Source: Isurus oxyrinchus (Eukaryota). From it: DNA of 64,000 bases. Positions 1-64,000 of this stretch are shown in pieces. The notes beneath the pieces were generated by a model. It did no database searches. It worked only from the letters and a program-made list of their open reading frames with translations, and was not told the DNA's origin. The DNA lies in NCBI GenBank assembly GCA_026770705.1, contig JANJGN010000009.1, positions 138,756,001 to 138,820,000 of the forward strand. The letters are read 5' to 3'. A program made the translations under genes and the position numbers. Position 1 is the stretch's first letter. Every line of letters begins with the position of its first letter.

Positions 1-2441
1 GCCACTTCTTTGTCCATTCTCCTAATCTGTCCAAATCCTTCTGCAGCCTCCCTGCCTCCTCAATACTACCTGCCCCTCCACCTATCTTTGTATCATCTGC
101 AAACTTAGCCAGGATGCCCTCAGTTCCTTCATCTAGATCATTAATGTATAAAGTGAAAAGTTGTGGTCCCAACACTGACCTCTGCAGAACTCCACTAGTC
201 ACCGGCCGCCATCCTGAGAAGGACCTCTTTATCCCCACTCTCTGCTTCCTGCTAGACAGCCAATCTTCTATCCATACTGGTAACTTGCCTCTAACACCAT
301 GGGCTCTTATCTTACTGAGCAGCCTCCTGTGCGGCACCTTGTCAAAGGCCTTCTGGAAGTTCAAGTAGATAACATCCATTGGCTCTCCTTTGCCTAACCT
401 ACTCGTTATCCCCTCAAAGAATTCTAACAGATTTGTCAGGCATGACCTCCCTTTAATGAAACCATGCTGACTTTGCCCTATTTTACAATGCACTTCCAAG
501 TATTCTGAAATCTCAGCCTTACTAATGGACTCTAAAATCTTACCAACGATTGAAGTCAGGTTAATCGGCCTGTAATTTCCTGTCTTTTGCCTCACTCTCT
601 TCTTAAACAGGGGGGTTACATTAGCGATTTTCCAGTCCTCTGGGACCCTCCCTGACTCCAGTGATTCCTGAAAGATCACCACTAACCCCTCCACTATCTC
701 TTCAGCTATCTCCTTCAGAATTCTGGGGTGTAATCCATCTGACCCAGGTGTTTTATCCACCTTCAGACCTTTCAGTTTTCCTAGCACCTTCTCCTTGGTA
801 ATGGCCACCATACTCAGCTCTGCCCCCCGACTCTCTTGAACTTTGGGGATGTTACTTGTGTCTTCCACCGTGAAGACTGACGCAAAGTACCTATTCAGTT
901 CCTCAGCCATTTCTTTGTTCCCCACTACTACTTCTCCGGTGTAATTTTCCAGCGGCCCAATGTCCACTTTTGCCTTTCTCTTACCCTTTATATATCCAAA
1001 AAAACTCTTGCAATCTTCTTTTATATTTCTGGCTATTTTACCCTCATATTTAATCTTCTCCCTCCCTATTTCTTTTTTAGTTGTCCTCTGTAAGTCTTTG
1101 TAGGCTTCCCAATCCCTTGATTTCCCACTGCTCTTCACAGCATTGTATGCTTTCTCTTTAGCTTTTATGCTGTCCCTGACTTCCCTTGTCAGTCATGGTT
1201 GCCTCATCCTCCCTTTAGTATGCTTCTTCTTCCTAGGGATGAATTTTTGCTGTGTCTCCCAAATTACTCCGAGAAACTCCTGCCATTGCTGTTCCACTGT
1301 CTTTCTTGCTAGGCTCATCTCCCAGTCAATTCTGGCCAGCTCCTCCTTCATGCCTCTGTAGTTGCCTTTATTCAACTGTAATACCGTTACATCTGATTCC
1401 AGATTTTTCCTCTCAAATTGCAGGGTAAATTCTACCATATTATGGTCACTTCCTCCTAAGGGTTCCTTCACCTTAAGCTCCCTTATCAAATCTGCCTCAT
1501 TACACATCACTAAATCTAGAATTGCCTGTTCCCTAGTAGGCTCTACCACAAGTTGCTCCAAAAAGCCATCTCATACACATTCTACAAATTCCTTTTCTTG
1601 GGATCCACTACCAGCTTAATTTTCCCAGTCTACCAGCATATTGAAATCCCCCATGCTCACTGTAACCTTGCCTTTCTTACACGCCTTTTCTATCTCCAGG
1701 TGTATCTTGTGCCCCACATCCTGACTACTGTTCGGAGGCCTGTACATAACTCCCATTATGGTTTTTTTTACCTTTGCAGTTCCTCAACTCTACCCACACA
1801 GATTCTACATCATCTGACCCTTTGTCATTTCTTCCTATCGATTTAATTTCATTTCTTACTAACAAAGCAACCCCCACCTCTGCCAACCTGCCTATCTTTT
1901 CGATAGGATGTGTATCCTTGGATATTTAGCTCCCGGTCCTGATCCCCTTGCAGTCATGTCTCCATAATGAGCACCACATCATACCTGCCAATTTCAATCT
2001 GCGCCACAAGCTCATTTACCTTATTTCGTATATTGCATGCATTCATATACAACACCTTCAGTCCTGTATTTCCCGTCCCCTTTCTCATTGTCGTCCTTTT
2101 ATCTGATGTGCTTGAAGTTAGATTCCTAGCCCTTTCCAAACACTCTGTCCTATTTTGTGTTCTGGGGACTTTAATAGCCTCTCCTGGGCTTTCCTTTCTT
2201 TTCAGTTTTTTCATAATTTTCCATGAAGTTGAATCCACCCCCGCCCCCCCCCCCCACCCCACATGCTAACCTGCTGCTTTGTTTCCGATTATTCATACTT
2301 CTTGGAGTTTTACCCTCCAGCCCCCCCCCACCCAATTTCTAGTTTAAAGTCCAGTTGACCACCCTGTTTACCCTTTTCGCTCGAACATTGGTCCCAGGTC
2401 GGTTCACGTGGAGACCATCCCAACAGTACAGATCCCTCCTG
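1..2441 (-). mobile_element. CR1 LINE, decayed; end of ORF1 (SGNH esterase) plus ORF2 endonuclease and RT, runs off the window start
   Basis: Minus ORFs 1954-2262 (LKVLYMNACNIRNKVNEL...YDVVLIMET, APE N-terminus) and 1193-1561 (PTREQAILDLVMCN...LGGSDHNMVEF, APE C-terminus). RT-like sequence continues to position 1. 2340-2441 translates RRDLYCWDGLHVN...TLN* (DGLH esterase motif). Confidence 0.93.
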
Positions 2442-2504
2442 TTTTTGCTCTCCAAATTTGAAAAAAAAAAGATATAATTATGTTACAAGCAGTTCAGATA
2501 AGTT

Positions 2505-2990
2505 TCATTTGACTCATTCCTGGGATGAAAGGCTTATCCTATGAAGAAAAGTTGAACAGGTTGGGGCTTACACTCATTGGAGTTTAGAAGAGTGAGAAGT
2601 GATCTTACTGAAACATAAAATCCTGAAGGGATTTGACAGGGTGGATACCAGAAGAATGATTTTCCTTGTGGGCGAGACTAGAACCAGGGGACACAATTTA
2701 AGAATAAGTGGTTTCTCCTTTAAGACAGAGATGAGGAGAATTTTTTTCCTCTCAGCGGTTTGTTAGTATGTGGAATTTTCTTCTCCAGAAAGCAGTGGAA
2801 TCTGGTCACTGAATTTATTCAAGGCTCAGTTGGATGTATTTTTGATAGACTAGGGAGTTGAGGATTAAGGAGGGCAGACAGAGAAGTTGAGTTGAGACCA
2901 CAATCAGATCAGCCACAATCTTATTGAATGGCACAGCAGGCTCAAATGGCTGAATGGCCTACTCCTGCTAAGACCTATGTTCCTTTGTAC
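2505..2990 (+). mobile_element. CR1 LINE 3' fragment (ORF2 end + 3' UTR)
   Basis: Typical CR1 end: ggagtttagaagagtgagaagtgatctt...gaatggcctactcctgct...tatgttc. Confidence 0.85.
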
Positions 2991-3107
2991 CTGTCTAACC
3001 AGCTGTGTTACAGCCATTGGGATAGCACTCACCCTTGCTTCATGAATACATTATCTGCATTAAATGCACCCTCACCAAGGTATTGTCCAGCACAATTGAT
3101 GACAGAG

Positions 3108-3215
3108 CATAAGAACATAAGAAATGGGAGCAGGAGTAGTCCATCTGGCCCATCAAGCCTGGCCTGCCATTCAATAAGATCATGGCTGACCTGCCCCAAG
3201 CCTCAACTCGTCTTT
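3108..3215 (-). mobile_element. CR1 3' tail fragment
   Basis: cataagaacataagaaatgggagcaggagtag...cattcaataagatcatggctga is the reverse complement of a CR1 tail with its terminal short repeat. Confidence 0.8.
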
Positions 3216-4269
3216 CGTGCCTCAACTCCCCGTTATTTCAGAAACCCTATCTACCTCCTCTTTACAAAGTGTGCATACACTCAGTAGATGCCATTTGGAT
3301 CATACAGCACCCATATTGCCCAAACAAGGGGCATTACCCAGCCCAATTTAACACCCAAAGTAGCTTAATGAGCTGAAGCCGCAAGTATTTTTCATGCTTC
3401 AAGACTAGAGTTCTGCTGTATAATCAGAGATGGATAGTAACTCCTCACAACACTAGTGGGAATACTGGGGAATATGGTAAATATCTAATTTATAAACAAA
3501 AATGAGATGAACCGTGATAGTAGAAAGTGTGTGACTGATAAGATGTTTGCAGTGAACAATTTAATAAGCCTTCAGCTATATTAGACCATAGTATTGGAAA
3601 GGTGAATTGCTGAAAAGCAAAGCACATTGATCAGAGTAAATTCCTAATATGGATAATTAGCTTCAATTTTAAATTTTTTAAAAGTTGATTCCCATGGGGC
3701 ATTGCATTAACTTAACCATAAGTTTTTTTTTAGTTTGGCTGAAAATGCATTTGTAATCATTTGTATCAAAAGCAAAAGTCTTATTTTCTCCAGTGAGAGA
3801 ATACATTGAAAAAATCATCTTGGAACTGTGAGCAGATTCAACAGAAGTTACATCCATTTCATGCTTTTTTAAAAATACTTTACTGGCAAATGAACAACAT
3901 CAGAAAAGGGTTTGTGCAGGAATGGCAAATGTAGATGATTTTTCTTCTCTTTAGCCTCTTCACTCTTGTCTTCCAGTAGGATAGAGCTCCAACCTAGTTG
4001 CTGAATTTTCCATATTCATCATCGACATTGGATATATGTCTGCTAGATGGAGACAGTCCCTTCATTTAACTTATTCCTATTTTCTGCCAACCTTGGACAT
4101 TCTACTAATGTGCAATAACTTGTCAAATAACTTGGCTGAGGACAGGCGAAATTCAAACAATGAATGCAGGCGAGTTTATGCTGTTATAAAAATCTTGCAG
4201 AGGCCATGCATTTCCTGTCTATAAATCTTGCTTCCAGGTATTATGGTTTTTGGTGATGCTTTGTTACAA

Positions 4270-4388
4270 AAAAACACTTGCATTTATGTAGCACGTTTAA
4301 CAGAGAAATGTGTCAGAGCACATCACAGAAGTATAATCAGATAATATTAGGGTTAAGACAAATATTAGGAGGCATAACCAAAGACCTT
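4270..4388 (-). mobile_element. L2-like LINE 3' end, left piece (split by Harbinger A)
   Basis: acttgcatttatgtagcacgtttaac...aaccaaagacctt resembles the reverse complement of the L2-like end at 46780-47082; continues at 10682. Confidence 0.7.
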
Positions 4389-4655
4389 GGGCAGAATCGT
4401 CCCAGATTTGCACAAAGTGCGGTAGCGGTTGTTTTACCCGTCGGCTGCAATGGCGGCTTTTTACACTGTATTGTTCCAAACCCACCACATTAATTATGCA
4501 TTCCCAGGAAATACGCTGTTTCCATGGTGGGCGGGCTTTCATTTGCCTGCCCTACCATCACCTCACCGTTTCATCATGCCAGGCACCATAATTAAAATCC
4601 AGCCACATCACATCTTTCACTGTTTCCTGTCCATGACTGCTGCATGGAGGACAGG

Positions 4656-6120
4656 ATGGCCTTGAAAGGCAAAAAGACTGCAACCCCCGAGTTTAGTGAC
4701 ACATCTCTCGACTCTGTTGGGGCCCGCCGTGCAGTCCTCCTCCACCACTCTGGCCACAGGAGGGGCAACGGCATCACCAATCCAGCATGGGAGGTGGTGG
4801 CAGCAGTGGTCAGCATCAATGCCATGCAAAATGGTCTCATCCGTTCCACCAGGGTAATTCACTCTTCTCATCGCTCTCAACTCACACACTCACCAACCCA
4901 TCACACATCCACAGGGATCTCACACCTCAAGGGACAACATCACTAGCTCTCACACACACCCTCACATCTCCATCAGGCTCATATCCTCTTGAGCTCATGT
5001 CCTCATCCTGCCCATGGCTCTGCTCATCACACAAACATTCCACGCAGTGCCATCTGTCTTGCTCACACTCTCTCCATTTGTTTCCTTGCATAAGTAGTTT
5101 GCTCACATCAGCAGGAAGAGGTCCCAGTCCGGGGGTGGAGTGGTCCACATTAAGCCCCTCACTCACTTTGAAGAGTGTGTCATCGTGCTGATTGGTGAGG
5201 ACATGGACCATGCCTGTGGTGATGGTGAGGTCAGTGGTGAACACCCTCATGAGGATCCTGCACCACATTATCCATCTCTCAACACAACTGTGAGTGCTGT
5301 CTCTCCTGCTTTGGACTCTGCTGCCATGCACTAATTATCTTTACTTTGGTTCACAGGGAGCTCTGCCAAGTGACCGACACCCTCAGCCAGACAGTCCCTC
5401 AGCTCCATCCACGTCCTCACCTCCTGCCAAGAGGGCATCTCCTCCATTAAAGAGCTGGAAATAAGCAGCCTGGAAGACCCATCACAGCGCTTACTCACAC
5501 CCTGCACCAGCGCAGAGACACATACCTCGGTGGGACCTAGAACTAGAGCAAGCTCAAGTTCACAACCTGGTGGTCACCACATGGACACAAGTCCACAGCA
5601 ACACAAGTCAGGTTCGTGTGAGCTCCCCAGCACTTGAAGGGCTGCTGGGGATCAGGCATCTGTGACGTTTGAGTCAGGTGATGAACCTCTAGATTTATTC
5701 TTCCAACTCATCCAGGAGAGTCAGCAGAAGGTGGGTGAATATCACGCAGAGTTGTTGGAGACTGTCAACAGAGCAGCATGCGAGTCAGAAGGGCTCTGAT
5801 GAAGTGGTGCCCACATGTGGGAGGATGGCAACTGCCATGGGGGCTCTGGTCCAGCAGAATATGGAGATGTGTGCAGACTATCGTGGGAGCTATGGGTGAG
5901 TTCCTGCAGTGGCAACATGAGAGGGAAATGGGGCACCTCGATGTCTGTCCAGGTGCTCCTACCCCTGAAGGAGTCAGGCCGGGGCCTCCGGGAGGAGGAG
6001 CGGCAGCTGGACACCCCTGGGTCATCCACTCAGGAATCTCAGAGGCTGTCCTCTCCCTCTGAGTTTCCTTTGCCTGTGAGCCCCTCAACCTCATCCCCTG
6101 TCATCACAGAGGGAGCAGCC
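4656..6120 (+). pseudogene. Harbinger Myb/SANT-like DNA-binding protein, multi-exon, decayed
   Basis: MALKGKKTATPEFSD...AWEVVAAVVS...RSTR followed by a gtaatt donor at 4854. Later exons (acceptor cacag near 5356) are homologous to the Myb gene at 52462-54146. Stops and frameshifts present. Confidence 0.8.
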
Positions 6121-6559
6121 GGCCAACGAGTGATTCTGGATGGAGAAGTGTGTGTGTGTGGGGCAGGGCCTTTTGCAGACTCGTGCAAGCCCACTCCCAT
6201 GTACGCGGATTCTTTCGGTATCACAATCACCTCAATATCCTGAGCATTTTCATTGCTGCCTGCTGATGTTCACTTTCAATTGTCCATCTGAGCTGACCTG
6301 CATCTCCGCCCACCCGATGATCACACTCCCATGAAGCACCTGATCTCACCCATCACGACTGTTGTTTCACTTTCAATTTGGATATCATGGTCTGGATTCA
6401 CTTTTTCATCAGCTCCCCCATCCTTTCCCCTCCACCAGTCACACATTTCCTTTCCCCATCATAGTTGACCTCCCTGGCATCACCTTCCACCTCCCCTCTG
6501 TGACCTACCAGCCACAACCCTTTTCTTTTGGGGATGTCCAGCTGAACATCACATTCTAG

Positions 6560-7500
6560 TCCTTCCCGATAACCCCACCCCCATCCACATTCACCTTCCC
6601 GACCTCCTCCTTTCCACCCCCAGGGTCCCCACCACCACCCTTGCCATCCCTTCTACCGCTACTGTCGAACCCTCATCATCCCACTCTACTGCTTCACTTT
6701 GCTCTCGCTCAATCTCAACATTCCCTCGTTCCACACCACCCTCAGCTCTCTCCCCAGGAGGCAGTCATGGATCCATCAGACCCCTCCCTTGCATGTTCAC
6801 TTGGATATCTACTCCTCAGGACCCCTATCCCATCCACGCAATCCCTTCCCCTCCCCGGACCCCTCCCCCCCTGCAGAGACCCTTCCCCCCACTCGGAACC
6901 CCTTTCCCCCCCCCCAGAACCTCTTCCCCCCTAGTCCTCCCACCTCCCACCCCCACCCCCACCCCCTCCTAAGACACCTACCCTCACTTAGGCCCTCTCC
7001 CTTCCTGACTCCCTCAGACACACTTACTTCTTCCACCACCCTTAGTCCTTCCCCCCTCACGATTCCTTCCTCCAGCCTTACCTCTTCTTCCCTCCAGGCT
7101 CACTCCTTCCCCCTTCCTGACTCCCTCAGATACCCTCACTTCTTCATCCAGGTTTCCTCCTTCCCCCTTCCCCCATCTTTACTCCCTCTCTTCCCCACAC
7201 TCCTTCGTCCCCCTGGAGTCCCTCCCCTCTCTTCATTCCTTCCCCCCTCTGAACTCCTTCCCTTACACCTTACATCCTCTTTCACCTAGTCCCCAGTTGT
7301 AATCTTCTCCCGTTACCCTCTCCTCCCTGGGTACTCCCTCCCCCCTCCCAACCTACCCCTAACACCTTCATTCCCCTCCTCCCAACCTCAACTCCCCACC
7401 TCCCCGGACACCTGCATTCCCCTCCTCCCAACCTCTCTCCCTGACACGTCTTCCTCTCCCAGTCAATCCTGGACTTCCCTCTCCCACTCCCTTGACCATC
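6560..7500. repeat. C/T-rich low-complexity tract inside Harbinger A (G-rich on minus strand)
   Basis: About 900 bp dominated by runs of c and ct; gives only spurious Pro/Ser-rich ORFs. Confidence 0.9.
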
Positions 7501-7834
7501 ATCCATTGTGAGCATCAACAGTGACTTTCCAACTTCTGTGAGGTGCTTTGCAGCAGAGTCATGTACATGAGAATCCACCCAGCATGCCATGGACATTCCT
7601 CCAGGATTCCATTGCTGTCAGGCTCCAGCAACTTCTGCTCCTCGGAAGTCCACAGTGTGAGCAAGGCCCTGGCAGTAAGTCCCGACTTCTGCATGTCACA
7701 GTAGTCAAGACATGTTCTACACTGGCATCTTTTCCTGTCGACGTGGGTGGATTCTCCAGTGGGGGGTGTGGAAGAGTCCGGCAGGTTGGCCTTATAATGA
7801 GATGCTGCAGTATTACAATGAGGTTCCCGATTCT

Positions 7835-10405
7835 CATAGTAATAGAGTCATAGGGTCATAGAGATCTACAGCACAGCAAAAGGCCCTTCAATCCATTGAG
7901 TCTGCGCCAGTCCAACAAGTGCCTAACTATTCTAATCCCATTTTCCAGCACTAGGCCCATAGCCTTGTATGCCATGGCATCGCAAGTGCACATCCAAATA
8001 CTTCTTAAATGTTATGAGGGTTTCTGCCTCTACCACCCTTTCAAGCAGTGAGCTCCAGATCCCCACCACCCTCTGGGTGAAAAGGTTCTTCCTCACATCC
8101 CTCTAAACCTCCTGCCCCTTACCTTAAATCTATGCCCCCTGCTTACTGATCCCTCCACCAAGGGGAAAAGTTCCTTCCTGTCTCCCTATCTATGCCTCTC
8201 ATAATTTTATATACCTCAATCTCCTCTGCTCCAGGGAAAATGACCCCAGTCTATCCAATCTCCTCATAACTAAAACTCTCCAGCCCAGGCAACATCCTGA
8301 TAAATCACCTCTGCACTCTCTCTAGTGCAATCACATCCCTCCTATAATGTGGATTCCAGAGCTGCATGCAATGCTCTAGCTGTGGCTGAACAAGCATTTT
8401 ATACAGTTCCAGCATAACCTCCTTGCTCTTATATTCTATGCCTTGGCTAAAAAAAGGCAAGAATCCCGTATGCCTTCTTAACCACCTTATCTGCCTGTCC
8501 CGATACCTTAAGGGACCAGTGGATTTGCATACCAAGGTCCCTCTGATCCTTGGTACTTCCCAGGATCCTACCATTCATCGTGTATTCCTGTACCTTGTTT
8601 GTTCTGTCCAAGTGCATCACATCACACTTGTCCGGATTAAATTCCATTTGCCACTGATCAGCCCATCTGACCAGCCCATCTATATCCTCCTGTAATCTAA
8701 GGCTATCTTCATCACTATTTACCACCCACCAATTTTTGTGTCATCCGTGAACTTACTGATCAACTCTCCAACATTCAAGTTTAAATCATTTATATGTACC
8801 ACAAACAGCAAGGGACCCAACACCGATTCGTGTGGAACCCCACTGGACACAGGCATCCAGTCACAAAAACACTCCTTGAGCATCGCTCTCTACTTCCTGC
8901 CACTCAGCCAATTCTGGATCCAATTTGCCAAATTGCCTTGGATCCCATGGGCTCTTACCTTCATTATCAGTCTCCCATGTGGGACCTTATCAAAAGCCTT
9001 GCTGAATTCCAAGTAGACTTCGTCAAATGTATTGCCCTTATCTAGACACCTGGTCACCTCTTCAAAAAATTCAATCAAATTGGTCAAACCTGACCTCCCG
9101 TTAACAAAACCGTGCTGACTGTCCTTAATTAATCCCTGCCTCTCCAAGTGTAGATTAATTCTGTCCCTCAGAATTGCTCCCAATAGTTTCCCCACCACTG
9201 ATGTTGGACTGACTGACCTGTAGTTCCCTGGTTTATCCCTTCCTCCCTTCTTGAATAATGGTACCACATTGGCTGTCCTCCAGTCCTCTGGCACCTCTCC
9301 TGTAGCCAGACAGCTTTTGAAAATTATTGCCAACGCCCCTGCTATCTCCTCTCTTGCCTCACTCAACAGCCTGGGATACATTTCATCCGGGCCTGGAGAT
9401 TTATCTACTTTTAGGCCTGCCAGACCACTTAGAACCTCTTCCCTTTCTATGCTAATTTCTTTAATTACATCACAGTCCTTCTGTCTGATTTCCATACTCA
9501 CATCGTCCCTGTCATTTGTAAACACCGACACAAAGTATTCTTTTAGAACCCTACCTAAGTCTTCCAGCTCCACACACACATTACCACTATGGTCCTTTAA
9601 TGGGTCCTCCTCTTTCCCTAGTTATCCTCTTACTCTTAATGTACTTGTAAAATAACTTTGGATTTTCCTTTATTTTACCTTCCAATGTTTTTTCATGCTC
9701 CCTTTTTGCTCTCCTAATTTCTTTTTTAAGTCCCCCCCTACACATTCTATACTCCTCTAGGGCTTCCGCTGTTTTGAGCCCTCAGTATCTGCCATAAGCC
9801 TCCCTTTTTCTCTTTATCCATTCCTGTATATCCCCAGACATCCAGGGTTTTCTGGATTTGTTGATCCCACCCTTTTTCTTTACTGGAATATGTTGGCCCT
9901 GTACTCTCCCTATTTCCCTCTTGAATGAGTCCCACTGCTCTGATGCAGATTTACCTAAAAGTAGCTGCTCCCAGGCCACTCTGGCCAAATCATATCTGAT
10001 CTTATTAAAATCAGCCTTCCCCCAATTTAAAACTCTGATTTCTAGCCCATCCTTTTCCTTTTCCATAACAACCTTGAATCTAGTGGAGTTATGATCACTA
10101 TCTGCAAAATGTTCCCCTTCTGATACCTCTACCACTTGCCCAGCTTCATTCCCTAAAATTAAATCCAGGGCCACTCCCTCTCTTATACTGGCTTAAAAAG
10201 CTCTCCTGGATGCATTTTAAGAATTCCGCTCCCTCCAAACCTATCCCACAATGACTAACCCAGTTAGTGTTGGGGAACTTGAAATCCCCCACTATTACTA
10301 CCCTATTATTTTTACACTCTCTGAAATTTGCCTACATATCTGCTCTTCTATTTCTGTTTGAGGGCCTGTAGTACACTCCCCGCAATATGACTGCTCCCTT
10401 TTTGT
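7835..10405 (-). mobile_element. CR1 LINE, 5'-truncated ORF2 (APE C-half + RT) with 3' tail, nested in Harbinger A
   Basis: ORFs 8890-9579 (KSPGPDEMYPRLL, PEDWRTANVVPLFKKG, PGNYRSVS, SQHGF, FSKAFDKVPH), 8447-8725 (LQEDIDGLVRWADQWQMEFNPDKC) and 9782-10174 (LDLILGN...SDHN); tcatag repeat tail at 7835. Confidence 0.95.
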
Positions 10406-10504
10406 TTTTGTTTTTCTGATGACAGGGAATGTGGTCTACCTTCAACAGGCAGAGTGGATGATCGCAAACCTGTTTCACAAAGTCGTGAAACTGATTTTTG
10501 GCCT

Positions 10505-10590
10505 TAGAAACATACATGGAAACATACATAGAAAATAGGAGCAAGAGTAGGCCATTCAGCCCTTCGAGCCTGCTCTACCATTCATTCTGA
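10505..10590 (-). mobile_element. Short CR1 3' tail inserted in the Harbinger A terminus
   Basis: tagaaacatacatggaaacatacatagaaaataggagcaagagtaggccattcagcccttcgagcctgct. Confidence 0.8.
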
Positions 10591-10681
10591 TGAATGATGA
10601 ATTATGTTGAACCTTCTCGCCATATTTTCCGCTCGTGCCACCGAACACACCTGATGCTAGAGGGCATGGAAAATTCTGCCC

Positions 10682-10908
10682 ATTGGTTTAAGGTGGGCCT
10701 TAAAGAAAGAGGGAGATGAGAGTTTTAGAGAGGAAATTGCAAAGTATGGAGCCTAGATGACAGAAAGCAAGGCCACTAATGGTGGAATGAAGGGAATTGG
10801 TGGAGGGGGTGATGGTTAGATGGGGGGAAATGCATGTGAGGTCAGAGTCAGAGGAAAGAAGAGTTCTTGGGATGAGGTGGAATGGGTTATAGGGGTAGAG
10901 GAGGTGAG
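10682..10908 (-). mobile_element. L2-like LINE 3' region, right piece
   Basis: Continues the fragment ending at 4388 (ggtttaaggtgggccttaaagaaagag...gagcctagatgacagaaagcaaggccactaatggtgg). The minus ORF 10700-10978 is L2-ORF2-end-like. Confidence 0.7.
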
Positions 10909-10909
10909 A

Positions 10910-13225
10910 AGCATCAGGGCATGAGGGAGACTTGTAGGCAGCAGTCAGGAGCACCAAGCACTGGTGCAGGATAGCCACCTACTTGCTCTAGCCCATCCAG
11001 ACCTACAGCCAGTAGGGCCAGGGGGCATGGAGAATAGCAGGCTGCCTCAAAATCATCTGCAGATACTGAGGATGCCCCTCATCACAGCACTTGCAAACGA
11101 TTTAAGAAGGGTACATATAAATACCGCTGTTTGCTTGACTTTGTGTATATTGTTCCATGTATTTTGAATTAAAACTGCTTGTGTTTTACAGATCTCTGTG
11201 ATTCAGTCATTGAGGACGTCATGGTATTAGGGTAAGAATGGGAAGAGTCATCAGCTGGTGTCTCACAGGCATGAGGTTTAGCTGCTTCAATAGGTTTGAG
11301 CATCATGTCAGCAGAAAGGGGCAGACCATGTAGGGTTTGTACATTATTGTGATTTAACTCCATTGGTGAGCAACTTTTCCCAATTAGCCCTCAGTGCATA
11401 ACAGAGCACTGGAATTGAGGCAGGGTAAGGTTTTCTACTGCCTCCTTTGCATCGATTTCCACGAGTCTGGCATCTCCACCATGTAGATGTTGATGTCTCT
11501 CTTCCAGCCCTATCTCCGCCCCCCCCACCCCCCTTCGTCATGATCTGATGAGGCTTATGCCACCTCTTCCTCATCAGGGGTGTGTGTTCTCCTCTTAGCT
11601 AGATTGCGCAGGGTGCAGAACACCATGGCAATACGTGAGACCCTCTTTGGGTGGATACTGAAAAGCTCCCCCTCCAGGCAATGAAAACATATCTTCAATT
11701 GCCCAATAGTCTGCTTGATGATGGCCTGCATGGTGCTTCGACTGGTGTTATCTCTTTCCTCAGCATCAGTGTGAGGGTTTCTCATGAGCATCAGTGTGGG
11801 GAGGGTAGCCATGGTTTCCAAAGACCCATCCATTGAGCTGATCCCATGGAATGAAATTGGCAATGCAGCTGTAGGCCATCATGGCTGTTGCCTGGATACC
11901 TGGAGCACATCTGAAGAACCTGTTTTCAATGGTCACACAACAGCTGCACATTTAATGAGTAGAACCCTTTCTTGCTCATGAACGTAGCTGGTTGATCAGA
12001 GGGTGCCCTGATGACGATATGTGTGCAATCGATCACACCCTGCACTTGCAGAAAACTAGCCATGGCCTCAAAGACCATGGAACCACTCAGCCTGGCTGTC
12101 CGAGTCCATCCAATATTGTATGAGGTCACCAGCCACCTTGAAAAGAGTGCTTCTGACACTCTTGATGTAGAGTGGCTGCCTGCGCGATTCCGCACAGGAT
12201 TCCAGGTGAGCCCTGGAAGGAACCCATAGTGTGGAAGTTAAATGCGTCTGTGATGTTAAGCACAACTGGCATGAGGTTACCATCATAACCCCTTGGGTGA
12301 AGGTGGGCCTGCATAGACCAGTCACCGTTTCGGGACACAGATAGAGTGGCCCCTGGCACTGCCACTCAGTCATTTGTAGACAGTTCAACCTAGTGCAGCT
12401 GAGCCGGACTGTGGCCGTATGCGTCTCCCCTGCTGCCCGGCTGCTTGGTCTGATGCTGTCTCCTGCAACTGCTGCTGTTGGGGTGGTGGTGGGGATGGTG
12501 GGTGGGGGATGGCTGTTGTGCTGTCTCTGCATCATTGCCCTCAGGCTTATCGCGGACACCTTTAAATGCAAGTGGATTCAGCATTACTGCATGTATTAAT
12601 TCCATTGCGAATGCCTCCAAACTGAGCCATTTTTGTTTGCTGCCACTTTAAGAGGTGGACCTCTGCTCTGGCAGTGAGCATGGCCCCTTTATGGGCCTGG
12701 CCCTCTGACTGCCAAAGGAAAACTTCCTTTGTAGGCTCTGCCCCCCAGTCCCAACCCCACCTCAGGTCAGTCCCTTGAACACTCAAATCTGCAGCTTGGA
12801 TCCAATCATAGATGCAGACAACACCACTAAAGATTAGCTTTATCGGTTTTGGTAAACCCCCATGAAAAGCTGTCAGGTTTCACTGGGTGGGATTTAGTGG
12901 TCACAGGAGATCCGTAGGGCTTTCATTAAATTCCAAACGCAGTACTGAATTTCAGTGGACTCAGTTTTCATATAATTCAACAGGCCAGTTAATGAGGAGG
13001 ATTAACTTTACAGTGCAAGCATGAGTTGCATGCATCTGCCTCTTCCTGCCTCCGACTTAACTGTGGGAGGTTTTATGAGTATATGAACATGCAAAATAGG
13101 AGCAGAAGTAGACCAATCGGCCCCTTGAGCCTGCTCCATCATTCAATGACGTGAAGCCTCCTGAGCAACGAAGTGGGTCCATCCACCATCTTTCCCACAA
13201 CAACAGGCTGGATTAAATTCTGCCC
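10910..13225 (-). mobile_element. PIF/Harbinger element B, left-truncated
   Basis: Right TIR aaattctgccc ends at 13225. Transposase relic on minus. Convergent Myb-gene C-terminus on plus near 11050-11120 (SSADTEDAPHHSTCKRFKK). Confidence 0.75.
11540..12620 (-). pseudogene. HARBI1-like DDE transposase, decayed
   Basis: Frameshifted pieces VQGVIDCTHIVIRAP...KGFYSLNVQLLCDH, GWVFGNHGY (DxGY-like) and IKQTIGQLKICFHCL...CTLRNL. Confidence 0.9.
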
Positions 13226-14799
13226 ACGGTTTCAAAGTCTAGTTTCAAGGTTATTTTATATCAGTGTGAATTGGTAACTTTGCATTTCAGGAACATGGGA
13301 AAAGCCCTGCTTTTGGTCAAAAAATTGCTCCTTTGTCAGGGGCCAAGCATTTTGTACATTATAATTAATGAAGATTTGCTACAGTGAATATTAAAAAGAA
13401 AATCTATTCCAGATGACTGTCAATGAAAACATTTATGGGTGAAAGAGGGAATGGGAAAGAGGAAGGTCAATTCTCTACAAGTAACAAAAAAAGACCAATC
13501 CAGAGAGACAAATTGCTTACTCACCAGAATCTACCTTGCTATAGATACCAATAATTTGGTTTAGCAGAGGGTGGCAGATTGGCTTTTGGGCTGTAAACAT
13601 TTTTAAGTGGATTTTTAGGAAAGTTTGGTTGCAACTCGAGGTCAAGCTTCCAATTTGCAGAAGGAGAAATGTATTTCTGATGTTTTGATCTCAATCCTGG
13701 TGGGAATTTTGAGCTCTAAGTGACTCTAGTTGTATATTCCCAAGAAGGTTGGTTCATTTTTTTTTCAGTATTTCACTGGTCTGATTTATTTTAGGAAGCC
13801 ATTATTGTCCTTGCCATAGGTATGTTGTTGGACTTTCTGGAAAATGTAATACTACTTTGTTAAATTGAGTAATGGCACAGAAGTACACTTTAAAAAGATT
13901 TAAAAATAGATTCAATTCCTTGGGACTCAGTTCTGCAATTTTATCTGTTAATGGCTAGGGCAGAATTCTATGTTTACAAGTTAAGGAATAACATTGCAGA
14001 GAAATGGAATGTTTTCACATATCTTGCAACCTGTTTCAACGTGAAACACACTGACAGTCAATAAAAAATCTATGGAAAAGGCCTATCTATACTCGGGCAA
14101 CTATTAGGGGGGTGGGGGGGAGAGATATCATTTGCAACACATATTAAAGGTAGAACTGTATTATTCACAAATACATTTAATATTTAACTTCATTGCTGGC
14201 ACAATAAACATTATTTATTATTTCATGGTATGTGGACATCACCAGAAAGGTTAACATTTATTGCCCATCCTACCTGTTTTTGAGAAAGTGAAGGTGAGCC
14301 ACATTCTTGAACTGCTGAACTGGTGAAGGTACTCCCACATGGCTGGTATATAGGGAGTTCCAGGGTTTTCAGCCAGTAATGAGAAAGTAATGGTGATAAT
14401 TTTCTTAAGTCGGCTGGGGAGCCTATAGCTGAATGTGTTCCCATGCACCTGTTACCCTTGTCCTTCCAGGTGGTATAGGTCACAGGTTTAGGAGGTGCTG
14501 TTAAAAGAGCCTTGCTGAGTTGCTGCACAGCATCTTGTAGATGGTACACACTCCAACCACAATGCACTGGCAGCGGAGGGAGTGAATATTTAATGTGCTA
14601 GATGGGACGCCGATGAAATGGGCTTCTTTGTCCTGGATATTGTTAAGCTTCTTGAGACTTGGTGGAACTATGCTTATCCAGACAAGTGGAAGAATATTCC
14701 ATTATACCCCTGACTTGTGATTTGTGGCTGATGGAAAAACTTTGGGGAGTCATGAGATGAATACCATGCCTTAACCTGCTCTTGTAGTCATTTGTTTAT

Positions 14800-15509
14800 G
14801 GGCAGGATTTTGTCCATGGCGATCCCTCCTCTGCTCAGGCAGGGTACCCCACAGTCATTTCACGCATGGCAGGGCATTAAATGGCTAATGGTAAGACTGT
14901 GCCCCCACCGGGGAGAAAATTTTGCCTCTGAGGGCTGCCAATCAAATAGCAGATGATCTCTGGCCCCAGCATTGCCATCGGGAGTGGTGGCCATTGCTGG
15001 GACTGCATCCAATCCCAACAGCAGGAAGTCATGGAGCCAGACAGGGAGCTAAGTTGGATTGGTGGGTGGGGGTTATGCAGTGGGGCTCGGCTAAGTAACC
15101 CTTGTAAGAGGGGCAAGGGACATGGGGGCTGGAGTGCACAGGCCATGGGGAGGGAAACCTGAGGCGACAAACCTTGTGGGGGCTCCAACAGGCCGAGGGG
15201 GGGGCTATAAAGGAAGAATCCCCCTCCTTTACCACTAATAGCCTGAGGAATGAGACCTGGCAGGATTCAAACATGGCTCCAGCCTCCACCCTCACAGAAA
15301 AAATTGTGACAGAACAATTAATTACACAGTTAAGGGCCTCAATTGGACTAAGAGTGGGTGGGCTACCCAAAACCATCACTGTGGTGTGTAAAATTGGTGG
15401 ATTGTGTACAGAGTGGGTGGGTAGGTGCCAGGAATGGTGCTCATGGCATTACACACCCCACCTCCAAACCACCTACCAATCTGCCTCCAGGGAACATAAA
15501 ACTTTGCCC
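14800..15509. mobile_element. Harbinger-type MITE inserted in LINE
   Basis: TIRs gggcaggatttt / aaaactttgccc; 3-bp TSD tat on both sides; LINE sequence rejoins across it. Confidence 0.85.
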
Positions 15510-17248
15510 TATGTGGCTAGTATAGTTACATTTCTAATTAACAATGAACTCAAGGATATAGATGCTGGGGATCAGATGATGGTAATATGTTTAATGTCCA
15601 GGAGAGCTGTTGGGCCCTCTCTTCTTGGAGATGGTTATTGCTTGCCACCTGAGTGGTGCAGTTGTAGCTTGCCATTTAGCAGCGCAAGCCTGAATGTTGT
15701 CCAGATCTTGTTGCATTGCAGGCATGGACTGGATCATTAAGAAAAGCTGTGAATGGAACTGTCCAATCATCAGCAAACATCTAACTGATGATTTTATGAT
15801 GGAGGTAGGGTCATTGCTGATACAGCTGAAGATGGTTGGATCTAGGCCACTAATCTGAGGAATTCCTACAGTGATTCCTTGGGCTGAGATTATTGGCCTC
15901 CAACAACACAACCATCTTTCCTTTGTGCTAGGTATGACTCCAGCTAGTGGACAGTTTTCACTGATTCAAATTGACTTCAATTTTGCCAGGGCTCCTTGAT
16001 GCCATTCTCATCAAAGATTACTTTGTAGTCAAGGGCAGTCACTCTTACTGTTTGGACCAAGGTCGTAATGAGGTCTGGAACCAGGTGGTCCTAGCAGAAC
16101 TCAAACTGAGCATCAATAAGCAGGTTATTGGTGAGTAAGTACCCATTGATAGCACTGTCAACAACCATATCCATCACTTCGCTCATGATTGAGAGTTGAC
16201 TGATAGTGCAGTAATTGGCTGGATTGGATTTGTCTTGCTTTTTTGTGGACAGGCCATACCTGAGCAATTTTCTACTTTGTTGGATAGATTCCAATACTGT
16301 AGCTGTACTGGAACAGCTTGACTAGCCTACTTGACCTTGTCCTCACCAATTTTACCTGTCACAGATGCAACTGTCCAGGAAAGTATTGCTGAAGTAACCA
16401 CCACACTGTCTTTGTGGATTGAAGTCCACAATGAGATACACTCCGTTGTGCTGTGTGGCACTATCTAACAAAATCATACTTTCCAGCCAAAGTCCCAGAC
16501 ACCCCAGCACCACCTCTACACCAATGGGACAGGGCATTCCTACCTGAGGTGGCAGCACAGTGGTATACAGTCAAGAAGGAGTGGTCCTGCAAGTCCTCAG
16601 CCTTGTTCTGGAGCACAAATCTTTAGCATTACAGCCAGAATGTTATCGGTGCCACTAGGCTTTACTTTCTCCATGCCCTCAGCCATATCTTGATTTCATA
16701 AGAACTGAGTTGGATTAACTGAAGTCTGCCATCCGTGATAGTGAAGATCTCAGGAGGAGGCCAAAATGGATCACCCACTTGGCACTTCTGGCTGAAGATG
16801 GTTGCAAACCTTTCAGCCTTGTCTTTGGCATTGATGCCCAGGGCCCTGCCATCATTGAGGATGGAGATGTTCATGGAGTCTCCTCCTCCTTTCAGTTGTT
16901 TAATTGTCCACCATCATTCACAAGTGGATGTGGCAGGACAGAGCTTTGATTGGAACATTGATCTGATCCATTGGTTATGGAATGGCTTAGCTCTGCCTAT
17001 AAGCATGCTGCTTCCATTTTTAGCATTCATGTAGTCCTGTGTTGTAGCTTTACCAGGTTGACATCTCAATATTCTGTATACTTGGTGGCGTACTTGACAT
17101 GCTGTTCTACGTTCTGCACTGAACCAGGATTAATCTCAGGACTTGATAGTGATGGTAGAGTGGGAGTTTTACCAACCATCAAGTTACAGGTTGTGGTAGA
17201 ATACAATTCTGCTGCTGATAATAGCACACAGCACCTCCTGGATGCCCA

Positions 17249-17874
17249 GGGTTGAATTTTATGTCCCGCGGGCAGGCATGTGCCTGACCTGATTGGGCAT
17301 AAAATCGCAGAAGACGTTGGGCGAGCGTGGGCATGTTCAAAAGTCGGAAGCGTGCCCGCCAACAATTAAGAGGCACAATTGTCTCCAATTTTACATGGCC
17401 CATCCAACCTTACAGTTGGCCGACGAGATAATCAGCCTTTGCAATTTTCATCAAACCTCAACCAAGGGCGTGATGAACTTTCCGTTATGAAATAAAATAA
17501 AAATAAGTATCTATGGGCAGCATCTTGATCAGCTATATTTTCAAGTGATTGATTGTGATGTATGGGCTTTTTTTTCAGCTTTCAAAACTTTCAATTGCTG
17601 ATTTTCAGGTCTGTGGTTCCCTGAGGCAGCCGTCTGCCTTCAGGGACCTTTCTCGCAGCGCTCAGCTGTGCCCACAGTGACATCATCACCCACCCTCTCC
17701 AAGCCCCTACCCTGCAGCACTGAGCATTTCAGCACGCATTTCACACTGGCTGGCCATTAATTTGTCAGCCGGTGCGAAATCAGGGCTGGGGGTCCAATTG
17801 CAGTCAGCAGTCCATTTCCTGACCCCTCCCGGGCCTGCCGATCAGGCACGCCTACCAAAGGTAAACCTCAGGCC
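17249..17874. mobile_element. Harbinger-type MITE (family of 30961 and 47187) inserted in LINE
   Basis: Starts gggttgaatttt; shares internal ccaacctta..gttgg and cctca..gatga motifs with the other copies; LINE rejoins gatgccca/gtttt. Confidence 0.75.
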
Positions 17875-18731
17875 TCAGTTTTAAGCTACTAAATCTGTTC
17901 TCAATGCATCCTGTTTAGCGTGGTGGTAATGTGACGCAACACAACAGAGCATATTTCACTGTGGCCTTCAACCCTTCAAGGCTTCAATATAGTGGTCACT
18001 CCAGCAATACTTTCATGGATAGTTGCATCTGTGACAGGTAAATTGGTGAGGACAAGGTCAAATAGGCTTTTTGCTTGTGTTGGTTGTCTGACAACCTGAC
18101 ACAGGCCCAGTCTAGTAGCTATGCTCTTTAGGCTTGGTTAGTAGTGGTGCTACCAAGACATTCTTGACAATGGACCTTGAAGTTCCAAGTCCAGAGTACA
18201 TTCTGTGCTCTTGTCACCCTCATCATTCCTTTCAAGTGGAGTTCAACATGGATGAGTACTGATTCATCTGCTGAGGGAGGGAGTAGGTGGTAATTAATAG
18301 GATATTTCCTTGCCCATGTTGGACCTGATGCCACGAGACTTTACAAGATCTGAATCAATGTTGAGACTCCCAGGGCTACTCCCTCTTTGTGCTGCTACCT
18401 CTAGTCCTGTCCCACTGACATCACTGGATGGTGATGTGGTGTGTGGGGCATTGGCTGAGAAGTACGATTCTGTGAGTATGATTATGTCAGGCTATTGCAT
18501 GATTAGACTGTGGTACATATTTCCCAATTGTAGCACGCCCCAGATGCTAGTAAAGAGGACTTTGCAAGGTTGACAGAACTGGATGCACCTGAGTCCAGTG
18601 CCTAGGTCAATGTTGATTTGATCTTTAGTATCGCAATCTGTGCCAGTTTTGATACAAATAAGTGGCTTTATAGGCCAGTTGAGAGGGCAGTTTAGAGTCA
18701 ACCACGTTACTGTGAGTCTACAGTCACACAA

Positions 18732-21700
18732 CAGTTAGAGCCTCTTCTCTTCCAGGAATGCCTACCTTGAACAAGTACTGCTCTTCTCTTTGACAGGATT
18801 TGCATTTGTCTCTTTTGCACTGTTCACCTTCATTCCTTTCCATTTCCCTCCTGGTAATTTGACAAGGTATTTACCAAAACTCACTTTCACAGCCATATTT
18901 CCTTTCTCAGCAACTGTCTCCATCTCCGACTTACCCCACATGGATTCCAATTGAAGTTCCACCCTCATGTATTGAATCCACCCAGGATTACAGGTATCTC
19001 CAGGACGTGCAACTTTCCTTGGACTGCTGTTCTTGCCGCATCCTGAGATCTGCACTCAGTGCCATGCGCCACCATATGAACACACTCAACCTCTCCCTCC
19101 AGCAGCATTGACTCACCCAACCTCAAACCTGTCCTTGTCCCCAGTTTCATTTTGTTCATCATCTCATCCGATGCCTTAACAAGAAACCTTTTCTCTTCCT
19201 TTCAGGTGTTAAGGAACACAAGCTCCAACAACTTATTACACCAACGCCCATCCAGGGGCCTCCACCCTTTCCCACCCCTCTGACCCCATCCCTTCTTCTA
19301 ATCCCAGCCCTCGCTGCATATTCATCATACTGTCTAACTTTCCTCTCTCTGATGATGAACATTCCGTACTCAACAAAGGACTCAGTTTCATATCCTTACA
19401 CCCTCACCTCAGTGAATTTCAGGCTTGGCACGATGCTGAACTCTTCTTCTGCTACCTTCGTCTCCGTGCTCACTTCTTTGGGCAGCAGTCCTCCCCACGA
19501 TCCCTGGACCCTTTCACCTGCCTCCAGTATTTTCCCTCCACCTGGACCTCCCTCTTTCTGGCCTCTTACCTGCTCTTGAACTTTTTATTGAGAACTGTCG
19601 GCGTGACATCGGTCGTCTCAATTTCCCTGCTCCTCTCACCCACTCTAATCTGCCTCCTTCTGAACACTGCATTCAATTCTTTTAGGTCCAACCCTGACTT
19701 TGTTATCAAACCTGCTGGCAAGTGTGGTGCTGTTGTTGTCTGGCGTACTGATATCTATCTTGCAGAGGCTAAGTGCCAACCCTCAGACACTTCTTCCTAC
19801 CTCCCCCAGAAAATGACCTCACCTCTGAACCTCTCGGACTGTCACTAATCTCATCTCCTCTGGAGATCTTCCCTCCACAGCTTCCAATCTCATAGTTCCC
19901 CAACCCCGGACAGCCCACTTCTACCTGCTTCCCAAAATCCACAAACAGGACTGTCCTAGTAGACCAATCATGTCAGCCTGTTCCCGCCTTGCAGAGCTAA
20001 TTACTTCCTATCTTGACTCCATTCTCTCTCCCCTGGTCCAGTCTCTTCCCACCTACATCTGCAATTCCTCTGATGCCCTACACCATATGAACAATTCCCA
20101 GTTTCCTGGCCCTAACTACCTACTCTTCACCATGGACATCCAATCCCTCTACACCTCCATCCCCCACCAGGATGGTCTGAGGTCTCTCCGCTTCTTCCCA
20201 GAACAGAGGCCTGAACAATCCCCATCAATTACTACTCTCCTCCATCTGGCTGAACTTGTTTTCTCACTGAACAATTCCTCCTTAAACTTGTCGCACTTCC
20301 TCCAAATACAAGATGTGGCCATGGGTACAGACATGAGCCCCAGTTATGCCTGTCTCTTTATGGGGTATGTGGAACATTCCTTGTTCCAGTCCTAATCAGG
20401 CCTTCTCCCACAATTCTTTTCTTGGTACATTGATGACTGTTTCGGTGTCACTTCATGCTCTCATCTGGACCTGGAAAAAGTTATCAATTTTATTTCCAAC
20501 TTATACCCCTCAATCAACTTCACATGGTCCATCTCCGACACTTCCCTTCCCTTCCTTGGCCTCTCTGTCTGATGATAGACTATCTACCAATATTAATTAC
20601 AAGCCCACCAACTCCCACAGCTACCTCGACTACAGCTCCTCACACCCTGCTTCCTGTAAGGGCTCCATCCCATTCTCTGAGTTTCTTCACTTCCGTCGCA
20701 ACTGTTCCAATGAAGCCTATTTCCAAAACGGCACTTCTGACATGTCTTCCTTCTTCCTTAACTGAGGTTTCCCAACCACTGTAGTTGACACGGCCCTCAA
20801 CCGTGTCCAACCCATCTCCCGCACCTCTGACCTCACACCTTCCCCTCCCTCCCAGAACCATGATAAGGTCCCCCTTGTCCTCACTTTTCACTCCACCAGC
20901 CTCCGCAATCAAAGGATCATCCTCTGCCAACTCCAGCATGATGCCACCACCAAACACATCTTCCCCTCATTCCCCTTGTCATCATTTCATAGGGACAATT
21001 CCCTCAGGGACACCCTGGTCTACTCCTCCATCATTCCCAACACCTCATTCCCTTCCCACGGCACCTCCCCATGAAATCGCAGAAGGTGCAACACCTGCCC
21101 ATTTACCTCCTCCCTCCTGTCTGTCCAAGGGCCCAAACATTCCTTTCAGGGAAGCAGCATTTCCCTTGCACTTCCCTCAATTTAGTCTACTGCATTCGCT
21201 GCTCCCAATGCAGTTTCCTCTACATTGGAGAGACCAAACGCAGACTGGGTGACCGCTTTGCCGAACACCTTCGGTCTGTCCGTAAGTGAGACAAAGACCT
21301 TCCTGTCATTTTCCATTTCAACATACCACCCTGCTCTCATGCCCACATGTCCGTCCTTGGCCTGATGCAATGTTCCAGTGAAGCTCAACCCAAACTGGAG
21401 GAACAGCACCTCATCTTCCGACTAGGCACCTTTCGGCCTTCTGGGCTTAACATTGAGTTCAACAACTTCAGACCATGATCTCTCTCCTCTATCTTCACCT
21501 CTTTTTAAGTCCCTTTTTAAAATTTATTGTTATTTTTATTTTTATTCATTTACTCATTGTTTTATCCCCTTTATGATCCTTTTTTTCTATTCTTTTTCCC
21601 CAATCACTGCCCCCGCCCCCCACCCAAGCCCCAAAAGGGCTATCAGTTACTTGTTCCATGTTGTCCTTTCGCAAAATGCTGACCCTTGTTCTGCTATTCA

Positions 21701-21970
21701 CACATTCTGCCACAAACAGCACCATCTTTAGTCCTTACCTTGACCATTAACACTCCCTTTGTCTTGTGTTCATGACATCTTTGTCAATGTCTCCTTAGCC
21801 CCCACCTATCGCCTACCTTGTATCCAGCCTCACCTGCTCCACCACCCTTAAACACTATAAATTTTATCACATTTCTACTTCTCTTTAGCTCTGAAGAAGA
21901 GTTGTGCAGATTCAAAACATTAACTCTGTTTCTCTCTCCACAGATGTTGTCAGACCTGCTGGGTTTTTCT
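18732..21970 (+). mobile_element. Penelope-like retroelement, near full length, decayed (RT + GIY-YIG endonuclease + pseudo-LTR)
   Basis: VIKPAGKCGAVVVW; ORF 19970-20395 LFTMDIQSLYTSIPHQDGL...AMGTDMSPSYACLFMG; YIDD at about 20425; GIY-YIG ORF 21071-21289 NLVYCIRCSQCSFLYIGETKRRLGDRFAEH. Possible 6-bp TSD acacaa at 18726-18731 and 21971-21976. Confidence 0.93.
21887..21925 (+). ncRNA. Minimal hammerhead ribozyme motif in Penelope pseudo-LTR (degenerate)
   Basis: agct-CTGAAGA-agagttgtgcagattc-aAAAC-att-aact; GAAA and ACGT decayed at CpG positions. Confidence 0.6.
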
Positions 21971-22210
21971 ACACAAAGGTCAGAATGGATACAGACAACA
22001 GATTTCCTCTCCTACAAGTCATCAATGAACCAGTTGAGTTTTTATGACAATCGAGCCATTCCAAGGTCATCATTATTGATTTTAGATTTTTATTTCAGAT
22101 TTATTTAATTAGCTGAATTTAAATTCCCCCAACTTTGAACTTCTATCTCTCAATTATTCATCCATGCCCCTGGGTTACTGGTCCAATAACATAACCACTA
22201 TGCTACCATA
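21971..22210 (-). mobile_element. tRNA-derived head + first part of Deu-domain body, contiguous with the LINE at 18731 once Penelope is removed
   Basis: Minus strand tatggtagcatagtggttatgttattggaccagtaaccc...aataaatctgaaataaaa...aggaaatctg; homologous to the SINEs at 26012 and 41097. Confidence 0.8.
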
Positions 22211-22708
22211 TGGTCTGTTCTAACATAGCTAATTCCTTACCCTTTTATGTTTCAATTGAATTTTAATATTTCAGTTAAGATAGAGCTTTAAGTTGTACCA
22301 TATATGACAGGTTTACAAGATTGAGTTACCAATTCCAAGAATTGGTCAGTACAGAACATTTCAGGAATAAAGAGCATTATATAAACAGTCCCATACCTTT
22401 TCCTCTTGATCCAGCATACAACACATCCTGTGTTAAGCCTAGTGACATTTAACTGAGGTAACTGAGTAGAGAGTTGGAAGAAACATCAGGTTATTCTATC
22501 TTTGTGTGACAAGCCTTGAATATATTGTGAAGCAAATATTAGAAAATCAATTCAGTCAGACTGCCTCCAATAAACTTTGCTTGTGTACCCTCTCTCCAAG
22601 AAATGTTAATGCTTGAATTTGATTCTACCGATTATTGATTTATCCCCAAAACCAGGGAAGCTACATTACAGACCTCCTTACTCACACAGCTACCTATTAT
22701 CAGTCTCT

Positions 22709-23158
22709 AAACAAAAACAGAATTACCTGGAAAAACTCAGCAGGTCTGGCAGCATCGGCGGAGAAGAAAAGAGTTGACATTTCAAGTCCTCATGACCCTT
22801 CAGCAGAACTAGGTGAATCCAAGGAGAGGGGTGATATATAAGCTGGTTTAAGGTGGAGGGGGGGCGGGGTTGGGTGGGGGATAGAAGTGGAGGGGGGTGG
22901 TGTGGTTGATGTAAGGTCTCCATCCCATTCTCTGAGTTTCTTCACTTCCGTCGCCCCTCCACTTCTCTCCCCACTCCACCACCTTAAACCAGCTTATATT
23001 TCACCCCTGTCCTTGGATTCACCCAGTTCTGCTGAAAGGTCATGAGGACTTGAAACGTCAAATCATTTTTTCTCCGCCAATGCTGCCCGACCTGCTGAGT
23101 TTTTCCAGGTAATTCTGTTTTTGTTTTGGATTTCCAGCATCTGCAGTTTTTTTATTTT
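22709..23158. mobile_element. Fold-back (inverted pseudo-LTR) Penelope derivative with 14-bp TSD
   Basis: Arms about 22709-22895 and 22955-23127 are reverse complements. TSD tattatcagtctct at 22695-22708 and 23159-23172. A hammerhead-like motif lies in each arm. Confidence 0.9.
23025..23063 (+). ncRNA. Hammerhead-like motif with variant core
   Basis: agtt-CTGCTGA-aaggtcatgaggactt-GAAAC-GTC-aaat; mirror copy on minus at about 22772-22810. Confidence 0.55.
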
Positions 23159-23201
23159 TATTATCAGTCTCTGCTCAGTTTCACCTCTATCAATTCCCCC
23201 G

Positions 23202-23870
23202 TAGAAACATAGGAAGAGGAGTAAGTCACTCAGCCCTTCAAGTCTGTTCCGCTGTTCAGTTCAACATGGCTGATCTGTGGCTTACATGCATCCTTCTATT
23301 GGTTTTGTAACTATTAATACCCTCCTCTTCTTCCTTCATGTAGCACGCCCTAAGAGGCGACCATGGACTTCCATTGGATTGATCCATAATTATGCTTGGC
23401 AAAGTACTGTAGTAGTTTGCCATTGCCTATAGCTGTATGGCTGACCGGGAACCTCTCCTGCTCTTACCATCTGCCATCAGGCATATTGGAAGGATTTATA
23501 GGCTGCTAATCAATCTGTTTGGCTACGTTATGAATGTACGGCTATGTTATGAATGTACCTTCCATGGTCATCAAATCCGGAAATGGGACTTGAACCTGGA
23601 GCTTCTGACACAGAGGTAGGAATACTACCCACTTCCCACAACACCTGCTTTAATACCCTAGCCCAACAAAATTCTATCAATTTCAGTTTTGCCATTTTCA
23701 CCAGTTTTTTATAGGTGGGTGATGGGAAGTGGGAAAGTGGGAAGTGGGTGGGGGAGGAGAGTTCCAAATTTCCACTGCCCTTCATGTGAAGAAGTGTTCT
23801 TTGACATCACCCTTGATTGGCCTAGCTCTAACTGTAATATTATGCCCTCTTGTTCTGCACACTCAAAATA
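23202..23870 (-). mobile_element. CR1 3' fragment, interrupted by a SINE
   Basis: tagaaacataggaagaggagtaagtcactcagcccttcaag... resumes after 23650 with gagagttccaaatttccactgcccttcatgtgaagaagtg. Confidence 0.75.
23324..23649 (-). mobile_element. tRNA-derived SINE with RTE-like tail, 10-bp TSD
   Basis: A-box-like tgtgggaagtgg and B-box ggttcaagtcc at the 5' end; gcaatggcaaactactacagtactttgcc (RTE/Bov-A-like motif); gaa-rich end; TSD ttaataccct at 23314-23323 and 23650-23659. Confidence 0.75.
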
Positions 23871-24818
23871 TTTATTACTCCCCTGTCCCCGCTGTTCTTA
23901 GTCCTCCATCTCACAGGTAGTCAAGTTTGCTCTCATTGATTATTGTCAGTAGGCTTGAGTGTTCTCGGGTATCTCCGAGGCATCTTTACTTCTGCTTTTG
24001 ACCAATGTGCATGAAACCGCTGCTGTTTAAGGTGGGTTCACGTTTCTTCATTAAAATTTGTGTTGCAGGTTCCTACTTTTATAAATGATAACTGGCATCG
24101 CCATCTTACATCATTACCACCCAAATGCTGATCTCTCAAATCACTAAAAAAAGACTTGCTTAGTTGGTAAATAAATACCATTTTCCACCACATTAGTCAA
24201 CAATAAATATTCTACCAATGTCCCCTGTTATGCAGACAATGTTCCTAGGACTGACCACCAACAATTAAACAACACCGAGTAACCTTGGAAACATACCATG
24301 ATCCTTAGCTCAGCATTGCAGGTACAAAGCAGCAACATATGGGAAATGACTGAATTTGCTATCTGTATATAAAACAAAAATTCTGTTAAACAGAACATAC
24401 ATGATCACTCTAAATATTATTTATCACAAACATTAAAAACGACTTATTGGTGTAAATAATACCAAAAGCTCAATATTGCACTTGGGGGCTGGGGTTGGGG
24501 GATTGTTTGGAGGGTAGATGGTGGGAAGGGGGGAGGGGTGGAATTTCAGCTCTCAACGATGAATGAATTTCAAACTCAAACACAATCTCCCTCAGACCCT
24601 CCCATTTCGGGTTTTAGTGGAGACGAGTTGGAGGATGAGATTAGGAATGAATAATCTGCTCTCAGGAGCTGTTTGATCAGGAAAAGCATTCTATTTTAAC
24701 AGCATTAAACTTGGCAGGTAAGAGACAAGAACAGCTGTGTTCATCATGTAAGTGCATTTCCAGCACTTATTGTGGGATATTACCAGCAGGGGTGTTTCCC
24801 CTGCTCCAAGAAGATTAC

Positions 24819-24930
24819 CCTCTGAAGAAGGGTCATATGGACTCAAAACGTTAACTCTGATTCTCTCTCCACAGATGCTGCTAGACCTGCTGGGTTTTTT
24901 CCAGCATTTTCTGTTTTTGTTTCAGATTAC
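24819..24930 (+). mobile_element. Penelope pseudo-LTR fragment beginning at the hammerhead core
   Basis: CTGAAGA-agggtcatatggactc-aAAAC-GTT-aactctg...ccacagatgctgctagacctgctg; matches 21891-21970. Confidence 0.85.
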
Positions 24931-25107
24931 TCCTGGCAATTGGCCAATCCCCTCCCATCTGCAATCTCTGACTCCCATCCCAACCTCCCAATTCTCCAGC
25001 TCAAACTCTGACTGCCCCATGATCTCTGACTGACCCCTTCCAACTCCATGATCTACTTACCTGGCATGCACCTCCTGGCTGCTTTCCAGCTTTATAAGCA
25101 ACCAGCC

Positions 25108-25515
25108 ATACAGAATCACAGAATTGTTATGGCGCTGAAGTAGGCTACTTGGCCCATCATGTCTGCACCATCTCTCCAAATGAGCAACTTACCAAGTACC
25201 ACTCCCCTGCCTTATCCCCATAACACTGTACATTCTTCCTTTTCAGGTAACAGTCTAATTCTCTTTTGAATGCTTCCATTGGATGTGCCAACACCACAAC
25301 CTCAGGCAAAGCATTCCAACCTAACCACTCGCTGCGTAAAAAGGTTTCTCTTGATATCACTTTTGCTAATTACTTTAAATCTGTGCCTTCTCATTCTCGA
25401 ATGAGTGGGAACAGTTTCTCCCTATCTGCTCTGTCCAGACCCTTCATGATTTTGAATACCTCTGTCAAATCTCCTCTCAGTCTTCTTTTCTCTAAGGAAA
25501 ACAGTCCTAACTTCC
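25108..25515 (-). mobile_element. CR1 3' fragment
   Basis: acagaatcacagaat tail; ORF 25157-25360 WNALPEVVV...EAFKRELD. Confidence 0.85.
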
Positions 25516-26011
25516 ATCAAGCTGGCTGTTGTGCGGGGAATCTACTAAAAAATAGACATCCTGTTGTTAATTTCAATGGCAATTCTGGGATCCAGGTTAG
25601 TTGAAGTCTGGTATCCTGTCCTGAAAGCCTCCCTCCTGCCCTCTTCCCAGTATTGCCTAAAAATCGTGCCCTTTGTTCCAGCAAATGAATAAAATCTAAA
25701 TAGAAGCAATTTCAACCAGTTACCAAGAGAAGTTTGATTTTGGTTAGAGAAACATCAGAGGAAAAATAACGTTCTGTTCGGCTTGGTAAAGTACAAAATA
25801 AAACCCTGAAAATTGGCAGACAGCACAAAATCATTTGAAAGAAATTCGAAAAGGCTACAGCAAGTGCAGCAACTGAATTGTCACAAGCCTCAATTAACCA
25901 TCTCAGCAATGTATTCAAAGAATCCTTACTCTACAATTTTGACTCTCACTCATGCTAAACATTTGTTGCCATGAACAATGCCAAGTAAAATGGGCAAATG
26001 TCACTCAGTAC

Positions 26012-26290
26012 CTTAATGCTGTGGGTCTAGAGTCACATGTAGTCCAGCGCAGGTAGGGGCAGTGGAATTCTTTCCCTGAAAGGCTGTATTGAATCAGATG
26101 CATTTTTTTGATAATCTGATAGTCTCATGGCCCCTCTTACTTACACTAGCTTTTTACTCCATATTTATTTAATTAATTGAAGTTAAATTCCCCAGCTGCT
26201 CTGGTAGAATTTGAACCCACCTTTCCGGATTATTAGTCCAGACCTCTGGATTACTAGTCCAGTAGCATAAGGATTATGCTATCATTCCCG
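26012..26290 (-). mobile_element. tRNA/Deu-domain SINE (SacSINE1-like), partial
   Basis: gctgtgggtctagagtcacatgtag... Deu body; head reverse complement ...gaatttgaaccc...ggattactagtccagtagcataa. Confidence 0.8.
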
Positions 26291-27092
26291 CAATCTGAGT
26301 CAATTCCCAAATGTAAGAGAGGTGAAATCCACTTATGAGAGGAGCTGGTGGATGTGAACCAGGGTAGACCCCATTCTATTGCACACAAGAATGTTTCAGA
26401 AATATATTTTTTTTAATTCACCTTTTGTTGGTGGCTGCTGCTTAGACTGCAGTGGCTGCTGAAGAATCCGAAGCAAGACAGGCCCAGCTCCTGTGCTGTT
26501 CAGGGCAGAAGCATTTCAGTGTGGGGGCTTACAACAGGCGTTAGGGCATTAATTTACATAAGTAAGGGGCCTAACAGTTGTTTCAGGTAGCTGCCAATTT
26601 TTGAGTTTGACTTTTTTATGCATCCTTGGGCTATAGAACATTGGTCCCCAAAAATGGACACAACTGGGTCCAATTTCCTTCACAAGATGGATTTAATGTC
26701 AATGACTTAGAGTTGTTGACAGTCTCCAAGGATATGACACTCATTTATGATCTCCCTTTTAGATATAGATAGCTGATCATTCAGTTGCCACTTGCCAGGA
26801 CAGGGAAGATGATTTCAGTCCACTGAGCCAAGTCCAACTTGACAATACAGATTTTGGATTGATTTTATGTGCACCAGTTCATACTATCTGCTGCTCACCA
26901 GAAGGTGGTAGCAGATGCTCGTTATATGAAGGATTCACCTCTCTTGCTTTTCATATTTGTGGGTTTCATAGCTTTTGCAGGTACCACTGAGCTGCATTAG
27001 TTTTGCCCCAGTTGAACTTCAAAGACATGCACTTCCTGCCTTCAGTGCACCGTTTCATAGAGATGAATTAGCAGTATTGTGATTCAGAGTTG

Positions 27093-27192
27093 ATAAGGCT
27101 GTTCAAAAACTATATGGGATCCTTGATTTTATAAACAGAGGCATAAAAACCAAAAAAAAAAACCTATGTTAAACCTTTATAAATCATTTGTT
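27093..27192 (+). mobile_element. CR1 ORF2 3' fragment, left piece (resumes at 32015-32135)
   Basis: gggatccttgattttataaacagaggcata...ttaaacctttataaatc joins cactgattaggcttcatctggagcattgtg after removal of the inner CR1. Confidence 0.7.
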
Positions 27193-29580
27193 GCATAAGA
27201 ACATAAGAAATTGGAACAGGGGTTGTCCATACTACCCTTTGAGCTTGCTCTGCCATGGAATATCATGATTGACTTGATCATGGCCTTAACTGCACTTCCC
27301 TGCCTGTTCCCCATAACCCTTGACTCAGCTATAGTTCAAGAATCTGTCTATCTCAGCCTCGAATATACTCAATGTCTCACCTCCATTGCTCTCTGAGGTA
27401 GATAATATGAAAGAATCACAACCCTCTGAGAGAAGGCATTCCTCCTTATATCTGTCTTAAATGGGTGATCCTTTATTCTGAAACTATTCCCCCTAATTAT
27501 AGATTCCCCCAAGAGGGAAAATGTCCTCTCAGCATCTAACCTGTCAAGGCCTCTTGTATGTTTATACAAGTTACATATGTTTCAATAAGGTCACCTCTTG
27601 TTCTTCTAAATTCCGATAAGTACAGGCTTAACCTGTGTAACCTTTCCTCTTAAAACAACCCTTCATCTCAGGAATCAACCTATTTAACCTTTGCTGAACT
27701 GCCTCCAATGTATCGTCCTTAAATAGGGAGACCCAACTGGACATAGTGCTCTAGGTCCTTTACGGTTGTATTTTATATTCCGTCCTCCTTGCAATAAAGG
27801 ACAACATTCCATTTGCCTTCCTAATTGCTTGCTGTACCTGCATGCTAATCTTTTGTACTTCATGCATGAGGACACCCAGCTACCTCTGTACTGCAACATT
27901 TTGTACTCTCTCTCCATTTAAATTATATTTTGCTTCTCTATTCTTCCTACAAAAGAGGAATCCTCACATTTTCCCACATTATACTTCATCTGCCAAATGT
28001 AATCCTGCTTACTTAACCTATCTATAATTCATTTGTAAACTCTTGGTGCCCTCCCCACAATTTGCTTTCCCACCTATCTTTGTACCATCCGCCTATTGAA
28101 TACCTTTTGGAAATTCAAATATACTACATCTATTGATACCCTTTACCACCCTATTGTTACATCTTCCAAAAACAAAAATAAGTTTGTCAAACATGATTTC
28201 CTTTTCATAAAACCATGTTGAGTGTGCCTGATTGTATTATGATTTTCTAAAAATCCTGCTAATACGTTCTTAATACTGTAATGGATTCCAGCAGTTTCTC
28301 ATTGACAGCTGTTTGGCCTACTGGCCTACATGTTCCTCCTTTCTTGAATTGGTGTGCTACATTTGTGGTTTGCCAATCCACAGGGACCTTTCCAGAACTT
28401 AAGGAATTTTGGAAGATTGCAAACAATGCATTCAATATCTCTTCAGCCACTTCTTTTAAGAAGGCCATCAGGTGCAGGGGACTTTTTAATGTTTAGTCCC
28501 ATTCCCTAGTACTTTCTAGTAATTATTTTAAGTTGCTCCCTCCCTCTTGCCTCTTGATTTCCTACTATTCTTGGGATATCTTTTGTATCTTCCATTGTGA
28601 AAACAGATGCAAAACATGTGTTCAAAGTCTCTGCCATTTCCTTGTGCCCCATTATTAATTCCCTACCCTCACCCTCTAAAGGACCAATGCTCCTTTTGAT
28701 ATACTTGTAGAAACTTTTACTGTCTGTTTTTATATTTCTTGCTAGGTTTCTTTCATACTCTAATTCCTCCCTCTTTATTTTTAAGTCATTATTTGCTGAT
28801 TTGTAGAATGCTCCTATTAATCTTTGCAGCAATGTATACCTTTACTTTCAACTTGATACCATCCTTAACTTTCTTGCTTAGCCACGGATTGTTTGTCCTT
28901 CTCATAGAGCCTTTCTCAATGGAATATATCTTTGTTGAGAGTTGTGAAATATCTCCTTAGATGTCTTCCACTGCTTCCCTACTGTTTTATCTTTTAACCT
29001 ATTTTCCTAGTCCATTATAGTCAACTCAAAATCTTAAATTTAGGATTCAGACCCACATTTCTCACCCTCAAAGTGAATGTGAAATTCTACAATGTTATGA
29101 TCACTCTTACCTTAAGGATTCTTTACTATGAGGTAATTAATTAATCCTGTCTCATTAGAAATTACCAGGTCTAAAATAGCCTGTTTTCTGGTTGGTTTCA
29201 GAAATATATTATTCCAAGAAATTGCCCCAAATATACTGTATGAACTCATCCTCTAAGCTAACTTTGCCAATTTGATTTGTCCAATCTATATGAAGATTAC
29301 AATTACTCATGAACTTTATAGTGCCTTTCTTACAAGCCCCTGTTATTTCTTGATAAATCGGTCTGTCCTACAGTGGTGTTAGGGGCCCTTTGAACCATTC
29401 CGAGCAGTGACTGTTTTCCTTTGCTATTTCTTATCTCCACCCGAACTGATTCTATACCTTGATCTTCTGAGCCATGATCATTTCTCACTACTGTACTAAT
29501 CTCATCCTTCATTAGCAATGCAACCCCACATTCTCTTCCTTTTGGCCTATGCTTCCAAATTATCAAGTATCCCTGAATAT

Positions 29581-29713
29581 TTTTTTAAAATTCATTTACA
29601 GGATGTGGCTAGGCCAGCATTTATTGTCCATTCCTAATTGCCCTTGAGAAGGTGGTGGTGAGCTGTCTTCTTGAACCACTGCAGCCTCTGTGGTGTAGAT
29701 ACACCCACAGTAC
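29581..29713 (-). mobile_element. 3' tail of Deu-SINE-partner LINE inserted in CR1
   Basis: ggatgtggctaggccagcatttattgtccattcctaattgcccttgagaaggtggtggtgagctg. Confidence 0.8.
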
Positions 29714-30960
29714 CCGGTCTTGGTAAACTTGCAACCATCTCCCTGTAATGGGCATCAAATCTTACCCATTTATTTCTATTTGTGCTATCAATTCATTTGT
29801 CTCACTGCCAATGCTGTGTGTATTCAGATAAAAAGTTTATAATTCTGTCTTTTTAAAAAGTTGCTTACTTTGACGCTCTGTCTCTTCCTGTCACAATCTG
29901 GTTAGCATTACCCAAATCACTATCCTGCACTATTATCTTGTCCCTTCTCTTTAAATTTCCAACTTTCCCCTCCACCCCCCCACCACCTCCTCCAACACAC
30001 ACTATTTTGTTTAAACCTAATATACAGCCCTAGTTATTTGATTTTCCAGAACACTGGCTCTAGCATGGTTCAGGCGAAGCCCATCCCAATGATAGCTCTG
30101 GTCTATGAATCAAAACCCATTACTCCCACACCAATCTTTGAACCATGCATTCAACTTTCTGATCTTATTGACTCTATGCCAAACTGATCATGGCTCTGGT
30201 AATAACATGGAAATTATCACCTTAATTTATCTCGTAGCTGCACATGCTTACTTAGTCCTATCTATGTCAATAGTGCCTACGTGGACCAAAACATTGGATC
30301 TTTCCCTGCCCACTCAAAGCTCCTTTCCAACCCAAAGAAGATGTCCTTAACCCAACACCCGATAGACAACACATCCTTTGGGACTCACACTCCCACCTAA
30401 CTATGCTGCACCCACACAACCCCACTGAATACTACTAGGTTCCTGTTTACTCCCCTAACTTAAATGGCCACCTGTACCATGGTGATGTGATTAGTTTGCT
30501 TATCCTCCCTGCAGACCCTGCTCTTGTCCACACAGGGTGCAAGAACCTCGAACCTGTTGGACAAGTGCCAGGGCTGATGTTCCTCCAGTGCTGCCTTCTG
30601 GATCCCTATACCTCATTCTCATGCTCTCCTGTCCCTGACTATAGACCAAATCTGAAGTACCTAACCTATGGGGCATGTCTGCCTTCTGAAACAAAGTGTC
30701 CAGGTAACTTCCTTCCTCCCTGATGTCTCGCAGTGTCCAGAACCCGGGTTCCAGCACATCAACTCTAAGTCAACGTTCCTAGAGCTACAAACACTTATTG
30801 CAGATGTGATTGCCTTGAATCACACTGGTGGCCCCACATACCACAACAGCAACACATCACCTGTCCTGAGATCTCCATTATGTTTTACTTAACTAGGGCT
30901 TAATGTTTTGAAATATCACTCAATTATCTATTTATGGTTTTAAATCTAGGTAATAACGTT

Positions 30961-31580
30961 GGGTAGAATTCTCCCCCCAACGGAGGGGGGATAGTGGTTG
31001 TGCCGGGGCGTGCATGGGCGAGCGCGGACCCTATCAACGCCCCCGATAGTGTCCGCGCCACTATTTTACGTGGGTAGGCCAATTAAGGCCTGCCCAGCAT
31101 GACGAGGGCCCTGAAGCATTGTGCACTCCCTGTGTGGGCAGAGGGGGCTCCCTGAGTCGGGATTAAATGTTGTAAAAATTTTTATGACATGTCCCCTCAT
31201 ATGAAGCTGTCACATGAGCTGGGGCATGTGCATTAATTTTAATTAAAATTCTTCTGAAAATTTTAAATCATTCATGAAGCCTCATCCCGCCCGTGGATGA
31301 GGTTCCATGAAAAATGTAAAAGCCGCCTGGGCTCTTCACCTGCCCGCCAACCTTAAGGTTGGACAGGCAGCTTTCTCAATAGGATTAATTAGTTAATTAA
31401 TGGCCTTAACAGGCCTTTGACAGTTCGGAGGGCGCGCAGCCGAGTCAGCTGTGCGCCTGCCGAACTGAAAATCTAAATGACGCGCGATGATGTCATGACG
31501 CACTCCCAACATCACCCCGCGTCATTTTACGCCTCGGCAAGCCAGCCCTACCCCTGCTCGCTGAGCTGAAGATTCAGCCC
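30961..31580. mobile_element. Harbinger-type MITE, CpG-rich
   Basis: TIRs gggtagaat / attcagccc; reverse-orientation homolog of 47187-47797; internal hairpin cctcatcc...ggatgagg. Confidence 0.85.
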
Positions 31581-32154
31581 CTTGTTTAATTTATTACATT
31601 TAGTTATTTGCTTTAGGTCTTTACTGTGACTTAGCCTAATTTAACCGTGTCTTTAGATATTTTTTATATATCAGACAGTAGCTCTTATCCCCATCTTACT
31701 GAATTCCCACATTTTCCAAATTCCCTTGAATTCTGGTCAAATCTAAACTCAGTTGAAGCTGCACTCTTTTTAAACTTCATTATTAATTCACTTCCTGTTT
31801 CTTTATCCCCAATAACATTTTTAATTTCCCAACTCTTAAACCAATGACTTAGTTTAGAGAGAAAAAGAGAGAAAAATAGCAATTACTCACCAACCAATTA
31901 CTTACTTGCTTTCCTACAATGTTACACTTGGATTTTTTCGCCTAATTTTTGGGAACTTATGATTCGAAAGCTGCCAGTGCTGCTTTTAAATGTTCCGCTC
32001 TCCCAATGTTTTTTACTGCACTGATTAGGCTTCATCTGGAGCATTGTGCCAAAATCTGGGTTTTAGGAAGGACGTGAAGGACTTGAAAAGGTTGCAAAGA
32101 TTATTTACATGAATGATTCTAGGATTGAGGGACTTTTGGTTTTCAGTTAACTTG

Positions 32155-32210
32155 TATGGATAATATGGATAAATTAACATGGATAAATTAATATGGATAA
32201 ATTATAATGG
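32155..32210. repeat. Short tandem repeat, about 14-bp unit atggataaattaa(c/t)
   Basis: tatggataatatggataaattaacatggataaattaatatggataaattataatgg. Confidence 0.8.
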
Positions 32211-34107
32211 CCTGTGGGCCTAAAAAACCCCAAGTCTTCCTTTATTGGAATCATGCCATATTTATCTTATCGATGTTTATCTTCTATGCAAAGAGATGTA
32301 AACCACACATTCCTCTTATTAAATGAGGCTGAAATCCTCAATGGCCAAACTGATGATTGCAGGGATTCCTCTCAGTAAGATCTTTTAAACAAATCCCTCC
32401 TTCTAATCTTGATAGTAGGTTTAACTTCCAGAATTGGATTGTTTAGATCTTGAAAATATATCACTTGACCCAAATCTCAACTTTCTAATTCCAGTGTCAG
32501 ATGTCAGTGCTAACAGCGTAATAACACTTTTTTTTAATGAAGTCTGGCTTTAAACAAAGTAGCATTTGCTTTGCTACAGTGCTATATTTGCATAGTGCAA
32601 ATTGGGTGCCAATGCCCCAAAATGACTCCAAAGCATAGCAGAGGGACCATCTCCAAACTAAGGAATTTTGGCCTAGTGTCAGGTTGGATCCCGACTCTAG
32701 ATTCACATCAACACTATGTTATTGTTATTGCATTATATGCTTTTATATTCTCCTAACTTTCCAATCTATCAAATTTTCACTACCTTAACGATGGGAACAT
32801 TCTTGTTTCTCCATGCAGTGTTTGCAAGATTAAAAAAGTGTTGATATTTTAGATCACTAGTCCAATTTGTAAGTAATTTGACAAGTGTGAATTCTGCTTA
32901 GCTCAGACGAGACGTAAAAAATATTAAGCAAAACAAGACTCTTTGGATCGTAAATTTTAGAAAACTTATTAAAGAAAAGATATACTTAAGAAATTTAGGA
33001 CAATGACTTCTGCAGCTTCAGCCAGTTGTGCATTCTGTTGAAGTGTAGGTCACAGGACTCACCCTCTCAGGCCTCTGGTCTGGTCTTGAACCAATTTGCA
33101 GAGAAAAATACATGGTTCGTACTCCGGAGTCTCCAAAGTCTGGCCAGCAATGAAACTTTATGGAACCCATCTTTTTAACTCCAGGATGACCGTCACACCA
33201 TGTCAGAGTCAGTCTATAGTTGGTTTAATGATTGGCTCTAGCTGTTGCTAAGTAAATTTGGATGCCTTTCACTTGTATCTTCCCGCCTGAGACTACTTGG
33301 CCTCAGTATCTCAAACAGGAATATAATGGGCTAATTTCTCACTCTTCCTTGACATGATTTTGAACAACTCTTCATTCAATAAGCTAAACTCTTGCAAGGC
33401 CATGGTGTATTATCTCACAGACCTTATCAGGATTTCAAAAGGTTCCCCGCTTTGTGCAGATTCAGCTGAAACTGCACTTTCTCATGAGAGAGAGAGAGAG
33501 AGGGCAGAATTTTCCATTCTGGGGACTAAGCCTGGTAGCAGAATTGGAAGCCACAAGAGTGGAACACCCACAACCTTGTACTGTTTAGTTCATTAATTAT
33601 GCAGCTATGAGGAGTATGTCAAATCTTATGGTGTGGGGGCCTGGAATTGGCCCACTCCACTGTCACCTTATAGACTTCAACATCTAGGCACCATTTTTAA
33701 TCAGCACCCAGGCAGCCATTCACTCTCTGCAGGCCAAGGCCTCCAGATTCTGTGAAAGAAAGTGTCGAGGAGAAGGCAGCATCCTCTGGTCCCACGGTTC
33801 AGCAATGCCTACCTGGCGATTCTCCTCCAGGCAGCCGAGGGAAGGTGGGAGGTCCTCTTTCCAAGGGATAGGTGGCGGAGGCCCTTCTGTCTGAGCCCGC
33901 AGCCTGGGAGGAGATTGCCAGGGCAGGGAGGGCCCGTGTGGTCCAAAGGAGGACTGCCCTGCAGTGCAGGAAATGGATAAATGATCTCATCCACTCCGCT
34001 GGGGTAAATCAAACTTCTACACACTGCAAACTCATACTCTCATAAATCTAAGGGTTAGAGTCCACAGGGATGTCATACACAATCAGCAGATGGGACATCA
34101 GCCCTGA

Positions 34108-35487
34108 TTTTTTTTAATTCTTTCACGGGGATGTGGGTGTCGCTGGCTAGGCCAGCATTTTTGTTGCCCATCCCTAATTGCCCTTAGAAGGTAGAGCTGC
34201 CTTCTTGGACCATTGCAGTCCATGTGATACAGGGACACCTACAGAGCTGTTAAGGAGGGAGTTCCAGGGTTTTGACCCTGCAACAGTGACAGAATGGCGA
34301 TGTATTTCCAAGTCAGGATGGTGAGTGGCTTGGAGGGGCAATTCCAAGTAGTCATGTTCCCATCTATCTGCTGCTCTTGTCCTTCTAGATGGTAGCAATT
34401 ACGTGTTTAAAAGGTACTGTCAAAGGAGCTTTGGTGAGTGGCTGCACTGCTTCTTATAGATGGTACATACCTGCTGCCACTGTGCTTCAGTGGTGTGGGA
34501 GTAGATGTTGAAGATGGTGTTTGGGGTGCCAATCAAGTGGGCTGCTTGGACTTGGATGGTGTCGAGATTCTTGAGCTTTGTTGGAGCTGCACTCAGCCAG
34601 GCAAGTAAAGAGTATTCCATCACACTCCTGACTTGTGCTTTGTAGATGGTGGACAGGCTTTGGGGATTCAGGAAGTGAGTTGCTTTCAGCAGAATTCCTA
34701 GCCTCAGACCTGTTCTTGAGGCCACAGTATTTATATGGCTCGTCCACTTCAGTTTATGGTCAATGCTACCCCCCAGGATGTCGATATTGTGGGATTCAGT
34801 GATTATAATGCTATTGAGTATAAAGGGGTGATGGTTGGCCTCTCTCTTGTTGGAGGTGGCTGTTGTCTGGCACTTGTGTGGCACAAATGTTAGGTTGCCA
34901 CGTATCAGCCCAAGCCTGAATGTTGTTTAGGTCTTGCTGTGTATGGGCATAGACTGCTTCAATATCTGAGCAGTCGTGAATCCTCCTGAACATTATACAT
35001 TCATCAGTGACCATTCCCACTTCTGACCTTATGATGGAAGGAAGGTAATTGATGAAGCAGCTGAAGATGGTTGGACCTAGGACACTATTCTGAGAAACTC
35101 ATGCAGTGGTGTTCTGAGGCTGAGATAATTGACCTCCAACAACTACAATCATCTTCCATTGCCCTAGGTATCAGACCAACCGTTGGAGTGTTTTCTCCCT
35201 CATCCTCCTTTTTGTCTGGTTTTGCTAGGTCTCTTTGATGCCACATTCAGTCAAATGCTGCCTTGATTTCAAGGGTAGTCACTTTTACTTCACATCAGCT
35301 CTTTTATCCAAGTCTGGACTAAGGCTGTAATCAGGTTAGGAGCTGAGTGGCCTTGGCGGAACCCAAGCTGAGCATCAGTGTGCAGGTAGCACTGTCAATG
35401 ACATCGTCTATCACGTTGCTCATGATTGTGGCTACACTGATGGGGCAGTGATCGGCCGGGTTAGATTTGTCTTGGTTTTTGTGGACC
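34108..35487 (-). mobile_element. CR1-clade LINE (Deu-SINE partner family), 5'-truncated, inside Harbinger C
   Basis: ORF 34420-34884 (ILGGSIDHKLKWTSHINTVAS...TIYKAQVRSVMEYS), QQDLNNIQAWADTWQ; SINE-shared tail at 34108. Confidence 0.9.
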
Positions 35488-36499
35488 TCAAACTTCCTCC
35501 AGGATCCCCTTCCCCTCAAGAAGTCAGGGAGGGGCCTTCAGCACCCAGAGGGTGGAGGAGTGCCAGCCGGGCACCCCAGGGGCATCCACCCAGGACACTC
35601 CAAGGCTACCCTGCTGCTCCACCTCCTCTCTACCAGTGAACCCACCACCTCTAACACGTCAGGCTGAGGAGGGTGCCACCTGCCCCAGAGCAGGAGATCC
35701 TTAGCAGGCCAGGGCTCGTCAAGTCATGGGCCCCTGGAGGACGCCCGGCAAAGTCATCTCAGACAACAGGGCATGGCAGTCAGCAGGCTTCCTGCACCGC
35801 TGCTGCAGACTTCAGGGTTGCACCTGGATGTACTGGTAGAGTAAGGAAAATTAAAAGTTTCGAATGCACACTGGTAACATGGGTGTTCACCCATTCTATA
35901 TACTTTGCACATTTATAAATATATTCCACTCTATTCCATCTCCAAGTCTCATGATTCAATGAATATTCCAGTGATACTACATTTCACCTGCATTCAGGGG
36001 TGAAATATGCCCCTACCCCAAAAAAACTCCCATCTAGAACTTCGAATGCAATCATTCCCATATGGCCTCACCACAGTGAGTAGGCTTCATCTCCGTATCT
36101 GTGCCATCAGCAATGTCACAGAATACATGACCATGATGGCTGTCTAATACACCAGTTATCCTTCAATCTCGGGCAGACATCATGTGGGCAGAGGAGAATT
36201 GCTCATTAGATTTCTTGATTATCCTGCTGCTCTTGCCCTTCCCAGTTAAATGACATCCTGGAAGACCAGAGATGGATATTCATCCCACTCTGTCATCTGA
36301 AAGCATCAAAGTTTCCATTGTGGTCAAAGGGTTATGTTGGACACTCACCCTAACCCCCTACCCTACCGCATCCCACATCCTCCTCTGACATTCACTGTTC
36401 CCTCTTACCAACAGTACCCTGTGTTCTCCCCCCACCCCCACCCCCCGGACCCCATCACCTCCACAGACCCCATCCTTTAAAACCCTCTGCCTCCCTTCC

Positions 36500-36845
36500 C
36501 TGCATGCTCTATAACCCCCCTTCTAGCCTTCTACCACCCACTTCCAGCCTTCCAAACCCCCCCTTCCAGTCTTCCAAACCCTCTTCCAGCCTTCCAGCCT
36601 TCCACCCCCCCCCTTCCAGCCTTCCAAAACCCCTTCCAGCCTTCCATCTCCCCATCCAGCCTTCAAGACTTCCAACCCCACTTCCAGGCTTCAAGCCTCC
36701 ATGTCCTTCCAGCTTTCTACCCTGCTTCCAGCCTTCAAGCCTTCCACCCCGCCCACACCTTCCAGCCTTCAAGCCTTTCACAGCCCCCCCTCCACCCCCT
36801 TCCTGCATTTGAGCCTTCCACTCCCCCTTCCAGTCTTCCACTGCC
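36500..36845. repeat. Degenerate (ccttccag)n C-rich tandem repeat inside Harbinger C
   Basis: Many copies of cttccagccttcca separated by C runs. Confidence 0.9.
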
Positions 36846-38589
36846 CATTTTCTTGCATACCATCTGCAGCCTTGGTGCAGCTTTGGCTCCTAGCACCAGA
36901 GAGCAGTCTGCAAGAATGGGGATGGAAGCGTCAAGTGCCTGGTAAGTCCAGGAAGTCCAGGTAAGTCTCCCTCACCAGGTGCATACCGCTTATGTACAGT
37001 CATGAAACAGAGGGTTCGAAATTCCCACTGGCCTGTTGCTAAATTTGGAGCGGGAACAAGATTCTGGTGTGTTGGCCTTTTAATGAGCATTCACGAGATG
37101 CAAATGGGGTTCCCAACATAGATCCATGGGACACTTGGCCTAACTTTAAGCAGCCATGAAAGTCGAGAGAACAAGATTCCAAATTAATTTTCCATCGTCA
37201 GGAAAATGATTTTTGGCCTCCTGCCAGATGTTGCTCCCCAACCCAACACAATTGCTGTTGCTAGTGGGAGCAAAGAATTCCACCCAGGAAAACTTAAAAC
37301 TTATACATTAATTATACATTTACACTTAAATGGAAGGCCAATCTTTCTAAAATGATTATCGATTACATTGATTCATTATAACTCAAACAAGGTTCATTAT
37401 TCTTACAATAATCTGTTTAAGTGGCTGGCCATTACTTAATACAGTACTCTGATTAATACATGTAGCTAATACAGAATACAAAATGGTTTCTTCAGCCACA
37501 TGTTATCGTTAAAATGGCTTCCTTTACCTTTTTATTTATTACAGCTAATATAGTATAAAAATGTCAGGTTGAACTAAAATCTAACTACCCCAAATCTACT
37601 TACAAACACTTACAAATAAAGATCAGCTGCTTCACCATACATCTATGATTGATGTTTCATTGCTGTCTTTGAAACACTTCCCATGCCCTAAAGTCATTTA
37701 TTAACGTTACCTGTGGATTGCCAAATTTCTGACCTACACGTGCTTGGACTCCAGGAAGCCAAAGCATCTCCTGTAGCTTCTACCAGCTTTTACCAGCAGG
37801 GAAGTCTATTGGCCATGTTTCTAAAATTACCTTAATGTTTCTTCTTAGTCACATGTCATTGCATACTTCAAATTTGTATATCTCCACATCAACCAAATGA
37901 AAGATTCTTTTGGATTTTGTTCACCTGCACAGCAGGTCCTTAGTATTCACCCATATTGAGCACCATCTGCCTGAGGATACAACTGATGATGTTAGGTACA
38001 GACACTGATACCTCACAGTTTGATCCTGACTCTGTCAGGAGTGTTCTTGTCACCAGAAGCTACTTGTTTTGAGACATGTCTCTATACAAAACACCTTTGA
38101 AGCTGTTCAGTAATTAGGAGTCAGGGCTTTAATCGATCCTCTTTGCCCTTTAACAAAACTGCTGCAGCCAGGCAAAACTGGGTCAAAATAGGTTCCAATT
38201 AACTTTAAATAATTATTACAATAATAATTCGATTCCTTGGAGATATAAAAGAGTGCCAAAGGAGAAGAAAGAAAGCTATGATTCACTATTGCACACGGTG
38301 GGTAGCAGTTTGCCTATTCACATTCATGAAATGCCACAATTCAATCTTGCTATGTTTATTGATACAGCATGACTAATTGGGCAGTTGATACTTGGTCTAT
38401 TTGAATACTCCCTTCTTCAAACAGCAAAATTGTATATTGATAATACAGTTAAGGCGACCACTAGTGCACCAGTAGTATAAAGGTTGATTAATCTCTCTTA
38501 CACTTGTAAGGTTGGGTTTGACTGCAGCACATTGAAATCAAACTTGGATAGAAGCTACCAGATTTCAGAAACAAGTGCAATGGTTCAAA

Positions 38590-38860
38590 ACTTAGCTCAG
38601 GACAATACCTTGACCAATCAGGGTCAAGCTGTCTGGTTTAAATTTCAAACCCTGGCTGGCAGTTCATTGTCAGTCACCATTGCTGGTGCATTCTCCATGG
38701 CAATGCCTCTACCAATTGGTGTTCACTTGCCAACCAATCATCACTCTCTTCACATACAGTATAAATTGCTGCTTTTACCCTGTGCTCTTGCAAAGTGTCC
38801 TGATGAGTGTAAGACTAAAAGCTTTGGTGTGTCTCTTTTTTTCAGCAATACTGTGTTCAT
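38590..38860 (+). mobile_element. Probable pseudo-LTR of a second Penelope-like family with hammerhead core
   Basis: CCAAT boxes, tataaa at about 38760, then gtgtc-CTGATGA-gtgtaagac-tAAA-agctt (core at 38800-38806; GAAA degraded). Confidence 0.55.
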
Positions 38861-39985
38861 ACAATTTAACTGGCAATATGAAAAGTAAACAAATACAGGA
38901 ACCTTTAGATAACTAATCAAAAGTGACAAAGCAAATACTTTCCAAATTAGAGATGTTTCTATAAGTACTTCAGAATGAAACAAAATGGGTTATATTGTAT
39001 ATTAAAACTAGATAAGTTTAAACATTAAGGTTCATTGAAGCAATATTGGGTCAGATTTAGTTTCACATAATTTGATCTGATCTTAGCCCAATAGATTGCT
39101 AACCACTAGAATCATTCCTTTAACATTGGCAAAGCAAAACTTGGTTGAGGAAAAGATCTGTTTTAAACATCTCCAACAAGAAGAAGAACTTGAATACAAA
39201 AGAGAACATTAGTGATGACTGAAGTACATTAAACTGCTAGATGAGGAACATGGATATATAGGAACTTTAACAGATAAATGTCTATCTGACAGACAAAGGT
39301 AGCTGGTAACCAAGGACAAATCTTGGGTTGCTATGGGATCAGCAGAATGGACTGGTAAAAAAAAGTCTTGAGGTAAGACACCACTGAACAGCAGTATATA
39401 AAATGTATTATAAAATAACTCCACTAAATTTTGAACCAGTCATGAGTAAGAGGTATAAACATGCCTGAGGGAATCAATTACTGAGATGAGCTTATGAGAA
39501 ACAAGAAGGAAGTGTGGACGCAAAGAGTATAAGAGGTAAAACAACAGGCAGAATTTTTGTTCTGACTTTAGGATCCTGCATCATGTGTATATGAATGGCC
39601 AGGGATCATGCTCAGCATCCAATTAAGGATGGTGGGTGGATTCCCAATAATGGAGGACTACTTGAAAACCCTGCAGCATTGAGAAGATGGCACCCAAATG
39701 TCAGAGCTGGGAGTTGCTGATGTAGATAGGAAAGAGAGAGCAAGAAAGAGGGCACCTCCATCTTGATGACTTTTGGAGAAGGTGAGAATACAACTGCCAA
39801 TTGTCTGCTACTTTAAGGTTGAGTATCTCGCAGATTCACACAACCGAGTTGATCATGCAGAACCGCTCATCAAATTTATAGATCTAAGCGCCATCATCAG
39901 AGACCTTCATATTCCAAAGACTATTCCTGTACTTAAAGAAAACAGACAAGCTGAACTCTAAGAAATGACTCAATGTATTTATGTT

Positions 39986-40274
39986 TGTTGTTTGGGGTGG
40001 TTTAATTTAAAATAAAATCTTTAGTTTTACACAGGGCAAAAGGTGTAGCATTCAATTGCTTGGTGTTTATTTGCGTGTGTCTATTGACTCTCCTCTGCAA
40101 TGTATGTGATTAGTTAAGCCTGGGTGTGGTTACTTAGAAAAATAAACAAAACAGAGACAAGCAGCTGTAAGCAGGTGAGAGCAGACATTTTAAAGCATTG
40201 AATAAAACTCTTGGTACACACACAGAAGTTGGACAGTGTCATCTCTGCATATCCCAGAGGCATAAAACATAACA
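39986..40274 (+). repeat. Possible solo LTR
   Basis: tgtt...aaca ends and an aataaa about 70 nt from the end; no clean TSD found. Confidence 0.35.
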
Positions 40275-40759
40275 CATAGGTCCACCTGTCAGTGATTGTA
40301 ACGCAACTAACTATTGTTAAGTGAGATATGGTTCAAATTTGGAAAATTATTGAATCTTTACATATTGCCGCTTGTCAGGTTTCGAAGATAATTATTTTAG
40401 GAACACCATATAGTAGAATTAGTCAGGTGCCTTCTAAGTATTGTCAGAGCGTAATAAGGTTGCTGAAAGTTAGTTACATATTAACACTAAAATTGCCCTC
40501 TTTAGCAGATACCAACCTAGTGGCACCTTTTGAGTATAGATCACTAAATTCCTATTGATCCTTTACCTGTCAATATTATTATTTATCTAGTTATGTTAGG
40601 AAATACTGAAATGTGATACATGATTTACAAAAACCAGAGACTAAGTGCATACATATAATGCATCATTAGGGAATATGTTTAATTATTTCATAATGTAAAG
40701 AAATATTTTCATGATTATGTATTAAAATTCTGAATTTTCACTTCATCAAAGAACTTAAC

Positions 40760-42180
40760 GATCCCATCAATTATGGGATCTGCTGGTGAAGATTGTAGAA
40801 TTTTCTGAATAGCTACCCACAAGTGCATCCCTCATTTGACCAATGCCATGTTTGCCAGGGCTGACATCTATGTACATTTCACATCCAAAGAGACCAGTCA
40901 GAATGAGCCAGCACTCTACTTTTGCCATTCTTGCGTGCTTTTCAGAGGCCCTTTCACTTTTGCGGCCATCAAAGGACTGTCAGATCACCCTGGAATCTTC
41001 ATCAACTGTGAGGTTCTGCTCCATCAATGTTCAGCTCAACCGCAACCACCATAAGATCATCATATATGTCCACGTCAAATTCCAAGAACTGGGGAAGGTT
41101 GGTGGCATAGTGGTATTATTGTCACTGGACTGGGAATCCAAAAGACCCAGGGTAATGATCTGGGGACCTGATCAATTCCCATCACAGCAGATAGTGAAAT
41201 TTGAATTCAATAAAAATAAATCTGGAATTAAAAGCCTAATGATGATGAAATAGTATTGTAAAAAAAACCCATGCCCTTTAGGGAAAGAAATCTGCCATCC
41301 TTACCTGGTCTGGCCTACATGTGACTCCAGACCCACAGCAATGTGGTTAACTCTTAAAATGCCCTCTAAACAAGGGCAATTAGGGATGGGCAATATATGC
41401 TGACTTAGCCAGTGACACCCACATCCCATGAACAATTTTTTTTTAAAAGAGTGATGCATAAACACTGCACCAGTCAAAGCTTCTGAAGTTATTCACTTGA
41501 AGCTGAGTTGGTAATAGAGTTATAATTCAGCAAGCAATCCAGATGCCTGGAGTGATTCGGGAGCATTCCTTCAGTATGTCAGTCCAGTGTTGTAGCCTGC
41601 TGCGCCTTGCACAATATTGTGCAGCATTGAGGGGTGGAGGAAGAAGGTGATATGGTGAAGGATACAGCTACTGCATACATGGCTACTGGGAATGCCCAGG
41701 CCAGTATGATTCAGTTGTACTCTGTCAAACTGAGGCATTGCAGCCAACTGGCACATAATATTGGAACTCACAGTGTTGCCTGCCCTAGCCTACAACAAAT
41801 AAACAGCCTCACCTTCACGATTTCATTCCTTTCACAGACACCCATTTAACTCTTGCCCTCCCATTCTAAGTGCTTCAGGAGAGAAAGAGACAGACAGGAT
41901 GGTGCGATGGTGACTCTCACCACACTAAGTACAGGATGTTCCCCCTCTTCCAGGTCTTGGCCACCTTGATGTCGAATGCTGCATCTGAGAACCTGTGCAC
42001 CCTGTCCATTGGCCATTCTACAATGTGCTGCCTGTGCCAAAAAGGGCACTTCACATCTTCAGTGGCAGTGGGTGCAAGGAGCCCACATGCTGCTTCATGA
42101 CAATTACATCTAATAGGCACTTGAGTACGAAACTACAGATGTCTGGTTTAGCAACTCGAGGCAAGTTCAAATTATAGTAA
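40760..42180 (+). mobile_element. Harbinger relic D: transposase (+) with convergent Myb start (-)
   Basis: AMFARADIYVHF...FCSINVQLNRNHHKII (40836-41085), VVACCALHNIV (about 41590); minus-strand MDRVHRFSDAAF at about 41970-42010. Confidence 0.7.
41097..41448 (+). mobile_element. Full-length tRNA/Deu-domain SINE (SacSINE1-like)
   Basis: ggtggcatagtggta head; Deu body aaatctgccatccttacctggtctggcctacatgtgactccagacccacagcaatgtgg; LINE-shared tail gggcaattagggatgggcaat...cccacatcccatgaa. Confidence 0.9.
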
Positions 42181-42344
42181 TCAGCAATTAGGGCCAAATT
42201 TTTGTGCTAAATCCAGACTTTCAAATAGGTGTGCCTTATTAGCAAAACACCCTTTGACCAAATTAACCCTAAAGTTGGGTAGAAGATCAAAGAATTTGAG
42301 AGGTACAGTTGCACAAATCACTCAAAGATATGGTACATATTATT

Positions 42345-43660
42345 ACAGCCATAAAAATGCAAATAAAGCACTGGGATTCATTTCTAGAGTCTTAAGATTG
42401 GATATTAATGTGGTGGGTAATGTAATTGGAGGGGTAGGGGGTGAGTGCTGGGGTGAAACTTCAGACAGAACTCACTCCATGCTGTGCAAGTTTTAATTCC
42501 GCAGTGTGTGTCTTTTGTACTTGACAGGTTTCCCACCTGGAGGTCAATGTGATTAACAGGCTTGTCTTCCAGTTGGGTGGGGAGGACTATAAAGCATGCC
42601 ACAAGAGCAGGTATGCCTGCTCCATGAACCCAAGGGAGCTGAGTTTCTGCTTTTAAGGAGGGGTTTCGATTCCCGACCCTTGGGAGGATGGTGGATTTTG
42701 GGGGAGCTGGTCAGATGGGGTGGGAGCTCAGGGGTCTAGGGCAGGAGAGAAGCTCTCCTGCACCTCCTGGACCAGAAGCAGTTCTGTAAGGACCTTTATC
42801 TTCTCCTCGGTGTTCTCCTTGCTTCCCTTCAGCTATCAGGTTTCCCAAGGAAATCTGATCGGCCACTGTTAAACCTGCAAAAGCAGGTTAAATCAGAGGC
42901 TGTTGGTCTCATTAGAATATTCAAATTACCTACCTGTTCCCTTGCCTTACCACTGTTAAACTTGGAAGTGGGTGGGTTGGGGCCAGGTTGGGGGCGGGTT
43001 TCAGATGTTTAACTTTAACATCTGATCCAATCCCAAACTGCTCATTGCTGGCTGTTAAAATTCAGCCAAAACAATTGAAAACTAGAGAAGTTATGTTAAA
43101 CTTATATCAAACCTTGGAGTCCTAGCATAGTGCTAGTCCCTTTATTATAGAAAGGATATAGAAGCACTGGAGAAGGTGCAAAACATTCACAAAGATGATA
43201 CCAGACCTAAGAGATTATGCATATCAGGAAAGACTGGACAGACTGGGGTTCCTTTCTCCAGAAAAGAGAAGGCTGAGGAGTGACCTGACAGACATATTTT
43301 AAGATTGTGAAAGGGTTTAATCACGTAGATGTACAGAAGATATTTCCATCTGTGGTCAAAACTAGCAGCCAGAAATATAAGACGATCACTAATAAATCCA
43401 ATAGGAATTCAGGAGAAACTTCTTTATCCGGAGAATGATTAGAATGTGGAACTCACTACCACAAGGAGTTGTTGCAGCAAATATCAGTGATGCATTTTAG
43501 GAGAAGTTAGATAAACACACAGAGAGAAAGGTGCTGAAGGTCATGCTAATAGGGTTAGATGAAGCAGGTTGAGGAGACTCGGTGGAGAATAAACATTGCC
43601 ATAGACCTGTGGGCTGAATGGTCTGTTGCTGTGCTGTACATTTTAAGTAATGCTATGTAA
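42345..43660 (+). mobile_element. CR1 3' fragment split by an old MITE (about 42395-43048)
   Basis: gcaaataaagcactgggattcatttctagag joins aattgaaaactagagaagttatgttaaac...; insert ends aaaattcagcc; CR1 3' UTR to tatgtaa. Confidence 0.75.
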
Positions 43661-44467
43661 CAGTAATGAAATGTAATGAGGCCTGTCTGGAGGTGCCTTT
43701 TTCAAGGTAATGGAAGGGAAAGCAGAATTGCATTTCAGCAGTATTTACACTTGACCTGAAAGTACAGATAATGCAGTACTAATAATGATAAATAGTAGAC
43801 AAACCTGGCATTGTTCCAAAACTATGATTCTGGAATAAAGGGAATTCCGCACTAACAGTAGAATAACATGTAAGTACTTTTGTTACTGTGTCTGTAAACA
43901 AAGCAGAAACACATGAAGGCGAAGGAAGGAATGGCAAGGATTTTTATGTAAATAATACACCTGATTTTACATCACCCCAGGCCCTGTGGCATTACAACAT
44001 AATTGTCAAGAAATTGGCCATAATGAGTCTACTTTCAAAGATTTACAGCAAATAACTATTGGATGCCTTTTAGGAACATATCTTCTACAACATAATGTTA
44101 GTATATTGCTTACTGATGGCTGTATTGATATGTTTTGAAATTGGGTTTACTGCAATTTGTATCACATTATGTTAACCAAAATGTTCATATAAACATGCTT
44201 AAGCAAATAAACTACATAATCTATTTCCATAATTGTTTTATAGTGCCACTAAAAACAGGAAATTAATTAGCTTAATAAATCTTTATTAATTAAGGAATTC
44301 AAGATAAGCATTAAACATACAGACAGCAGATAAGATAACTACCATTGAAACATGTCAGGAGAAGACATAGATGTTATGTCACACTGCACACTCCCACCCT
44401 GTTTCTTTCCACTGCCTTGCATTTTTCCTTAATTGGAGCAGCTCAAACTCAAACAAAAAATAATATA

Positions 44468-46345
44468 TTTTTTAATTCATTCATGGGGTGTGGGTGTCGC
44501 TGGCTAGGCAAGCATTTATTGCCCATCCCTAATTGCGCTTGAGAAGGTGGTAATGAACTGCCTTCTTGAATGGCTGCAGTCCATGTGTTGTGGGCACACC
44601 CACAGAGCTGTGATGGAGGGAGTTCCAGGATTTTGACCCAGCAACAGTGAAGGAATGGCAATATATTTCCAAGTCAGAATGGTGTGTGGTTTAGATGGGA
44701 ACTTCCAGTTGGTAGTGTTCCCATGTGTCTGCTGCCCTTGCCCATCTTTATTGTAGCAGTCGTAGATTTGGAAGATGCTGCCTAAGGAGCATTGGTGAGT
44801 TATTGCAGTGCATCTTGTAGATGGTACACACTTCTACCACTGTGTATCAGTGGTGGAGGGAGTGAATGCTTGTGGATGGGGTGCCAATTAAGCAGAATGC
44901 TTTGTCCTAGATGGAGTCAATCTTCTTGAGTGTTGTTGGAGCTACACTCACCCAGGCAAGTGGAGAGTGTTCCATCACACTCCTGACTTGTGACTGGTGT
45001 AAGGAACATACCTTTTTATTTTCTGTTGGAATGGGGATTAAAATTACAATGGCTGCAGGTTGAAAGACATGTCCACTGGAACAGGATGAGAAATATATAA
45101 ATGTTGTAGTCCTGGAACAGACTGTGCCATGAAAGACAGGATGGTGCCAGAAAGGATTCCTGGGCCAAGGGAGCTGCCTGGCAAAACATTTTAATTGGCT
45201 CCTGACTAGGTGACCAGGTTTTGTCTAAGAGTAATGCTGCAGAATAGCTCCTAGCCTGAAAGGAACAAGACCTACAACCTCTTTCTGCTGTGTGTGGAAG
45301 ATTCCAGTAATTCTGCAATAATGGCTAGCTGGCTTTTTCTCCTCATATCTCTATAACCTGCTCTTTCTCTGAAAACTCCTGTCAAGAGGCAAAGGGGAAA
45401 ATCACTACTGGAGACATTGAAAGGTAAGTGCTCAACCAGTGATTAGTGAAAGTGCTAGAAGACCACCTTATGTCATCAACAAGAATTTAAAAGAATTTGG
45501 AAGACATTGATCAAGATCAACCCATCAAATCCTGCACTCCAGAATTGGTGCTATTGAACTGTTTCATCCCACTCTTAAAATCCATGTTTTTGTGTGTCTT
45601 ATGTGTCTTGTATGTGTGTGTATAGGGATTTAAGAAGGACTAGAGTTTAAGTTATGGAGTTAGAATTTAGAAGTTCATATTTCCTTCTTTTGCCACTGGT
45701 TAACAACAGTTTGTTCAATAAGCAGTTATTTACTTATTAAGTTTACAAACCTGGTGCTCATCTTTTGTTAACCTAAATTAAACAGTTAGGTAGAATTGGG
45801 ACAATATGGGGATTTGGCCAAACTTTTTCACATTTGTCGTGGCTTGAGGAACAGTGGGACTTAATATTACAGCACACTATCCCCAGTGAGTCGTGACACT
45901 GGTAGATGGTGGACAGGCTTTGGGGAGTCAAGAGGTGATATCACAAGATACCTAGCCTCTGACCTGCTCTTGTAGCCACAGTATTTATATGACTAGTTCA
46001 GTTCAGTTTCTGGTCAATGGTAACCCCAAGGATGTTGATGGTAGGGTTTCAGTGATGGTAACGCCAGTTAATGTCAAGGGGCAATGGTTAGATTCTCTCT
46101 TATTGGAGAGGGTCATTGCATGACACTTGTGTGGTGTGAATGTTACTTGCCACTTGTCAGCCCAAGCCTGGACATTGTCCAAATCTTTCTCCATTTGGAC
46201 ATGGACTGCTTCAGGATCTGAGGAGTCACAAATGATGCTGAACATTGTGCAATCATCAGTGAACATCCCCACTTTTGACCTTATGATGGAAGGAAGGTCA
46301 TTGATGAAGCAGCTGAAGATGGTTGGATCTAGGACACTACCCTAA
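44468..46345 (-). mobile_element. CR1-clade LINE (Deu-SINE partner family), 5'-truncated, interrupted by solo LTR
   Basis: Tail at 44468; ORF 46003-46272 GMFTDDCTMF...DLDNVQAWADKWQVTFTPHKC. Confidence 0.9.
44998..45898 (+). mobile_element. Solo LTR (901 bp), 4-bp TSD
   Basis: TG...CA ends (tgtaag / gtgaca), TSD ctgg at 44994-44997 and 45899-45902, aataaa near 45717; LINE rejoins across it. Confidence 0.85.
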
Positions 46346-46779
46346 GAATACCCTTGAGATAATACCATATGCAATTTCTTTCTCTTTCAGATTTCTTTCT
46401 TCTTTAGTTCCATCATCATAATTTGTTTTTTCCAATCTGTTATCTAAGTCGAGCACTGGACATGATTGAGCATTCTGCACTGAGTTTCACTTATTTAACT
46501 CTGTAGAGATGCATGGAGGTCTCTAATTTTAGTAATGCCTGCTAAGTCAGAGGCAGCACAGTCTAAAATTAGGTAATTTAATTGGTATCTTAATCCAACA
46601 TTAACTTATGACCTGACTGATTTAAAACATGTAAGTATATCAGTTATAATACCGTATTATATTCCTTTGAGGCTGTCAGTGATATTTCTATTAAATCAAA
46701 TAAGAGGGGGAACAGTGTTCCATCTGTGCACTAATTCTTCCCCTGGATCTTGATTTAACTCCCAAATCTGATGTAAACT

Positions 46780-47082
46780 TTGTCCAGCTACAACCCTTCA
46801 CAATTTCTATGCTCCTTTAATTCTGGGCACTTGTGTATCCTAATTTTAAATAGTAGAGAAACTCTGACACACTAATTGTGGCCCATGCCCTCAACTGCCT
46901 AGGCTCTAAACACTAGCATATTTTCCCCTAAAACTTTCTGCCTCTCTACCTTTTTGTCCTTCTTTAAAATAATTCTTAAAACCTATTTGTCCTTATACCT
47001 CCTCATGTGACTTAGTGTAAAATTTTGTTTGATAATGCTTTGGAACATTTTACTATGTTATCTAAATGTAAGTTGCTGTTGT
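46780..47082 (+). mobile_element. L2-like LINE 3' end
   Basis: ccagctacaaccc...gccctcaactgcctagg...aaatgtaagttgctgttg terminal motif. Confidence 0.7.
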
Positions 47083-47186
47083 GACCACCGCCGCCCCCCC
47101 CCCCCACCCCACCCCACCTCCTCCCTCCTTGGATGCCCAGTGTACTTTATTATCCCTTCTACATCATTTGAATAACCAGATACAAG

Positions 47187-47797
47187 GGACAGAATTTTGC
47201 CGTCGGTGAGCAGGGGGTGGGGCCCGCTTGCCGACACACAAAATGACACGGGATGTTCCCCCCGATGTCACCGCGTCCTATTTAAATTTTCAGGAAGGCG
47301 GGGGAACAGCAAAATCAGCTGTGCACCCGCCAACCTGTCAATGGCCAATTGAGGCAATTGACAGGATCAATTATACAATAAAAGGACCTGCCCGTCCAAC
47401 CTTAAAGTTGGCGGACAGGCCAGGAGCCCCGGCAGCAACTAGAAAAACCATCAAACCTCATCCACCGGCGGGATGAGGTTTCATGCAGGGTTTTGTTGTA
47501 ATTTATGAATGTGTCCCATCCCATGTGACTTTACTGTCACATGAGGGGGACATGTTAAGGATTTTTTTTTTCTCTATTTTTAATCTTTTTAAAATGTCAG
47601 CGATCTCCCTGAGGCAGCACTTAGCCTCAGGGAGATGTGCGCTCTTTCATGCACATGCGCACCCTTGCTTTTGGGGAATCTCCCCCACCCGCACAGGAAG
47701 CGCTCCCGCAGGATGTCACACTGGGCGGGCCATAATTGGTCCGTCCACGTAAAATGGCGGCGGGGCCCGCCCACCTGACAGGTAGAAAATTCTGCCT
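47187..47797. mobile_element. Harbinger-type MITE, CpG-rich
   Basis: TIRs ggacagaatttt / aaaattctgcct; TSD aag at 47184-47186 and 47798-47800. Confidence 0.9.
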
Positions 47798-48651
47798 AAG
47801 GTGTGCATCTAAGGTTTGGAACTAGTACCTCCTATTCTTCCTAGCATAATGTGAGTCAAATTCAGCAAATGTTTTTCCAAGGTGGCGCTCTGAAACAAGT
47901 CTATTATTGGTACATCCAAGTCACCAAAAGGATTAGAGGCATTTGGGTGTTGTAGGGTGTTGGGTACCTTTCGGAAGGCCTTAATGAAGTCTTTGAAGTT
48001 TTAAGTAGGTTAACTGTAAGTATTTATGCACATATATGCAGTAAAGGGTTCAAACTAGGAGCTGCCTCCATACTTACTTGTTCACACAGCTCTGTCTAAC
48101 ACTAGGCTGACCCCAAGGTGCAGGTCATGTGCTTTCTTAAATTATTGCTGGGCGGTACTGTACTCAGTCCCACATTAACCCTATATGTGCTTGACAATTA
48201 TACTACAAAGGGACAGAAATTGGTGTATTTGATGTCAGAAGAATGGAGAGAGAAGGGAAGAATCAACAGAATGGCATGAGCTGGAATATTTTGAAACCAT
48301 TGTACATTTGTTCTTTTTTGAAATGAATTGAATAGCATGGTATTAGCATGGTATTATAGAGACACACACTCTACAAACACCAAGTAGCACTGTTACAATA
48401 GGTCCGACTATAAATCTAATGTTAAGTTAGAATTGTTACCAGCAGGAGAGAGGCAAACTGAACTTCTTTATCTTCTCTCTATCTGTCTGTAAGCAGAGGT
48501 GCATTTGAATTATTTTTTTAAAAAAGGCTGTGTCATGTATCCCCTAACCCTCAGTTTGTGTAGTCCATATTTATAGGTAACACACAGCAAGCTCTCTTTC
48601 TGATTAACTTAGAAGGTTGGTTTATTTTGCATTGAAACCCGGGAGGGAGGG

Positions 48652-48790
48652 NNNNNNNNNNNNNNNNNNNNNNNNNNNNNNNNNNNNNNNNNNNNNNNNN
48701 NNNNNNNNNNNNNNNNNNNNNNNNNNNNNNNNNNNNNNNNNNNNNNNNNNNNNNNNNNNNNNNNNNNNNNNNNNNNNNNNNNNNNNNNNN
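48652..48790. other. Assembly gap (139 N)
   Basis: Run of n. Confidence 1.
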
Positions 48791-50549
48791 TGGAAAAAAG
48801 GGAGATTTTACAACTATGGGATAACAACAGTAAAATAACCTCAGAAATGAATATTAGTTCATGTGATTTCCAGTGTCCAGAAAGTCGAAGTCCAGGGGAT
48901 GTTTCCTTTGTGGCGGAGTTCATTTTGGATGAGTTTCCGATTGCAGATAGCAGTGCGGAAATCCTTGAAATGAATGAAGATGCTTTTAAAATAAAGCAGG
49001 CTTCAAGGAGTTGAGGGATGGTGGCCAACTGCTTGGTCAGCCAATAGCCCTGCTGTTGTTCTTTTCAAGTTAGAAGCAATCAGCAGATTGACCTATGAGG
49101 CTAGAAATTTCATACTAAAGCTGTCGAAGAGGCAAGAAGCATTGGGTCATGTGGTGTGGCCCATGAATGAGTTAGTTGCAGCTTCACAAATAGTTTCTGT
49201 GCTTCTGTCCAAAATCTATTGTTTCCCTTTGGATTGAAATGATGGCTGTTAACATCTCTTCAGGTATAAGAAGTTTCGATGTTTTCGGGTGGAATCATCC
49301 AGTCCCATCATGGCAGGAGGGGAGGTGGAGTGGGGTGGGGGGTGGGGTGGGGGGGTGGGGATGGGGCTGCGGGGGCGGTGGACAATTTGATGAGAAGGTC
49401 AAAAATCAGTTTCACACTGTTGCGAAACCAGTTTGCGATTGTCCGTTCCACCCATCAATGCCTGGCCACGTTTCCCACCACCACGCATCGGGAACACAAT
49501 TTCAACACTTTAGCATCACATTATAAGCCCTGCTCACTGGAATCATCCCCTAAAGTCAAATCTACTGCCCACATCAGCATGACTTCAAAATGGCATGCTT
49601 CATGACTGCCTTTAAAAGGGGTACACCTGATGACATGAATTTCGAGGGAACTCAGAAGTGACCCACACAAACTTGCACAGCACCCATGAGCATCACCTAT
49701 AGGACATCAAGGAAGAATTTGACGGGGCCACAGGCAAGTTGCTTTTTCCCGGCTGGCTTTCAAATCAGTGCTGGGGCAAAGGCTTCAGTGGCAGGTCAGG
49801 CCAGTGGTGGGGGCTGAGGAGGGGAGAGATAGGGCGCTGGGGGCATGGGCAAGGCAGCACAGGCTGAAGGAATTACACAAGCACATGCTGAATGTGGGAT
49901 TTGCGGTGCAGATGGAGGGACAAGGTGGGGGCGGGTGAGGGAAACGGCCACGCACTTGGGAAAGCTTGTCAAAAGTGAGCATTCTTCCGCAGCTCAGACC
50001 GTTAAGCAGCAGCGCCATTGACATGCTTGGAGACATGCTTGAACATTTTCTGCCCACTGAAGCAATGCAAAAGCATGAAAGAGGTACCAAAGCTCCAGAA
50101 CCTTTCCACTCTCTGACGCAGACTGTAAATTAATGTGCATTTTAGGGGGCAGCAGAACAATTGGCTGACTGGGCAAGTTGTAGAATATCCTTGCGAAAGG
50201 TGGCCATGGCGCAGTCACTGCTGGAGGAGCTCACAGCCCCTTGCAATGTCTTTATTAATGTTTGGACCAGTATCCATTATGGTTCAAGCTAACAGTGCAG
50301 CCTTGCAGTGTGGGTTAGGAGAATGCCTGTGCATGAGCTGAGGGCACAACATGCAGTCCAGTGGCCGAAGCTGTCGCCAATCGGTCAAATAGAGTGGGGC
50401 GGAAGGGGGTGGGGATTTGTACAGCCATGCAGCGTGAAGGCACTTGGCTTGGTAAAGAGAGGAGCACCTTCCTCAAGATGAAGGTGGCCTGCTATGCATG
50501 CAGCTGAAGATTCACAGAGAGCTGTTACTTGTAGACATCTTTCTTGTAG

Positions 50550-51586
50550 ACCCAGGGTCTATAGGCAGCGCCTGTCATTCCTGCAGATGACTGAGAACCA
50601 GTGTTGCTGAAGACTGCTGATGTCTAGGGAACTGGTCGGACACATATGCCACCTGTTACAGGATTTGACGCCATGGGGACATGGGGGGCACCCACTGCCA
50701 ATGGCTGTGAAAGTGACTGTAGAGCTCTATTTTTACGCCTGTGGTCCCTTCCGTGGCTCCACAGGTGACATATGCAGGATCTTGAAAGTCTCCATGCAAA
50801 AATGTATCAAGGAGTTCACGGGTGCCATCTTCGTGAAGACACAAAACTTTGTGCATTTTGCCGGGGATCAGGCAAACCATGAGGCAAGACCGCTGGGATT
50901 TGCGCAGATCTCTGGTTTCCCACAGGTGCAGGGTGCCACTGACTGCACTCGCATGCCGCTTAGGCCTCTGTGGCAACAAGCAGTCAATTATGTCAACCAC
51001 AAGGGCTTCCATTCACTAAATATTCAGCTGGTGTGCGACCACCATGATCACATCCTACAGGTCTGTGCATGATTCCCAGGGAGGAATCCACGACTCCTGC
51101 AGCCTTAACAGGTCTCAGATCCCTGACATCTTCTAGGGACCAGAGAGGCTGCACGGTTGGCTCCTTGGGGACAAAGGCTACTGGCAGAAGACATGGCTGA
51201 TGATGCCCACGCAGCAGCCACAAAATGTAGCAGAGCAATGGTATAATGAGGCACACTCCACAACCCAGGCTTTGGTGCAGCAAAAGGATAGGCATTTTGA
51301 AAATGAGGTTCCGGTGCCTCAACAGGCTCCGTGGAGCACTGCAGTACAGTCCAGCAACGATGTGGCGCATCATTGTAGCTTGCTACGCGCTGCACAACCT
51401 GATGCTGCAATGGAGGGGGCGGACCTGGCTGAGGAGAGCTACATGTATCCTCCGATGAGGAGGGCGTCGAAGGGGATGATGGTGATGAGGTCCGCGAAAG
51501 CGAGGATGCCGAGGATGAGGCCATTGCACTGGCCAGATGAGGCAGATGCACCCAGGAGGCTCTCGTAGCTGTAAGACTTGTGGAGG
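50550..51586 (+). pseudogene. HARBI1-like DDE transposase with stops and frameshifts
   Basis: ORF 50620-51072 FYACGPF...GFPQVQGATDCTRM...NHKGFHSLNIQLVCDH; GWLLGDKGY at about 51155; IGILKMRFRCL...IIVACYALHNL. Confidence 0.93.
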
Positions 51587-51896
51587 TGTGGTAATCTGAT
51601 ATGTAATATACCTTTAAGACAAGCATTGTATTGTAAGGTCACATGATCTTAATATCCAATAGTAGAGTAGCATGGGCTATCTCGTGCAGAATCTTCAGTT
51701 AGTCACTGATGAGGGAAAACAGAGTTTTATGTTGTGAACAACAAGTGTAGCTGCAGAGTTTAGTTTGTAAATAAACAGCATGTGTTCATTCTAACAACAT
51801 CTCTGGATGTTCCCTGTCCCTGTACCAACTGGGTCATCCTGAAACAAGCAACCCAGATCCTTAAGCCCTGCGGAACCAAGGGCTCTAGATCCAACA
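51587..51896 (+). mobile_element. Solo LTR (310 bp), 5-bp TSD, inserted at the transposase 3' end
   Basis: tgtgg...caaca ends; TSD ggagg at 51582-51586 and 51897-51901; aataaa near 51770. Confidence 0.85.
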
Positions 51897-52461
51897 GGAG
51901 GATGATGAGATGCAGTGAAGACAGTCCTGATATCCTCACCTTGCATCTGTGAATGTTTGACTCCAGTGCGGCTGACGGCAGTGCACATGCCCTCAGTGCT
52001 CAGGCTCATGTCATGGAGACACAGCAGATGCCCAAACAGTCACTAGATTCCAGAAGGATGATGAAGACATGGGGACACTCCATAGATCTTCACATAGCCT
52101 CTGAGAATGGCTGGCTCTTGTCTAACAGAGGGCAGCTCATTTGCGCTCTGATCAGAGTCATGTCATGGAGACACAGCTATGAGACTTTAAATGTACCTGA
52201 TCCTTTGTCAGTCTTCAGCACCTATCTCCTTCAGGAACACAGTGCCACTAGTCACAAATGCACACAAAATGGGGGCCAGCCTCACCTCAAATGTGTTGAG
52301 AGCATACAGAGAGAATGGCGGTACTCTTATGCCTGCCCATGAGTGATAGGAACACTGGTCAATATAAGAAGGAGCCAACGGCAAAGAGACAGTCTTGGGA
52401 ATATATTTACAATGGTCAACATTAAGTGCAAGTGATTAACACCCATGCTCATATTGTGTAA

Positions 52462-54146
52462 CTAAATCCTCTTGACCTTTCTACACCTGCCGCTGCATCT
52501 TGTTGTTCCCCCAACATCCTCAGAGGTGGAGGTGGTCTGCTGCACCCTGTTGTTTGTGATGACCTTGGCGGGTGTCCAGGGCCCCGGCCTGCTTTGGGAG
52601 TCCTGCTGTGGGGCAGGTGCACCCTCCTCGGTCTGTGGAGCTGAAGCTGCTGGGATAAAAGGAAGAGGGGATTCAGGTGGGCTGGATACTCCCAGCGTCA
52701 CCTGGGTGGATGGACCCAAGGTGTGCACCTTCTGATCCTCCTCCCTATGAACGCCCGAGGTTGCTTAGACGACTCCTTGAGGAGAAGGGGCAGCTGGAGC
52801 GAGCTCAAGATTCCCCGCCCCCCACTCTTGCATTGACACTGACTGATGCCTGCAAGTGGCTCAGCGACGGAGCACAGCTCCTGCAGCAGTGCAGGACCAA
52901 TGTCCTGGACCAATGTCTCCATTGCGGCTGCCATCTTACTAGTGTTGACCTCGGTATGTTGGCATGCCAGCAAAATCACCTCAGGCTGAAGGCGAATGGA
53001 CTCCTCCATTGTGCCTTGCAACCTGAGGAGTGCAGTGGACATCCCTTCCTGATGTTCCCGAGTTTGCCCTTGCAGCTCCAGCAACTGAGGTATGACTGAT
53101 TCCAGAGGCTCATCATCTGACTTAGCAGATTGCTGGCCTCCAGCAATCCTCCGAGTGCGGGAAACCTGGAACATCCCTGCCCCCAGCTGTTGTGGATCAA
53201 ACGTGTGATGTACTCACCAGATTATGACCCTAACTCTACCCTAGAACTGAATCCCACCGAGGTGTGTGCCTCTGTGCTGGTGGAGGGTATGGGTGAGCGC
53301 TGTAGTGGTCTCCAATTAGGATGTCATCAGATTCTTCTTCTGAGGTGTCTTTGGGGCTTGAGTTGAGAACCTGGCTCATGCTCCCTCTCAGCTGCTTCCC
53401 AGGTGTGCCTGCGAAAGCAAGAAGAGATAATTCGTGCATGGCAGGGGACTGCGGAACAGGGGAACTCACTCACAATATTGTTGTCTGATGGATGTTGCTC
53501 TGTTGGATCCTCACTTGGTTGAGCATCATCGACCTCACCATCAGCATAGGATCAGTCCAGATCTTTGTGGACCAGCTGGATGACTCTATTTTCAAAGTCT
53601 GTGAGAACCTTGATGTTGGCTATTCCACCACTGGTCAGCGACCTCTCCCTCTTGTTGTGTGCCAGCTTGTCCTGCATGAATACAGATGGAGAGAGTGAAG
53701 CAGGATGCCTGCCAGGCCAGATGAGAAGGATGCCTGCCATGTGTGGGTGGTAGACACGCCATGGACAGGATGAGGACGTGATCACTAGGGCACATGAGAG
53801 ACTGAACGGTGATGTCCCTTGAGCTGACAGTGAGTGAGATCCCTGTTGATGTATGATGGGTTTCTAAATGTGTGAGTTGAGAGTGATGAGAAGAGTGACT
53901 TACTCTGGCAGAGTGGAGGAGTTCTTTCATCCACTTTTGTCACTGGATGGCTGTCCTCTTTCACAGGGTGTTGGTGATGACCACTACTGCCACCACCTCC
54001 CATATTGGATTTGTTACCTTGCTTGCCAGTCTTCACCCACAACAGTGGAAGGGGATTTCATGGCAGCCCTCCACTGTGCCCAATAGGAGCTCAAGGGAGG
54101 CACTGCCAAATTTAGGGGCAGCATGTTGCCTCCCTTTGACAGCCAT
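52462..54146 (-). pseudogene. Harbinger Myb/SANT-like protein gene, three exons, decayed
   Basis: Exon 1 54146-53904 MAVKGRQHAAPKFG...WEVVA...WMKELLHSAR|gtaagt. Exon 2 53671 to about 53474 cag|DKLAHNKRERSLTSGG. Exon 3 from the tttcgcag acceptor near 53408, with coiled-coil LLELQGQTREHQEGMSTALLRLQ and basic end RCSGRCRKVKRI*. Confidence 0.88.
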
Positions 54147-54939
54147 GACATTCCAGCAGCTTTCAATCCCTCAGAGAGTGCTAGCTCTGTGCAGTGCCGC
54201 CCTTTGACTATGGTGCCTGGATTACTGAAGGCCTGAGGAGACAGCAGGGCAGGAAATCTGGCATGTTTCCTGGGAATGCATTATCAACGAGGTGGGACAC
54301 ACCAGGAATGGGACAAAAAGGTATGAAAAGACGCCATTGCAGCTGGCGAGTAAAATGACATTTTTCACGCCCACTACTGCACTTAGTGCAAATCAGGGAT
54401 GATTCTGCCTGTTACCTTTGCTATCACCCTGAATGAGAAGCCAATTCATTTGTTAGCCTTCTGGCTTTGTGATTATGATGCAGTTTTACAGTGCGGTGTG
54501 AAATTCCACAAGGATGAGAGTGGAAATCTTTTGTTCTTGTAATCTCTGTTGGGAGCTTCCAGAACAGATAGCCACTCTTGTGAGTCATGTGGCCCATAGC
54601 AGCCATAATTTGGTTCAGCAAAAGTCCATTTGGAAATAGAAGAAAAGAATAAAGTTTTGACGTACGCAGTTTTGATTTCTTTTCATGTCTTATTGGGCCG
54701 TAACTTCCGATGTTGTAGCAATTGAGTCGGATTGCCACTCCAATTGAAAGTTCTTACTTGAAAACCCTGGAGATCCTACCTCGCCTGACTTTCTGACTCA
54801 GTGCTGTGCATCACCAGAACCTAGTTTTAAAGGCTGTAGTAAGTAAGCCATCCTCCTTTCTCACGGCACTAGCTGCCGTAATCCAGGTAAAGTTAAAAGC
54901 CCTGCCAGGTTTAAAGATCTTTGACAAGGTTGGGCCAGG

Positions 54940-55760
54940 CCATGCCTTGAGGGGACAGGGTCGGGTCGGGACTTGGGTTTTTGGGTTGGGCCGGGCTGGT
55001 TCTCGGGGGGTAGGGAGGTTAGGGTGGGAGATTGGGTCAGGTCAGGCCAGGCTTTGGGCCTTGGGTGGAGGGAGGGTTCAGGCCGCATCAGGCTGGGTCT
55101 TGAGGGGAGTCAGGTTGGGCTGGGCATTGGAGGGGGGCCAGATTAGGCTGGGTCTAGGGGAGGAGGGAGGAGGCAGTTGGAGGACCAGGCCAGACCCTGG
55201 GGGGGTCAGGTCTGGTCCAGATGGTTCTTGGGGATGGTGGTTGGTGGGGATGGGAGGGTCGGGTCAGGCCGGGCCTTGGAGGTTTGGGTCAGATTGAATC
55301 GGGTCGGGCCTATGGCAGGAGGAGTCGGGTGGGCCTTGGGTTGAGATAAGAGTCAGGTGAAGTCGGGTTGGGCCTTGAGGGCAGTGGAAATCGGTTCGGG
55401 CTGCGCCTTGGGGGGGTGTTGGGCCTGGTCCCATCAGGCCTTGGTCGGGGGAGGGGGTGTTGGGTCGGGCCAGACCTTGGCGGCTCGGGTTCGATCGAGC
55501 TGGGCCTTGTGGGGGAGGGGGAGTGGGGAGATGAGGCCAGCCCAGGCCTTTGGCCACGCGCAGGTTTGTGGTAGTCGGGGATTAGAGAAGATCCCATGGG
55601 GGATGGGTGGTAGAATTCTGTGGGTTGGATGAGGGAGTCCTGTGGACGGGGTGTGGGGAAGTCTCTTGGGGGTGGGATGAAGGTGGATAGTCAGGGGTTG
55701 GAGGGGTCCCCTAGATGTTCAGGGGTGTGAAGGGAGTCGCGTCGGTGGGTTGGTTTGTGT
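54940..55760. repeat. G-rich degenerate repeat (gggtcggg/gggtcagg), probably the interior of a non-autonomous DNA element starting near 54695
   Basis: Dense GGG tracts; gggccgtaacttcc at about 54695 resembles the GGG-starting termini seen elsewhere. Confidence 0.7.
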
Positions 55761-55964
55761 GTGTGTACAACAGTTACACAGAGGCTAGAAGTGATTTTAA
55801 TTCTTCTAACTTTTAATGGGTAAGTGTTGATGTAACATGGTTGCAACCATCTGAATTTTGCAATTTAAATCACAGTTTTTGGATGGTTCACAGTGCAGGG
55901 CAATTGGCTGCTTGATCAGCCAGGAGCTGCTGGAGTTCTTTCTGTTCAGTGTTAAAACACCAGC

Positions 55965-56421
55965 CTGAGCTGTGAGGCTAGAAATGTAATATTAAAATAA
56001 TTCAAAAAGCTAGAAACATGGAGTCATGTGATATGGCCCATTAATGAGTTAATTGCAGTCTCACAAGCAGTTTCTATGCTTCTGTCAAGAAATTTTTCTT
56101 TCCCTTGGGAGTGAAATGATGGCTATTGACACTTCCTCCGGTATAACGAGTTTCGCTGTCTCTGTCTCTGTTATCCTCCCAGCTGGCGAAGTCAGTTCGT
56201 CTGTTAGTCGTCTAGTTTCGTGGTTACAATGGGGTGTGAGGTTCCACAAGGGTGGGAGTGGAGCTCTGTTGTTCTTGTACTCTCTGCCGGAACCTTCCAG
56301 GATAGATGACAGATCTTGTGAGTCATGTGATCTGTAGCAGCCATTTTGTGCTCCAGCAGAAGCCCATTTTAAAATATCAAAAAAGAATACAGTTTTGATT
56401 TCTTTTCATGCTGTATTGACA
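55965..56421 (-). repeat. Second, partial copy of the LTR-like repeat
   Basis: Aligns to 49090-49286 + 54411-54695; ends tgaca. Confidence 0.7.
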
Positions 56422-56429
56422 TAATATAT

Positions 56430-56725
56430 TCCATTCCCCTTGCAATAAACACCAACATTCCATTTGCTTTCCAAATCACTTGCTATACCTGCATATTAAC
56501 TTCTTGTGATTCATGTACGAGAACAATCAGATCCCTCCGTCCCACCGAATTTTTCTTTCAAATGGAAACTAGACAAGTACATGAGAGAAAAAGGAACAGA
56601 AAGATATCTAAAAAGCTGAGATGGGTAGATGGTTTGGAAGCAGACTAGTTTGGAGCATAAATACCAGCATAGACTGATGGCCTGCTTCTGAGCTACATTA
56701 TGTGCTCCATGTAATTCTCTGTAAA
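56430..56725. mobile_element. Two short CR1 fragments (minus about 56430-56550; plus 3' end about 56555-56725)
   Basis: ccccttgcaataaacaccaacattccatttgc...; ttcaaatggaaactagacaagtacatgagagaaaaagg...tggagcataaataccagcatagac. Confidence 0.7.
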
Positions 56726-59658
56726 GATTTGTGTAATTTTATGTAAAGCGTTCTATTTCATATTACTGTTCTGTCACATTAAGTAAGGTGACATATTTCT
56801 TTATGTAAAAATATTGACTATAGTTCTTCATTATATGAAATATTTTCCACTTCAACTGTTGAACTTCATCTGTGTTCCAACAAAGTCTTTTGGATGTATT
56901 TCTATATGATATTTTATTTTATGTGTTGACAGCAGAACATCCAATGACTGCGCAATGTGGACTTCATTCCACATATCATGCTTTTTCTGACTTTATTACT
57001 CATGAGACATGAGATATAACCAATCGTACAATAAAGTTCTGCTTCGGAGTTGCTAGTCTCTCGATCATAAATTGACAAAGCATAACAAAGGATTCCTCAA
57101 GCATTCTAACAGGATAGGTATCAATGTGATGCCTTCACATTTCAATAGTGGCAGCCTTGAGTCAAAATATAAACCCCAGGGATCAGCCTCTATTCCATGA
57201 GATGAATTTTATCTGTTGTTAACTAGGTTTACTGACAGAGCAAGCAAGTGCCCAGAAGATGTGGCAATTCTAGTTCGTTGAATTACGAAACTGCAGTGGA
57301 CTATCAGTAAGTGCTGTCCATTGATCTGCATTCCTAACCAGAGAAAGTGGGTAAGTAAGTGATCATGAAATGGGGGCATTGGGAAATTCCTTAAAGCATT
57401 GATGTGACTGTCATTTTTATAAGATGTACGCCTGGAACAGTAGAGGGAAGGAGTGCTTTGAAAAAATAGTCTGCTATTAACCAGAAATGAAGCTCGATTT
57501 GTGTCACTTAGTTCATATTAAAATGACCCTGTTTATTTAAATTCTGGATCTAAGTTAATGTTTCTGCTTATCTATTATGCAGGTTGTTTTGCTATAACCA
57601 GAATCAGGGTTGATTTTTATCCCCACCAGTCTGGAGGAATTGGAGGATGGAGATGTGCCTGCGCCATTCCAGCTGTCTTTAAATTAACCTATTCTTCTGA
57701 GGAGCCAACAAGGACACCAGTGAGGTCCTTCTTTAAGTATGCTGATTCAGGCCCAACGATACCTTCTGACCCCATTTGCAATGTTTACTGGTGGCCTGAC
57801 TGGGAGAGGCTTTATGATTTTCCTGCCAGATGAAGACCTTGGGAAGAAAAGGCATAGACAGGTAATTTCTTTTTTCTACTTCCCTTGGAGGGGTGGTGGG
57901 GAGGTGGCATTGGGTCATGCAAAGAAAGTATAGGTCTCCCCTTCCTGAACATGAGACCCCCACAAAAATCCCCCACCCATGACTGACTGGAGTGTCAGGG
58001 CCTGGCCATGGACACTAAGAAGATCTGTGTTTCCTGTCCACACATCACCTTCTCCATTAAAACTTCCCAGGAGCAGCATTGTTCATACCTGAGGAGGAAT
58101 ATTATTTGTTGCCTTGCTCACTCCTGTACTGTCTTCATTAACTGCCATTTTCACAGGTGAAGCACAGATTGTAAGTCTTGAAGGAGGCACTATGGTCACC
58201 TGCCTGGTAACTTGCCCTAATAACAGGCTTTCACTACATCTTTCGAACCCTAGGTGCATGTTCTTGCTGCATGACACAAATACGTTCTGCCTGCTAAGTA
58301 CCATTGTCTGCGGGTCCAAAACCAGCAACTATTACTGTTCACTGGGCCGCTGGAGAACTCCATATTTGATTGAAGCCCTTGGATGCAAGCCTCATTGGTT
58401 AGCTTGTTTATGTATCATTGCCAGCTGGCAGCCTCCTCTTGCTTAAAACCCTGCTCCCACCAATCAACCAGCTGCCATTTCCCAACTCTTTCAAGTGGGC
58501 ATTTGATCAGGGGCATGCATATGAGGTCTGGGAGTTAAAGTTGCCTGATTTCAATTGAGGGTTAAAATTGTGATTTCAAGGTTTGAGTGTTAAGAGTTAT
58601 TGGGAATCTAAACCTTCTGAGGTTGTTTGGATTGAGGAATTTATTTCTAGTTAAGCGTCCATTGTAATTTAGGGTCTTTAAACAGTTTCATCTGGATCTG
58701 CCTTTCTTTAGTAAATGAACATTTTGTCTATGGTCCGAAAGAAAAGCAAGATTATAATATCCAATATTGTTAACAATTTATAAAAATGAAACCTGTATGA
58801 ATTTTCTGTCATGAGGATGTCTTTAATAATAATGGATAACTTGGGAAAAGTTGGTGAATCGATAGGACCTTGAAATTATGCTATACTTAGTTACAATTGT
58901 TTCTGACATTCACTGAATAGGGCAGGAAATAATATAAAAGATGAGTCTGTTTCTTTGTTTGCCTGAAAGCATCTTTGATTGGAAGCATTGACTGCAAAGG
59001 ACTTCCCTGTGAACCTCACTGGCTTGATTGTAATGTCACCTTGAAACATCATGCAAATCAAACTGTATAGGACATGTGTTTATGTTTAGTGCATCCATGG
59101 ATCTTTGCAGTATTCTGTTTATATCAATTGATATGTAATTTTAGTGATTTTTGACATTACAAAACTTCATTCTTCAGTAAAGGAAATTTAATGAACGGGA
59201 GGGACTTCTTATATCAATGCATCTCACTGAAGTAATAGGGCATGTTTTGTTTTGTGGTTTAAATTGATTTGTGACCTGGGGGTTGCCATAGAGAGTGAAT
59301 CGGAATATGGTTCATAATTTGGAAATGTTTTAATGTTTGTTTTTAATCAAATATTTCTCTATGTTTTTTTACAAGCTGTTTAGTCTTGGTATGCTTTATT
59401 TCAAATGTAAGAATGGAGAAATGTGTGCTACTGGGTCAGTATGGTTTAACATAGCACCATGGAAAAATGCCATCACATTCGCATTATCACTTACGTTCAT
59501 TGTATAATCCTTCCAGAACTCCCTCTAAATCCAGAGACAGGAAAGAGGAATGTGAGGTCAAGAGAGTTTTGGGTATGTTAGAAGAAGTAGTTTGCTTTTG
59601 AAAATTAATATCCTTTAACTGCAGATTAACTATGATACTCATGAGCTTTATGATGACA

Positions 59659-59984
59659 CTTACTCACTTTTCCAGAACTGCTTCATCCAATTCAGGGTCG
59701 CAGGGAGTCAGAGCCTATCCTGACAGGCAATGGGCACTAGGCAGCGTACACCCAGAACAGGATGCCAGTCCATCACAGGGCACACACTGGGGGACAATTT
59801 ACCATAGCCAATCCATCTAGCCAGTACTTCTTGGGACAGTGGGAGGAAACCAGAGCACCTGGCAGAAAACCACACAATAACAGGGAGAACGTGCAAACTC
59901 CACACAGACAAACAATTGAGGTCAGGATGGAACCCAGGTCCCTGGAGCTATGAGGTAGCAGCGCTGTGCCACTGTGCCATCTTA
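59659..59984 (-). mobile_element. V-SINE (tRNA head + V-domain), full length, 10-bp TSD
   Basis: Minus: ggcacagtggcacag...ccagggacctgggttccatcc...ctgtgtggagtttgcacgttctccc...ggtgctctggtttcctcccac; TSD tatgatgaca at 59649-59658 and 59985-59994. Confidence 0.9.
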
Positions 59985-60359
59985 TATGATGACATTTAGT
60001 TGTTATTTAAAAATTGAATCACACAAGGGCTTTAGTTATTTTATTGAATCCATTGGATTATCATAGTACTATGTGCCGCCTGAGTTTGGGTTAGATTATA
60101 ACTGGACAGAAAACAGCCACTTAAGTTTCCTTAGTTAAATCACACAATAATCCTTGGAGATTGGCAGAAGATAAAAGCAAGTTAATTGTTAATTTTGATG
60201 TTTAAACTTTTATCTATACTGCTTCATAAAGCAAAATATTTAGTCATTTTTAATACAAATAACCAAGTGTTTAGATATGTGACTAGATTGGACACCAGCA
60301 TGGCTTTAAAAAAAATCAGTTAATGGTTTTTATATCGGCCAATCCAAGTTGGAAATATT

Positions 60360-60471
60360 GGCTGGAATTTTCCAACTCCCCCGCGGCAGGGCCAGTGAGC
60401 CATTGAAATTTCCATTCACATTGGCGGGACAGGAAGATCCCGTCAACGTGAGGGTCTGGAAAATTCCACCC
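60360..60471. mobile_element. 112-bp Harbinger-type MITE
   Basis: TIRs ggctggaattttcc / ggaaaattccaccc; TSD att at 60357-60359 and 60472-60474. Confidence 0.88.
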
Positions 60472-60474
60472 ATT

Positions 60475-61143
60475 GGACCAGAATTTGCTGGAGCAGAGCA
60501 TCTCATGCCATGACTTGTAAATTGGATTTTTACCCTTGTCCTACAGCTGGAATTTTTTTTTGCCTAATATATTGTTGGAAGTGCAGGTTGATAATGGCAT
60601 TGCAAGGTCAAAGGGGCACATGAGACCTTGATAAATGATGAGACAAGCAATTAGTTCCCTTAACCAATGAGGTTTAAGGACTGAGAAAGAAACTGAAACA
60701 ACAGAGAAATGAATAGGGTGAATTGGAGTCAACTTAGGTACAGAAGGAGATATGAGAGAATGAATAAGAAATTAAGAAAGAAAAAAAGGATAGAAAGGAA
60801 AATCAAGGATTTTTTTTTAACATTAAATTTTGAAGTCCTTTCAGACGAATTTAGTACTTGCAGGTACCTGAAGGTCCGCAGTTGCATTTTCTGACCATCC
60901 AAGATTGAGTGACATTGCAGGAACATAAAATGTGTCATTAAAATGTCCATTACATTGCTAACATCCTGCAGAAGGTTTATATCATTTTAACAGTGCAAAT
61001 GCAGCACTATCATGAAATCAGAGAGAGGTTGATGGTGAGCTCTGGTTTTTCTAGGTTAACAGTGAAGTGGTGCAAATCGTCCAGCAAATTGTGACGAATC
61101 ACAAAGCACAGCATATTTCACCCTTGTCACAAATTTCTGGGCT
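60475..61143. mobile_element. Probable older MITE abutting the 112-bp MITE
   Basis: ggaccagaatttg start and caaatttctgggct end form imperfect TIRs. Confidence 0.45.
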
Positions 61144-62311
61144 TTTTTTAATACTAATATTATTGTATTCTTTAACTCACCATGATTTTCCTGAAAATTT
61201 TGAGCCATTACTTCGTAAAACACACACCTGGAAACTTGGCTAGCTCAGTAAGAGCATACAATGCTTGGTGCAGATATTATACCAAACTATAATGCGTAAA
61301 ATAAACTTAATAAATTCGATAGTAAGGAAAATTGGTGGAGTGACTAATGGCAGCCAGTCTCTTGCCACTAGTGTTCTGCCCCTGCTGAAGTTGAAAATGA
61401 CCCAGATTTTTTTTCCCTGGTATATCAGTATCTGCATTGTTATAGAGTGTGGGTGTTGTTTTCTATGAACCCAGTTTTTCTTTAAAATAAGTAAACATTT
61501 TGCCAACTACTGAATGGAATAATTTTAGATTTATTGTCAAGGTTAACATTACATGAATTACATGAGAAAATGTGGGTTTAAAAATGGAAGAATAAAAAAT
61601 TAGTTTGTTTCAAAGGCCAAGGTTTTGCTCCAATAATATTAGGAGTGCATACAGCTGCAAGGGTCAAAACTTACAAGAGAGGAGGCAAAAAAAAAATGGA
61701 GCAATTAACGGGAAACAACAAGGGTATAGTAATAGAAAATATTTCACTCTGATATATGTTTGATTAAAGAACTGACAGTTGATTAAACCTTAAGTTTCAG
61801 CAATGTTTTACTTACACAATTCCCTTTCTTCAGCATTAAATAACATTCACATGTACCTATGAGAGAATAATAGATTGATGCAGAGTTTTGCCATATATGA
61901 ATGCCGATATCTGCTGGACCACTAATTTTCCTTAATTCAGCTAATTTCAAGCAGTAATAATGTGCATCATTAGCCCGAGAATGAATTTAATCCATCTGTA
62001 ATAGCATGTATATATAAAATAATAACAGGATGTAAAACCAGACACCGAAGTTTTATTGGATGCTATATGTCTTCATTAAAATCAATAAAATGTTACAGAT
62101 TTAATGGATGGTTGTTTTCTAACATACATAATGTCATTAAAAAAGGTCAGACTTGCATGGGGATCACATTTGCTACAATTACTGAAGCATTTTGGTTCAT
62201 ATGCTTCCAAGAATCAATTGATTACAAGGCTTGCCAACAACCATGTCAACAAAATAAAGTTTAACCTTTTCCTATAAACCAGCAGTTAGGTTTCAACTGT
62301 GCAGAAGTGAT

Positions 62312-62546
62312 CCAAAACAAAAACAGAAATACCTGGAAAAACTCAGCAGGTCTGGCAGCATCGGTGGAGAAGAACAAAGTCGATATTTCGAGTCCTCATG
62401 AGCCTTCAACAGAACTAAGTAAAAAAGAACTTTGTTCTTTGTTAACTTTGTTCTTCTCCGCTGATGCTGCCAGACCTGCTGAGTTTTTCCAGGTATTTCT
62501 GTTTTTGTTTTGGACTTCCAGCATCCGCAGTTTTTTGTTTTTATCT
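62312..62546. mobile_element. Second fold-back Penelope derivative, 15-bp TSD
   Basis: Arms about 62312-62380 and 62443-62513 are inverted; same family as 22709; TSD ctgtgcaga(a/g)gtgat at 62297-62311 and 62547-62561. Confidence 0.9.
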
Positions 62547-63714
62547 CTGTGCAGAGGTGATGTTTGAGCAAATAATCATTGAAGTTGATATCTCAGTAAA
62601 ATAATATTTATTAACAAGTGTGTACTGTACACTAATAGGAGCAAGTTTGGAGGCCTTGGCATGAAAGTATTGCCACCAGTGTCAGGCACTTCCACAAAGC
62701 TTGGGGTCAAACAAACCGAATGATTCATACAGACAAAAACATGTGGGCAGTGTTAGGGGGAATATAGTAAGAATTTGTTAAAGGGGAATTACTTAGAAAC
62801 CCAGCCAGTCGGTGGCACCAAGTACATTAACAGTTAATGTTTCCCAGATGAGCTTTGCACATCCTTAGTGCCTGCAATCACCAGAAAGATCCTGGGAACT
62901 AGACTGAGATGAAGAATGGAAACAATATAGATTAAGTGTCCTGGGAACCAGGCTGGAGACAAAGGTTGAAAATAATATAGATTAAGTGTGATCTTCAACA
63001 GATAAGGAAAGGCCAGATGGTTCCAGCTTAGATTGGGGGAGAAAGCTCTGCCTGGGTGTAGGGGGATGTATGTACCTACATGTTGACAACAATGTTCTTG
63101 TACGTGACCAGTAATGTATAAATATGCTGAATACTTGTAATTTATCAGAGTGCTACCTCAAGCTGCTTGAGGTGGATCTCTCCTTGCAATTACTCAAATA
63201 AACAATCATAACCTGTACTTGAGCCTCCTGTGGTTCGTTTGTCAAAGTTACCACAACAGGCAGTATTAGTTTTATTATACTCTTTATGGTATTAAGAAGG
63301 ACTTTAATTACACACTTGGTCAGTCCACTGACTAGTTCTAAGCACAATAATCATCAAAACAGGAAATGCTAAAATGATTTAAGAAGCACTTAGGAGCTAT
63401 CCCAGGAATGAATCTGAAAAGGAAAAGAGGCAATCAGTTCCCTTAATTCTTGCAGAGCCAAAATGGTTCTTAATAACAATAGAGGGGATAAAAACTAGTG
63501 TCCAATGCTATTAGACTCTATACCACACAGAAAAAAACATGATTGCCAGTCACTTCTGTGTCCAGATCTGTTTATTTATTAATAATTGGATAATCTGCAT
63601 TTTTTTGTAAGTTTAATACTTAATATCCATATGGGCAAAGACTTTTAAAGATTACATACTGTGGGCATTTGTTAGTCAAATCTTGTATACACCACTTTTT
63701 CTTAATTTAATCTT

Positions 63715-63996
63715 CAGATGTGAATGACACTAGCAAGACCCATCATTTATTGGCCACTCTAGTTCCATGAACCACCGTCTGGTAATTGTACAACAGGGTA
63801 ATTTAATAGGCCACTGAAGAGTCAATCACGTAAGGTGGACCAATTCACTATAAGACCAAATTGTTTTTACAAAAAGAATGGCTACTTTCATGTTGTGGTC
63901 TTGAATTGTTAAATTTAACTTTACAACTTGGTATAGGAGGAGTTAAACTCATGATAAATGATTTGGTAGTCCAGTATCATAACCACTACAACCATA
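63715..63996 (-). mobile_element. Highly decayed tRNA/Deu-type SINE
   Basis: catttattggccactctagtt tail-like sequence, gagtcaatcac body, and tagtccagtatcataaccactacaacca head reverse complement. Confidence 0.55.
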
Positions 63997-64000
63997 TTGA

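Follow-up and report, generated by a model that had tools for sequence, protein, structure and literature searches.

The window analysed here, a stretch of 64,000 nt from Isurus oxyrinchus, contains at 14222-22210 a tRNA-like head followed by the coding part of a LINE, which raises the question of whether such a head belongs to the LINE itself and, if so, which polymerase would make its RNA. The locus is very probably an old, broken copy of the Zenon LINE, which is abundant in elasmobranchs (sharks and rays), a judgement that concerns identity and anatomy alone. This LINE is a 3.3-kb retrotransposon with a single ORF, and at the 5' end of its full-length form stands a tRNA-like head of the kind usual for small noncoding SINEs.

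The initial annotation proposed that a Penelope insertion with an ACACAA duplication separates the head from the rest of the 5' region. This is correct: the 6-bp duplication flanks the insertion, and excision rejoins head and body in an unbroken sequence (Table 1). Also, three further inserts that had not been listed are present. After excision of all of them, a Zenon copy of ~3.1 kb (~3,130 nt) is left, compared with 3,244-3,314 nt for five of the seven elasmobranch Zenon consensuses (PMC13343379), in which the tRNA-like head, a short 5' region, one endonuclease-RT frame and an A-rich tail follow in this order. The proposed run of head and 5' region into an endonuclease-RT ORF2 was borne out, with remnants of endonuclease, linker, RT and C-terminal region lying in order down to ~14276 according to profile mapping and tblastn, and with the PDIIILTESY peptide recovered. 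Motifs of the published Zenon consensuses also map in order onto the copy, and a 19-nt consensus motif matches 18594-18612 but for 2 mismatches (chance mean of 0.00). These ordered remnants show one ORF2 encoding an APE endonuclease and an RT, the endonuclease being seen by motif and tblastn and not by Pfam, in which two endonuclease pieces gave no match. A BLASTP comparison of the junction peptide with P0053 was not significant, and RVT_1 is above the Pfam cut-off in a sister Zenon copy. Regarding the checks that had been suggested, ORF2 is not intact in this copy, being disrupted by many stops and frameshifts, and a search for target-site duplications around the whole element and around the short element described below found none. 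The tail of the copy is A-rich and decayed; the 3' tail that it was said to have in common with the short element gave no direct blastn match and is linked to it through other copies. Poly-A tails are present in the copies at 34.1k and 44.5k and in loose ends of reads behind 41432.

Table 1. Features of the Zenon copy at 14222-22210 and of the other Zenon copies in the window.
Feature	Position	Strand	Evidence and remarks
Zenon 5' end: tRNA-like head and first part of 5' region	21971..22210	-	A box 22205-22195, B-box-like 22140-22132; aligns with heads at 41097 and 26290; by eye like the start of SquAca_Zenon-1
Penelope-like element within Zenon 5' region, opposite orientation	18732..21970	+	ACACAA duplicated at 18726-18731 and 21971-21976; RVT_1 E 5e-05 and GIY-YIG E 3e-04, both under curated Pfam cut-offs
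Remaining 5' region, common to short form down to ~18678, LINE-only from there to endonuclease start	18565..18731	-	18728-18678 against short element 41320-41371: 82.7% identity over 52 nt
Decayed apurinic endonuclease region of ORF2	17875..18564	-	PDIIILTESY motif; 23-nt consensus motif at 18538-18560; tblastn P0053 residues 134-223 to 18280-18021
Later insertion, MITE-like repeat, approximate ends	17249..17874	.	Breaks colinearity; resembles 47355-47765 and 31260-31368
ORF2 linker region	16604..17248	-	Profile positions 274-452 to 17153-16606
Fragment of Zenon endonuclease sequence, inserted in inverted orientation, ends approximate	16332..16603	+	Opposite strand: 80% to 17927-18068, 70% to 18388-18476
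Decayed reverse transcriptase region	15510..16331	-	Profile positions 455-709; 67% DNA identity to copy at 34732-35486
Later insertion, MITE-like	14800..15509	.	Short terminal inverted repeats and ATA duplication
ORF2 C-terminal region, stop codon ~14272-14270, short 3' UTR, A-rich end	14222..14799	-	Profile positions 757-928; aligns to three further copies
Third head copy, lacking its 3' part; tandem pair of anticodon-like arms	26010..26290	-	Best Rfam match tRNA RF00005, right strand
Zenon copy truncated at the 5' end, spanning RT to A tail	34107..35486	-	
Short form: ~274 nt from the start and ~78 nt from the end of a Zenon LINE, junction 41370/41371	41097..41448	+	A box 41103-41113
Further Zenon copies	44459-46352 (split by insert), 29576-29710		

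Membership in Zenon, a LINE of the CR1 group, rests on DNA identity to the 5' 400 nt of the named elasmobranch consensuses (CarCar_Zenon-1, ScyCan_Zenon-1, RhiTyp_Zenon-1, HypSab_Zenon-1 and SquAca_Zenon-1/2/3; PMC13343379). In the first 400 nt given in that supplement, the head and its run into the same 5' region are present in all seven elasmobranch consensuses, and the head stands at the start of none of the three hagfish and coelacanth Zenon rows. Judged from these consensus starts, the head-to-5'-region junction is a family trait and the head is the 5' end of the family in five species, in agreement with the earlier proposal of a LINE family carrying a Pol III-type, SINE-like head as its own 5' end. 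Neither is the junction unique to this locus nor do the full-length members bear an ordinary ORF1 and 5' UTR, the two outcomes that had been set against that proposal, head and junction being found in seven of seven consensuses. The copy has in common with the consensuses the head-to-endonuclease 5' sequence, the ~3.3-kb plan, one APE-RT ORF, no ORF1 and an A tail; there is no structural difference, the copy being a decayed member. Once the Penelope element is removed, ~400 nt separate the head start from the endonuclease start, which is too short for an ORF1. The absence noted in the initial annotation is therefore real, but it is not the anomaly it was taken for, because Zenon elements universally lack ORF1 (PMC13343379). 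Moreover, the LINE itself is already catalogued as a consensus (2026, PMC13343379), which settles a point that had been left undecided. The main text of that paper has no match for "tRNA" and one for "SINE" (in a reference), and makes no mention of a tRNA-like head, a Pol III promoter, a scarcity of T runs or a short derivative. A literature search covering few subscription journals turned up no account of the head and none of a LINE transcribed by Pol III, and a Repbase or Dfam entry is possible. Two word-index protein searches gave no match (weak evidence by the method's own note), a 27-nt body pattern had no copy in viral or metagenome contigs, and a profile search of viral contigs found no relative.

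The ~350-nt "SINE" of the window is a multi-copy form built from the two ends of the Zenon LINE. Like a SIDE (short internally deleted element), it consists only of the 5' and 3' ends of its partner LINE, and its last ~78 nt, comprising the last four ORF2 codons, the 3' UTR and the A tail, match the Zenon copies at 88-89%. The view that 41097-41448 represents the two ends of the element at 14222-22210 holds for the family (~274 and ~78 nt) but not for that particular copy, the heads being of different subfamilies: by eye against the consensus starts, the copy at 22.2k is of dogfish type and the short form of white shark/catshark type. Read depth at the short-form junction reaches 5,550 as against 0-2 in the flanks, and the junction is bridged in three organisms by contigs with 16-25 or 9-21 other letters; in organism D it differs by 6 nt. 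The contig sets X16 and X17, guessed to be RNA, were used for presence only. Also, 8,546 reads of a related organism exit the short form at 41357-41358 into LINE 5' sequence, and 16,542 reads join at 41371 from LINE 3' sequence. A comparable case is the Persaeus SIDE of lepidopteran Zenon, in which the short form joins the Zenon 5' end to the ORF end, 3' UTR and poly-A and has arisen repeatedly by internal deletion; Persaeus, however, is described as lacking both homology to tRNA and a Pol III promoter and as retaining the ORF start, whereas the shark short form has A and B boxes, and the 5-bp direct repeat of the Persaeus breakpoints was not seen at the shark junction (PMC6740152). On the other hand, Bov-tA, AfroSINE and SINE2-1_ACar, derived from RTE and Vingi LINEs, likewise combine a tRNA head with LINE 5' and 3' parts, but there the head is described as joined to a deleted derivative of a headless parent, whereas here the autonomous parent carries it (PMC5786205). 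A tRNA-like piece inside a LINE has a precedent, since RTE-1_DAn and relatives are said, in one sentence of the same paper, to contain such sequence (PMC5786205). If the reading holds, deletion from a LINE that already carries the head may repeatedly yield ready-made SINEs and offer a route to them in one step.

The heads at 22210, 41097 and 26290 align with a mean column identity of 73%. An A-box to B-box pattern, devised after the heads had been inspected, has two matches in the window, both in heads (22.2k and 41103), with a chance mean of 0.08 per shuffle and 0 of 200 shuffles reaching two, and it has no match among 80 related LINE loci totalling 306 kb. Six B-box strings occur in five rows of the 1,004-row CR1-group table, all of them elasmobranch Zenon. 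Both boxes are present in the tRNA-like head of the short form; at the 41097 copy the B box is decayed, and reads show other letters there. As for resemblance to tRNA, ARAGORN found none in the window or in the 36 of the 80 related LINE loci tested (its 174 calls at a relaxed threshold of 70% were treated as noise and set aside), and Rfam gave no tRNA match for the heads at 22.2k and 41.1k. The third head, one of three, matches RF00005 weakly (15.9 bits against a gathering threshold of 29, E 0.66). None of the folding z-scores for three heads and three tails reached significance, the heads folding no better than shuffles.

The sequence TTTT is a stop signal for Pol III. On the Zenon sense strand, 6 runs of four or more T are found in 6,351 nt, compared with 17.0 expected from base composition (P 0.002), whereas A runs number 34 against 39 expected. 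Canonical CR1 copies of equal T content have 32 T runs in 6,878 nt (rate test, P 3e-5). All four coding-region T runs that could be aligned are copy-specific, being missing from the other copies, and the three-copy majority has none in 1,362 columns, 161 of them ambiguous. Among 39 related LINE loci of at least 2 kb, none falls below a ratio of 0.64, compared with 0.45 for the Zenon coding pieces, and in the first 400 nt of the consensuses, by eye, TTTT is present in none of the seven elasmobranch and all three hagfish and coelacanth rows (PMC13343379). Stricter nulls reduce the deficit: a dinucleotide null gives P 0.12, a shuffle of synonymous codons 5 observed against 8.1 (P 0.11), and the shuffle in which Phe codons are redrawn 5 against 9.9 (P 0.046), so the codon-aware signal is modest, with P 0.05-0.11. 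Two of 69 control loci were equally low or lower. The deficit is not a sharp step at four, because runs of three T are depleted too (22 against 38.5), and C runs are likewise thin at length three. Other repeats in the window include TTTT-free stretches of 1.2-3 kb.

On the best explanation, the Zenon LINE would have acquired a promoter of Pol III type, and Pol III likely transcribes the entire element; as a joint statement on family identity, anatomy and polymerase, its chances are close to even but fall short of it. The fuller version is to be taken slightly more tentatively, namely an abundant autonomous coding LINE of sharks and rays that would be transcribed by Pol III end to end, with terminators purged from a 2.9-kb frame, cap-free translation and repeated birth of SINEs. 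According to the proposed mechanism, the Zenon of an elasmobranch ancestor would have gained the head through template switching onto tRNA or SINE RNA. TFIIIC would bind the internal A and B boxes, and every full-length copy would therefore bear its own promoter. Selection would have purged the TTTT stop signals, so that transcription by Pol III would continue through ORF2 and the A tail as far as a T run in the flank. Target-primed reverse transcription would follow, with ORF2p recognising the 3' end and copying the RNA, and internal deletions would yield short promoter-bearing passengers such as 41097-41448. The TRIMp3 elements (Cassandra, Helenus and Ajax) are similar in being retroelements with a captured small-RNA Pol III promoter, but they are described as short noncoding LTR elements, whereas Zenon is a 3.3-kb protein-coding non-LTR element (PMC10886601).

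The same anatomy would be expected if the full-length LINE were a Pol II product, initiated in the 5' region or arising through read-through, the head being a captured RNA structure or an aid to Pol II and Pol III acting only on the short form. This reading is plausible, if on balance doubtful. All studied LINEs are held to use Pol II (PMC10886601; PMC5786205), in line with the view that LINEs depend on Pol II and SINEs on Pol III, which restricts RNA length (PMC10886601). Moreover, lepidopteran Zenon and its short form are reported to have spread without Pol III boxes (PMC6740152), and the modest T-run deficit under codon-aware nulls is also in its favour. Nonetheless, the A and B boxes are retained at the extreme 5' end in the consensus starts of sharks and a ray, and T runs are scarce along ORF2, far beyond the part common to the short form.

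It is unlikely that the short form is ancestral, a tRNA SINE with a Zenon tail having joined a 5'-truncated Zenon ORF2, the two having since evolved in parallel, with recombination or gene conversion maintaining their similarity. In the sequences and descriptions covered, Zenon of hagfish, coelacanth and Lepidoptera is headless, so the head was gained from somewhere, and Zenon partners many bivalve SINEs; the first capture may well have come from a SINE. However, the short form bears the white shark/catshark-type head, one of two LINE head types in the consensus starts, as derivation from a later LINE subfamily would predict. The 6-nt junction difference in organism D suggests separate or later deletions, and a repeated origin of such short forms from Zenon is documented (PMC6740152).

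The initial annotation had assigned the body to the Deu-SINEs of the SacSINE1/AmnSINE1 group. Fusion of a SacSINE1-type Deu-SINE to a CR1 ORF2 is very improbable: a 10-nt string, TGCCGTCCTT, is common to the Zenon body and the Deu core, but two core motifs from EbuSINE2/SINE2-2_CM, searched for in the window at 3 mismatches, gave 0 and 4 matches (chance level), none of them in the heads or bodies of either element, and the Deu body was rejected. Zenon resembles the DeuSINEs (SacSINE1, EbuSINE2, SINE2-2_CM and AmnSINE1) in having a tRNA-like head in a shark genome and in size; it appears to differ in LINE partner and tail, the SacSINE1 tail being common with L2-2_CM, unlike the A-tailed Zenon end. 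The suggested bearing of the copy on how the Deu domain arose is not supported. Finally, a one-off junction, with a SINE landing beside a truncated LINE, could account for the missing duplication around the whole element but is scarcely credible and was rejected, the same junction occurring in seven of seven published consensus starts (PMC13343379) and the reads of the related organism that leave the short form continuing with LINE-type sequence.

If true, transcription of Zenon by Pol III would be an exception to the usual assignment of LINEs to Pol II and of SINEs to Pol III, the latter polymerase being considered too restricted to make long coding RNAs (PMC10886601), and cap-independent translation of a Pol III RNA would have a natural case. 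It would also add a second model of SINE birth, by deletion from a headed LINE, to that in which a fragment of a LINE receives a head (PMC5786205). Should the RNA be a Pol II product after all, it still holds that tens of thousands of shark repeats resembling tRNA SINEs are ends of a single LINE family, a point of importance for repeat and tRNA annotation alike.

The head-to-LINE junction of the long copy, a decayed Zenon LINE on the minus strand (14222-22210), recurs across its family. In the accessible supplement table of PMC13343379, seven elasmobranch Zenon consensuses (2,886-3,314 nt) are given, and in the first 400 nt compared all seven present the same head, then the body and then LINE-only sequence. 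Moreover, two motifs derived from these consensuses are placed in the long copy at 18594-18612 and 18538-18560, each differing from it at 2 positions (mean by chance 0.00). The junction is thus a trait of a catalogued family, which removes the possibility, raised in the initial annotation, of an accident at one locus. The three hagfish and coelacanth Zenon rows all have a different start in the first 400 nt of the sequences available, where 5' ends may be incomplete. Also, according to the part of PMC13343379 consulted, the Zenon elements of five sharks and rays all lack ORF1 and end in poly-A, so the absence of ORF1 noted initially is borne out, being normal for Zenon and not unusual. In the excerpt of its Table S3, long copies per family number hundreds to thousands with few intact frames (for example 3/612, 0/2,313 and 1/1,419). 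The main text contains no occurrence of "tRNA" and one of "SINE", inside a reference. By eye, the ATG closest to the endonuclease start in the supplement consensuses (about nt 345-400) is apparently out of frame, which would seem to imply that a short upstream ORF overlaps the frame and that initiation is unusual.

In the long copy, ACACAA on either side of the Penelope-like element upholds the proposal that this insertion separates the head from the rest of the 5' region, the RT and GIY-YIG matches of the element being both under the cut-off. The 5' region remaining past the insert resembles the short form, a SINE-like element of about 350 nt (41097-41448, plus strand), at 41320-41371 (82.7% over 52 nt). 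Using as queries P0053, an unnamed LINE protein of 962 residues, and a profile built from eight such proteins, coding remnants were found colinear along 18280-14276, from endonuclease to linker, RT and C-terminal part, with the ORF2 frame disrupted along its whole length. Without its four inserts the copy comprises about 3,130 nt; a target-site duplication flanking the whole copy was looked for and not found. Within the RT region, an inverted endonuclease fragment (16324-16559), whose two parts have changed places, is 80% like the long copy's own 17927-18068 and about 68-70% like other copies, being perhaps a local inverted duplication.

Features of the long copy and other repeats of the window
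Feature	Coordinates	Strand	Remark
tRNA-like head	22210-21971	minus	
Penelope-like element	18732-21970	opposite to Zenon copy	ACACAA at both ends
Further insert 1	about 17249-17874		breaks ORF2
Further insert 2	about 16332-16603		inverted piece of Zenon family; breaks ORF2
Further insert 3	14800-15509		breaks ORF2
MITE-like repeats, GGGC...GCCC ends	14800-15509, 17249-17874, 31174-31585, 47182-47765		ATA duplication at 14800-15509
Another repeated element, about 60% alike	4390-6127, 52398-54409, 33946-34100, 35485-35927		very long TTTT-free stretches, both strands
Canonical CR1-type LINE copies	1-2071, 7893-10317, 27194-29852		
Short Zenon 3' fragment	29576-29710		within CR1-type copy 27194-29852
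Penelope-type end sequence	22702-23161, 24798-24935, 62302-62544		short inverted pairs
Assembly gap	48652-48790		139 N

The body had been labelled a Deu domain. Two motifs from the Deu core printed for EbuSINE2 and SINE2-2_CM in the available supplement of PMC5786205 were run against the window with up to 3 mismatches, giving 0 matches for the first (chance 1.0) and 4 for the second (chance 2.1), none within any head or body. This speaks strongly against the Deu label, and the body is best read as the Zenon 5' region. In the portion of PMC5499810 consulted, the SacSINE1 tail is common to L2-2_CM.

An A-box to B-box pattern, composed from the box consensus after the heads had been seen, occurs just twice in the window, in the head at 41103 and in that at 22205 (shuffle average 0.08; two reached in 0/200 shuffles), and is absent from 80 related metagenomic LINE loci (306 kb). 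In the accessible 1,004-row CR1-group table, six B-box strings match 5 rows, all elasmobranch Zenon. A third head (26290-26010, minus strand), with a tandem pair of anticodon-like arms, has tRNA as its top Rfam match on the correct strand (15.9 bits, cut-off 29); Rfam tRNA gave no match for the heads of the long copy and the short form, and ARAGORN found no tRNA in the window. The head is tRNA-like through its boxes and a weak profile match. The two near-identical stem-loops lie at 26245-26262 and 26222-26240, the first loop being CTAGTAA with AGT at the anticodon position; dogfish-type and white shark-type consensuses differ in the second arm.

When raw genomic reads from a related organism (about 3% of run X21) are mapped to 40940-41600, depth stays at 0-2 on either side of the short form, is about 20,000-25,000 over its body and reaches 32,000 over the tail. 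At 41357-41358, 8,546 reads diverge into sequence found in the long copy at 18690-18660, and at 41371, 16,542 join from LINE 3' sequence; since just 30 letters of these ends are visible, part of the LINE-type reads may stem from a longer short form. Depth at 41368 (5,550) is a ceiling for junction-crossing reads, because some LINE reads align that far. The junction is bridged with at least 31 letters per side in 7/8 (X1), 5/8 (X16) and 2/8 (X17) contigs among the matches listed for these three runs, those examined being the longest among about 96,900 pieces; most carry many other letters and are hence other copies of the short form. Organism D has a junction shorter by 6 nt. The tail starts four codons ahead of the ORF2 stop, as the tail of the lepidopteran Zenon derivative Persaeus also starts before the ORF stop, although Persaeus, in the part of PMC6740152 available, has no Pol III boxes, unlike the shark element. 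By eye, the short form has the white shark/catshark head type and the long copy the dogfish type. Therefore, the short form derives from the Zenon family and not from the long copy itself, a later Zenon subfamily being its likely source. This favours the direction LINE to SINE for 41097-41448, one of the two options considered initially.

Pol III terminates at runs of four or more T, and a LINE transcribed by it should thus avoid such runs on the sense strand. The Zenon pieces compared, eleven in number and 6,351 nt in total, are copies of one family and hence non-independent; they contain 6 such runs versus 17.0 expected (P 0.002), whereas A runs match expectation (34 versus 39); three canonical CR1 copies of equal T content hold 32 T runs in 6,878 nt. 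Each of the 4 alignable coding-region T runs of Zenon is confined to one copy; as for the 2 remaining runs, the first is matched by three T in another copy and the second lies where no copy aligns. The three-copy majority sequence has none in 1,362 columns (161 ambiguous). Among the 80 related loci the median observed/expected ratio is 1.18, and 3/80 (0/39 of those of at least 2 kb) reach Zenon's 0.45 or less. The main rival keeps the same anatomy but has Pol II transcribe the LINE. A dinucleotide null gives P 0.12 and codon-aware nulls P 0.11 and 0.046, with 2/69 related loci as low as Zenon (11 excluded, having <1,500 in-frame nt); the deficit is present already at three-T runs, and other window repeats have TTTT-free stretches reaching 3 kb. 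The scarcity is thus compatible with Pol III and no proof of it, and Pol III transcription of the full-length element appears possible, somewhat short of probable. Of the related loci, L056 (2,037 nt, GAA-repeat tail, 5' end absent from the locus) has zero TTTT across 1,809 in-frame nt, and its Phe codons are TTT 4 times and TTC 16 times. L001 (1076-3901), closely related but not from a shark, ends in poly-A, lacks the A/B-box pattern and has a normal TTTT count (17 versus 16 expected), which makes it a useful headless control.

The Zenon family and its short derivative in moths and butterflies are already known, and a tRNA-like sequence within a LINE has a precedent in RTE-1_DAn (PMC5786205, in part). 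In the portions of the literature compared, including PMC4824008, PMC3747384 and PMC11481361, with Repbase and Dfam outside the search, no published account was found of the head in sharks, of the short form or of any LINE made by Pol III; the accessible part of a shark-genome preprint (10.1101/2025.06.08.657570) does not describe them.

The weak point of a Pol III mechanism is translation of uncapped RNA, for which the ribozyme self-cleavage of 5' ends in several LINE clades, reported in the available text of PMC5786205, may serve as a loose precedent of uncapped templates. Anatomy, family, boxes, short form and T-run scarcity are observed; beyond them, we infer that the Zenon of an ancestral elasmobranch would have gained the head through template switching. 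Transcription would start from the internal A/B boxes of the head, Pol III reading through the element to a T run in the flank, and ORF2p would copy this RNA by target-primed reverse transcription. Finally, deletion within the LINE would give birth to short passengers.
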